Shown here piece by piece: positions 1 through 64,000 of a DNA stretch of 64,000 bases. Position 1 is the stretch's first letter. Each line of letters starts with the position of its first letter. Position numbers and translations under genes: made by a program. Source of the stretch: Hydrolagus colliei (taxonomy: Eukaryota); the NCBI GenBank assembly GCA_035084275.1, contig CM068771.1, forward strand, positions 992,001-1,056,000, read 5' to 3'. Under the pieces are notes generated by a model. The model saw nothing but the letters and a program-made list of their open reading frames with translations. It was not told where the DNA came from and did not search any database.

Positions 1-1090
1 ATCCAAATCATTAATATATATTAAAAAGAGGAGTGGCCCCAAAACTGATCCCTGGGAGACGCCACTGCACACTTCCCTCCAGTCTGGAAAACAGCCGCTC
101 ACCACAACTCTCTGCTTTCTGTCTCGCAGCCAGTTGTGTATCCACGCTGCCACTGTCCCTTTAACGCTGTGGGCCTCTATTTTCCCAATAAGCCTCTCAT
201 GTGGCACTTTGTCAAATAACTTTTGAAAGTCCATGTAAACTACATCAACCGCGCTACCCTCATTAGCCCATTCCGTTACCTCATCGAAAAATTCTATCAG
301 ATTTGTAAGGCAAGATTTGCCTTTAACAAATCCATGCTGGCTGTCCTTTATTTCCCTATATCTTTCTAAGTGAAGATCTAACTTGTCCTTGATTATAGAC
401 TCTTGAAGTTTGCCCATTAGCGATGTGAGACTGACTGGCCTGTAGTTCCCAGCTTTGTCCTTCTGCCCTTTTTATACAGGGGAGTAACAATAGCAACCCT
501 CCAGTCCTCTGGCACCACCTCTATGAGTAATGAAGATTGAAAGATTGTGGCCAGAGTCTCTGCTATTTACTCCCGTACTTCCCTTAATAACCTAGGGTGC
601 ATCCCATCCAGACCGGGTGACTTATCTACCTTGAGCGCCGTCAACCTTTTTAGTACTTCCTCTCTGTTTATACTAATCCTATCCATTTCTTCTACCCTCT
701 CCTCCAATACTGTAGCATTGGCTACATCCTTTTTTGTGAAGACAGAGGCAAAGTACTCATTCAGTACATCAGCCATGCCCTTTGCCTCCACAATAAGATT
801 TCCTCCTTGGCCCTTAATTGGCCCCACCCTACCCTTGACCAATCTTTTACTCTTAATATGTTTGTAAAAAACCTTAGGGTTTCCTTTAATGTTACCTGCC
901 AATTGTTTCTCATGCAGTCTTTTTGCCCCTCTAACTTCATTTTTCAGTTCTCTCCTGCACTTCCTATATTCTGCTTGGTTGATCTCCATCTTGGGCCTGA
1001 CACTTGTCCTAAATATCCTTTTTTTGCTTTATTTTAACCCCAATTGCCCTCGTCATCCAGGGAGGTTTGGATGCCCTACATTTTATCTTT
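1..1090 (-). mobile_element. CR1 LINE ORF2 fragment (reverse transcriptase region; continues beyond the window start)
   Basis: ADVLNEYFASVF, LKVDKSPGLDGMHPRLLRE, DFQK-like and PQGSVLGPLLFLIYINDLD motifs across frames. Confidence 0.93.
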
Positions 1091-2355
1091 GTTGGAATGT
1101 GTGTGTTTGTGTGACTGGTGTTGTCTGTGTGTGTGACAGATGTCAGTGTCTCTTTGTGTCTGTGTGTGTGACAGGTGTTGTCTGTGTGTTTTCCTCGTTT
1201 ACCACCCCCAAATTCCTCCCACACCTTGAACTCCGACACTTCCCTGGTAAGATAAGTGATTGCGCTAACCACTGAGGTGCAGGACTCCCAATGGTCTTGG
1301 ATGGTGGCTGTGATACAACAACAACAACAATTTAATTTATATAGCGCCCTCCATGCCGGACGGTGTCTCAGAGTGCTTCACAATAACGGATCCTGGGACT
1401 GAGCCAGGGCAGGGGTAGAAAGGTGACCAAAGGCACGGTCGAAGAGAAAGTTCTTTAGCTGTGACCTGAAGCTGGGAAGAGGGGGAGAGGCAAAGGGAGT
1501 GAGGAAGGGCCTCACTCAGAGCTTTGGGGCGTAGTGGCTGAAGGCATGGCCGCCGAGGGTGGAGCGGAGGATTCGGGGGGACATGAAAGGGGGCCAGACC
1601 AGAGGCGCGAAGGCAGCGCATGCTGGATTGGGGAAAGAGGAGGTCAGAGAGGTGGGGGGGGGGGGTGCAGAGGAGTGTAGGGACTTGAAAATAAGGGTGA
1701 GGATCTTGAAGTCGATTATCTCAGGGACGGGGAGCGAGTGAAGTCTAGCAAGGACTGGGTTAATGGGGGAGCGAAGCTTGGTGCAGGTGGGTATGTGGGC
1801 GGCAGAGTTTTCAATTAGCTGGATTTTGTGGATTGTAGTGGCGGGGAGACCGGCGAGGAGGGCATTGCAATAGATTCTCACAAGGTGTTTGATAAGATGT
1901 CTCACGGGAGCCTGTTGCTGACAATCAAGGCCTATACACTACTAATCATCATGATAATAATCTTTGCATTTAATGCAGTGCCTTATCAGGATACACTAAT
2001 TATCGCTGGGAAAGCAATCCACCAATTGACCAAGCGAATAAGGAAACTTGTCGAGGTTTCGCACTGTCATGCCTGGAAATCTAAAATAAGCTGAGTGCGC
2101 TGGACAGCAAGATACTGTACTTGAAGGACAGGAATCAAGAGAGAATAGTAATCCTTGTATTTGATAGAGCTTCTTATGACATCTTTGAGATGCCTCAAAA
2201 TTCTTCATGGATGATGCTGCACAGTGATTGAACTGTATATTTTGTGTGCGAAAAGTAGCAGCCAATTGTGTACAGCAAATGTCTCACATACAGTCGTGGA
2301 TTGTTTGACCGTATTGATAGTATCAGCAAACAAATTTCAAGATTTGATAATTTTT

Positions 2356-2530
2356 GATTTGATAATCAAATTTTGATTTGATAATCAAATTTTGATTTGA
2401 TAATCAAATTTTGATTTGATAATCAAATTTTGATTTGATAATCAAATTTTGATTTGATAATCAAATTTTGATTTGATAATCAAATTTTGATTTGATAATC
2501 AAATTTTGATTTGATAATCAAATTTTGATT
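2356..2530. repeat. 19-bp minisatellite (GATTTGATAATCAAATTTT) x9
   Basis: Perfect tandem units, each containing the inverted repeat ATTTGAT-A-ATCAAAT; embedded in a SINE body. Confidence 0.97.
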
Positions 2531-3689
2531 ATCCACCAATTGATGAACAACCAGTTTCGTACTAACTACAACGTAAACAGAGGCTTGTGTGGCGTAAATA
2601 AACTTGTCTAAGGTGTTGGCTTCACGAGGCTGGGAATCGAACGCAGGTCCTCTGGTTTTCAAGACAAGTGCTCTAACCAATGAACTACAAGGCTCTTATC
2701 TTTAGTTATAGCACTCAAATATGTTTCTACCCTACAAGTAGGGTAAAGTAGGGAGCATGTGTATCTGGTTGGTGGAAGGTAGTTTGTGATGATACCAAGG
2801 CTGGGAGGCGAGTAAACAGTGAAAAGGATGACAAGAGACTGCAGGCTGGCATAGATTAGAGCAATGGGCAAATCAATGGCAAATGAAGTTTAATGAAGTG
2901 AAACATGAGGTGATTTATTGAACAGCAATATTTCATAAAAAGCTGAAGAGCAAAGAGAGCTGGAAAGGTACATAGGAAACAGGAGGAGGCCGTTGTATAG
3001 GATCATAGCTGATGTAAGAGGGGGAAGAGAAGCTCTATACATGCATCTAGTATCTGAGAGATGCACAGGGCACAGAGTGGGTGTGATCCCAGTACAATCT
3101 GAGTGAGAAACAATGTGTTTTGTTGCCCTTTTTATGGTCCAATTTTGCTGCAACATTAATTGTTTTTATCCGTTTATTTTGATTTGGTGAAATTTACAAA
3201 GAATAAATCATCTGTACAGTATATCACATACACACACACACACACTAGGTGTTACACAGGCTTATCACACATAACACTCGTTTCTTAAACATTATGCACA
3301 AATGTAATCTAAGCAGGCTATCAATACAGTAACTGAAACATTCTCTTTTAATACCAATCTAAAATTTCTCATCTGTACTAAGAAAGACAAAATGTCTGTG
3401 CATCTTAGAGTAAAAACCGCCCCACCATCGGAGGCCGGGCCTTCAGTTTTTCTGCTCCGACCCTATGGAATTCCATCCCCCAATCCCTCCGTCTCGTTTC
3501 TTCCCTTTCCTCTTTCAAGGCCGATTTGAAGACTTTCCTCTTCGACCGTGCCTTTTGTTTTTCGACCTCCACTTCGTGTTTCACCCCTTCCCAAACACTC
3601 CCCTCTCAGCTCGAGTCACACGCCTCCTGTGCAGCGCCTTGGGACGTCCTCCCGACGTGAAAGGCGCTTTATAAGTGTAATTTGTTGTG

Positions 3690-4045
3690 GTTATAAAGTA
3701 TGATAAATATACTATAAAGTGTAATTAATATAAATTGTAATCATGTAATGTAACATGCAATCATGTAATATAAAGTATAATAATCTAATATAATGTATGT
3801 AATCTAATATGAAGTGTTATAACCTAATATAATGTGTACTAATCAAATAGAAAATATAATTTTCTAATATAAAGTGTACTAATCTGAGATAAAGTTTAGT
3901 AATCTAATATAAAGCACAATAATCTAAAATATAGTATAGTAATTGAATATAAAGTATAGTATAGTAACCTAATTATATAAACCTAGTTATATAAAGCGTA
4001 ATAATCTAATATAAAGTGTAATAATCTAATATAAAGCATAATACT
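3690..4045. repeat. AT-rich degenerate minisatellite (ataatctaatataaagtgta-like); related tract at 19190-19360
   Basis: Visible ~20-bp periodicity; present downstream of both MHC copies. Confidence 0.75.
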
Positions 4046-4315
4046 GTACTGAAATCTGCATTCTCTATTGGATCCATTGGTTGTGAGTGTAACTGCAATA
4101 AATATAGAATCAAAGAATCTTACGGCACAAAAGGAGGCCATTCGGCCCATCGAGTCTGTGCCGGCTCTTTGAAAAGAGTAATATACTGTAGATAGTTTGT
4201 TATAAAAGTCACATTATCTTGTTAATATAAAAATCACATTTTCTTGTCAATATAAAAGTCACCAGTGTGACTGTGTTTATGCTGTGCTCTCCCAGACACA
4301 AAGCCAGCGACTGGG

Positions 4316-4321
4316 TTTATT
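4316..4321 (-). terminator. Candidate polyadenylation signal (AATAAA) of the MHC class I gene
   Basis: AATAAA about 85 nt after the exon 7 stop codon. Confidence 0.45.
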
Positions 4322-4406
4322 TCTTACACACGTTACTGATCAGTTACTAACGAAAAAGGTAAACCAGAAGCAATGTGCATTGGTACTTGTTGAGCCTCAC
4401 TGTTAT

Positions 4407-4447
4407 TCACTGACTGGATGGACGGCTGTACAGGAGAGTCTCGGGTT
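4407..4447 (-). CDS. MHC class I exon 7 (probable terminal exon, [13 protein letters not shown]-stop)
   Basis: Acceptor aattacag|, TGA at 4409-4407, AATAAA at 4321-4316 downstream; 25/33 nt identical to exon 6. Confidence 0.6.
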
Positions 4448-7400
4448 CTGTAATTAAACTGTAATCAGTGAATCACAGGCCAATGTGATAATTGTCATTG
4501 GTATTAAACATACAGGAAGAGATCAAGTTATTGAATGACACTGAGCTGATCGTTTGGGTGGCTGACACACACAGTCACTGTGATCAGCCACATGGCTAAC
4601 ACATACAGAAAAAAAAACCATGGCTATGATCAGCCGTCTGATACACACGGAAACCCATAATAATAATAATAATCCTCACATTCATATAGCGCTTTTCGCA
4701 TCTCGAAGCAGTTCACAGAATAAACTGTAAAGTAAATTGACTGTACAGGTGTGAGCACAATGCAGCAGCCAACTGCACACAGCAGTTTCTCACAAACAGT
4801 CATGGATTAAAAATAACCATAAAAATTATAATTTATTATTTTTTTGGAGGGATTATTATTAAGTGTGTGGAGTAAGGAAACTTGCCCAAGGTTTCACCCT
4901 GACCTGCCTGGATTCGAACACCGGTCTCATGCTTGTAAGGCGAGTGCTCTAACCACTGACCATGATCAACCTGGTGACCTCCCCTCTGTTTTTTTTGATA
5001 ACTATTTTGTCCTTAGGTTACCGACCCACTCGCCAATGGAAATAATTTCTCCGTTTTCAACCCATCGAATACCCTTTTATTAAGTCTCCTCTTAAACTTC
5101 TCTGCTCCAAGGGGAATAATTTTAGCTTCTCCAGCCTCACCTGATAACTGCCATTGATCATTCTTGGTACCATCGTAGTGCGGTGCCCAAAACTGAACAC
5201 CACTAGCTGAGGCCTAACCAGTGTTTTATAAAGTTGTTTTTAACACAAACAACTCAAATTTATATGGCGCCTTCCCTGCCAGGTTGAGCCAGGGTGACCG
5301 TAAGTGTGATCGAAGCAAAAGGTCTTCAAGCGTGACCTGAAGATTGGAAAAGGATGCGGTGAGGCAAAGGAGTTGCAGAGTTATAGGGCACAATGGCTGA
5401 AAGCACGGCCGTTGATGTATGATTCGGGGGACGAGGAGGCCGGACCCAGTAGAGTGGAGGCAGTGGGTGCTGCCGTCAGGAGAGAGGACGTTACAGAGGT
5501 TGGGGTGTGCAGAGGAGCGAAGGGATTTAAACACAAGAGTGAGGATCTTGAATTGGATCCACTCTGTGACAGGGAGCCAGTGCAATTTGGCAAGAACTGG
5601 AGTAATCTAGTGTAAAGTTTTGTGTGAGTGAGAATGTGGACGGCAGAGTTTTGTAGGAACTGAATCTTGTAGATGGTGGAGGAGGGGAGACCGGCGAGGA
5701 GGGAGTTAGAGTAATCCAGCCGAGAGGTGACAAAGGGAATGGACCAGGGTTTCAGCAGCTGTTGGGGTGAGGGATTGGCAGGGATGGGCAATGTAGTGGA
5801 CATGGAAGACATGGTGGACAGTGCTGGTGAGTGACCGGACGTGGGGGAGGAAGGATAATTGGGGATCTAACCTGATGCCAAAGTTGCGCACAAGTGTTTT
5901 TTAAGGGCAGGATTTAATGATGAGGGTTATGGATTTCATCAAAGTTACAATAAAATTCTGTTGAGCTAACTTAAAACATGTTTTTTGCGAGCTTTCCGTA
6001 TAAATCAAAGAAGGAGGGAATATACTAACAGGGTCAGCCTAGGTCACAGATTGTAAAATAAATGTTTGATTGACTGAAGCTTCCCAATTTGCTTTAGTTT
6101 CAATAGCAATTGGTAGAATATGTCATTGTGGAAGACCCCATTAGTGAAGTTACACCTAGTTATAGGGACTTGCAATGATCAGGGAGATTGAACAGAGGCC
6201 ACCCAGTGCACTGCAATGGAGAGCGAGCCATATCATGGGTGTACATGTGAGGGTGGTACAGTCAAGCGATCTGAGACGCCGTCCGGCGTGGAGGGCGCTA
6301 TATAAATCCAAGTTGCTGTTGTGGTTGATAGAACCGTCTCACCGTCTAAGCTTCACTCTCATCACTTCCCGATCTCAGGAAGGACATCCCCAGGTAGTGG
6401 GGGATTCCATTCCCCCAATGGCTCTATCGCAGCCCAGTCCCGATCCTCACAGTGGGTTAGTGACTGGCAATCATGAGAGGTTATGTGGCTCTGATCAGCT
6501 CTTACCTGTGGTTCATCATTGGATAATTGGCTGCTTTCTTCATCTGTAACCAGAGAGAGAAAATACCTGTATGTTATTGGTTTGCAGCAGTGGTTCCCAA
6601 CTCTTTTTTGCTGTGACCCAAATTAGCCACCAACAGGTCCTCACAACCCTTAGGGGGCGACATTTCAACTGAAGAGCAGCTCAGCCAAGACGATATCCAT
6701 CTAATAATAATAATAATCCTTGCATTTGATATCGCGCTTTTCACATCTTATCGACGTCTCAAAGCGCTTCACAGAATATACTGTAAAGTGAATTGACTGT
6801 ATATTTGTGGGCGAATCGCGGCAGCCAATTGCGCACAGCAGTGTCCCACAAACAGTTGTGGATTGAAATGACCAATTTTATTATTGTGTTTTTTTTTGAG
6901 GGATTATTATTAGGCGTGTGGAGTAAGGAAACTTGCCCAAGGTTTCGCCCTGACCTGCCTGGATTCGAACACAGGTCTCCCCAGCTTGGTCTCCCCAGCC
7001 TGCAAGACAAGTACTCTCACCACTAAGCCACAGGAGGTCCATCTGTTTTGTGGACTCAGTGCAACTCGCTAGTACGATCTCTGATACAAATTGGTTGGCG
7101 GTGTCGCCTCGGGCACTTTTTAGCATTAAAAAAAGCAACAACAACAATTTCTGATGACCCTTCGCGGCCCGACTGAGGACCTCCGCGATCCTGATTTGGG
7201 TCGGGACCCGCGGTTGGGAACCACTGGTTTACAACCATTTAGGAACATTATAGAGTCAGACAGACAGTCAGTCAGTCAGTCAGTCAGTCAAACAGAAACT
7301 GTTTGTACACTATAGAGTTTCATGAGCATAGAACATTATGCGCACGCGTCCGGTTATAGAGTGTAAACTGACACCGTGTTCAGCCTCACTGTTGTTCACT

Positions 7401-10400
7401 TACTGGATGGACGGCGGTTCTGGAGAGTCCTGAGGCCTATGAATAAACAAGCGTCAGTTGGTGACACACAGTTTTTACAGAGAGAGACCATCATTACCTC
7501 CTCAATCACCTGATTACACACAGAGACAACACACACGCAAAGATAGAAAGACTACAACAAGATGACATCTCTAGAGGGTCTTTCACGTCGGGAGGTCATC
7601 CCAAGGTGCTTGTGGCCAAACCTTTACTACAACAGCAGCAAAATTCATGTACAGAGCGGCTTTCACGTCGGTAGAACGTCAAAAGGGGCTGAACAGTCAG
7701 GTTTGGACCTGAGCAAGGTGGATGGGCAGGGTAGAGGTGAGGGGAGGGAGGCAGAAGGCACAATCAAAAAGGAGGGTCTTGAAACCAGGCTTGAAGGAGG
7801 CAAGGGAGGAAGCGAGGCAAAGTGACTGTGGGATGGAGTTCCAGAGTGTGGGAGCAAAGAGGCTCAAAGTCTGACCACCCTGGAAGGGCGGGTCGGGCGG
7901 GGGATATGAAGCAGACAGGAGCCATCTGAACGGAGGGGTAGAAGGGTTTTTACACACACACACACACACTGAGACAACAGTCAGTTAACACACAGAAAGA
8001 CAACACCCAGTCACACATGCTCATATACAAACAGACCACACCCTTTGACTCACAGGCACAGAGACCAGACACATGCACCCATGCACCAAAACACACATAG
8101 ACACATATCACCCACACATACATACATACACATATACAGACAACATCTGTCACAGGAACACTCACGCAGACTACACAACAGTCTGACAGCAACACAAGGA
8201 CAGTGATGTGGTAATTATCGCTGGTGATAAACAAACGGGATGAGAGTTATTGAGAGTTATCTGAGCTCCCGCCTGCGATGGCCCCATTTCCGCACCTCTT
8301 TGTCTTTTTCGTTTCCAATTGAGAATCACAACTATCCCGGCAACAGGCATTATCAAAGCCCCAATGATCAGGCCCGGGATCCAGGAAGTTCCTTCTGTTT
8401 TCCCATCTGTTCAGAGCAGAAAACAACCAAACTTTCATTAGGACAGCCAAAGAAAACACACACAGAATACTGCACATGCTGGAAATCTGAAACAAAAACA
8501 GTCATTGCTGGCAACACTCAGCAGCTCAGGCAGCATCTATGGAGAAAGGAAAAGTGAGTCAACGTTTCGGGTCCACGACACTTCGTCGGAACTGGGGCAT
8601 GTTGGGAGGGAGAGGCTTGTAAGGATTAACAGAGAGGGAACTCCATCACTTTCCTCGTCTTCTGCAAGCATCTGATCAGCCTGTTATTTAGCAATTTTAC
8701 CTCTTCTTTGATTTGAATTTATTAACACCTCTCCTCTCCAGTTTTATTGCAAATGCCCTTGTTGTGTCACAACATTAACAACTCTTTAACCCACCACCTT
8801 CTACCCTCTACCCTTTCTCCTTTGTCTTCCTTGCTCCAATTCAACAGCAAAATATACAGCGCCTTTCATGTTGGGAGGACATCCCAAAACGCTGAACAGT
8901 CAGGTCGGGAACTGAGCAGGGGTGGAGGGTCGGGTAGGGGAAGGGGAAGGAGAGTGGGAGAGGGGGAAGAGTTAGCGGGGAGCCGAAGGCGAGGTCGAAG
9001 AGGAAGGTCTTGAGACCGGCTTTAAAGGAGGAAAGGGAGGAAGCGAGGGGGAGGGCCTGTGGAATGGAGTTCCACAGTGTGGGGGCAGAGAGGTTGAAAG
9101 CCCAGCCACCGATGCTTGGGCGGTTAGGGCGGTGGACGCGGAGCAGGCCTGAGTCTGCTGAGTGGAGAGTGCGGGCAGGCTGATAGTGAGACAGCAGGTC
9201 AGAGAGATAGGCGGGGGCAAGGTCGTGAATGGCCTTGAACGTGAGGACGAGGATGTTGAATTTGAGATCCTGGTCCTCACATTCAAAGCCCTTTATGGCC
9301 CTGTCCCAACCTACATCCGCGACCTCCTAACTCCCTACCAACCCACCTGCCCCCTCCGCTCAGTGGACTCCTGCTTGCTCCATGTCCCTTAACACATCCT
9401 CCCCACCATTGGCGGGCAATCCTTCAGCCACTCTTCCCCCAACCTCTGGAACTCCATACCAAACTAACTCCACATCTCGCCTCCCAGGACTCTTTTAAGT
9501 CCTGCCTCTTTGACCCTCCTCTTAATCCTTAAAAGCTTCCCAACATGCCCCAATTCTGACGAAGGGTCGTGGACCTGAAACATTGACTCACTTTTCCTTT
9601 CTCCATAGATGCTGCCTAACCCGCTGAGTGTTCCCAGTGACTTCTGTTTTGGTTTCATTATACAGCATTACTCCATTATACTCCTGTGCTACAGGAGTCC
9701 TGCAGCTCAATGGGTAGAGCCATTGCCTCACAAGCAAGAGACCTGGGTTCAATTCCCAGCAGACCGAAAACTTGTGCAAGTTTCCCTACTCCACATCCCT
9801 GAGGAATAATTGCTCATGAAAACAATAATAAATTGGTCATTTCAATCCATGACTGTTTGCGGGACAATGCTGTGCACATTTGGCTTGTGCGAATCACCCA
9901 CAAACATACAATAAATTCACTATATTCAGTATATTCTGTGAAAGCGCTTTCAAAAGATTGAGGATGTGAAAAGCACTATGTAAATGCAAGGATTATTATT
10001 ATTATTATTATGGTCCAGATGGTGAGAGAGCAGAAGAGTCCAAGGAAGAGAGGAGATGAGTCTGGGAGAGGGAAAGGGTTGGAGGATGAAGAGAGAGCGA
10101 AAGGAGAACTGTAGAGTTTTGGAGAATGGGAAGAGAGAGAGATGAGGAGTATAATGGACTGTTCAAGAACAGGATGAGTTAAGGGAGATGGACAGCTGTT
10201 TAGAGAAGACAGAAAGATCTCCCAGAGACAGAGTGACACCTCCTATTATTTCCTGGTTCCCACTATAATGAGTATGTGTATGTAGGTGATTGACACCCAA
10301 ATCTCCTCCTCCAGCTGTGACTCCAGGTGCCCTGATGTCTTGTCAGCTTGTTTGTCAGACATCAAGATCTGGATGAATGTAAACTTCCAGCAGCTGAACA

Positions 10401-13400
10401 AGAAAGAAGCCAGTCTCCTTGGCTCCATCAACATTTTCTCCTCAATGGTTAGAACCATTTCCTCAGTTCTGACCTCTTCAACCTCCCCGGCCTTTCCCTA
10501 AGACTTACAATCTGGGCATCAGGTTTGCCCCTCAGCTGTCCTTCCTCCCTCACATCTGTTCCCTGACCAGGACCACCTTCTTCCACCTCATTGCCCACCC
10601 GCACTGTACCTCACATGCAACAGACCCCAAACCATGCAGTTGTCACCTCCCACCTCAACTATTCCAATGCTCTCATAGAATCATAGAATCTTACGGCACA
10701 AAATGAGGCCATTCGGCCCATCTGGTCTGTGCCGGCTCTTTGAAAAGAGCAACTCAATCCCACTGCCCAGCTCTCTCCCCATAACCTAACAGACCTGTTC
10801 TCCCTAAATGAAGATTGAATTCTCTTTTAAAAGCTGTTATCAAATCAGCTTCTACCACCTTTTCAGGCAATGTATTCCTGATTCAAACTATTTTAAAACT
10901 GTGACAAGAGTCACAGATTCGCCCACCAGTAGAAACAGTTTTTCCTTATTCACCCTGTCGAATCCCCTCATGATTTTATAAACCTGTATTAGGTCTCCTC
11001 TCAACCTTATTTGTCCTAGAGAGAATAAACCTAGCCTATCTAGCCTTTCCTCATAACTGAAGTCCCTCAATCCTGGTACCATTCTTTGTACCCTTCCAAT
11101 GCCTTAACATCCTTTCTGTAGTATGGTGACCAGAATTGAACACCAGCTGAGGCCTAACCAAAGTTTTATAGAGGTTAGTCAGCACTTCCTGACTTTTGTA
11201 TTCTATACCCCTATTTATAAAGCCTAGTATCCCATATGCCTTCTTAACAGCCTTGTCTACCTGACCTACCACTTTCAAAGAGTCACTAACACAAATCCCC
11301 AGGTCTCTCTGTTCCTTCACACCCTTCACACACTCTCCTCACCTATCCCCCCAATCCCACTATCCACCAAATCTAATTTATCCAGAACACTACTGCATGT
11401 CTCCACACCCGCTCTACACTCTGTACTCCATCATCTCAGTCCTCACCAGGCTCCACTGGCTCCCCATCAGAGTTCATCCTTTGTGGAGTCCTGTCGCTCG
11501 GTGGTTAGAGCACCTGCCTTACAAGTGAGAGACTTGAGTTCAATCCCAGGCAGGGTGAAACCTTAGGCAGATTTCTTTACTCCATACACCTAATAATAAT
11601 AATCCCTCAAAAACAATTTGGTCATTTCAATCCACGACTGTTTGTAGGCCACTGCTGTATGCAATTGGCTGCTGTGTTTTGTCCACATATGCACAGTCAA
11701 TTCACTACAGCTTATTCAGTAAAGCGCTTTGAGACGTCTGTAAGACCTAAAAAGTGCTGTATCAAATGCAAAGATTATTATTATTATGAACTAATGCACT
11801 TTAAGATCCTCACACTCATCTACAGATCTCTGGCCACACCTTAGCTTCCCAAAGTTTCCTACTCCTCACTCCACCACTCTCCCCAACCATTCAGCTGGCT
11901 CAGTCCTCCTGTTTGTCCCTCGTCCCCTCCGCACCACCTTTGGTGGCTGTGCTGCCAAACTCTATGCTCTGATATGATATGATGAGCTTACGCCCTTCAC
12001 CTTGTCCCCACACCTGGAGACCTTCCTCTTTGACCATGTTGATATTCACCTCCCCCTAGTGTCCCGTATAGGGGGAGGTGATATATGGGACACTAGGGGG
12101 CGTGTCAGCTGCCCGGAGTCAGGTTGCTGTGTAAACCAGGAGTTGTCTTTGTTGATCTTACCCCACGGCACCTCCATCGCCCCCTGGAGGCTGCTGTGCT
12201 CCACCAGACAGGAGAAGCCTTGCCCCTCCATGGAGCCCGTCTCCAGCTCCATCTGATTCGTTATCTGAAAGGTGCCATCGTGGTTGGGTAATACACCACT
12301 GGACACCACCTCGTGGACAGTGTTGCCGTCCCTTGTCCAGGTCACATCGATGGGCCGCGGATAGAAGCCAGTGACAAGACAGGAGAGAAGGTCTCTCCCC
12401 GCCAGGTCCCTCCTGTAACTGACTGAGACGTCAGGGCGGCCTGGGGAGGGGAGCACAGTCACACACAGCTCAGCACTGAGTCCACCCCGACACAGCGAGG
12501 CTTAGCAATGTGATGAGGTTAGATTAGTAACAACCCACACACTCACTCTGTCTCTGGAAGGTGGATCTTGAAAACTGATAGAATTCATCTATCCAATCGG
12601 AACAATTATCTTCCAGCTGCTGTTTGCACATCTGATTGAACTCTTTTTCATTGTTCAGTTTCTGTCTGAGCATCTGAGCCTCGGGGACAGCAGAAATCCA
12701 TCTCAGCTCGTTTATATCAAAGCTGATAAAATCTTTACCTCCGCCCGCAACCGTGATGTATCCGTCAGTTCTTCCATCCTCCATCACCTCACAGCCGGCA
12801 ACCACCTGGGCAAAGTGAACACCTGAAACAGCCCAGAGTNNNNNNNNNNNNNNNNNNNNNNNNNNNNNNNNNNNNNNNNNNNNNNNNNNNNNNNNNNNNN
12901 NNNNNNNNNNNNNNNNNNNNNNNNNNNNNNNNNNNNNNNNNNNNNNNNNNNNNNNNNNNNNNNNNNNNNNNNNNNNNNNNNNNNNNNNNNNNNNNNNNNN
13001 NNNNNNNNNNNNNNNNNNNNNNNNNNNNNNNNNNNNNNNNNNNNNNNNATACACGGATTCATTCACACATTACACTGACAGATAATTCAACATAGACATA
13101 ACACCAACAACAACAACTATGATTTATACAGCAGCCTCTGTGCTGGACGGCGTCTCAGAGGCTTCACAGTAATGGATCCCGGGGGCCGAGCCAGGGGCAG
13201 GGGGGGGAAAGGTGACCGAAGGCACGGTTGGTCGAAGAGAAAGGTCTTCAGCTGGGACCTGAAACTGGGAAGAGAGAGAGGGGGCGAGGGGAAGGGAGTG
13301 AGGAAGGGAGTTCCAGAGCCTCGGGGGGTAGTGGCTGAAGGCACGGCCGCCGAGGGTGGAGCGGAAGCTTTGGGGGACATGGATTCATGTCTGTGTTACT

Positions 13401-13751
13401 CTTCAGCTATTGACAAACCGACTGATACGCACGCGCACACACACTCACAGTGCGGGATATTTACAGGCAATATTAAAACACTCACCACTCGTAATGTTCA
13501 TCCCCGTGATCGTTTCTCTCATATTCTTCTTGATTACATGGTAAAACATCGTCACCCTCGCTACTTTTATGGTGAAGCGCTGTTCATCAATAGCCTGCTG
13601 GACACTCGCGATCCGGCTGTACAGGCTCCGCTCGTTGTCAAACCGAACGATTTCCACATCGTCCACCATCAGAGCAACGAGAAACTCTGGAAAATCACTA
13701 TCTCCTGTCATCATCGTTTGTAGCCATTTGAACGAGCGAGGCTCTGTCAGA

Positions 13752-13786
<35 letters not shown>

Positions 13787-14752
13787 ATTGTACATGTGTA
13801 ACGGGTCACTGGGCACACGCGCTGAACACACACTGCCCACATGCAGCAATGACACACACACAGTGGACACACACACAGTGTACACACACCTCACACTGTA
13901 CACACAGCTCACAGTGTACACACACCTCACAGTGTACACAGCTCACAGTGAACACACAGCTCACACTGTACACACACAGCTCACATTATACACAGCTCAG
14001 TGCACACACAGCTTACAGTGTACACACACAGCTCACAGTATACACAGCTCAGTGCACACAGTTCACAGTATACACAGCTCAGTGCACACACAGCTTACAG
14101 TGTACACACACAGCTCACAGTATACACAGCTCAGTGCACACACAGCTCACAGTGTACACACACACCTCACAGTATACACAGCCCAGTGTGCACACAGCTC
14201 ACAGTATACACAGCTCAGTGTACATACAGCTCAGTGTACACACAGCTCACACTGTACACACAGCCCACAGTGTACACACAGCTCACAGTATACACACAGC
14301 GCAGTGTACACACAGCTCACGGTGTACAATTGGCTACCCTGTTTCACCCACAATCATACAGTCACTTCACTTTACGGTATATTCTGTGAAGCGCTTTGGG
14401 ACGTCGATAAGATGCCAAAAGCCGCGGTATCAAACGCAAGGATTATTATTATTATGATTATTATTATTACACACGGGGCGGGGAGTGGGGGGGGAGAGCA
14501 ATCTCACAGGGTTACGACGGACTGAGTAAAGGAACCCAGGTTCAATATCCGGGCCCCTCCGGTAAACCCCTCCATTATCAGCCCCCTCTCCCTCACCTCT
14601 CCGAGCTTCCCCAGCCTGAGAGAGAGAGAGAGAGAGAGAGATAGAGACCAAATAAGACCAAACAGTAACGGTCAGCGTACGTGCGGCCACTTACTGTGGA
14701 GCCCACTGCACACGGGCAGGAGGACAACCAGAGCCCACAGAGACCTCACCAT
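4407..14752 (-). CDS. Non-classical MHC class I heavy chain, 7 coding exons: join(14752-14695,13743-13486,12822-12547,12440-12162,8406-8296,7436-7404,4447-4407), 1056 nt = 351 aa + stop
   Basis: All introns are GT-AG and phase 1, as in MHC class I genes. Exon sizes are 58/258/276/279/111/33/41. Leader, alpha1 with N86 glycosylation site (NIT), alpha2 with C101-C164, alpha3 Ig-C1 ([29 protein letters not shown]), TM and cytoplasmic tail are all in one open frame. The cytoplasmic exon choice is the least certain part. Confidence 0.9.
5230..5890 (-). mobile_element. L2-clade LINE ORF2 C-terminal fragment (second family)
   Basis: [38 protein letters not shown]; related copies at about 1315-1860(-), 13095-13375(-), 22045-22715(+), 36750-37460(-), 50695-51075(+). 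Confidence 0.85.
6703..7050 (-). mobile_element. tRNA-derived SINE with L2-like tail ending in (ATT)n; representative of a very abundant family
   Basis: Family head tagctcagtggttagagc...ggttcgaatcc (Pol III A/B boxes) and a shared body; further copies at about 4660-4970(-), 9690-10010(+), 11485-11790(+), 17885-18144(-), 19660-19910(-), 21225-21610(+), 28280-28720(+), 30480-30870(+), 33205-33640 (inverted pair), 35420-35655(-), 36085-36415(+), 42970-43215(-), 43255-43565(-), 44680-44915(-), 48125-48440(+). Confidence 0.9.
7404..7436 (-). CDS. MHC class I exon 6 (33-nt cytoplasmic exon, [11 protein letters not shown])
   Basis: Acceptor ttcatag|, strong donor |gtaagtg, 33 nt and phase 1-1 like class I exon 6; paralogous to exons at 4447 and 19565. 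Confidence 0.65.
8296..8406 (-). CDS. MHC class I exon 5 (connecting peptide, transmembrane helix, basic stop-transfer)
   Basis: Acceptor tctgaacag|, donor G|gtgcgg, 111 nt; [37 protein letters not shown]; homologous exon at 20169-20294. Confidence 0.85.
8487..8629 (-). mobile_element. Penelope-like terminal repeat fragment with a minimal hammerhead-like motif
   Basis: ccgacgaagtgtcgtggacccgaaacgttgac followed by the shark-type ...ctccatagatgctgcctgagctgctgagtgtt...ccagca tail. Confidence 0.65.
9522..9657 (+). mobile_element. Penelope-like terminal repeat fragment with a minimal hammerhead-like motif
   Basis: ctgacgaagggtcgtggacctgaaacattgac; inverted relative to 8487-8629. Confidence 0.65.
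10673..11330 (-). mobile_element. CR1 LINE 3' end inside MHC intron 4 (sense orientation)
   Basis: [36 protein letters not shown] and an (ATTCTATG)-type 3' tail. Confidence 0.92.
12162..12440 (-). CDS. MHC class I exon 4 (alpha3 Ig-C1 domain)
   Basis: Acceptor ccccag|, donor G|gtaaga, 279 nt; Ig-C1 cysteines and Trp are intact. Confidence 0.95.
12547..12822 (-). CDS. MHC class I exon 3 (alpha2 domain)
   Basis: Acceptor tttcag|, donor A|gtgagt, canonical 276 nt; H93, Q96, C101, D122, W133, C164, W167 are present. Confidence 0.95.
12840..13048. other. Assembly gap (N run) in MHC intron 2
   Basis: Run of N. Confidence 1.
13486..13743 (-). CDS. MHC class I exon 2 (alpha1 domain)
   Basis: Acceptor ctgacag|, donor G|gtgagt, 258 nt; motifs [19 protein letters not shown] and MNITSG. 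Confidence 0.93.
13850..14330. repeat. CA-rich minisatellite (acagctcacagtgtacacac-like) in MHC intron 1
   Basis: Degenerate 18-22-bp tandem units. Confidence 0.9.
14695..14752 (-). CDS. MHC class I exon 1 (signal peptide [19 protein letters not shown])
   Basis: ATG at 14752, hydrophobic leader, phase-1 donor A|gtaagt. Confidence 0.85.
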
Positions 14753-14759
14753 CCCAGCG

Positions 14760-14930
14760 GCCCGGTCACTGCCGATCACTGAGATTGGCTCAGCTGTGGG
14801 GCCCTCCATCTGACTGACTCTCTCCGCGGCTGATCTCACGCTGACTCACTCGCAGCTCACGGGAAACGCTTGGGAAACGCTCGCTGTGTGTCTCCGGGTA
14901 AAAGGCTCTGAGGTCGTGGTTTTATCGCCT
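14760..14930 (-). promoter_or_regulatory. Putative CpG-rich promoter of the MHC class I gene
   Basis: CpG-dense; CCAAT about 35 nt upstream of the ATG, a TGAGTCA AP-1-like site near 14845, a direct repeat GCGTTTCCC x2 near 14860-14882 and a TATA-like GATAAAA at 14926-14920. The spacing does not match a canonical SXY module. Confidence 0.35.
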
Positions 14931-15209
14931 GCTCTGTGTTGCTGCCTGCGTCGCTCTCTCTCTCTCTCTCTGTGCGCGTGTGTGTGTCTCTGTGTGTGTG
15001 TGTGTGTGCGTGTGTGTGTGTGTCAGCCACAGAGAGCCCGACGCGGAGACACACTGACACACTCACAGAGAGATAACTACAGAGGCACACACAGAGAGAG
15101 AGGCTGACACACACACACACACACAGACACACACACAGACACACAGACAGGCAGAGTCTGACACACCCACAGAGAGACTGACAGCCACAGATTGACACCC
15201 ACAGAGAAC

Positions 15210-15250
<41 letters not shown>

Positions 15251-15327
15251 GACTGATACACACAACAACAACAACAACAACAACATGACATTGACACTGT
15301 GTCTTTCAGGTTGGGAGGACGTCCCAA

Positions 15328-15821
15328 NNNNNNNNNNNNNNNNNNNNNNNNNNNNNNNNNNNNNNNNNNNNNNNNNNNNNNNNNNNNNNNNNNNNNNNNN
15401 NNNNNNNNNNNNNNNNNNNNNNNNNNNNNNNNNNNNNNNNNNNNNNNNNNNNNNNNNNNNNNNNNNNNNNNNNNNNNNNNNNNNNNNNNNNNNNNNNNNN
15501 NNNNNNNNNNNNNNNNNNNNNNNNNNNNNNNNNNNNNNNNNNNNNNNNNNNNNNNNNNNNNNNNNNNNNNNNNNNNNNNNNNNNNNNNNNNNNNNNNNNN
15601 NNNNNNNNNNNNNNNNNNNNNNNNNNNNNNNNNNNNNNNNNNNNNNNNNNNNNNNNNNNNNNNNNNNNNNNNNNNNNNNNNNNNNNNNNNNNNNNNNNNN
15701 NNNNNNNNNNNNNNNNNNNNNNNNNNNNNNNNNNNNNNNNNNNNNNNNNNNNNNNNNNNNNNNNNNNNNNNNNNNNNNNNNNNNNNNNNNNNNNNNNNNN
15801 NNNNNNNNNNNNNNNNNNNNN
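15328..15821. other. Assembly gap (N run) upstream of the MHC gene
   Basis: Run of N. Confidence 1.
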
Positions 15822-16559
15822 CAGCCTGACAAACACACACACAGACTGACAAACGCACACACACACACACACACACACAGACTAGCTTTCATAGAATCAG
15901 TCACATACAGAGAGACTGACACACAGGGAAACAGACACACAGAAATTGATGCGAAAATAGACACATGTAGAGGGAGACAAACCTAGAGATAGACAAACAG
16001 TGGGACAGGTTCACAGACAGACAGACAGACCAGGGTTGGTGGGGGTCCTGACGCAGTCCGGTAACCTAGCGAGAGGGGGCGGACAGGCTGATATAGGGTT
16101 AGGAAGCTGGAGAGGTGTGGGGGGGGGGGTGGGGGGGGTGGGGGGGTGGGTGGGGGGGTGGGGGGGGGGGGGTAGGAGGTGGGGACTGGGGATGGGGAGC
16201 AAGACTGTGGAGGGTTTAAAGGTAAGAACAAGGATTTCGTACTCGACTCCGAGAGGGACGAGGAGCCAGAGAAGCTGAGACGGGTTCCCAGTCCCTGGCG
16301 AGGGAGAGGACGCGAGCCACAGAGTCCAGCGAGCAGGTGGGCAAAGGAGGAGAGAGAGAGAGCGAGCGAGAGCGAGAGCGAGAGCGAGAGCGAGAGCGAG
16401 AGAGGATCACAGCGACAATGTGGGGTTTGAAGGGTAGTTGAGGGGTCAAAAAAGGACGAGGTTTGGCATCGGCTGAGTGAGGTGAAGAGGCCAGCGGCTG
16501 AGGTGAGGAGACTCTGCCGGGAGCCGAGCGGGTCTGGCCACTGTCTGCCTTGCCAACAT

Positions 16560-17210
16560 TGAGCCGCGCGGGAAGTTGGCTCTCGTTCAGGACTTGATGT
16601 CAGACAGAGAATTAGTCCAGGACATCAGCGAGGGAGGAGGTGGAGAGACAGACCTGGGTCTCATCCACATACAGGTGGACATTGACCCCTCGCCTGCGGA
16701 TGACACCCCAGAGCAGACGGGAAGGTACCCCCACCCTCGCCCGTCTCCACTGGCTCCCCATCCTCCAGAGGATCGAGTTTAAGATCCTCGTCCTCACCTA
16801 CAAGGCCTTACACGACCTTGCCCCATCCTACTTAACCCATCTACTCTCCCCCTACACGCCCACCCGGGCCCTACGTTCAACAGGACTTGGCCTGCTCCAA
16901 GCCCCCCGCCCGGACCGCCCCACCATCGGAGGCCGGGCCTTCAGTTTCTCCGCTCCCACCCTATGGAATGCCATCCCTCAATCCCTCCGTTTCGTTTCTT
17001 CCCTTTCCTCTTTCAAGGCCGGTTTGAAGACTTTCCTCTTCGATCGTGCCTTCTGTTCCACCCCAAACTCTTTTACCTCCCCTTCGTGTTTCACCCCTTC
17101 CCAAACACTCCCCTCCCAGCTCGGGTCACACGCCTCCTGTGCAGCGCCTTGGGACGTCCTCCCGACGTGAAAGGCGCTCTATAAATGTAAATTGTTGTTG
17201 TTGTTGTTGA
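16560..17210 (+). mobile_element. L2-clade LINE 3' portion with internal deletion and (GTT)n tail
   Basis: YVDETQ-like RT remnant, LARLHWLPILQRIEFKILVLTYKAL, tail gggacgtcctcccgacgtgaaaggcgc...ttgttgttg; related copies at about 3420-3690(+), 7640-7930(-), 8840-9262(-), 31965-32570(-), 33810-34290(+). Confidence 0.85.
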
Positions 17211-18142
17211 AGAGGAGGGGAGCGAGCACAGAGCCGTGAGGGACGCCACATGTGACAGAGCGGGGGCTGGAGGAGAAGCCGTTGGCGGCAGGCGGTGGGA
17301 TTAGAACCAGGCAATGACAAGACCGCGGAGATGGAGATGGAGATGGAGAGAGGAGGGAGAGAAGGGTAGATGGGCAATGGTGTGGAGATGGTGTGGGGGG
17401 TGGGGGTGGTGGGTGAAGAGCTGTGACTGATCAGGGAATGTGGACGTTTTGCTGTCAGGAACCTCCTTCCGAATCACTTCCGAATGAGATTGGCCCCCTC
17501 CCCTCCCCCTCCCTCCGTCACTCCCTCTCACACCCCTCTAACTCACACCGCTTTCCCCATTCACACTCCTCCCCCTCCCCTTCGCCCCCCTCAAAACCCT
17601 TCTCCCTCCTCCCCTCTCAAACCCCTCCCTCCTCAAACTGCACCCCTTCATACCCCTCCACTTCTCTCCCTAGGCAGTGTGAGGTAAGGTCGGAGGGGTC
17701 GTATAAGGTGGGAAGGGGGGGTGTGGGAGAGGGGTGTGTAAGGTGGGTGTAAAGTGGAAGAGAAGATGTATGTTGGAAGGGTGGGGTGTAATGTGAGAGG
17801 GGTGTGTGTAAGGTGAGAGGGGGAGGTGTAAGGTGGGGAGGCGGGGGGGGTGTAAGGTGGGAGGGTGGGTGTAAAGTACAAGTGTTTAATAATAATAATA
17901 ATAATCCTTGCATTTGATATAGCGCTTTTCGCATCTTATCGACGTCCCAAAGCGCTTCACAGAATATATTGTAAATGTGACTGTATATATTTGTGGGCGA
18001 TCGCGGCAGCCAATTGCGCACAGCAGTGTCCCCCACAAACAGCTGTGGATTGAAATGACCAATTTTATTATTGTGGTTTTTTGGGATGGATTATTATTAG
18101 GCTTGTGTGTGGAGTAAGGAAACTTGCCCGAGGTTTCGCCCT

Positions 18143-18184
18143 GACTGTAGACAATGAAGCAACGTTGCTTCATTGTCTACAGTC
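18143..18184. repeat. Perfect 42-bp spacerless palindrome
   Basis: gactgtagacaatgaagcaac|gttgcttcattgtctacagtc; 21 of 21 base pairs match. Confidence 0.97.
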
Positions 18185-18269
18185 TACAGTCTACAGTTAA
18201 AATGTGCGTTCTTCAAATCCACTGCATCTTGTTCTGAATGGACTGTGTAACTTAACTAATGTTTCTGTA

Positions 18270-19012
18270 ATGTGGTGGGGGGGCGGGGTATAAGGTGGGA
18301 GGGTGGAGTGTAAGGTGCGAGAGTTACTGTAAGGTGGGGGTGGTGTAAGGTTGGAGTTGGATGTGTAAGGTGCGAGGGGATGTAAGCTGTGGGGGGGTGT
18401 AAGGTGGGCAGTGGGTGGGTGTAAGGTGGGAGGAGGTGGTGTAAAGTTGGAGGGCGGCAGTTGTAAAGTGGGAGAGGGGGGTGTGTGTGTTTAAGGTGGG
18501 CGGGGGGTGTGTGTGTGTAAGGTGGGCAGGGGGTGTGTGTGTAAGGTGGGAGGGGGGTGTGTGTGTGTAAGATGGGAGAGGGGGGTGTGTGTAAGGTGGG
18601 AGAGGGGGGTGTGTGTAAGGTGGGCGGGGGTGTGTGTGTGTAAGGTGGGTGGGGGTGTGTGTGTAAGGTGGGAGAGTGGGGTGTGTGTAAGGTGGGCAGG
18701 GGCTGTGTGTGTAAGGTGGGAGTGAGGATGTGTGTGTGAGGTGGGAGGGGGGTGCGTGTGTGTAAGGTGGGAGAGGGGGTGTGTGTGTAAGGTGGGAGAT
18801 GGGGTGTGTGTGTGTAAGGTGGGAGAGGGGGTGTGTGTAAGGGGTGTGTGTAAGGTGGGAGAAGGTGTGTGTGTGTGTAAGGTGGGCAGGGGGTGTGTGT
18901 GTGTAAGGTAGGCAGGGGGTGTGTGTGTGTGTGTAAGGTGGGAGTGAGGGTGTGTGTGTGTAAGGTGGGAGAGGGGTGTGTGTGTGTGTGTGTAAGGTGG
19001 GAGAGGGGGGTG
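18270..19012. repeat. G/T-rich minisatellite (gtgtgtgtaaggtgggagaggggg-like), with a related tract at 17690-17880
   Basis: Tandem 22-28-bp units; source of the spurious HTP-rich ORFs. Confidence 0.93.
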
Positions 19013-19520
19013 TAGATTGCGAGTGGTAGTGAGTTTTGCCGAAGCCCAAATATACTCTCTACAAATTGACCCAAAGATCGAAAGCAAATGTCTTTATTTC
19101 TCCCACAAGCAACAGTCTCTGTGTTAACATTGACATGATATTATCACAGTGTTACCAGCATAATAATCACAATGTACAGTATATTGGTATAAAAGTTACA
19201 CTATCGTATAATATAAAACTTACATTTTCTGATAATCTAATATAAAGTTACACTTCCATAATGTGATATAAAGTATAGTGATCGAATATAAAGCGTTATA
19301 ATCCAGTATAAAATATATTAATCTAACATAAAGTGTAATAATCTAATATAAACTATAATACTGAAATCTACATATTGGATCCTTTGCTGTGATGGGCATC
19401 AGTACAGTCAGTGTTCATACATTAGAGTCAGTCACAGAGCGTGTGTGATCACAGAGGTCTGACATACAAGTGAACACACAGTCACACACAGTCACGCAGA
19501 CTCATGTCCATTGGTACATG

Positions 19521-20494
19521 TTACTCGCTGATGGGACGGACGGCCGTACAGGAGAGTCTCAGCTTCTGGAACTAAACTGGAAATAAACAGGCGTCACTTT
19601 CACAGCGATCGGTGACATCTCATTAACTCCTCAATCACCTGGTCTCACACACACACACACATGCACACAATATACTGTAAAGTGAATTGACTATGTGTGG
19701 GTGAAATGCGGCAGCCAATTGCGCACAGCAGCGTCCCCGCAAACAGTGGTGGACTGAAATGACCAACTTATTAATGTTATTTTTGGAGGGATTATAATTA
19801 GTGTGGAGTAACGAAACTCGCCCAAGGTTTTGCCCTGACCTGCCTGGATTTGAACTGAGGTTTCTGGCTTGCACAGTGAGTGCTCTAACCACTGAGCTAC
19901 AGGATGCCACACTGGTTACAGACGATGGCCGGTCACACACACACACACACAGACAGACCACAGTCACTGTCACTCACACACACAAAGACTTGCCCACAGA
20001 CAACAGGCAGACACTGACAGACGAACCACAGGCTAGTTGATGTGAGAATTATCGCTGGTGATAAACAGACAGAATGAGAGTGAGTTACTGAACAACTCTA
20101 AGCTGAAGCTCAGGGGGAAATCACTGCTCCCACCTCCCCCTACCCTCGATGGCCCCATCTCCTCTCACCTCTTCCGTTGCTTCTTCGTTTCCAAATGGAA
20201 ATCCCAACAATAATCCTAAATAGCAGCAAAGCCCCGATGATCAGGCCCAGGATCCAGGAAGGGATCACAGCCAGAGTTCTCTCTGTTTTCTCATCTATTC
20301 AGAGTGAACGACAACCAAACTTTCATTTTGGTCCTGAGAGCCAGAGAGGAGAGCAGTCTGCGGGGGAGAGAGAGAGAGAGAGAGAGGAGAGGGGTCTGCG
20401 GGGGAGAGCGAGCGAGAGAGGAAAGGGGTCTGCGGGGGGGAGAGAGAGAGAGAGTGGAGTCCGGGAGAGAGAGGTGAGAGAAAGGAGTCTAGGG

Positions 20495-20529
<35 letters not shown>

Positions 20530-23036
20530 TGAGAGCCAAAGAAGTATGGGAGAGAGAGTGGAGTGAGTGAGAGAGAAGAGTCTGAGACAGGGAGAGAGGG
20601 AAAAGAGGGAGAACATAAGAATTTGCAGGCAAAAAAAGACCAAAGTCCATCTAATTCCTGTTGCATCCTGCCAGTTACTTGACATGTTGCGTCCCAGACT
20701 TTATATTGTGTGCGTCTGTCTCTGTGTTTGTGTATCTCTTTTTCTCTCTGCCTGCGTCTGTCTGTGTGTGTGTATCTGTCTCTCTCTCTCTCTGTCTCTC
20801 TGTGTATGGGTTTGTGTGTCTCCCTCTTTCCCTGTGTGTCTCCCTCTGTCTATGTGTGTTTCTATGGGCCCCAGATATAATTCTCCAGCAAAAAATCTCA
20901 TTTATTCTTGAAGCCAACAACATTTTCTGCTTCCTCTGTCTGTCTGTCTTCCGTAAGTTTATTGATCACACACTGAAGTAGTATTTCTGTAGATTCGCTC
21001 TGAAGTCACCCCCTTCCAATTGCAGGCCTTGTCCACTGGCTCTACTGTTCAGTACAAGATAAAGCAGCGTGTCATGGTCTACATTATCTAGTCTGCTTCG
21101 GAAGATGGGAATCATTTCAACCCTCAAACTTCTCTTCTCTAACATGAACATGCCCAGTTCATCTAATCACTCCTCGTACTCCAGTCCCTCGATCCCCTCA
21201 AGCATTTTTGGAGGGGAGGGTTCGGAGTCCTTTAGCTCAGTGGTTAGAGTACTCGCCTGACAACCGAGAGATCTCGGTTCGATTCCCAGCAGGTTGGGCA
21301 GGTTTCTTTACTCCGCACACTTGCTAATAAACCCTCAACAAAAATACAACATAATTCCGTCACTCATTACACGGCTGATCGTGGGACACTGATGTGCGCA
21401 ATTGGCTGCTGCGTTTCAACAACAACAACAACAATTTACATTTATAGAGCACCTTTCACGTCGGGAGGACGTCCCAAGGCGCTTCACCCACAAAATATAC
21501 AGTCAATTCACTTTGCAGTATATTCCTTGAAGCGCTTTGAGATGCCTAGAAGCCGTGAGAGGCGCTGTATCAAATACAAGGATTATTATTATTATTATTA
21601 TTATTACAGTTGCCCTCCTTCGCAACACAAACGTACGTTTGTTGTTGTATCTCCTCAATGTCTGCAATATCCTCTTTGTGTTGAGGAGACTAGAACACAC
21701 ACAGAGAGGAGTCTGAGAAAGGGAGAGAGTGCTGCACATGCCTCTCACATTTTACGCGCCCCCCCCCCACCACCCACCCCCCCACCACCCACCCCCCCAC
21801 CACCCACCCCCCCACCACCCACCCCCCCACCACCCACCCCCCCACCACCCACCCCCCCACCACCCACCCCCCCACCACCCACCCCCCCACCACCAACCCC
21901 CCCACCACCAACCCCCCCACCACCAACCCCCCCACCCACCAACCCCCCCACCACCAACCCCCCCACCACCAACCCCCCCACCACCAACCCCCCCACCCAC
22001 CAACCCCCCCACCACCAACCCCCCCACCACCAACCCACCCCAGTGCTCGGAGACGCTGCCTCGTGGCTGCACCCTCCACAACTGGTCCTTCACCAGCCCC
22101 GCCTTCTTCTATCTACACCATTTTGCCCAAAAGCTGCCAAAGCCTTGCTCCATGCCTTTTGTCACCTCTCGCCTGGACTGCTCCCAACACCTTCCTCGCA
22201 GGTCTCCCCTCCGCTACCGTTCGGAAAAGGCATCTCATACAGAACTCCACAGCTCACATTCTCACCAGAACCAAACTGAACTCCCTGATTATCCCAGCCC
22301 TCGCCAGACATCACAGGCTCCCTGTCACAGAGAGGATCAACTTCAAGATCTTCACTCTTGGATTTAAATGCCTCCACTCCTCTATATGCCCCCTACCTCA
22401 CTAACCTCCTCTCTCTCCTCACAGCTGCCTCCACTCGACTGCCTCTGGCCTCCTCCTTGTCGCCCGAATCTTCCGTTCCACCATCGGTGACCGTGCCTTC
22501 AGCCGCTACTCCCCGAAACTCCGGATCTCCCTCCCTCAATCCCCCCCGCTTCGCCTCCTACTTTTCCATTTTCGGGTCGCGCCTGAAGACCTTTCTGTTT
22601 GACCGCGTCCACAGTCACCTTCCCCCTCCCCTCGGCTCGGCCCCGGGGTCCGCTATTGTGAGGTGCTCTGTGACGCCGTCTGTCTCGGAGGGCACTGTAT
22701 CAATGCAATATATTCAGGTTTCTGGATAAACAGGAGTTATCATTGTTGATCTTACCCCACGGCTCCTCCATCGCCCCCTGGAGGCTGCTGTGCTCCACGC
22801 AACTGGAGAAGCCTTTCCCCTCCATTGGAGAGCCGTCTCCAAGTCCATCTGCTTCGTTATCTGAAAGGTGCCATCGTGGTTGGGTAATACACCACTGGAC
22901 ACCACCTCGTGGACAGTGTTGCCGTCCCTTGTCCAGGTCACCTCGATGGGCCGCGGATGGAAGCCAGTGACAAGACAGGAGAGAAGGTCTCTCCCCGCCA
23001 GGTCCCTCCTGTCACTGCCTGAGACGTCAGGGCGGC
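19521..23036 (-). pseudogene. 5'-truncated MHC class I pseudogene: alpha3 exon 23036-22756 (frameshifted), TM exon 20294-20169, cytoplasmic exon starting at 19565
   Basis: The alpha3 exon is 281 nt versus 279 nt (+2 frameshift after DLET) and its second Ig cysteine codon is mutated (TGT to AGT). The 33-nt cytoplasmic exon has lost its GT donor. Homology to the intact gene stops about 60 nt upstream of the alpha3 acceptor, and no leader, alpha1 or alpha2 copy is seen. Confidence 0.85.
21759..22040. repeat. 15-bp C-rich minisatellite (ccccccaccacccac / ccccccaccaccaac)
   Basis: About 18 tandem units in two sequence variants. Confidence 0.95.
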
Positions 23037-23189
23037 CTAGGGAGAGGAGCACAGTCACACACAGCTCAGCACTGAGCCCACCCTGACACAGCGAGGCTCA
23101 ATCAGATGGAATCATAGAATTGTACAGCAGAGAAAGAGGCCATTTGGTCCCTTGTTTCGTATCGGCAGTGTCAGGACAGCAGTGGTCCT

Positions 23190-23335
23190 GGAGTCGAGTG
23201 GGAGGGGCAGCGATTCCACTGAGCTTCAGCTCAAATTCTTTCAGTAACTCTCATCCTACCTGTTTATCACTTGTATTACTGTGTGTAGTCTCCATGAGTG
23301 TCCCTGTGACAGATGTTGTGCGTGTGTGTGTATCT
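23190..23335 (+). other. Inverted remnant of the MHC post-TM intron sequence
   Basis: gagcttcagct...ttcagtaactctcat...tgtttatcac and tgtgtagtct...cctgtgacagatgttgt match the minus-strand introns at 20050-20150 and 8140-8260 but lie on the plus strand. Confidence 0.6.
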
Positions 23336-23518
23336 GCATGTGTGTGTGTGTGTGTGTGAGACCAGGCTTTATGACTTTCATATTAACAAGAAAATATAAC
23401 TTTTAGAACAAACAGGGAGAATTGTTACATTTATATGAGAAATAGATGATGAGAAAATAGGATGCTTCATAAATAAACAAGAACAATGCCACTTATATGA
23501 AATAGGAATAAATTGACA

Positions 23519-23564
23519 TTTATTTAAATATGGAGAATGTTTTGTGATTCATAGCTGATTTATT
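23519..23564 (-). terminator. Candidate leupaxin polyadenylation signals (AATAAA at 23564-23559 and 23524-23519)
   Basis: AATAAA hexamers in an AT-rich tract about 900-950 nt after the stop codon. Confidence 0.35.
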
Positions 23565-24074
23565 CTTTGTAAGTTTCACAAAATTCAAACATATTGACAA
23601 ATTGGCTCAGTCATAGTGGAGCAAAATTTATAATTATAAAAATGTGTGCGAGTGAGTGTCACACTGTGATCACACTCAGATTGTAGTGTGTGAGGGAGTG
23701 TGAGTGTCACACACTGTGATCACACTCAGACTGTAGTGTGCAAGCGAGTGTGAGTGTCACACATTGCGAGGCACCTTATCAAACACCTTCTGAAAATCAC
23801 AGCCACAATCCCCAGCATTGCTTTTACCACAGATCCAATCACCTCCCAAACACTCCATCAAAAATGACCATCACTTCCACCTCCCTAGATGTGGCACAAA
23901 GTCTGTCTCTGTGGCAGTCTCTAGTCTGACTCACACACTCGCTCGCTCACTGGCTGGCTCGCTCACCCACCTGCCCACCCACCCATCCATTCAAATGCAC
24001 AGTGGAGGAAAAGGAACAGAAAAATAATTGAAGACACATTTCAAAATATAGATTTTTAAGTAATTCGATATCAG

Positions 24075-24465
24075 CAACAAAAACAACATGACATTTACAC
24101 ACAAAGCGTTCCACATTGGGAGGACATCCCAAGCCTCTGAACAATCAGGAATTTGGACCCAAACTGGGTTTGTGATCTGGGATGGGTGGAGTGCGGGGAG
24201 AGGGTGGTGAATGAAAGCGCAATCGAACAGAAGGATCTTGAGATTGGTCTTGAAGAAGGCGAAGAGGGAGTGTGTTAGAGGGAACATGAAGCAGGCCGGT
24301 GAGTACTGAGTGGAGGGAGCAGACAAGTTGATATGGGGTCAGCAAGTCAGAGAGGTGGTACGTGGCAAGGCCATGGAGGAGCTCCAATGTTCTGGATGTT
24401 CTGCAACCTGTGGAGGGATGATTTGGAAAGGCCGACATGGAGGGAGTTGGCATAGTCGGGCCTAG
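24075..24465 (-). mobile_element. L2 3' fragment forming the proximal leupaxin 3' UTR
   Basis: SRPDYANSL..GL-like L2 ORF2 sequence starts at the LPXN stop codon and runs to an L2 tail near 24075. Confidence 0.75.
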
Positions 24466-24467
24466 AG

Positions 24468-24734
24468 TTAAACAAACAGTTTATTGAGGCACCCGTTGCA
24501 ATAGGGTTTATTGTTCTTCTCCACGAAGACGCCATTGCTGAGCTGCTTGAGGCAGAAAGCGCAAACAAAGTGTTCAGGGTGGAACTTTTTGCCCAGAGCA
24601 GCAACACAACGCCCAGTGATGGGCCTGTGACAGCCAGCACACAGCAGGCCCTGCCGCTCATAGTAATGTCTGTCACAGTACGGCATCCCCTCCACTTCAA
24701 AGAAACTTCCACTTTCAAACGAAACATGGCAGTC
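24468..24734 (-). CDS. LPXN: Leupaxin exon 9 (LIM3/LIM4, stop)
   Basis: gtgtag|GAC TGC...; [16 protein letters not shown]...[12 protein letters not shown]-stop. Confidence 0.95.
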
Positions 24735-27700
24735 CTACACCGGGAGAGGGAAACAACAAAACACAAAGATCATTCGAGGTGTCGATAATAATTAATAGCA
24801 ATAATACTCCATGCATTTGTCTCAGCGCCTTAAGATGCTTTCAAGAGATCTCAAAGCACTTCATAGGATACACTGTAAAGTGGAGTGACTGGGTATTTTT
24901 ATGGACCTTGCGGGTGAGAGGACCTGGGTTCGATTACCTGGCGGGTCAGGGTGAAGCTTTGGGCAAGTTTCCTTACCCTACACATGTGCTCTGTTTACTA
25001 GCGGTAAAGTAAGGAACCTTCTGGTTAGTTAATTGGTGAATTCATTTTCACGGGTAAATGGTCTCTTCAACAGAAAAATACACAATCAATATTCTAAAAA
25101 TAATTCGCTCACACAATCCACTACCGTTTGTGGGATGTCGCTGTGTGCAATTCGCTGCCGAATTTCACTGACAAAATACACAGTCACTACACTTTACAGC
25201 AGCGACACCCAACCTGTGACCATTTCAAAATTCCACCCCCCCCACCCCATTGGTTAATGCCCTCCATGGCAGTGGCAGACGCAAGTAGTTTGGAGGACAC
25301 AGCAAGGAAAGGCTGATGCTATTACTGCAGATAGTGATCTGTGCAGTTGATTGGGAGAGAGGTGGGGAGTGAGAGGGGGCAGGCGATGGATAGAGGAGGG
25401 CTGGGCTCAGTGGGGAAGAGAGTGGAGAGAGAAAGGAGAAGAGGAGAGAAGGGAGGAGGCAGTAGGGGAGAGATAGGGACAGGGGGAAGAGGGGTGACAG
25501 AGGAATGACAGGAGAGGGGGCTTGGATGGGTGAGCAGGAGAGGGAGAGAGAACAGGTGAGAGAGCTAGGTGGGAGGGAGAGGGGAAGGAGTGCGTGGTGG
25601 AAGTGAGGAGGAGTGTTAGCTTGGTTTCAATCTCAGGCAGGGAGAAATGTTGGGCAAGTTTCTTGGTTACCGCCCAATAGTCTGAAGGTTCATTAGTCTG
25701 AAGATTCGATAGTCCGAAGGTTCATTAGTCTGAAGCTTCCCCTAACCCTAACATTTGGACGAATAAACCTTGAGAATATCACACCAAATGTTCGGATTAA
25801 CAAACCTTATTTTCGGACTATCGAGCGGTAACAACGGTAACCGCCCTGGGTATAGGAAATTTGTGTGTTCGGACTACCGAACCTTCGGACTATCAAGTGC
25901 CCTCCAGTTTCTTTACTCCACAGGCCTCTGTATACCCAGCAGTAAGTAGGGTCCCAGTAGTTAGCCGCTTGGTGGATCAAAGACGAGGGACTTCAGACAG
26001 GCCTTGAAGTAATCAAGGGAGGGAGGAGGCAAAGGGCTTATTGGGATGGAGTTCCTTAGGGTGGGGACAGAGAGGCTAAAGAGAGAAACTGAAGGCCCGA
26101 CAGCCAATGGTGGGGTGGGTCGGGCATGGGACATGGAGCAGGCCAGAGCCCGCTGTGTGAAGGGAGCTGACAGGTCTATATGGGGCAGCAGCTCACAGAG
26201 TTAGGGATGGGCAAGGCCATGGGGAGCTTTGAAGGTGATGACCAGGATGTTGAACTGTTTCCTGTGTGTGATGGGAAACCAGTGGAGTGAGTGATAGGGT
26301 CATGGAGCCTGATGTGGGAGAGTACACCGGCTGCAGAGTTCTGGATGATCTGCAGCCTGTGGAGGGAGAAGTTGGGGAGGTTGAGGAGGGAGTTGGCGGA
26401 GTCGAGTCCAGATGTGATGGAGGTCTCGCGGCCTGCGGTATGAGACATTAGCGGGGCCGGGTTTTGTTGCTGAGGTGGCTGTCAGCACCTGAGGTGTAGA
26501 GGCGTCAATCAGGGAGCGCCTCAGTCTTGCTGACATTCAACTGATGACATTTAGCTCTCAAACAGGACACAGAAACAAAACAGTGAGTGACTTACTCTGC
26601 ACACAAAGCATTCTGGATGCCACACGTTGTTGAGTGCCGACAGATACTTGGTCATTACTGGACGATCACAGCTGCCACACTTGGGAGCGAACATATTGAA
26701 GAAATCCTTGGCACAATACGGTTTGCCGTTTCTCTCATGGTGCCCTGATAACCCAACAAAATCACATTGAGGTTTGAGACCATGTTTTCAAAAGTCCTGT
26801 AGCTCAATAGTTAGAGTGCTCGCCATGCAAGCGTGAGGAACTGGGTTCAATTCCCACTCAGATTAGGTACCAAATGTTGGGGGAAGTTTCCTTCCTCCAC
26901 ACACGCATGCACGCACGCACGCACGCACACGCCTCTGTTTACCAGCAATAAGCAGAGACCCAATGGTTAATCCATTGGCGGGTCACTTTTCCGGGGGACT
27001 CACCATCTGTGCCAAACAAGTCCCCACACTGAGCGCAGAAGAAATGTTCAGGGTGCCACGTCTTGTCCATGGCCGTCAGTATTTTCTGCAAACGAAGGCA
27101 ATAAATTAGCTAGGACAGCATCAAAAACCACAACATCGACATTTACACATAGTGCGTTTCACATTGGGAGGACGTCCCAATGTTCAAGGTGCTGGGAACA
27201 CCCAGGGAATTGTTGCACTACCAACAGCAACAACGTGCACTCATATAGCACCCTCCAATCTGACTTGAGCCGGGATTGGGGGTGGGAGGTGGGGGTGGTG
27301 GGGTGTGGGGGGTGATGGGGTGGATGGGTGGAGTGGCCGTAAGCGGTTGAAGAGGAAGGTTTTCATGTGGGACTTCAAAAAGGGGAGAGAGAGAGCAAGG
27401 CAGAGGGATTAGAGCTTTGGGGTGGAGTAGCTGAACGTGTGACCTCCAATGGTGAAGAGTTGGTACTAGGAATGAGCAGGAGGCCAGTGCCAGTCCAGCA
27501 GAGGCGCTGGGTGGTGGATTCAGCCACTGCACCCCGAAACTTTGGAACTCCCTCCTTCAACCCTTTTGCCTCAGCCTCTCCCTTCCCATCTTTGGGTCAC
27601 CCCTTTCTCTTCGACCTTGATTCCAGTCACCTTCCCCCTCCCCCGGTTCAGACTTGGGCTCTACCAGTGTGAAGTGCTTTGAGACACCTCCCAGCATGGA

Positions 27701-30700
27701 GGCACTATACAAATGCAAATTATTGTTGCTGGTGCTTTTGGATTGAGGGGTGAGGAGGTCGGAGAGGTGGAGGGAATGCCAGGGAGTGAATGGATTGACC
27801 ATTCATGGACCATGTATTGTACAACCCGCTGACCTGGGGTTGGGATCAGGAGAGTATAGAGGCCAGGAAGAGTGGGGGTAGGAGGGCGACCAAACATACA
27901 GTTAAAGAGGACTAGTTGGCAGCTCTTTCAAAGAGATGGGACAGGCAGGATGGGCTAACTGGCCTCCTCCTGTGCTGTAATGTTCTATGGTTCTATGAGA
28001 CCATGGGAAATATGAGCGTGAAGCCAATTTGCAAACATACGTCCAGGATGGGGCCAGAGCAGTAAGCACAACGTGGGGAGAAGAGGTTGTGATAATCTTT
28101 GTGACAGAACGGTTGACCGTCTCGTTCAAAGAAACCCTTCGATCCAATCTCCTGACTGCAGTGAAAACACACAAAGTGCTCGGGATGCCAAGTCCGGCCC
28201 ATCGCTGTCACAACCTGAAAAGAAAGAGGAATCCTCTGTCAGTCGTGAATATAAAAGCACGGCTTCTCTGCAAAGTGCAGTGAGCTAGTTGAAGCGCTAG
28301 CATCGCAAGCCAGAGGATCCAAGTTCGATTTCTGGGCAGTTCAGGGTGAAAGCTTAGGCAAGATTCCTTACTCTGTGTGCACACCACGCACTTATCACCC
28401 ACACACACAACACCCACCCACACACACACACACACCAACCCCCCAACACACACACACACACAACACACACACCCTTCTGTTTATCCAGCAATAAGTAGAC
28501 ACCAGCTTGTTAGGTCAATTGATGGATCACTTTCCTGGGACAATAATCCATCAAAAAAACTGTTTATGGGGCGCTGCTGAGCGCAATTGTCTGCCGCATT
28601 TTACCTACATAATGTACAGTCATATCACTTTACAGCGTATCCTGTGAAGCGCTTCGAGACGTCTTGAAGATGAGATGAGGCACTGTATCAAAGGCAAGGA
28701 TTATTATTATGGTTGCTATTATTATTAGCAGATCCCTTGTACCTTGCCAACAATGGGTTTGTTGCAGGAACCACAGGCTCCTTTGGCCACTGTGCTCACT
28801 CCCAGAAGCTTGAGGTCAGTCTCCAAGCTGCCCAACATTTTATCCAATGAATTGCCTGACTTTGTTGGGCTGGTCTGTAGCACCTTCTCAGGGTGAGGGC
28901 ATGGTGAGACCGCATGGCTCGGATTCTGTTTGCGACAAATATAATAACAATCCTCACAACAAGGTTATGAATATTGAACTGGAAAATGTTCCTACTTCTG
29001 AAATGTTTGCCAGGATACACAAGAAATGTTAGAAAAAGGATGAGCTGCTTGATGAAATAAACACTTAATTTTACTCCACACAATTATTCCCTTGATGCAT
29101 CACATTCATCTTCCCCCATTGGTGTCATAAATCTAGATATCAGGTACCCAAAAGGTTCTGGAGGTTGGATCCATCCACATCTTCAAGAATGAGGTTCATA
29201 GACATTTGGTAGGTCAGGGTATCAAGGAATATGGGGAGAAAGGGCGAATTTGGAATTGAAAGGATTAATTGAGATACAGGTCAGCTATGATCTTACCAGA
29301 TGGTGGGTAGCGCCTACTCCTATGAGCTTGAGATTTACTGGCATTTGTGAGATCAACAACAGTAAAATTGCATTTATAGACAACAATTTACACAGAGTCC
29401 GTCATGTGGAGTGGCTTCCTGGAGCTGTGGACAGTGGCGGAGTCTAAACCTGAACCAGGGGGAGAGGGAGGTGACAATAGGCACTATCAAAAAGAAGGCC
29501 TTCAGGTGGGATGTGAAGGTGGGGAGGCAGCAGGTAAGATGGGAGTATTGAGAGAGAATGTTCCACAGTATTGGGGAGCAGCGTCTGAAAGCACGGCCAT
29601 TGATGGTGGGGCAGAGAGGACAAGGGACAAACTGGAGGCTAAAGCCATGCTGAGCAGAGACAGAGGCTGGTGGGGGAATAAGCATGTCAGAGAGGTAAGG
29701 AGATGCCAGAATGTGAACAGATTTGAAAACCAGTGAGAGGATCTTGAAATTGATCAGTTTGGTGATTCAGTGATCTCCATAGGAACATAGCAAACATAGG
29801 AGGAAGCCCCCTCAAGCCTGTTCTGCCATTCTATAAGATCATGGCTGATCTGCACCTGAACACCTATTACCCAGCCTTGCCCCATATCCCTTGATCCCCT
29901 GACCTGAATAAACATCTGTCTACCTCAGTCTGGACAATGTGACTAGATCTAGCCATAATCCACAGCCTTTTGAGGGAGAGAGAGAGAGATTCCCACTGGC
30001 TTTTGGTTGAAAAAGTGCTCCTAATTTCACTCCCAAATGGTTTGGCTCCGATTATAAAATGATACCCCTTGTTCTGGATTTTCCACCAGAGGAAATAGTT
30101 TAATAGTTAAATAGTTGCTGTGAAGCTGCCTTGTTGAATCTCTTTATTAGTTCAAACACCTCAATCAGGTAAACGCTCAACCTTCTAAATGCAAACAGTT
30201 GAAGACCCAGTTGTTTTCAACCACTCCTCATAATTTAACTGCAGCTCCAGAAGATGTGAAAAGTGCTCTATCAAATTGAATGATTATTATTATTATTAGT
30301 GTTGTTGTGGTGGCTAATCAATACACTGTGTGTCGCTGATCACTTACTTGGCTCTGGATATCCATCAAACTAGCCATGATGTCGTCCAACTGCTGAACTG
30401 CTGAGGTTGGGCTCAGCATTGCTTCCTCCAAGTCCGGCACAGTATCTGAAACCTCGCTGAAAACACAAAAACATAAATGGTCTATTCCTGTAGCTCAGTG
30501 TTAGGAGCACTCGCCTTGCAAGCGAAAGGACCTGGATTTGATTCCGAGGGAAGTCAGGGGGAAACACTGTGGGTTCCCGGTTAGTGCTAGGTCTGTTTAC
30601 CTAGTGCTAAGACGAAACCCACTTGTTAATTGATTGGTGGATCACTTTCCGGAGGGTAATAATCAAAAATACATTTCAAAAGTACTTAAGAATAATAATT

Positions 30701-33700
30701 TGGTCGCTCAACACACATCTGTTTGTGGGGCACTGCTGTCTAAAATTGGCTGCCACGTTTCGCCCATACGATATACAGTCACCACACTTTACAGTGTATT
30801 CTGCGAAGCGCTTTGAGGTATCTCAAAGATGTGGTAAGGCACAGTAACAAATGGAACGATTATTTATGCTTACTAATTTACCTGTAAACATGGTATTCCA
30901 ACTCTTCATTTCCTCCTGTGTTTATTCTCCCAGGCATTGCCAGTCGCGTGCTATAAACTGGTGGGATCTGGGAAGATATGAATCATTTCTTTACAAGTAT
31001 GCTCATAGTCTACCAAGAGGATTACAGTAAACATAATAATAATTATTGTATTTGATATAGGGCCTCATCATGTCTTCAAGGTGTCTTAAAGCACTTCACA
31101 GAATATACTGTAAAGTGCAGTGACTGTACAGTATATTTAGTGGGCAAGAAATATATATTAAAAATAATAATATTAATTTGGTCACTCAATATATGACTGT
31201 TTATGGGACACTGTTGGGTGCAAATTGGCTGCCACCTTTCATGCACAAAGCACACGGTCAATTCACTTTACAGTGTATCCATTGAAGCACTTTCAGAAAT
31301 CTAGAAGATGTGATATATCAAATGGAAGGATTACTTATAAAATAACACTGATCTCACCAATGGTACTGTCAGAGGTGACCCCACATCATTGCGCGGGGTG
31401 AGACCCTTGGTACCAGAACTGTTTGGTGTCGCATACTGGAATAGACTATCGGATTCATTGACAGCAGCTGCCGCCTGGCCACTGACTGACGTCTTCTGAA
31501 GCTCCTCCAACAAGATATCTGCAAAACAACACAAGTCTTTTAAAAAGCAAGACAGCAATGTTGAACCTTTCTAACTCACTGGTTCAGCCTCAGCTGGAGT
31601 ATTGTGTGCAATTCTGGCCACCACACTCGAGGAAGGATGTCAGGGCCTCGGAGAGGGTGCAGAAGAGATTTACCAGAATGGTACCAGGGACTACAATTAT
31701 GTGAAGAATCTGGCATTTTTCTCCTTGCAACAGAGTAACTTGAGAGGAAACTTATTGGAAGTGTTCAACATTATTATCTGTGGGATTAGTTGGTAACTGT
31801 TTCAAACAGTCGGCACAGATGGTCCGAATGGCAGAGTGATCAGGGTCTCCTGCGAGCCGACATGTTTGGTAACGCAGTGTGGGTATTGAACCTGTCACTA
31901 TGATGGTCTCTAGTCCATTTCCCGAGTTAGGCAAGTCCACGGTATTCCAGGGCTCTCACTGCTGATGACAACAACAACAACAACAAAATTGCACTTATAT
32001 AGCGCCTTTCACGTCGGGAGGACGTCCCAAAGCGCTGAACAGTCAGGTCGGGACCCAAGTGTTGGTGGGGGCGTGGGGGGAGGGTTGGGGTAGGGTGAAG
32101 GAGAGCGGGGAGAGTTAGTGGAGGAGCCAAAGGCGCAGTCAAAGAGGAAGGTCTTGAGACTCGCCTTGAAAGAGGAAAGCGAGGGGCTGCGGGATGGAGT
32201 TCCACAGTGTGGAGAGAGGCTGAAAGCCTGGCCATCAATGGTTGGGTGGTTAGGGTGGTGGATGCGGAGCAGGCCTGAGTCTGCTGAGCAGAGGGGACAG
32301 CCAGGCTGAAAGGAGACAGTAGGTCAGAGAGATAGGAGGGGGCAAGGCCGTGAATGACCTTGAAAGTTAGGACAAGGATCTTGAATTGGATCCACTGGGT
32401 GACGGGAGCCAGTGGAGACGGGTGAGGGGGGGGGAGTGATGTGGTCTCAAAGCCTGGTGCGGGGGAGAACACGAGCTGCAGAGTTCTGAATGATCTGCAG
32501 CCTGTGAAAGGAGGAGTTGGGAAGGCCGAAGAGGAGAGAGTTCCCGTAGTCAAGCCTGGAAGTTATAAAGGCATGGATGAGAGCACAGCACAGCCCAGCT
32601 TAGCCTGGCTCATCAGCAGGACCTGGAAGAACAGACCAGTCATTGAGGACAGGGAATCCTCTCATTCAGCTCCCGTTAACCCTGCAAACCAAAACCCTAA
32701 CTAGGTAGGCAGGCAGGCAGCCACTCACTCACTAAACAGGGAGTGTGGTCCTAGCTGGATAAGCAGCGGGAAAGCTTCTCAGACAGTGATATGAATGGTA
32801 AGGTTTAGCTGGTTAAACTCCAGCATTTACCCCAACACACACTTTAAGTTCTCCCCCCACCCCCCAGGCCTTAGATGTCACAAACATGCACCTAATTAGG
32901 TAAACAGGATGCATCATTTCAAAAATAGAGAGAGAGAACATTCCATTCCAATAATCTATCGGTGGGATGTGGGGAAATCCTCCTTTGGTTACTCTCCAGC
33001 AGTGGTGAGGAGTTTCTGTGTGTGTCAGACACCCAGCTGACCAAACAAAACCAAAGATTTTCTTTTAATAGTTAAAATGGTCCCTATGTCACTATGAATA
33101 ATAATCCTTGCATTTAATGCAGCACCTTATCGTGTCCTCAAAGCACTTCACATAATAATCTTAAGAATTGTGCGTATCAGTGCCCCACACCAGCTGAGTG
33201 GCCACATGGAGTCCTGTAGCTCAGTGTTTAGAGCACTTGCTTTACAAGCGCGAGATCTGGGTTCGATTCCAGGCAGGGTGCAACCTTGGGCAAATTTCTT
33301 TACTCCACATGCCTGATAATAATCCCTCCAAAATCATTTGATATACTACTTTTCACATCTTCTAGACATTTCAAAGCACTTCACGGAATATACTGTGAAG
33401 TGAATTGACTGTATATTTGTGGGCGAAACGCGGCAGCCAATTGCGCACAGCAGAGTCCCTACAAACAGCCGTGGATTGAAATGACCAATTTGTTGTTTTG
33501 TTTGAGGGATTATTATCAGGCGTGTGGAGCTAGGAAACTTGCCCTATGTATTGCTTTATTAGTTCCCGCCCAGGAACCAAATTCAGGTCCTCTCGCTTGC
33601 AAGGCAAGCTCTCTAACCACCGAGCTTTGCAGGACCCCACCGGTTGATGATTGTTTGGTTAAACTGTTGCATGTTAAGATGACTTTATACAAAGCGAGAT

Positions 33701-35693
33701 CTTGTATGTGACAGGAAGCTGTGAATCATTTATGTAACAAGTTAGAGGAAATGAGCCTCCCACAGACAGGAATCTGTTGGTTCTGGTCTTACAAATGGTT
33801 CGTTTCTTCCACATTCTCGCTGCCTTCATAGTTCTTATCCTATCTCTCCATCACCCCCACCGTCGTCCGGCTCAACTGGCTCCCCATCCTGCAGTGGATG
33901 AAGTTCAAAATCCTTGTCCTCACCTTCAAAACCCCTCCAACCCTTCCCTACCCTTGACCTGCTAACCCCCATATCAACCTGTCCGCTCCCACTGTTCAGC
34001 AGGCTCCGGCCTGCTCTACATCCTCTGGCATCATTGGCCTTCAGCCTCTCTGCCCCACCATCTGAAATTCCATCCCAGAATCCTCCCAGATCACTTGCTC
34101 CCTTGCCTCCTTCAAGACTCCTCTCAAGATCCTTCACTTTGACCAAGCCTTTGGTCACCTCCTACCCCTACCCTCCCCACCCTCCACTCCCTCCTGATCC
34201 CAACCCCCAGCTCAGGTTCAAATCCCTGACTGGGACATCCTTCCAACATGAAAGGCGCTGTGCAAATGTAATGTGTTGTTGTTATCAGTACTGTCACCAC
34301 ACAAGACTAACACATGGATATTAATAATAATAATTAGCATAAATGATTAATAATATCAACGTAACCCAACTTTGAGCCAAGTGCTTCCGGAATATACAAC
34401 AAAGTAAGTAGACTGTATATTTTGCAGGTGAAAGATATATTATCCTATTTTATTATTAAGCCTTGGATACCTTGGATAGGGCTTGATCCATAACACTGGA
34501 GTGTGACTCTCTTTGGGTTTAAATCGTTGATGTTTTATGACTGCTGATGTTTAGAGCACTTGCCTTGGAGGCGAGAGGACTCGGTTTTGATTCCCGGACT
34601 GGATGATCATCATCAACCATTGGTGGGCGAACCTTCAGCCACTCTGCTCCGAACCTCGCCCCACTCCCTAGCCTTCCTCAAGTTCCACCTCAAGACTCTC
34701 CTCTTCGACCGTGCCACTGGTCACCCCCAATCCCCTCCCTCACCTCCCTGTTTATCTGGCATCAAGTCGCAACTCGTTGTTGTTCGATTGGCAGATCACT
34801 TTTCCAGCAGTAATAATTTCTTCACAGACAAGTAAAATTTAAAACGTCATAATGTTGTCACTCAATCCACACGGACACAGCTGGGTGCAATTGGCTGCGG
34901 CGATTTGCCCACAAAATACACACTCACTGCACTTCACAGTACATGCTGTGAAGCACTTTGAGAAGTGTTAATGATGTGGCAAGTTGCTGTATCAAAGTTT
35001 CAAAGCCTGCAAAACTCTGAGGTCTCAACGACAAGCACATTTGCTCTGCTCTCTGTGCAGTATGTGACCACAGAGTGCAGATAAACGCTTCCTTCTGATC
35101 ACCAGCTGATAGACAGTTTCACACACACAGACGGAAAGTTCTGCTCCCCACATCCACCGGTGGATGTGGGGAGAATTGCCTTACCTTATTGGAATGCACT
35201 TTTAATATGAAAAAACTAAAACTTCCACGTAGGGAAATCAACCTCACAGTCTTTCTGCCTCTTGTCCACAAGCATAATAATATAATCAATAGTAATACTT
35301 GCGTTTGGCACAGCACCTTATCGTGTCAGTCAGACGTCTCACAGCATTTCACAGAATCTACTGTAAATCTTTGCGACTCTATTTTGTGGGCAAACACGAC
35401 AACCCATCACGCACTCACAGTTCTGGACTGAGGTTACCCAATTTTCTTTAAAGAGATTATTACCCCGTGAGAAAGTGATCCGCTGATTGACTAAGAAGCG
35501 GGTTCCTACTTACTTCTAGATAAACGAAGGCATGTGTGTGTGTACAGGTGTGGAGTAAAGAAGCTTGCCTAAGGTTTCCCCCTGACCCGCCCAGGAATAG
35601 AATCCAATTCCTCTTGCTTGTGAGGCGAGGGCTCTGACCACTGAGCTACAAGGACTTGAATGCTGAAACAACTGACTTACCTAATTCGTCCAT
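24468..35693 (-). CDS. LPXN: Leupaxin, 9 coding exons: join(35693-35681,31518-31358,30967-30882,30456-30348,28925-28743,28214-28041,27085-27004,26744-26596,24734-24468), 1224 nt = 407 aa + stop
   Basis: All GT-AG with continuous frame. N-terminal LD motifs ([30 protein letters not shown]) and four C-terminal LIM domains. The 13-nt first coding exon, short N-terminal half, PVYS/HVYS tyrosines and NKLF C-terminus fit leupaxin better than paxillin or Hic-5. Confidence 0.88.
25665..25905. mobile_element. 241-bp MITE-like insertion with 8-bp target-site duplication AGTTTCTT, inside a SINE
   Basis: TSD at 25657-25664 and 25906-25913 splits the SINE motif ggcaagtttctttactccac; GG...CC termini; subterminal inverted repeats atagtcYgaagg / ccttcggactat. 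Confidence 0.75.
26596..26744 (-). CDS. LPXN: Leupaxin exon 8 (LIM2/LIM3)
   Basis: tatcag|GG...AGA|gtaagt; [21 protein letters not shown]...WHPECFVCR. Confidence 0.95.
27004..27085 (-). CDS. LPXN: Leupaxin exon 7 (LIM2)
   Basis: ttgcag|AAA...G|gtgagt; [21 protein letters not shown]. Confidence 0.95.
28041..28214 (-). CDS. LPXN: Leupaxin exon 6 (LIM1/LIM2)
   Basis: tttcag|GTT...GAC|gtatgt; [16 protein letters not shown]...[12 protein letters not shown]. Confidence 0.95.
28743..28925 (-). CDS. LPXN: Leupaxin exon 5 (last LD motif and start of LIM1)
   Basis: aacag|AAT...AAG|gtacaa; [13 protein letters not shown]...[14 protein letters not shown]. Confidence 0.9.
30348..30456 (-). CDS. LPXN: Leupaxin exon 4 (LD motif)
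   Basis: tttcag|C...CAA|gtaagt; [17 protein letters not shown]. Confidence 0.88.
30882..30967 (-). CDS. LPXN: Leupaxin exon 3
   Basis: cccag|ATC...AG|gtaaat; IPPVYSTR...EYHVYS. Confidence 0.8.
31358..31518 (-). CDS. LPXN: Leupaxin exon 2
   Basis: ttgcag|AT ATC TTG...TTG|gtgag; [11 protein letters not shown]. Confidence 0.85.
31580..31780 (+). mobile_element. CR1 ORF2 fragment in leupaxin intron 1 (antisense)
   Basis: [12 protein letters not shown]...[14 protein letters not shown]-like sequence. Confidence 0.75.
35681..35693 (-). CDS. LPXN: Leupaxin exon 1 (ATG GAC GAA TTA G|gtaagt)
   Basis: Phase-1 exon that completes LD1 with exon 2. Confidence 0.8.
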
Positions 35694-35754
35694 TGAAAAG
35701 ACTGATGCTTCCAAAACTCATGCACCTCACAGTAAGTCTGTGTGTCTGATCCCC

Positions 35755-35785
35755 ACTGGCCCCGCCTTCCGCTTCGCAAAGCAGA
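35755..35785 (-). promoter_or_regulatory. Candidate TATA-less leupaxin promoter (ETS-like GCGGAAG next to a GC box GGCGGGG)
   Basis: Motifs lie 65-90 nt upstream of the ATG; motif match only. Confidence 0.3.
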
Positions 35786-38169
35786 AGGCAGTGACAGCAG
35801 CTCAGAACCTCATTGGATCCCAATCTCAGAATCTCATTAACTCACCTAATATAACTGTATTCTCACTTACAATGATGCCTCTCTTAAAATAGTCTCATCA
35901 GAGCTTAACTGACCCCAAGGAGCCAATGGAATGTGGGTATTGAGCATGTCTCTACGATGGTCTTTAGTCCAATTCCTGACCTAGGTGGGTCCGCAGTATT
36001 CCAGGGCTCTCACGGCTGATATCAATGACAAGTTATGTGGATTTAGCTGGTTGGACTCTGGCTGTTACCCCCAATACATGTGGAGCTCCTGTGGCTCAGT
36101 GGTTAGAGCACTTGTCTTGCAAGCTGGGGAAACCAAGCTAGGGAGACCTGTGTTCGAATCCAGGCAGGTCAGGGCCAAACCTTGGGCAAGTTTCCTTACT
36201 CCACACGCCTAATAATAATCACTCCAAAAAAACACAATAATAAAATTGGTCATTTTAATCCACGACTGTGTGTGGGACACTGCTGTGCGCAATTGGCTGC
36301 CGCGATTCGCCCACAAATATATAGTCAATTCACATTACAGTATATTCTGTGAAGCGCTTTGGATAAGATATGGAAAGCGCCATATCAAATGCAAGGATTA
36401 TTATATTATTATTATTACACATTCTGGACTCCCCCAAAGCCTTGGCTCTCTGTGTAAACACTTTCCTGAATTAGGTAAGAAGGATGTGTCCCTCCAGAGC
36501 ATTACATTCCAATAATCTATCTCTGGAATTTCCATGTGTAGACAGGATGTTGGGGAAATCTCGGCTTGAAGCTTCAGAGTCTCCAAAATAATAATACTAA
36601 TAATCTGTCCATTTGATACAGGTGCCATTTCATGTCTTTGGCACTTCTCAAAGCACCAAACTTGCCAGATTCAAATCCCGAGCAGGCCGAAACCTGAGGC
36701 AAGCTTCCTTACTCCACACATATGTCACTGTTTTCGTAGCAGTAAGTAGGAATACACTTGCAACAACAACATCTTGGAGTTATATAGTGCCCTCCATGCT
36801 GGACAGTGTCTCAGAGCACTTCCCATTAATGGATCCTTGGGCCGAGGCAGGGGGAGGGGGAAGAAGGTGACTGTAAGTGTGGTCGAAAGAAAGATCTTTA
36901 GCCGAGACCTGAAAGTAGGAAGAGGCAAAAGGAGTGAGGAAGGGAGTTCTAGAGCCTCAGGGCATAGTGGCTGAAGGTATGGCCACCGATGGTGGAGCGG
37001 AGGATTCGGGGGACAAGGAGGAGGGCAGACCCGGTGGAGTGAAGGCAACGGGTACTATTGTGAGGAGAGAGGTCAGAGAGAGGTAGCGGGTGCAGAGGAG
37101 TGGAGGAATTAGAAAACATGGGTGAGGATCTTGAAATCGATCCTCTCCAGACAGAGAGCCAGTGAAGTCTGGCAAGGACTGGGGTAATCAGTGAGCGGAG
37201 TTTGGTATGGGTAAGAATGTGGACGGCAGAATTCTGGAAGAAACTGGATTTTGTGAATGTTGGTGGAGGGGAGACCGTGAGGAGGGCATTTAAACAGTCC
37301 AGCTGAGAGCTGACAAGAGCATGGAACAGGGTTTAGGCGGCTTCTGGGGTGAGATATCGGCGGAGACGGGCGATGCATCAGAGATGGAAGAAACCAGTGC
37401 TGGTGAGGGACCAGATGTGGGGGAGGAAGGATAATTAGGGGTCGAACCTGATGCCTAGGTTGTTAGTCAATTGGTGGATCCCTTTCTGGGGTAATAATCC
37501 CTTCAAAAAATGAAAAATGAGTGCTACTTAATCCACGACTGTTTGTGGGACACTGCTGTAAGCAAATGGATAGCGCGTTTTACCACAAAATATATATATT
37601 ATATCCTGTGACGCACTTTGAAATGACATAACAAAATGGTGAGGCATTATAACAATTGCAATAATTATTATTGTATATTGAGCACCCACCATCTGCTAAC
37701 AACCAACCCTTCCTTCAGCGGCCAGTTTAAAAGATAAAAGGATTAAGGGATGTGGAGTTAGGGCAGGTAAGTGGAATTAGGTTAGAAGATCACCCATGAT
37801 CTTTCTAAATGCTGGGGCAGGCTCGAGGGGCTGAATGGTCTACTCCTGCTCTTATTTCTTATGTTCTCATGTTGGCTGAGTTGAAGACGTGTTTGATTGT
37901 GTCGGGATGGACGGGAGCCATAAGATCCAAAGTGCGCTATGTGCATTGTAGTTGCTGGGATGTAGCTTTGCAAACACTCGGTGTTTCTAATCCCCTTTTT
38001 AGTGATAACCATTCTCTAAAAAGTTTTGTAGTTGTGCTCAGTAAGGGCTGAGTTGATAGGTAAAGCTTACAGGATGGAGCTGAACAGCTTCTCTGACTGA
38101 TTATGTGGGAGGAACTGCACCGACATTGAAACTGAAAGAAGTTTTGAATCAGAAACTGCTGAGGGTGAA

Positions 38170-38492
38170 ATGGTGCCTCAACACCAAGCGCATGCTCTGA
38201 CTGAGGATTTAATTTGTCCAGTTTGTCTGGATCTCTTTATCGATCCTGTTCTCCTGAGTTGTAGCCACAGCTTCTTCCACTCCTGTATCACAAGGTGCTG
38301 GGCCGAGCTCCTGTCTTGTATGTCAGGAGACTTTCCAGGAAAGGCACCTCAGGGACAATCACTCCCTGGCCAATCTGTCAGAGAAAGCTCGAGAATTGAC
38401 TCTTGCCACGGGAAAGATGGGAGAAAGACTTCACTGTGAGGATCATCAGGAGGAACTGAAGTTGTTCTGTGAAACAGACAAGAAACTGATGT
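38170..38492 (+). pseudogene. TRIM (RING/B-box, zinc-binding protein A33-like) pseudogene, first exon
   Basis: LTEDLICPVCLDLFIDPVLLSCSHSF in frame 1 (a RING Cys is replaced by Phe); CLVCQETF...NHSLANLSEKAR in a shifted frame; LHCEDHQEELKLFCETDKKL in a third frame; then cut off by a repeat. Confidence 0.85.
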
Positions 38493-38494
38493 AA

Positions 38495-38671
38495 AAAAAA
38501 TGAAAAATACAGTACTGCAGATGCTGGGAATCAGCAGGTCAGGCAGCATCCATGGAGAAAGAAAAAGTGAGGAAATGTTTCGGGTCCACGACCCTGCATC
38601 AGAACACTGAGACATCACACTGTGTACACACAGTAAAGAGAGACCCACTGAGAGCCCAGACAATCAGTCCT
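38495..38671 (-). mobile_element. Penelope-like terminal repeat truncating the TRIM pseudogene
   Basis: ctgatgcagggtcgtggacccgaaacatt; partial inverted copy at 39040-39107. Confidence 0.6.
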
Positions 38672-39109
38672 GACACAATTTACCTTAACTTGGGAAATCT
38701 TTAGCTCCTATTTAACTTCAGCTTCTAGGGCCGATATGTCTGGTTTGCAGAGACCCCAAGAACACAGAAACCACAGCTTCATCCCTATAAAGGAGGCTGT
38801 TTAGATCTATAAGGTAAAAGGCTTCAGACTGTCAATCATACTCAGTCTGATCTCTATTTCTTTAAACAAGATTTTTCTCACAGTTTCTATTTGATTCCAG
38901 AATAAAGTGAAATCCTTCTTAGCTTTTCTCACACAGAGAAACAACAACAAAATTACATTTATAGAGGCCCCACTTCACATCAGGAGGATGTCCCAAGGCA
39001 CGGAAGCTAAAAATGTCACTAGTTAAGGTAAGTTGTATAAGGACTGATTGTCTGAGCTCTCAGTGGGTCTCTCTTTACCATGTGTACACAGTGTGATGTC
39101 TCAGTGTCT

Positions 39110-40570
39110 ATCTTTTGACCGATTGACCTGGTTATCACCCGGGGCCTCATCACTGTGGATGTCACCATCACTGACAAAGCCATCTCAGGCCACCACTTCA
39201 TTTCCCTTAATACCTCCACACCCCTTCCCCCTGCTCAATCCTCCAATAATACCTACACCTGTAGAAAACTATCTCCCCCCACCTCCCTCTCTGCCACCTT
39301 CGAGTCGTCTGACCTCCTACCCCTCTGGCCCTCTCTAAATAACTAACCCTCCTCTCTAGCCTTCCTCATCAGTTCCCTCTCCTCCATCCTCGACTCCCTT
39401 GCTCCCCTCACCACCTGAACTGCATCCTATTCCCGTAAATCCCCCTTGTACACTAGCCACCTCTTAACCCTTAGGGTGCAACTGCAAACTGCCGAACGCA
39501 CCTGGACCAAATCAAAATTAACAGGCCACTGGCGAATTTAGCGAGATCACACCAAGGCCTACCCCTCCGCCCTAGCCACCGCCAACTCCTCATATTACTC
39601 CAAATTAATCGTGGAGGTGAAGGTCAATCCCAGGCTCCTTTTCTCCACCAGGAACTGCCTCCTCCGCCCACCCTCTCACGCCTCACATACCCTATCCTCC
39701 AACTCCAAATGTGAAGAGATGCTGGACTTCCTCAAAAATCGAGAGGATCTGTTCAGCCACCTCCACCCCATCCTCCATTAATATTTATATGGTTGAGTCA
39801 TTAGATTTCCTTGTTGTAAACTCCGGGAAACCACTTTTTGGTTTCTTCTTCTGTAGGGTGTGAGCAGATACCAGAGGGGAAGTAACTAATGTGATCAAAA
39901 TTAGTAAGTTACTTTTGAGCATTTTAACCAATCGATGTGGTAGAAACCAGATAAGAAGCTGAACTGAGGCCACAACAGTGGTGAGGGTCCCTCTGCCTCC
40001 TTGTCCTCTTGTATCTCTTCTGTATTTGACACAGGGGAGCATGCTATCTCTTCTTCCCTCATCCAACTTAGTGGGACTGCGCTTGCCTGGTTTGAATCAT
40101 ACTTAAGTCAACTGTCTCCACTTCATCTCAGCAAATGGTTTTTCATCCTGCTCCTCCCTGGTCATCTGTGTGGTACCCCAGTGCTTCACTCTTGGCCCTG
40201 TTCTTTTCCTCATTTATATGCGATTGATTGATGGATTGATGGATTGATTGTCAAAGTCATCCGCAGACACGGGGTAAACTTCCATATGTATGCAAATCTG
40301 CTTTACCACTTCCAGTATCAACTCCAGGTCTGCCGATGTTCTATCCACTTGTCTTGCAGACATCAGGGCCTTGATGATTGCAAACTTCCAACAGCTGAAT
40401 GTGGACAAGATGGAAGCCATAGTACTTGGCTCCCATCAATGACTTCACAATCTGTAGATCTAAATACCTCAACCTTCTCGGGCTCTCTCTCAGATTCACT
40501 GATCCAGTGCCCAATCTCGGTGCCCGATTCGACATCTGGTCTCTGACCTACTTTCACCTCCACCACATTG
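39110..40570 (+). mobile_element. Degenerate L2 ORF2 (endonuclease end and RT), internally deleted
   Basis: LDLVITRGL..ITDKAISGHHFISL, IRRHGVNFHMYA, NFQQLNVDK motifs. Confidence 0.75.
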
Positions 40571-42680
40571 CATACTCTAGCATGCACACACACTTGTGTG
40601 CATAAACTGCATACACACTCACTCACACGTAAAATCTCACTCACAAACACACACTCTCAGGTGTGCACAAAGACTCTCTCAGGTTGCACAAACACACTCT
40701 CATCAATGCACACACATGCAAACACACATTCTTGCATGTATACACAATCTCACACACAAACCCTTGTGCACATGCTCTTGTACATATATCCTCTGGCACA
40801 CATATTCACACTCACTGGTACACACACTCCCTCTCATGCACACACACACACACACACTCACTCACAGTCACTCAAATACATGCACATTCTTGCATGCACA
40901 CTCTTGGTCACACACTGTTGCTCGTGACCCCTCTAGTAGAAACACTCTCAAACTCTAGTACACAGATGCTCTTGTTTGCACACACATGCACATGTACACT
41001 GCATGCACACTCTCTCACACAAGCATTCACAAATGCATATTCTCACATACAATCACACTCACACACTTGCTAGGGTGCGCAAACACATGCTCTCATATCC
41101 ATGCACACTTGTGAACACACACTGATGTGTGCACACACTCTCACACAAACCCCCCAAAAAATTTGTGCACATACTCTCTTGCATACACATCCACTCACTT
41201 GCATGCAGGCACATTCTCTCTCACACAAACACAGTCACTCATGCACACGTGCATTCTGAAATGCATGCACAGTGTTGCAAATACAAACACTTGCATGCAT
41301 ACACACATGCTTGTTCACAAACACACATGTCTCAGGTGTGCACACACATACTCTCTCTGCACATTTGCAAACACACAGTCTTGTATGCGCGCATACTCTC
41401 TCTCACACCCAATGCACATTCTCACATACCTGCACACTCTCGTACACATTCACTCATGCTCATACACATACTTTTACACACTCTTGCACACACTCTAGTA
41501 CACTCTCACACACACTATTTTGTGCACACACTCTTGTGCACAGTCTCAATCTCTAATACACTCTTTCATTCACACACATTCTCTCCCTCTCAAGTATAGT
41601 CACTGTCATCCATGCAGACTCTCACATGCATGCACAATCTCACACATACACACACATATGCATACACACACATGCTCTCAAATGAAAATTCTCTCAGATG
41701 TGCGCCTAAACACTCACATGCAGTCAAACATACACTTGCATACGTACAAGTTCTGGCACACAAAACCCCTCACACACATTCACACAAATACAAAAACACT
41801 CTTGTGAGTACACACGGATATGCTCACACTCTCACACTGTCACACACACACATGCTCATTCTCACATACATGCACACTACATACACAGGCACACTAGCAC
41901 ACTTGCCTGTGCAAACTCACTCACACACAACCTCAAACACATGCACTTTCACACCCAAACCCATGCACACACGCTCACATGCACACACTTGCACACACAT
42001 ACTCATTTGCACACACTCTCTTGCATGGGCACACATGCACACATTCACACATTCATGTGTGCACGCATTCTCACAAACACCCATGCACACACACACTTGT
42101 GCACACACACATTTATATACACACACTCATTCACATTTGTTCAAAAGCACACACACTCGTGCATGCACTTAGACTTCAAGCACACACACTTTTGCAGACA
42201 CGCTCTTATGTCCGCACATACTCACACATACACTACCTTGCACAAAAACAGTTATACACACACTGCTGCACAATGTCCCTTGCACACATGCTCACACCCT
42301 CTAGTGCACACACTCTTGCACACACATTCGCACACACATTTTTGCACTGCTGAAGCTTGCACGTACACAATTTGTGCACACACATACACACATAGTTGCG
42401 TGCACAAGCATACAGTTGCACAAACACCTGCTCACACACACTTGCTCATATTATGTGTCTCACGAGCACACACTCTGTCATATGCGTGCTCACCCTCAGG
42501 TGTGCACATGATACCCGTGAATGCACAATCACTCACACCACACATACACTCATGAATGCCTGCACTGACTCTTTCATGCAAGAGCACTCTCACATGCATT
42601 CATTCACACACTCTCTTACACACAAAGTCTTACACACTCGCACATACACCCAAGAATAAACACACACACGTGCACACTCA
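40570..42680. repeat. Long degenerate (CA)n-derived low-complexity tract; related tract at 44080-44660
   Basis: Continuous cacacact/tgcaca motifs; source of the HT-rich ORFs. Confidence 0.9.
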
Positions 42681-44962
42681 CACTCGATGTGGACTTATAT
42701 TGGCTGGGAGCACTGCATAGTCTGATACTGACTGTGAGTAAGTATGTTTCTGATGTTTTGTACCTGTAGCTGGTGTTCAGTGGTTGTGTGTGTACTGTAC
42801 GTGTGTCCCTGTGTGAGTCTGTGTTTGTGAGTGAGAAACCAGAAACACTCTCCCGCACTAGGCTCTGTGATGCTATCATAGCCATTCTCGCCTGACTCCA
42901 CTGGCTTCCCATCATTCAGCGGATTCAATTCCAGATCCTGATCTTCAGCTTGAAAGCCCTCCATGACCTCGCTCACACTTCAGAGTACAGTATAGTAAAA
43001 TGAATTGACTGTATATTTGTGGGTGAAATTGCACACTGCAGCGTCCCACAAACAGTCGTGGATTGAAATGACCAATTTTTATTATTTTTTGTTGGATGGA
43101 TTATTAGGCACGTGGAGTAAGGAAACTTACCCAAGGTTTCGCCCTGACCTGCCTGGATTTGAACACAGATATCGTGCTTGTGAGGCGAGTGCTCTAACCA
43201 CTGAGCTGCAGGACTTCACAACCTTTCAGGAAATAATAAAATGATAAAAACGTAATAAGCCTTGCATTTGATATAGCGCTTTTCACATCTTATCGACGTC
43301 TCAAAGCGCTTCGCAGAATATACTGTAAAGTGAAGTGACTGTATACAGTATTTGTGTGCAAAATGTGGCAGCCAATTGTGCACAGCAGTGTCCCACAAGC
43401 AGTCGTGGATTGAAATGACCACTTTTATTAATGTGTTTTTGTTTGGAGGGATTATTATTAGGCGCATGTTTGTGGAGTAATGAAACTTGCCTAAGGTTTG
43501 GCCCTGATCTGCTTGGATTCAAACACAGGTCTCATAAGGCGAGTGCTTTAACCACTGAGCTGCATAAATGAATTAGTGGCCTCACTGGAATTTGAGATTA
43601 TAACTCCGTTTATGGAACCCAAAGTCCAAAATACAACAAACTCATACCCCATCCCCACCCACCCCACCCCACCGCCACGCACCCTGAACCTTAGGCTTCA
43701 CCAAGTACAGTACAGTACTAAGTACAGTATCTCTGATAGGGGTCATAATCTTAATATTAAGGGTCAGCCTTTTGGAACAGAGTTGAGGAAATATTTTTTC
43801 TCTCAGAGGGTAGTGAATTTAGAAGGCTGTAGATGCTCATTCCTTGAACATTTTCAAGGCTGAGACTGATAGATTTTTTTTTAAAAAGGAGGGGTTAGGG
43901 GATATGGGGATAGGGCAGGTAATTAGAGTTAGGTGAGAAGATCAGCCATGATCTTATCAAATGGTGGGGCAGGCTCGAGGGGCCGAATGGCGTACTCCTG
44001 CTCCTAATTCTTATGTTCTTCAATGCATAATTCCGAATGAATTCCACTATTTGGCCTGTACATAAGCCGCACTCTCCCACACATACTATCTCACGTGCAA
44101 ACACACTCTGGTAAGCATGCACATTCATGCAAACACACACTTAAGTACACACAAACACTCTCACATGCGCACGCACACTCAAGCAAACACACATATGCAC
44201 AAAAAAAGCATGCTTGGACACACACCTACATACACATGTACACTCACTCACGCACACAGACTTGCTCACACACATGCACATTCTAACATGTATACACACT
44301 CTCTCATGCACATACATTCTATCATATGCACACTTGCACTCTCACACAGGTACACTCTCAAACACTTGCACAGTCTTGCACACATGCACACTCACAAACA
44401 CCTAAAGACTCACACACTCTTGTGCACACACTTCCTTACGTGTACACACACTCACATACACACACCAGCATGCACTCACATGGACACTCTCAAGTGTGCA
44501 CAAATGCATACACACTTACACACTCTGATGCACATACAAGGTCCCGCATACACTTTTACATGCTAAAGAATCTTGCACACACTCACAGAGTCACTCACAT
44601 GCACAGACACTTGAAAGCACAAATACTATCAAGTGCATGGATACACTTGTGTGCCCAGACACTCTTTTACACAGAATAGACTGTAAAGTGAATTGACTGC
44701 ATATTTGTGGGTGAAACGCAGCAGCCAATTACACACAGCATGTCCCACCAAACAGTTGTGGAATGAAATGACCAATTGTAATTTTTTTTCGAGGGATTAT
44801 TATTAGGCGCGTGGAATAAGGAAACCTGCCTTAAGGTTTTGCCCTGACCTACCTGGATTTGAACATAGGTCTCATGCTTGTAAGGTGAGTGCTCTAACCA
44901 CTGAGCTACAGGGCTCCCAATATTTTTTAAAAATCACACAATAATGGGACATAGGCCACAGA

Positions 44963-45480
44963 ACATTGTCACCAAGATATCCATGAAGCCATGGGATGGT
45001 GGAAAGAACAATACAAATGATAAGAAAAGTGTGGATGAAAGCCGAGGAATCAAAGAAAGATAAACTTTTGGCATTACTAGTGTACAGAAATAGTGTACAG
45101 ATGCCAGAACAGAAGATGATATCCAGAGGATTAAGAGATGGGTTAATAATGGTTCATATGGGAGGAAATTCAATTCAGGTCACACAGAGACAGAGAAATT
45201 GGAAGAAACAAGGGCAAGAGCCTTGGAGGGTAAAACCTGCTCCAAAAAAAAGCAGCCAAAAACTGAATGCTGGATCAAAGGGAAAATTCAAGGGAAAGAT
45301 AAGAACTCCAGATCCTATTGGGTGAAAGATGAAAAAAGGAAAGATATATAGACAAACATCATGGGAGATTCAAAAAAAGAACAGTAAAGTACATACAGGA
45401 GAAAAAGCAGAAGCAGAAGCAAGGAGTGGCAGAAACGGTTAGAAGTACTAGATGTGTAAGATAAATAAACAGATCACAAA
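44963..45480 (+). mobile_element. Ty3/Gypsy integrase relic
   Basis: TLSPRYP(stop)SHGMVERTIQMIRK...KDKLLALLVYRN matches the integrase core pattern TSSPxYPQSNGxxERxxQ...PYLALLxYRNTP. Confidence 0.6.
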
Positions 45481-45594
45481 CAACGATAGGACAAGATTGA
45501 AAAAAAAGGAAACAATAGCTCTCTGGCAGTATTGAGCTGGAGTATCAGTGTTAGTTAAACAATGGATTTATTATTCAGAAGATCACATTTCAAA

Positions 45595-48500
45595 CTATTT
45601 CACTAATTTCAACAATTCATGTAATGAGTACATCACAGCATGCTTCAGTTCCTCTCTGAATTTGGTCTGGGTCACAGCGTAGATGCAAGTGTTTGTGCAA
45701 CTGCTTGTAAGTTGAAGCATTATTCCAGTTTCGTACAGGATATAGACTGGGTCATTGTAGCCTGTGTAGGAAAAATAACTCGCTATTTGCCGATAAACAA
45801 AATACACGACATATGTCAGCCACAGCAGGATGAAACTGCCCGATATCGTGAAGAGTAAAACAATGGATTTCCTGCGTTTCTCACTCTCCGCATCATTGTG
45901 CTGCTCCGCGTTACTTAGCCCCCTCAGTCCCTTGCGCATTCGGTTGGAAGCTAAAATGAACTGGACAGTGACAAGGTTGAGAAGCAGAATGAGAAAGAAT
46001 GCAACCAATGGGGTTAGAATGGTGTAAGACCAAGCGTAGATTTCCCAGGCCCGGGAGCTGTAATAACTCTGTTTGGTCTTGCAGAACCAAGGCACGGTGT
46101 TAATTACATACCAAGGTTCATATATGAAATACCAGGGAATGTTTCTCCCACAGCTCAAGACACAAATTGTTCCAATCACGATGGCCGCAGTCCTGTCAGT
46201 GCAGTAATGGGTTCTGAGCTTCCGGATACAGATGGCAACGGAACGATCAAACGTGAAGGCAACGGTTAACCAGACGGAGGCATCTCCAGCTGCACAAAGT
46301 AGAACAGATCCGAGTGAGCAGACTGGGGTGAGGTCCAGGAAACACATTGGGAAATAGAGGAAATTGATCCGAGTCAATATGGCATCGGTGATTACTACCA
46401 GCATATCTGCTGTGGCCATAGCCACCAGGTAACGAGAGATACAGCGAGAGAGACCACACTTTCCTCTGGACAGGATCACAATAGACACAAGATTTACTGT
46501 CAGAAAGAATGAAAAAGAGGAATTGAATGACTGGTGATATATGGGATGTTATGGGAGGAAAGAATAAGGAGAGGTTACATTTCACATCGTTAAACCTGAA
46601 GAAAAATTGGAACAACAGAGAAACATTAGCAATCATTTCATTCCAGAATTAGATAAATAAACAATCATTTTGATAGCTTAATCCATAACTTTTTAAGGGA
46701 CACTACCGTTACATAATTGGTTGCTCAATTTCATCCAAAAACATACAGTCAATTCACTTTGCACTATATTCTGTGAAGCACTTTGAAATACAGGTAGACC
46801 CCGCTTAACGTCGCCCCAATTAACATTTTTTCATTATTACTAGCTATACCCCACCCACCCCCCACCCCCGTAACATATGCGGCCTAGTGTTTTTCAACAC
46901 ATTTATTCATGTATTTTAAAACTTAAAAAAAAAATGTCTTTACTGTTTGCAAAAAAACCGTGAGCTTTAATCACTGGGTTGTTTTATTTTGGGTTTTTTA
47001 AAGCTGTATTGGTTTTTGTTTTCCTTTTGAAGTTCATTGTTCCAATTGCAGAAACATACCTAAGGCTTTTATATATATATGGATGTTGCTGATACATTGG
47101 GAACATATATTCAGGTAACGTTGCAATGTTCACTATTATGTCAATTCGCCAGTGGGTGGAAGAGGGGCACAACGGAGCTAGGACCTGCCCGTGAAGAGAG
47201 TGACATGACCACACTAGGGCTTGCCCATCAAGCTGGGAGTGAGCCAGGCCGGTAGGTTGGCAGCAAGTGAGATCAGCCAGCTCGCAGTGAGTGAGTGAGT
47301 TGGGCGGGCAGTCAGGGAGCGAGTATAATGTTTTTTTCAAGAAAATTTTGAGGAAAAATTCCAACAGAACCTAACTCCAGTTTTTACATTCATTCTTATA
47401 GGAAAAATGTATTCGTTTAACGTCGTAAAGTCGCACTTTTCAAGAACCAAATGGCTGTAAATGGGGTTTATCCATATTTAGAATACATGATAAGGCTCTA
47501 TAGCCAATGCAAGGAATATCATTAACACACATGTGTAAAAGTGGAAGTTGACACAACCATAAAAAGACTGGTAGGTTGATTGGTATTAGAAACAGAGAGT
47601 AGGAAAGCATAGATGTACCGCTAAACTGGAGAGCTAGTAGAGTGGTTAGTGTGCTAGCCTCACAAGTGAGGGAACCCGTGTTCGATCCCTGGGCGGGGTG
47701 AAAGTGGAGGCAAGTTTCCTTTCTCCAGAAACCTCTGTTTACTTAGCAGGAAGTAGGAATCCTGTTTTTTAAAAATCAATTGGGGTATCACTTGTTGGGG
47801 ATAATATTCTTTAAAAATGATAATAAATTGCTCACTTAATCTATGACTGTTTGTGGGACACTCCTAGGATAATTCACTGTTGCATTCCATTTACTAGTTT
47901 GTCAGAATCAAGATGAGTGTCAACATTCTGCACATGGACAAGATGAAAGCCATTATCTTTCACTCCCACCAACATCTCATTACCTCCGACTAACTTAGTC
48001 AACTTAAGAACATGAAATATTTGCAGGGCAAAGGAAGACCAAGATCCATCAAGTTCGCCTTCCAGCATCATGGCAGATGCTTGACATGTGTACCAAACTA
48101 TATCCTGTATTCTGAGACACTTGTGGAGCTGCTGCAGCTCAGTGGTTTGAGCGTTCGCTTACAAGCGAGAGACATGTGTTTCGAATCCAGACAGGTCAGG
48201 GTGAAATCTTGGGCAAGTTTCCTTACTCCACACACCTAATAATAATCCACCCAAAAACAATCTATAATAAATTGGTCATTTCAATCCAAGACTGTTTGTG
48301 GGACAAGGCTGAGCATAATTGGCTGCCATGTTTCACCCACAAATATATAGACAATTCACTTTGGAGTATATTCTGTGAAGCACTTTAGGACATCTAGAAG
48401 ACGTGAAAAATGCCACATCAAATGCAAGGATTATTATTAAATAATTTTGTAGCGTTAATCTATTAAATTTGTTCTTGAAACAAACAACACTTTCTGCTTC

Positions 48501-51435
48501 CACTGTCTGTCTCCCTGGGGAGCCTGTTCCATAAATTTACTACTTGTTCACAAGAATGCAATAGCATGGAATATCTCTAGAATGGAATATCAGCCATGAT
48601 TGCATGGCGGGGCATTCTCCGAATGGCTTACTCCTGCTGCTACTTCTTATGTTCTTATGATCACTGAATAGTGTTTCCAGATGAGAACAGATTTGTTCTG
48701 AATTGATCCACACCTTAAATCTCAGACTATGTCCTGTGATTCTACTATTCAATACAATGTAAAACAGCTTACCGTGGTCCACATTATCCTTCCTCCCGCA
48801 CAGTTTACTTCCATCTCTGCCATCTCCGTGTTACTGTTAATACCTCACCCCAAAAGCTAGCAAAACCATGGTCCATGCCTCTGTCACCTCTTAGTTGGAT
48901 TACTATAACCACCTCCTCACCTGTCTCGCCTCCTCCGCCATCGGCAAAATTCAGCTCATACAAACTCCGCCACCCACATTCTTGCCCACAATAAACTTTA
49001 CCCCAATTACCCTAGACCTTCCGAAATCTCACTGGCTCCCTGTCATAGAATGGATCGACTTCAAGATCCTCACTCTTGTGTTTAAAACCCTCCACTAATG
49101 GAGGCCCCTACCTCTCTAACCTCCTCTCTCCTCACAGCAGTACCCGCTGGCTCCAGCCTTCAGGGTTCAGCATCTGTTCCACCATCGGCAACTAAACCAG
49201 TGCACAATTATCCTACCACATTTTGTTCCTGACCAAGGTCTCTCTCCTCTGTTCTCCAACACAATTTCACAACCTTCGCCTTGATTTCTGAAGTCAACCC
49301 TCCTGTTCTTACCACTTTCTCATCTGTTTCTCCTCTCGCATCCCTCTCTACTCCACCAAGCTCTCAACCATTCTCTACCACCTGTGGAAAAGGCTACCCC
49401 CTGAGATCCTAACAAAGGCCCTCACACCCTTTGACTCTTGTATACCTCTGAATTCCAGGAACATCTCCAAACCCACCCAATCCCCCTGGTATAACACTCA
49501 TATCCGTTCCCTGAAAACCCAAACCCAGCTGTTTCAGCAAAGATGGCAGAAAACTGGCCTGACAGTTCACCTCCAACTGTGGCTCGAGCATCTCCACACC
49601 TTCCACCATTCTTTGTCGTGTAAACACCTTTCTACTCCACGTAATTCTGGTCCCACATTTAAAGCCTTCCACAATCTCGCCCCACCCTATATCCATGACT
49701 TCTTATGCCCTTACCAACCTGCCTGTTCCCTCCACTCAGCAGGCTCTGGCTGGTCCCACATCCCCCGACCTACCTGACTCACCCACCCCTTCTGCTCAAC
49801 ATGCTCTGACCTGCTTCAGTCCCCGATCCACCCAACCCATTATTGGTGTGTGAGCCTTTAGGCACTCTGCCCCCAACCTCTGGAACACCAGCCCGCACTC
49901 CCTCCACGTTGCCCCCTCCCTGGCCTCTTTTAAGCCTTGCCCCAAGACTCTCCTCTTTGATGGACTCATCGGCAACTCCTAATCACCCGCTTCCCTCCCC
50001 CATCCTGTCCTCAGCTTGGGTCTGAAGCAGTCCAGTGTCCAGTGACTGTCCTCCTGATGTGAAAGGTGCTATGCAAGTGTAATTTTGTTGCTTGTTATTG
50101 TTGGATGAAAAAAACAACCCCAAAGCCCTTTTTTTCCACCACCCACTACTTCCTCCATGCGCTCCCTCGGCCTCCTCAATCTTCACTTGAAATACACCAG
50201 GCAGCCTCATCCTCCTGCCTCTTGTCGCCCATCACCATGACTCTTCCGGACCCATCACCCTCTCCATCATCAGCTGCCTCCCCATCTTCCCTTCCTCCCT
50301 CTCTCCCTCATTAAACTGTTCATCCATCATATATTATGCTCAAATATGTGGCATGCGACTTCAAACCCACAATCAGACTGAGTGGCAAAAATGTTACCAA
50401 CTGGGTCAAGTTTGGCACCTCATTTAATTTTAGTCTCTTGCTCAGTGCTCGTAACCTTTATTATTCCTGCTCTTTAAGCATCTGATACATTTCCTTTTGA
50501 ATGACAGATAGACATTCAACTACGAATTTTGTAGAGGATTCAACAGTCAAATTTTGCATCACAATCAGCTGCTTAGTTGTTACAGCAAGCATGAGGACCT
50601 GGAGTCGATTCTTGGGCAGAGCAAAATGTTGGGGAGTTTCCTTGCTCCACACACAAACACCTCTGTTTCATCCATAAAATATACAGTTCTCTTAGATCCT
50701 CACTGTTGTGTTTAAATCCCTCCACTCTTCTGCACCCACCTACCTCTCTAACCTCCTCTCTCCTCACAGCGGTACCTGTTGCCTCCGCTCTACTGGGTCT
50801 GGCCTCCACCTTGTCTCCCGAATCCTCTGCTCAACCCCTGGTGGCTTTTCTTTCAGTCACTACTCCCTGGGGCTCTGCAACTCCCTCCTTCACTCCCTTC
50901 ACCTCGCCCCCTCCATTTCCATTTTCATTTCGTGCCTGAAGACCTTTATGTTCAACCGCATCTATAGTTATCTTTCCCCTCCCGCAGCTTGGCCTTGGGC
51001 TCCACTATTGTGAAGTGCTCCGAGACAACGTCTGGTGTGGAGGGCGCTATATAAACCCAAGTTGTTGTTGTTGTTAACCTAGTGGTAAGTAGGAATCCTG
51101 GATCATTTTTCAGGCAGTAATAATCTGTTCAAAAATATACTAATTTGATCACTCAGTCGACGACTGTGTGTAGGACAATGCTGCACCCCACTGGTTTCTA
51201 CATTTCACCCTCAAAGTATAGTCAATTGACTTTACATTATACAGTATTCTGTGAAGTGCTTTGAGATGTCTTGGAAGAAGACATGCAAGAGTTATTATTG
51301 TTATATTAAATTAATTCTCAGACTTGTCTTACCCAGAACACCAATTACTGCGAGAATTGGATAAAAAATGTACATAATCTGAAAAATAGCATCTGTCTGA
51401 TATTTTTTTTCAGAGAAGTCATGATATCTATCCAT
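45595..51435 (-). CDS. Orphan class A GPCR (chondrichthyan GPR139-like family) copy A, join(51435-51333,46496-45595), 334 aa
   Basis: Exon 1 MDRYHD...IFYPILAVIGVL with phase-1 donor G|gtaag and an in-frame stop upstream of the ATG; exon 2 acceptor tgacag|; 7 TM segments, RGKCGLSRC, AFTFDRSVAIC, SSCTNTCIY; AATAAA at 45572-45567. Confidence 0.88.
46791..47474. mobile_element. Degenerate Tc1/mariner (Tigger/pogo-like) non-autonomous element
   Basis: TA-flanked end caggtagaccccgcttaacgtcg; degenerate right end with ttaacgtcg...cttttcaagaacc. Confidence 0.5.
48780..50100 (+). mobile_element. Mosaic of degenerate L2 fragments
   Basis: [29 protein letters not shown], tail near 50060-50100. Confidence 0.65.
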
Positions 51436-51474
51436 TCTGAAGGTTCAGAACTGCACTGAGGTACACTGAGAAGC

Positions 51475-51487
51475 CGTATATATAAAG
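51475..51487 (-). promoter_or_regulatory. TATA box candidate (TATATATA) of GPCR copy A
   Basis: About 45 nt upstream of the ATG at 51435. Confidence 0.45.
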
Positions 51488-52084
51488 GGAACCTCCTACA
51501 GCCATGCACTCAGGTGCCTAATAGCCTAGGATCTAATTAAGATTAATTACACTCATTTGAACAAACTGATTAAGAATCACCTACCTTTCAATAATACATT
51601 TTTTTTTACTGGTCACTGAATCCATGACTGTTTGTGGGACACTGCTGTATTTCATCCATAACATATTCAGTCCATTCACTTAATGGTATATTTTGTGAAG
51701 TGCTTTGAGACAACTCAAAGACCTGTTGATGCATTTTATCAAGTAATTGTTATTATTTTCAGCCCATCTTATATTTAATACTTTAGTCAGTGGATTCTGG
51801 ATTCAAGGTATACATTGAGCTTTACAGTTCACAGTCCAGGCTGACACTCCAGTTCAGTGCTGGATTAGTGTTGCTCTGCCACAGGATATATTAAAATTGA
51901 AGTCGCTTGTGTACTGTTAAGTTATACCTTAAAGATCCCATGGATCTACCCAAAAAGAAAATAATCTATTTCACCTAGTTTGTTCCAGTAATAATAATAA
52001 TCCTTGTATTTGATATAGTGCCTTTCACATTTTCTTGATGACTCAATGCACTTCCAAGGAATATACAGTACAGTTAACCCTCAT

Positions 52085-54440
52085 CCAAAACCAAAAGAGC
52101 AGTGGTCTCAGTACCAATCCCTGTGGGACACTACTGTACATTTGGTCAGAAAAACAGCCGTTCACCACAACTTTCTGCTTTCTGTCTCGCAGTCAGTTCT
52201 GTATCCATGCTGCCACTGTCCCTTTAATGCTGTGGGCCTCTATTTTCTTTGTAGGCCCTTTATGTGGCACTTTGTCAAATGCCTTTTGAAAGTCCATGTA
52301 AACTACATCAACTGCACTACCCTCATCCACCCATTCCATGACCTCATCAAAAACTTCTATCAGATTTGTCAGACAAGATTTGCCTTTAGCAAATCCGTGC
52401 TGACTATCCTTTTTTAATCTACATCTTTCTAAAAGAAGATCTAGAAGTTTCCCCACTACCGATGTTAGACTGACCGGCCTGTTGTTCCCACGTTTGTCCT
52501 TCTGCCCCCTTTTTGTACAGGGGAGTAACGATTGCAACCTTCCAGTCCTCTGGCACCACTCCTGTGTCCAAGGAAGATTTAAAGATCATGGCCAGAGCCT
52601 CTGTAATTTGCTCCGGTACTTCCCTAGGATGTATCCCATCTGGAACTGTCGACGTATGTACCTTGAGCGCAGTCAACCATTTTAGTACTTCCTCTCTGTT
52701 TATACTTATCCTTTCCATTTACTCTACCCTCTCCTCTGGTACTGTGGCATTGGCTGCATCCTCTTCTCTTGTGAAGACAGATGCAAAGTACTCATTCAGT
52801 ACATTAGCCTTGCCCTCTGCCTCCACAATAAGATTTCCTTCTTGGTCCCTAGTTGGCCTCACTCTACCTTCGGCTAACCTTTTATTCTTGATATGCTTGT
52901 AAAATACCTCAGGGTTCCCGTTAAGGTTACCAGCTAATCATTTATCGTAGTCGTTTTTTGCCTCTCTAATTTCCTTTTTCAGTTCACCCCTGCATTTCCT
53001 ATATTCTGTTTGGTTGTCTTCTGTACTTCGGGCATGACATTTGCCATAAGCTTCCTTTGTTTGTTTTATTTTAGTCCCAATTTTCCTAGTTATCCCGAGA
53101 GGTTTGGATGCCCTATGTTTTACTTTTGTAGGAATGAATTTGTTCTGTGCTTAAACTATCTCCTCCTTGAAGAATTCCCACTGCTCCTTAGCTGTTTTAC
53201 CTGCCAATCTTTCATTCCAGTCCACTTTGGTTAGCTCCCTTTTTAACTCACTGGAATTAGCCTTCTTCACGTATCCATGACTGGATAGGTGAGTAAATTC
53301 ACCTTTGATGTTTCCTTGTCTCTTTCCATAAGTATTCTGAATCTAATGATGTCGTGATCACTATTGCCCAGGTGGTCTCCTACTGAAACCTGCTCTACTT
53401 GCCCCACTTCATTCCCCAGAACTAGATCCAGCACTGCTTCCTTCCTCATTGGACTCGAAACATACTGATCAAGAAATTTGTCGTGTACACATTTCAGGAA
53501 TCCTTCTCCCTCCTTGGCCTTTATACTGCTATTTTACCAGTCTAGGTTGGGATAATTGAAGTCCAGCCTTAATCACTACTCTATTCGCTTTACATCTTTC
53601 TGAAATCTTTTGCAAATCTGCTTGTCTATCCCTTTCTCACTAAGTGGTGGTCTGTAGTGTACGCCTAACAGTGTAAAAGCTCCTTTTTGTTCCTTAACGC
53701 TAACCAGATAGATTCTGTTTGTAGACCTTCTTGCACCTCGTTCCTTTCTAAGGCTGTAACCGTCTCTTTAATTAATATTGGCACTCCCCCTCCTTTTATT
53801 CTTTCTCTATCCCTCCTCAATATATTATAGTCAGGAATGTTCAGTTCCCATTGCTGCCCTTGTTTGAGCCAAGTCTCCATTCCCTTGCAGCAACTTGGGC
53901 CTATTTTGTTTGTCAAACTCCACGCATTTAGACACATGCACTCCAAGACAGACTTAGCCTGTATTTTCCCCCATCTTATCTCTCCCCTTTCCGGTCTACT
54001 GCGTTTTGCATTCCAATCTCCCCTCAAAATTAGTTTAACCTGCATCCCCCCTACAGCATTAGATAATCTTCCTTTAAGGACATTGGTCCCGCACTGGCTA
54101 GATGCAACCCTTCCATCTTGTACTGGTTCCACCCGCCCGAAATGGTTCCAATGATCCAGGAACCTGAAGCCCTCCTTTCCACACCACTTCTCCAACCATG
54201 CATTCATGTGCTTGATCCTACCATTTTGGAACTCACTTGCATGGGGCACCAGGAGTAGTCCAGAGATTGCCATCAATGAGGATCCACACTTTAGTTATTT
54301 CCCCTAGCTTCTGATACTCTCCCTGTAGCATCTCAGCCACTTCCTCCCAACATCTTGGGTCCCCGCATTGACTACCACTTCTGGATGTTCCCCTTCACCC
54401 TGTAGAATCTTATGCACCCTTTCGTTGATGTCTTCAACCC
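52085..54440 (-). mobile_element. Long degenerate CR1 LINE: ORF1 (SGNH-esterase-like), endonuclease and RT fragments
   Basis: VVVNAGTQDVGR, NAWLEKWCGKEGFRFLDHW, CLNAWSLTNK, ETWLKQG, AVLDLVLGNE, SDHDII, YMDFQKAFDKVPH. Confidence 0.9.
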
Positions 54441-54848
54441 TGGAGGGAACATACCATCCAAGACTAATTCTATCTCTTTGGGTCCTCAGCAGCTTATTTG
54501 GATTTAAAGGAGGTGGTTGATAATGTGCAGACAAATGAATAGCTAATGGAACAGATGGAAAGGTGAAAAGCCATGTGACAGTCGGAATTAAGGACTATTT
54601 GCTTTATTTGTGGAGTATAACATCACAATGTGTTACAATTTTTGATTGTTGCAAAAACCTTTAACAAGCTGGATCGAGTGAATGATATCTAACTGTAAAA
54701 AATATCTAGTAAAACAATAATAGACATTTTCCAACATGAAGAGCTCTTTATCCAATCTCACGATTATTATTTCAAACAAATATAAAGATATTTCTAACAC
54801 AGTCTATTTGTATCTATAATATTTTGAAGACCAAAGAGAGCAGGACAG

Positions 54849-57800
54849 CTAAACGTGGTTATGTGAATGGCGCAATAAGCGAGTAATGGGGTAAGTCAAG
54901 ATGGATTTCAGGCAGTTCCTGAATCGGTTCTGGGTCACGCCATAGATGAACGTGTTGGAACAGGAGCTGAGGTACTGCAGCATGTAACTCACTTCCTCAG
55001 CGATGGTGAAAGGGCTGCTGTAGTTGGACTGTGTGATCTCCGCCTCTGTCACCATAGCAAACATGTAGGTTACCATATAAGTGAGCCACAGCAACACGAA
55101 GGAACCCGAGATAGTAAAGAGAAGGATTATAGATTTCTGCCGAGTTTCTATCTCCTCGTCCTTCCCGTTAGCAGCCCCCCTTAGACGCTGGCGAACCCTG
55201 CTGGCCATGAGCACCTGTCTGATGGTCAGAGAATTGAAGAGAAGAATGAGGAAGAAGGGAAGCAGTGGATTTACAATCAGGTCAAAGAAGGCAAAGACCC
55301 TCCATCCAAGAGCAGTATAACAGCTGGGCTTCAAAGTGCAGAACCAGGGTTGCGCATTGATCATCATCCTCGGTTCGTACATAAAATAGATGGGGATATT
55401 CTCCAAGCATAAAAATACACAGATTGTCCAGATAACCAGGCCCGCTGTCCTCTCAGTGCAGTACTCGGTTTTGAGATTTGGGCAGCAGATGGCAATGAAG
55501 CGGTCGAAGGTGAAGGCCATGGTCAGCCAGACGGAGGATTCAGTGATGATGAAGCGCAGCACAAGGTGTACTCGGCACACGGGAGTGAGGAACAAGGGCA
55601 AGTGCGGCAGGTGGAGCTGAAGAGTCTTCCTCAGGATCACGCAATTGAATATGACCAGCAGATCAGCAACAGCCATTGTGACCAGGTAGCGGGTGACACA
55701 TTTGGAGAGTCCACACATTCCCTGAGACAGGACCACAATGGTCAGTGCGATCGCTGCAGGAAAGTCAAAACACAATCATATAATTTCTAGCTGTGGGAAT
55801 ATGAATGATACCGGCTCAAATTTTATCATGACGGTCATCAATAATAATATATAATAATAGTTTGATCATTTTGAGATGTCACTTAGATGTCTCAAAAATG
55901 ATAAGATGCATAGATTATTCATAGAATATTACATAGAATAATAACAATAATATTAATACTCACCTGATATCGCACTCTAATATTAATTGTTGGCAATTGA
56001 TATGGTGTAGCAAGTCGATCAGAATTCTTAAAATGATAAGCTTCACAAATTATTAATAGAATATTACATAGAATATTACAGCACAACATGAGGCCATTTG
56101 GGTTATTGTGCCTGTGTCGGATAATCCATACATTAAAGTGACTTTTTTTGTGAATGCCAGCAGATAATTGAGCAAACAGTGAGCTCAAGACAGTCATGCA
56201 TTGTGTGACTATTTGTGCTGGTTGAATAGTATGGCTGGAGAAGTGATCCACTAATATCCAGGCTCCAATTCATCGCCAGACAAAATGAGGAATGTGGACT
56301 ATTGAAGCACAGCTGTTGCCCTATCTGGGAATTAAACCGGATCACCTCACTTTCAAGTGAGTACTCTAACCACTGCACTCCAGGATTTGTTCAAACAATC
56401 TATCAGAGTCAATAGTGGCTAGTAAGACTGACCTGTTAGACAGATTCCAAATTCAGGACAGTCAGCAGTAATCTAAGGCACTGCTGATGGAAAACCAATA
56501 ACCTGGCTTATCAAAATAATTTGGGAAGAAAGAAATTCGATCTGGCTTTGTTTCCAAACTGAAAATGATTGAGCGAGAAGCTTGAAAGACAGAGATCTAC
56601 TTGGCAACATATTGTACTCAATCAATTGGGTTAAACAATGACAAGCATCGACGGCAACATCTGGGTTTCAACAATCTTTGAGACATTCCAAATAGCATAA
56701 AAACTATAAAAATAAATAACTGGGCCAACTGCGTCAAGTGAGATAATTTCACTTCATTCCAGATGCTGAGAAATTTCCATGTGTAGGGAATAGGTTATCT
56801 ATGTGGACCTCTATTTGATTTAGAAATTCTAAAGCACTTGAGAAGTATTCACTAGTGACAGATACCCCACACAACAAAATCACATTCAGAAGGTGGAGCA
56901 TTTCAGAAATACATCCTGGATCGGATCCTCACATTTCTAGAGACTACAACCCACAGTCTTCCCATTGTAGCAGTAAACTGCTTCTTAAACACATCACAAC
57001 ATGGCAGTTTCCACCTTCCTTTATGTGGCAATCCAATCCCCAATTCTGTTTTAATCAACATTCTGGTTTTCAGTTTGAATTTCATGACATGAACCTGCAT
57101 CTTGTTCAAGTGCTATTCACTAGTGACAGATACCCCACACAACAAAATCACATTCAGAAGGTGGAGCATTTCAGAAATACATCCTGGATCGGATCCTCTC
57201 ATTTCTAGAGACTACAACCCACAGTCTTCCCATTGTAGCAGTAAACTGCTTCTTAAACACATCACAACATGGCAGTTTCCACCTTCCTTTATGTGGCAAT
57301 CCAATCCCCAATTCTGTTTTAATCAACATTCTGGTTTTCAGTTTGAATTTCATGACATGAACCTGCATCTTGTGTTACCCTAAAAGTATTGATCCTTGTT
57401 TCCTTTCTCAACACCAGATAACATACTTAGCATAACTACAGAACATACTTTACATATTTTAAAGATACATTATTTCATTTTATATCAAGTACTTCATAAG
57501 TGTTCAGAGAGTGCAACTCATTGAGTAACTTATCCACTCAACTCCACAATGCAGCTTATTCATTGTTAATAATTACAAGAGGTATCATGTGATATTTAAT
57601 GTGCACATGAACACACACTAACAGGTCTTGGTTAAACATCTCAATTAAAGGATGGAAACCAGGGCAGTGCAGCACTCACCACATCTGCAACTTCTTCCAC
57701 TATCAACCATGGATTTTGAATTAAAATTCTCAAAATGGGGTTTGCACCCAGCAATTCTGATGATAAACTCTCATCTCGTTGGATGAAAAAGAAAACAAAT

Positions 57801-59379
57801 TATAATTGTGGTCCACCTGGCCAGTCCTCCCTATATCTCTCTCTTTACACATATAATACCATATTTATCCTCCCCTGCTTAAGTTATTAGCAGGTAAATC
57901 AATGATTAATACCCTGTTGATTACTCAACTGGTACAATTAATGAGCAGTTTGTTCTGCAATAATATTAGTAACGCTTGCATTCAATGCCATGTCTTATCA
58001 CATTTCTGAGATGCCACAAAGCAATTGACAGATGTAAATTGGTTGTATATTTTGCAGGAAAAACTAGACAGCTAATAGAGCACAACAATGACTGCTATAC
58101 AGCCATGGAATGAGTAACAAAATAATTATTGTAACTATTGTTTTTGAAGACATTATTGCAAGTAGAAAATTGGTCCTCAATTTGTCTAACAAACAGTTTC
58201 CTACTTACTGCTAGTCAAGCAGAGGGTTTGCAGCAATGAAACTTGCCCAACATTCTGTCTTGGCGTGGAGATTTTACACCTAGAAAATCGATCCACTGTA
58301 GCTCAGTAGTTAGAGCCCATACCTTACAAGAGAGAAATCTGGGTTCCATTCCAGGCATGTCAGTGCCAAGATTCTTTACTTCACACGCCTAATAATAATC
58401 CATCAAAACAATAATCACAGAATTATAGAATTTTACAGCTCAAAAGGAGGCCATTCGCCCATCTAGTCTGTGCCGACACTTTGAAAAATGCCACTCAATC
58501 GCACTGCCCAGCTCTCTCCCCATAACCTAACAGATCTGTTCTCCCTAAATAAAGATCTAATTCTCTTTTAAAAGCTGTTAAGGAATCGGCCTCCAACACC
58601 TTTTCAGGCAATGCATTCCAGAGTCCAACAACCCACTGAGTGAATAACTTTCTCCTCAGCTCCGCTGTGCTTCGTTTTGAAACTATTTTAAATCTGTGAC
58701 CACGAGTCACAGATTCGCCCACCAGTGGAAACAGTTTTTCCTTATTCACCTTGTAAAATCCCCTCATGATTTTCTAAAGCTCTAGTAGGTCTACTCTCAA
58801 CCTTCTGTGTTCTAAAGCGAATAAACCCAGCCTATGTAGCCTTTCCTCATAACTGAAGTCCCTCAATCCTGGTACCATTCTAGTAAACCTTCTTAACACC
58901 TTTTCCAATGCCTTAACATTCTTTCTATAGTGTGGTGACCAGAATTGGACACAGTACTCCAGCTGAGGTCTAACCAAAGTAAATTGGTCATTTCAATCCA
59001 CATCTCTTTCTGGGATAGTTGATGTATGATCTTATGAATTATGAATTCTTGTAGCAGAATATAATGGTTTTGCTCCAGTGACAATGTCATCCGAAATGTA
59101 AATTGTGTTTAATTTTGTGACAGCACCTGGTGATTTTGCGGCTGGGTTGTCAACTACTTTCTGTGTACATTCACTTGCATTTGATCCTCAATCTACTAGT
59201 CATTACATCAGTTTACCTTCTGAAGGCAAACACACGCTATTTCCAGTTGTCGAGCTACAGGTGTGGATCAACAAGACATGTCTGTAGACAAGCGAATCAC
59301 CTTCCAACAACGTACCAGGGAAGCCAATTATTCCCAGTGTAGGGTAAAACACCTTTTCTACTTCTATTATTCCCATCAT
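54849..59379 (-). CDS. Orphan class A GPCR (GPR139-like family) copy B, join(59379-59316,55753-54849), 322 aa
   Basis: Exon 1 [21 protein letters not shown] with phase-1 donor G|gtacgt; exon 2 acceptor cctgcag|; 7 TM segments, [29 protein letters not shown]; AATAAA at 54608-54603. Confidence 0.88.
56846..57373. repeat. 260-bp direct tandem duplication (56846-57105 and 57114-57373)
   Basis: One mismatch seen between copies (cctcacatt vs cctctcatt); 8-nt spacer. Confidence 0.95.
58420..58980 (-). mobile_element. CR1 LINE 3' fragment in the GPCR copy B intron
   Basis: [30 protein letters not shown] and CR1 tail. Confidence 0.9.
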
Positions 59380-59463
59380 TGTCAAGCTGTGCTGGCTTCT
59401 GCTGACACTGTTCTGCTGCTGAATGATGAGAACCGCCTCTAACCCTTCATAATCGTTCAGCCC

Positions 59464-59546
59464 TTTTTATACCTGAGAGTCAGCTCCGCTGGGACAGCGA
59501 TTGCGCAAGGATTAAATCATCTGAACAAACAACAAGCGCAACCAAT
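59464..59546 (-). promoter_or_regulatory. Promoter of GPCR copy B: TATAAAAA (59471-59464), C/EBP-like ATTGCGCAAG (59500-59509), CCAAT (59542-59546)
   Basis: Motifs in plausible order and spacing about 90-170 nt upstream of the ATG. Confidence 0.5.
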
Positions 59547-59884
59547 GTCAGGCTATTCTGCAGCAAATACATGTTTTTATGAACAGTAGCAATAAACAGA
59601 GGAGTAAATACTCTGGACTCCATTCTCTCCCAGCTACATAGAAGTTACTCTCAAACTGCACCTGACCTCTGGGCAGTTGTTTGGAGTACTGTACACTGTC
59701 CAGGATAGAAACCAGGTTACGCAATTGCAAACAATGTCCTGCTGCAGATTCCTGTTGGGTGGGAGTCTTTAAGTATGTGTGTTACTGCGTGTTTGTGTGT
59801 AAGTGAAACTCTGGTAAGGAGAGGTCAAGCACAGTTAATAGTAATAATATTAGTAATCTGTATACACGTTATCATAATTATTAT

Positions 59885-60745
59885 GCTCTTAGACACGCTC
59901 ACACTTGGTGACTTCATCCGCAGACATGGGGTTATCTTCCAAGTGTATGCGGATGACACCCAACTCTTTCTCTCTGCCTCTAACCTTGACTTCAGGACTA
60001 CTACTGTCCTGACAGACACTCTGTCAGACAACAAGCCATGGATGAGAGCTAAGTTTCTGCAGCTGAATGTCAACAAAATCGAGGCCTTACTGATGGGCAC
60101 ATGCCAATGCCTCCTTGCATCAGACGCTGGCCACATAAACCTCCATGGTTGCACACTCAACCTCACCAAGCCAGTCAGGAACCTAGGTGTCTTATTCGAC
60201 CCTCAACTATCTCTCCTCCCTCACATCAAAGCAATGACTCGCTCTGCCTTTTCCCACCTCTGCAACATTTACTGACTCCACCATTACCTCAATATTAAAG
60301 CTGCTGAAACCCTCATCCATGCCTTCATTACATCGTGGCTCCATTATGCAAATGAAGGTCGGGCTCCCCAACTCCTCCCTCCACAGGCTGCAGTTAATCC
60401 AATACTCTGCAGCCCATGTCCTCTACCGTTCCAAACTTCATGACCCACCTCTCCCATCCTTGCGACTGCATTGACTCCCCATCATCTAGAGGATCCAATT
60501 CAATATCCACAACCTCACCCCACCCTACATCTGTGACCTTCTATCACCTTATCAACCTGCCCTACCCGTCCACTCAGCAGACTCTGGCCTGCTCCATGTC
60601 CCCTGACCCACCTGTCTAACCAATGGCGGGCAAGCCTTCAGTTACTCAGCCTGTCCTTGGCTTGTGTCTGATACAGTAACCTGACCAGATCCTTGGGACA
60701 ACCTCCTTATGTGAAAGGCACTATACAAACATAATTATGTTGTTT
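59885..60745 (+). mobile_element. L2 RT 3' fragment
   Basis: LGDFIRRHGVIFQVYADDTQLFLS (YADD), NFLQLN-like, VRNLGVLFD, L2 tail. Confidence 0.85.
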
Positions 60746-60937
60746 TCGTTGATGATTATTAGAACATAAGAATACAAGAACATAAGAACTTCAGAAGCAG
60801 GTGTAGGCCAATCGACCCTTTGAGCCTGCCCCGCCATTCAATCATGGCTGATATTCCATTCTAACTCGAGCTACCTGCCTTATCCCATACCCCTTAATCC
60901 CTTTATCAATGAGAAATCTATCTATCTCAGTCTTGCA

Positions 60938-62485
60938 TATAGATTCATAGATTCATAGATTCATAGAATTTTACGGCACAAAAGGAGGCCATTCGGCCCA
61001 TCTAGTCTGTGCCGGCTCTTTGAAAAGAGCGATTCAATCCCACTGCCCTGCCCGCTCCCCATAGCCTAATAGACCTGTTCTCCCTAAATAAAGATCTAAT
61101 TCACTTTCAAAAGTTATTATCGAATCAGCCTCCACCAACTTTTCAGGCAATGCATTCCAGAGTCGAACAACTCGCTGAGTGAAAAAAATTCTCCTCAGCT
61201 CCCCTCTACTTTGCCTTGAAACTATTTTAAATCTGTGACCACGAGTCACAGATTCACCCACGAGTGGAAATAGTTTTTCTCTATTTGCCCTGTCGAAACC
61301 CCTCATGATCTTATAAACCTCTATTAGGTCTCCCCTCAATCTTCTCTGCTCCAGAGAGAATAACCCTAGCCTATCTAGCCTCTCCTCATAGCTGAAGTCC
61401 CTCAATCCTGGCACCATCCTAGTAAATCTTCATTGTACCTTTTCCAATGCCTTCACATCCTTTCTGTAGTGTGGTGACCAGAATTGAACACAGTATTCCA
61501 GCTGAGGCCTCACCAAAGTCTTATAGAGGTTAGTCAGCACTTCCTGACTTTTGTACTCTATACCCCTATTTATAAAGCCTAGTATCCCATATGCCTTCTT
61601 AACAGCCTTGTCTACCTGTCCTGCCACCTTCAACAAGTCATTAACACAAATCCCCAGGTCTTTCTGTTCCTTCACACCATTTAAAATTGTACTATCTAGC
61701 CTATATTGCCTCCCTTCATTTCTTCTCCCAAAATGCATCACCTCACACTTCTCTGCATTAAACTTCATCTGCCATGTGTCTGTCCACTTTACCAATTTGT
61801 CTATATCCTCTTTTACGCCATGGGCCTTTAATTTCATAATAAGTCTCTCATGTGGCACTTTGTCAAATGCCTTTTGAAAGTCCATGTAAACTATGATAAT
61901 GGTCCATGATAATGGTAACTGCGCTACCATTATCCACCCATTCCGTTACCTCATCAAAAAATTCTATCAGATTTGCCTTTAACAAGATTTGCGTTTAACA
62001 AATCCATGTTGACTGTCCTTTATTAGCCGATATCTTTCTAAGTGAAGATCTACCTTGTCCCTGATTATGGACTCTAGAAGTTTGCCCACTACCGACGTTA
62101 GACTGACTGGTCTGTAGTTACCAGGTTTGTCCTTCTGCCCCTTTTTATACAAGGGAGTAACATTAGCTATCCTCCAGTCCTCTGGCACGACCCCTGTGTC
62201 CAAGGAAGATTGAAAGATCGTGGCCAGAGTCCCTGCTATTTGCTCCCGTGCCTCACTTAGTAACCTAGGGTGCATCCCATCCGGACCAGGTGACTTATCC
62301 ACCTTGAGCAACGTCAACGTTTTTGGAACTTCCTCTCTGGTTATAATTATTCTATCCATTTCTCCTACCCTCTCCTCTAATACCATGGCATTGGCTGTAT
62401 CCTTTTCTTTTGTGAAGACAGAGGCGAAGTACTCATTCAGTACATCAGCCATGCCCTCTGCCTCCACAATGAGATTTCCTCCTGT
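60938..62485 (-). mobile_element. CR1 LINE 3' half with internal deletions and an (AATCTATG)n tail
   Basis: ORFs 61979-62467, 61430-61930 and 61034-61417 are CR1 ORF2; the 8-bp tail repeat is at about 60938-60970. Confidence 0.93.
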
Positions 62486-62489
62486 TCAA

Positions 62490-62935
62490 GGACTGAGCAT
62501 CAATAGCCCTTTGGAGTAAAGAATTCCATACATTCACAACTCTCTAAGCGAATAATTTTTTTTCTCAACTCACTGTGAAAGGGCTGACCCCTAACTTGAA
62601 GACTGTGACACCAGGTTTTATTTTCTCCAAACTGGGGAAGCAATCTCCCACTATATACTTTGTCGTGCCCCTTAACAATCTTATAGGTTTCTATAAGATC
62701 TCCTGTAATTCTTCTATATTCCAGAGAATATAAACTCAATTAGTCAACCTATCATTATAACTCATCCCCCTCATTGCAGTACTAATGTAGTAAACCCGCA
62801 CTGCACTCCCTCCAAGGCAAGTACATCATTTCTTAAATAAGAAGACCAAAACTGCACATAGTTTTCCAGGTGCGGTTACAATAGGGCCATATACACCTGT
62901 AGCAAGACTTCCCTACTCTTTTACTCTTACCATTT
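62490..62935 (-). mobile_element. Older CR1-like ORF2 C-terminal fragment
   Basis: LYSLEYRRITGDLIETYKIVKG. Confidence 0.7.
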
Positions 62936-64000
62936 CATAATGAAAGCTAACATATCACTAGTAATAAGAGTTAATAATAAGTATTAGTAATAAGTACTAA
63001 TGATCAGTTGGGTGTCCATCCCACTACGGACAGCAACACATTATGAAGAGGTAGACCAATCGGGTGAAAGTTCGATCATTAATTTATTATTCTGAATAAC
63101 AGATGCAAACAGCAAATGAGTGACAGAGTGCTGCTCCAACCATACTTTGTAAAGCCACAGCCTCACCACTAAACTCCAAATGTAAGATGGTACTTGCACA
63201 GTCGTGGGATTCTGGGAGTTTGGGGGAAAATGAGTAAATGCGATACAAAATACGTTCCTTCAATTTAGCAAACTGGCTGATCAGGCTTCCTCTCATTCCA
63301 AGAGGGGATGAATTCTTCACAAATAATGAGCTCCACGATGTGAGAAGTCTGGCAGTTTCTGTTGTTTGTCCCCTTACCAGGGAACATGGTCTAAACCAAC
63401 AATGGTTGTTAAAAAGCAGTAGGACAGATTGATGCACATTGTGTTACCATTCCTGTGACAGTGTAGGTCTCTGTGTGTGCTACTTCACGACTCACTCTTT
63501 GCGTGTCTGTGTCATTATAAGGGGAGCTGGAAAATGAAGAGTGAGACGACGAGCTCTGGACAGGGAAAGGAGGATCTGAAAGACCAGAATTTGGAATGAA
63601 AGATAGAGATTCAATTCACAGGGATACGTCATGACCACCATCAGAAACAGTGTCCTAAACAATCACCCATTGACACTGACCAGGCTCTGAGCAGGTGGTA
63701 GGCTCAGTGGCTGGGCTCTGTAATGGTGTGAAGGTGCTGAATAACAGTATCCCCAATGCTTATCACACTTGCATCATAAGTGAGAGCCTTTTAGTTCGAT
63801 TCTCATACAATGTGATAATGTTGGGCTTTAATAATGATAATAACCCTGAAAAATTGTCATCCCCAAATAATTGTCTACTTCTTTATTGAAATAGTTATTG
63901 ATTTAGCTTCCGACACCCATACAGACAATTCTTTCTTTGCGTGAAAACATCACTCCTCACCTACTTTCTGTTTAACACCTAATTTAAATCAGTATTTGTT

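Follow-up and report, generated by a model that had tools for sequence, protein, structure and literature searches.

A divergent class Ib gene of the holocephalan Hydrolagus colliei as a candidate presenter of hydrophobic non-peptide ligands

The 64,000-nucleotide stretch of Hydrolagus colliei DNA analyzed here (the window) carries an MHC class I gene on its minus strand. The seven exons of this gene are open and encode the leader, alpha1, alpha2, alpha3, a transmembrane (TM) segment, and two cytoplasmic pieces. The gene very probably belongs to a class Ib family that is multigene and, among the databases searched, known only from holocephalans. What is new here is a divergent member; the family itself is already annotated in the elephant shark (Callorhinchus milii). 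According to our best overall explanation, which we hold with moderate confidence, the gene encodes a functional class Ib chain that is a candidate presenter of a hydrophobic non-peptide ligand. At present it stands as a sequence-level candidate within an annotated family, and as a lipid presenter it is a candidate only. No branch of the jawed vertebrates has been sampled less for MHC biology than the holocephalans; a 2023 survey of cartilaginous-fish MHC lists them as 'data deficient', and its supplement tables label class Ib genes 'MHC-Ib' only. No public sequence is more than 53% identical to the ligand-binding exons, and among the sequences compared the hydrophobicity of the groove is exceeded only by one elasmobranch lineage (lineage X, below). 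The gene is therefore a concrete candidate with which to ask whether the presentation of non-peptide ligands dates back as far as the MHC itself.

Gene model and family membership

The spliced protein matched the Pfam families MHC_I (PF00129, 1.9e-18) and C1-set (PF07654, 2.5e-17), each scoring above its gathering threshold. Its alpha1alpha2 MHC_I domain and, after it, an Ig C1-set alpha3 give the domain layout of the MHC class I superfamily. The gene structure is also that of the superfamily, with one exon per domain, phase-1 junctions, disulfides in alpha2 and alpha3, and a TM anchor. Canonical ag/gt splice sites were present at all seven exons (Table 1), and the predicted frame is open over 340 aa, or 351 aa when the cassette exon is included. 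The predicted product begins with a signal peptide, continues through alpha1, alpha2, and a C1-set alpha3, and passes by way of a TM helix into a short tail rich in Ser; the portion of the tail identified so far contains no YXX-hydrophobic endosomal motif. A previous sequence-only reading of this DNA had marked an intact gene at 12547-13743, and the exon limits re-derived here place that span exactly from the end of alpha2 to the start of alpha1. The description as intact holds for the seven open exons and their canonical splicing. At the 3′ end, the frame is still open at the limit of the cytoplasmic exon at 6506-6543, and a terminal exon with a stop codon was not found in tblastn searches with C. 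milii tails.

Table 1. Features of the class I gene and its surroundings (window coordinates)
Feature	Position	Strand	Description
Possible promoter region	14830..14878	-	78-126 nt before ATG
Leader exon	14695..14752	-	ATG at 14752; 19 aa; ends in phase 1; donor gtaagt
Alpha1 exon	13486..13743	-	258 nt; acceptor ctgacag; donor gtgagt; W7, R59, G84, NIT glycan site at 86
Assembly gap (N)	12840..13048		within intron 2; 17 nt 5′ of the alpha2 acceptor
Alpha2 exon	12547..12822	-	276 nt; acceptor tttcag (12828-12823); donor gtgagt
Alpha3 exon, Ig C1-set	12162..12440	-	85% aa and 92.5% nt identity to C. milii paralogs
TM exon (connecting peptide, transmembrane segment, start of tail)	8296..8406	-	37 aa; ag/gt; phase 1-1
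Cassette cytoplasmic exon	7404..7436	-	33 nt; 11 aa; ag/gtaagt; homologous to GPGTHQYSRPS, an optional exon in C. milii
Cytoplasmic exon	6506..6543	-	12 aa; ttacag/gtaaga; homologous to C. milii EESGQSSNGQ

Upstream of the gene, the block GAGTGAGTCAGCGTGAGATCAG is also conserved in two of the C. milii paralogs. An IRF-like element (GTTTCCCAAGCGTTTCCC) before the ATG occurs in the Hydrolagus window only, in comparison to the C. milii paralogs; the region containing these elements is a possible promoter. The neighbors within the 64 kb are GPR139-like receptors (best C. milii identity 71-73%) and retroelement fragments, and at a distance of 10 kb from the class I gene there is an alpha3 relic with a frameshift. 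Tight linkage to antigen-processing genes (TAP/PSMB) is, like high allelic polymorphism and ubiquitous expression, a trait of classical UAA-type genes; no antigen-processing gene was present within the 64-kb window, which is a short span of a single haplotype. On a Heptranchias contig, a GPR139-like gene occurs together with a class I gene of lineage X. This was rejected as evidence of synteny because ∼375 kb separate the two genes and the receptor family numbers more than 1000 members.

The best C. milii class I-like proteins are 64% identical overall to the window gene, with amino acid identities of 35-41% in alpha1, 61-63% in alpha2, and 85% in alpha3 (at most 53% over alpha1alpha2). The sequence-only reading had proposed separate phylogenies of alpha1alpha2 and alpha3. 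Both trees, built without CD1, PROCR, and MR1 sequences, united the window gene with the C. milii paralogs (P0001-P0014), with support of 100/100 for alpha1alpha2 and 98/98 for alpha3, and the earlier suggestion of a possibly new lineage gives way to placement inside a holocephalan family found in the public elephant-shark annotation. At least three of the paralogs lie in tandem on the unplaced scaffold MU250313.1. Within the clade the window gene is the most divergent member, sister on a long branch to all sampled C. milii copies. It shares with them the exon structure, homologous TM and cytoplasmic exons, R/H59, L143, K146, and L147; it differs in having GGG where they have FDG, in the deletion of one residue in alpha1, and in a more hydrophobic groove (31 hydrophobic residues versus 22-27).

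Groove residues and candidate ligands

Residues were numbered by a MAFFT alignment to HLA-A2. At positions 7, 59, 84, 143, 146, 147, 159, and 171, where classical molecules have Y, Y, Y/R, T, K, W, Y, and Y, the window gene reads W, R, G, L, K, L, Q, and F, respectively, and thus retains one of the eight anchors (K146). By comparison, all eight are present in the shark and skate UAA-type sequences P0016 and P0053 and seven of the eight in P0072. The alpha2 exon carries L143, K146, L147, Q159, and F171 of this set together with W167, GGG at 118-120, and the C101-C164 pair; both class I disulfides are kept. An additional Cys is found in alpha2 within NQMCKQQ. The floor of the sheet is made up almost entirely of small or hydrophobic side chains (F5, W7, F22, V24, L26, V34, L45, A95, V97, A99, I114, V116, and G118), with Q9 and Y113 as its only polar pocket residues, and the helices are lined by eight charged residues (R59, K63, R66, K76, E80, K146, E150, and E152). 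Across 47 groove positions in 51 sequences, the window gene had a mean hydropathy of 1.00 with 31 of the 47 residues hydrophobic, a value above those of all classical, teleost, and multicopy-shark sequences compared and above those of its own paralogs (0.04-0.93). Only elasmobranch lineage X was higher (1.2-1.6).

These results reproduce most of what the sequence-only reading had stated about the groove. Its eight anchor states and the change of YDG to GGG were recovered, as were Q96, D122, the alpha3 LPN motif (within VLPNHDG), and the N86 glycan site (NIT). Its list of floor and wall residues agreed at 17 of 18 positions; the exception is position 152, which aligns as E and not F and whose numbering is ambiguous because a one-residue indel lies close by. 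The hydrophobic groove it described is borne out in relative terms, second only to lineage X among the 51 sequences. The assignment as a non-classical class I heavy chain also stands, given one of eight anchors, retained disulfides, N86, and beta-2-microglobulin contacts, and a TM anchor.

In the proposed mechanism, the gene would encode a functional class Ib heavy chain, a divergent member of the holocephalan family, that associates with beta-2-microglobulin and is displayed at the cell surface. The groove of this chain would be unable to clamp peptide ends, because seven of the eight terminus anchors are replaced, and a deepened central/F-side cavity would hold a lipid-like molecule or small apolar metabolite for recognition by an innate-like T-cell or NK-type receptor. 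Such an open, deep cavity is deduced from the aligned residues only. The combination of lost anchors and a small, hydrophobic floor is the reason why we tentatively favor a hydrophobic non-peptide molecule as the likeliest ligand. The eight charged helix residues would weigh against such a ligand, as would the predicted structure of the closest paralog (P0001), which is nearest to BF2 and MR1 and not to CD1, and the lack of a YXX-hydrophobic endosomal motif in the tail identified so far.

Somewhat unlikely, in our estimation, is the presentation of a restricted set of hydrophobic peptides in a non-canonical manner with unclamped ends, as by HLA-E/Qa-1-type molecules or the Xenopus class Ib long-peptide binders. 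The retention of K146 and W167 is consistent with this alternative, the charged helix residues could grip a peptide backbone, and the P0001 model has its nearest fold among peptide-binding class I molecules. The differences between C. milii paralogs in alpha1 are mostly non-synonymous (dN/dS 3.8, from few changes), as expected of a diversifying ligand site. Peptide binding is opposed by the loss of seven terminus anchors, including Y7, Y59, Y159, Y171, T143, and W147, and by a floor devoid of polar pocket residues except for Q9 and Y113.

Assembly gap and integrity of the gene

The run of N is confined to intron 2, and therefore all coding letters are present; the alpha1 donor and the alpha2 acceptor are both in phase 1, so splicing keeps the frame. 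The upstream flank of the gap (13099-13367) matches an interspersed repeat. Alpha1 and alpha2 presumably belong to one gene copy, with the join spanning the gap at 12840-13048 and a common origin of its flanks assumed. The nucleotide identity to C. milii is strongly mosaic, rising from 66% in alpha1 and 78% in alpha2 to 90% in intron 3 and 92.5% in alpha3. The dN/dS ratios were below 1 (0.7-0.77 in alpha1 and 0.5 in alpha2, at dS of 0.45-0.73) with no stop or frameshift, although the alpha1 values indicate only weak constraint.

It is rather improbable, in our judgment, that the gene does not work, either as a recently inactivated copy or as an assembly chimaera in which an alpha1 exon and an alpha2-alpha3 block from different paralogs were joined at the gap. 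The position of the gap between alpha1 and alpha2, the mosaic divergence from C. milii (66% in alpha1 up to 92.5% in alpha3), and the alpha1 dN/dS of 0.7-0.77 are compatible with such an origin, as are the frameshifted alpha3 relic nearby, the stops in the TM exon of the nearest C. milii gene, and the missing last exon. Against it, all seven exons keep an open frame and have canonical splice sites in matching phases, their order, strand, and spacing fit a single gene, and the block upstream of the ATG is conserved with C. milii paralogs. A long-dead copy at dS 0.45-0.73 would, by our own estimate, be expected to contain several stops in 178 codons. We conclude that the class I gene is apparently intact and functional.

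Comparison with elasmobranch lineages and other class I systems

Two single-copy class Ib lineages of elasmobranchs were compared with the holocephalan family, namely lineage X (P0018, P0020, and P0121-P0131) and lineage Y (P0133-P0137 and PDB 9CH4). They probably correspond to two published genes among UDA, UFA, and UGA, and a multicopy shark lineage (M) is probably UEA. According to a personal communication cited in a review (PMC12562908), UFA and UGA, two class Ib genes of elasmobranchs, bind lipids. The best solved-structure match of the window protein was 9CH4 (E 1.2e-38), and the maximum-likelihood tree joined the holocephalan family to X+Y (92/83). The AU test retained placements other than X+Y (p 0.13) and mildly rejected nesting within X alone or Y alone (p ∼0.03), and profile-profile scores for X (166) and Y (150) were below those for lineage M (187), UAA (181), and teleost U (236). 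Both lineages resemble the window gene in having L or F instead of T at 143 and an ENDC/EKDC motif, and lineage X also in its very hydrophobic groove. Identity to the window gene is, however, just 33-35%, and lineage Y retains Y7, Y59, W147, and Y171, which the window gene lacks. An affinity of the family to X+Y is thus suggested by the maximum-likelihood tree, with the AU test indecisive and the profile scores pointing the opposite way, and long-branch attraction is possible. UDA is reportedly multicopy in a ratfish, which would presumably fit the family of the window gene and serves as a lead only.

That the holocephalan family is the counterpart of elasmobranch CD1-like class Ib genes, with the window copy as its most lipid-adapted member, appears doubtful to us at this stage. 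If true, presentation of hydrophobic non-peptide ligands by class I-like molecules would be older than the split between chimaeras and sharks and rays, and in chimaeras it would have expanded into a multigene family, arranged in tandem and diverse in its grooves.

The PDB search returned 1429 class I-type matches, and the best solved relatives were all class I. ZAG was among the significant ones (E 2.8e-26), and although this match, the loss of the canonical anchors, and the multicopy, fast-evolving nature of the family would suit a surface ligand or receptor partner with no groove ligand (MIC, HFE, FcRn, or ZAG type), that role is improbable, more so than a defective gene, given the well-kept beta-2-microglobulin contacts and entire alpha3 and a hydrophobic floor that is not packed with large side chains, A95, A99, and G118 leaving space. 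Comparisons were also made with CD1, MR1, and the classical molecules. The fold comparison used the AlphaFold model of P0001 and not of the window protein; this model (pLDDT 85.5) folds as a normal class I molecule and is closest to chicken BF2 (TM 0.91), with MR1 also among its fold matches (TM ∼0.81).

CD1 molecules have lost the peptide-end anchors and have a small hydrophobic floor with deep A'/F' pockets, and most isoforms carry a YXX-hydrophobic tail motif. The likeness of the window gene to CD1 would be one of function only, in the lost anchors and the small hydrophobic floor; it differs in its eight charged helix residues and in the tail portion found, which has no such motif. CD1 was absent from the best 60 of the 1429 sequence matches and from the best 50 fold matches of the P0001 model, and membership in CD1 was rejected on the basis of this lack of sequence or fold grouping in the best matches and of a tyrosine motif in the known part of the tail. 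MR1 gave significant sequence matches (E 2e-34 and weaker), but the classical class I molecules of fish, chicken, and shark scored higher. The window gene has Leu at HLA-A2 position 45, which we take to be equivalent to the ligand lysine of MR1; this residue and the ranking led us to reject MR1 membership as well. The classical molecules (shark UAA 6LUP, chicken BF2, and HLA-A2) share with the window gene the domain order, disulfides, N86 glycan, beta-2-microglobulin contact residues, and exon phases. The window gene has one of the eight terminus anchors, against all eight in the UAA-type sequences of shark and skate. Chicken YF1*7.1 (Rfp-Y, PDB 3P73) was a significant match (E 1.3e-29) but ranked under many classical chains and is no special kin of the window gene. 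Its hydrophobic groove binds non-peptide ligands, and it is a precedent for a classical-looking fold with ligands of this kind.

Exon structure and surroundings of the gene

Translation of the minus strand revealed three domain-sized open exons around 12547-13743, coordinates that had been given in a sequence-only reading of this DNA and that match exactly the span from the end of the alpha2 exon to the start of the alpha1 exon. The junctions of the leader, alpha1, alpha2, and alpha3 exons are all ag/gt and these exons all end in phase 1, as is general for class I genes. The frame stays open through the seven exons and encodes 340 or 351 residues; Pfam matches to MHC_I (1.9e-18) and C1-set (2.5e-17) both exceed the curated cut-offs. 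The encoded product is a class I heavy chain of the type I membrane form. A terminal exon with a stop codon was not found by tblastn with Callorhinchus milii tails. The cytoplasmic tail found so far reads KRKRQR, followed by an optional cassette part, and it contains no tyrosine-based endosomal motif, so it offers no support for CD1-style endosomal sampling.

Features of the class I gene and its neighbors (window positions)
Feature	Position	Strand	Remarks
Leader exon	14752-14695	-	starts with ATG; limits from splice signals
alpha1 exon	13743-13486	-	limits from splice signals
alpha2 exon	12822-12547	-	limits from splice signals
alpha3 exon	12440-12162	-	limits from splice signals
Connecting-peptide/transmembrane exon	8406-8296	-	canonical splice sites, C. 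milii homology
33-nt cassette cytoplasmic exon	7436-7404	-	canonical splice sites, C. milii homology
38-nt cytoplasmic exon	6543-6506	-	canonical splice sites, C. milii homology
CCAAT	14788-14784	-	upstream of ATG
Block GAGTGAGTCAG[C/T]GTGAGATCAG (GAGTGAGTCAGCGTGAGATCAG)	14851-14830	-	upstream of ATG; conserved with two C. milii paralogs
GTTTCCCAAGCGTTTCCC	14878-14861	-	IRF/ISRE-like appearance; not conserved in C. milii
Lone alpha3 exon relic	22757-23034	-	frameshift; disturbed second Cys motif
Intronless rhodopsin-family receptor ORF, 297 aa	45595-46488	-	Pfam 7tm_1 9e-18
Intronless rhodopsin-family receptor ORF, 308 aa	54849-55775	-	Pfam 7tm_1 1e-21

A run of N (12840-13048) falls within intron 2, where it costs no coding letters and the splice phases carry the reading frame across; between it and the alpha2 exon, 17 bases can be read, among them the acceptor tttcag (12828-12823). 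The adjacent readable part of the intron (13099-13367) matches an interspersed repeat with further copies in the window and at the C. milii locus, a likely reason for the assembly break. A second gap (15328-15821) precedes the start codon by approximately 575 bp, and any distal promoter or enhancer is therefore unread. Half of intron 1 is occupied by (AC)17 and then a 16/52-bp minisatellite of approximately 27 units (13751-14328), and further GA, GT, and AC runs flank the leader exon and continue upstream of it (14618-15264).

No MHC framework or antigen-processing genes were found within the 64-kb window. The neighbors are two receptor ORFs of the GPR139 type, fragments of retroelements, numerous SINE-like repeats, and an alpha3-only relic, which has 95% nucleotide identity to alpha3 of the window gene and 89% to C. 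milii alpha3, with no alpha1, alpha2, or transmembrane exon beside it. A SINE-like element of approximately 330 bp (e.g., 11482-11787, 6702-6979, 17887-18142, and 36079-36415) is present in well over a dozen copies and also occurs in the C. milii locus; reverse-transcriptase/LINE fragments with RVT_1 matches lie at 567-989, 52193-52537, and 61034-62467 (-). Spurious ORFs of 120-270 aa, rich in His, Thr, and Pro, arise on either strand from long CA/TG-rich low-complexity tracts (18256-19087 and 40568-44679). The 308-aa receptor ORF shares 71-73% identity with C. milii "probable GPR139". The 530-kb Heptranchias perlo contig JAYJKY010000940.1 echoes the pair in the window, with a GPR139-like gene at ∼104 kb and a class Ib gene of elasmobranch lineage X at ∼482-506 kb, a weak hint only because this receptor family is large (more than 1100 matches in cartilaginous fish).

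Residues and hydropathy of the groove

A MAFFT alignment placed the window protein beside HLA-A2, classical-type sequences of shark and skate, its C. milii relatives, and further shark lineages. The eight peptide-terminus anchors read earlier by eye were reproduced (W7, R59, G84, L143, K146, L147, Q159, and F171; HLA-A2 numbering), with seven of the eight replaced; shark and skate UAA-type sequences retain seven or all eight. GGG at 118-120 was likewise found, as were the beta-2-microglobulin contacts (Q96, D122, and the alpha3 LPN in VLPNHDG) and the N86 glycan site (NIT). The protein also keeps its disulfides, and C101 and C164 are both present. Seventeen of the 18 floor and wall residues listed in the sequence-only reading held; the exception was position 152, said to be F but E in the alignment, where the numbering is ambiguous because an indel of one residue falls in the alpha2 helix. 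The alpha2 helix also contains the sequence NQMCKQQ, whose unpaired cysteine (approximately HLA-A2 position 156) faces the groove by alignment and is common to the window protein and the C. milii paralog P0003 but absent from the other paralogs.

Across 47 groove-lining positions, mean Kyte-Doolittle hydropathy was 1.00 for the window protein (31 hydrophobic and 8 charged residues), compared to 0.13 for HLA-A2, -0.37 to 0.34 for shark and skate UAA-type sequences, -0.25 to 0.72 for the multicopy shark lineage, and 0.04 to 0.93 for the C. milii relatives. Among the sequences compared, only lineage X, with the most hydrophobic groove of all, exceeded this value (1.2-1.6). The sheet floor consists of small or apolar residues (F5, W7, F22, V24, L26, V34, L45, A95, V97, A99, I114, V116, and G118) except for Q9 and Y113, and the charged residues are located on the helices. 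The groove observation is thus confirmed as real and no chance pattern.

Relatives, lineage, and mosaic divergence

A large protein search yielded 14 C. milii proteins with 54-73% identity to the window protein, after which identity fell sharply, to 32-35% in every shark, ray, or teleost match. The best C. milii identity was 64% overall, and by domain it was 35-41% for alpha1, 61-63% for alpha2, and 85% for alpha3. Taken with the 71-73% of the receptor ORF, the overall value would point to a holocephalan distinct from C. milii. At least three C. milii class I-like genes lie in tandem on the unplaced 49-kb scaffold MU250313.1. In the alpha1alpha2 maximum-likelihood tree the window protein fell into a long-stemmed 100/100 clade with five proteins of C. 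milii, as sister to all five and on a long branch of its own (highest alpha1alpha2 identity, 53%); the clade was recovered for alpha3 (98/98).

Three elasmobranch groups emerged from a further search that started from a shark match. Lineage X, "MR1-like" in NCBI naming, is represented by a single gene in each shark or ray species; its member P0125 matched MR1 chains in the PDB at 1e-59 to 1e-49, clearly better than classical class I (1e-45 and weaker). Lineage Y, from sharks, is 67-72% identical to PDB 9CH4, which among solved structures is the best relative found for the window protein (E 1.2e-38). Lineage M is large, multicopy, and shark-only, and fits UEA of the literature (PMC10751288). 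The holocephalan family grouped with X+Y (support 92/83), which may reflect long-branch attraction. In AU tests, a position beside M or beside the classical/teleost group was not rejected (p 0.13) and nesting in just one of X and Y was mildly rejected (p about 0.03), and alpha1alpha2 profile-profile scores were lower for X (166) and Y (150) than for M (187), shark UAA (181), and teleost U (236). We accordingly take the family to be a deep branch of its own, with X+Y, M, and the classical/teleost group as possible sisters. Of the two options left by the earlier reading, a described lineage or a new one, the second is unsupported since the family is already in public annotation: the gene is a divergent non-classical class I member of a holocephalan family present in databases, and its novelty is confined to the ligand-binding half of this copy.

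Nucleotide identity to C. milii (12162-13743 against 10737-12287 of L001, the locus of the P0001 gene) was 66% in alpha1, 78% in alpha2, 90% in intron 3, 92.5% in the alpha3 exon, and 73% in the next 300 bp downstream. Relative to the two nearest C. milii genes, dS was 0.64-0.73 for alpha1 and 0.45 for alpha2, with dN/dS of 0.7-0.77 and 0.5, respectively; alpha3 dS against C. milii was only 0.065, and three C. milii alpha3 exons are mutually identical. This mosaic suggests either that intron 3 and alpha3 lie in a conversion or recombination tract or that an old sublineage of alpha1alpha2 sits on a homogenized alpha3. These two C. milii genes differ from each other in alpha1 mostly by replacements (dN/dS 3.8, from few changes), which together with the weak alpha1 constraint fits a diversifying ligand site.

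The structure was modeled for P0001, the closest public relative, from a 69-sequence alignment (mean pLDDT 85.5, pTM 0.75). The prediction has the usual eight-strand platform, two helices, and Ig domain, and Foldseek matched it in the PDB to chicken BF2 (TM 0.91-0.92), shark UAA (0.84), MR1 (0.81), and anole and fish class I; CD1 was absent from the best 50 matches. The model shows the family folding as an ordinary class I molecule and is silent on the cavity of the window protein itself. The transmembrane exon of the P0001 gene (L001 13541-13660) has in-frame stops just past the hydrophobic stretch, and this C. milii copy may be truncated or decaying.

Candidate ligands and known class Ib lineages

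The window protein would pair with beta-2-microglobulin, reach the surface, and hold a ligand other than a conventionally anchored peptide. We tentatively rank a hydrophobic non-peptide ligand first because the floor is apolar and built of small residues; an unconventional peptide seems somewhat doubtful. That the gene is dead or chimaeric, through recent inactivation or a mis-join at the intron 2 gap, is unlikely. A groove with no ligand is quite improbable. By a rough estimate, a long-neutral copy at such dS values should hold several stops in its 178 alpha1alpha2 codons, but none was found, so that constraint, at least of a weak kind, has acted on the gene over most of its past. The earlier interpretation as a whole is partly supported, and the unusually hydrophobic groove makes the window protein a reasonable candidate for ligand studies.

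UDA is reportedly multicopy in a ratfish and, if so, the holocephalan family is presumably the holocephalan "UDA". In a 2023 survey, whose supplement tables carry no lineage labels, elasmobranch class Ib genes comprise UBA, UDA (single copy), UEA (multicopy), and the unpublished CD1-like UFA; some class Ib lineages are common to elasmobranchs and holocephalans, the latter being data deficient (PMC10751288). UGA is added in a 2025 review, which also cites a personal communication of crystal and mass-spectrometry evidence for lipid binding by UFA and UGA (PMC12562908).
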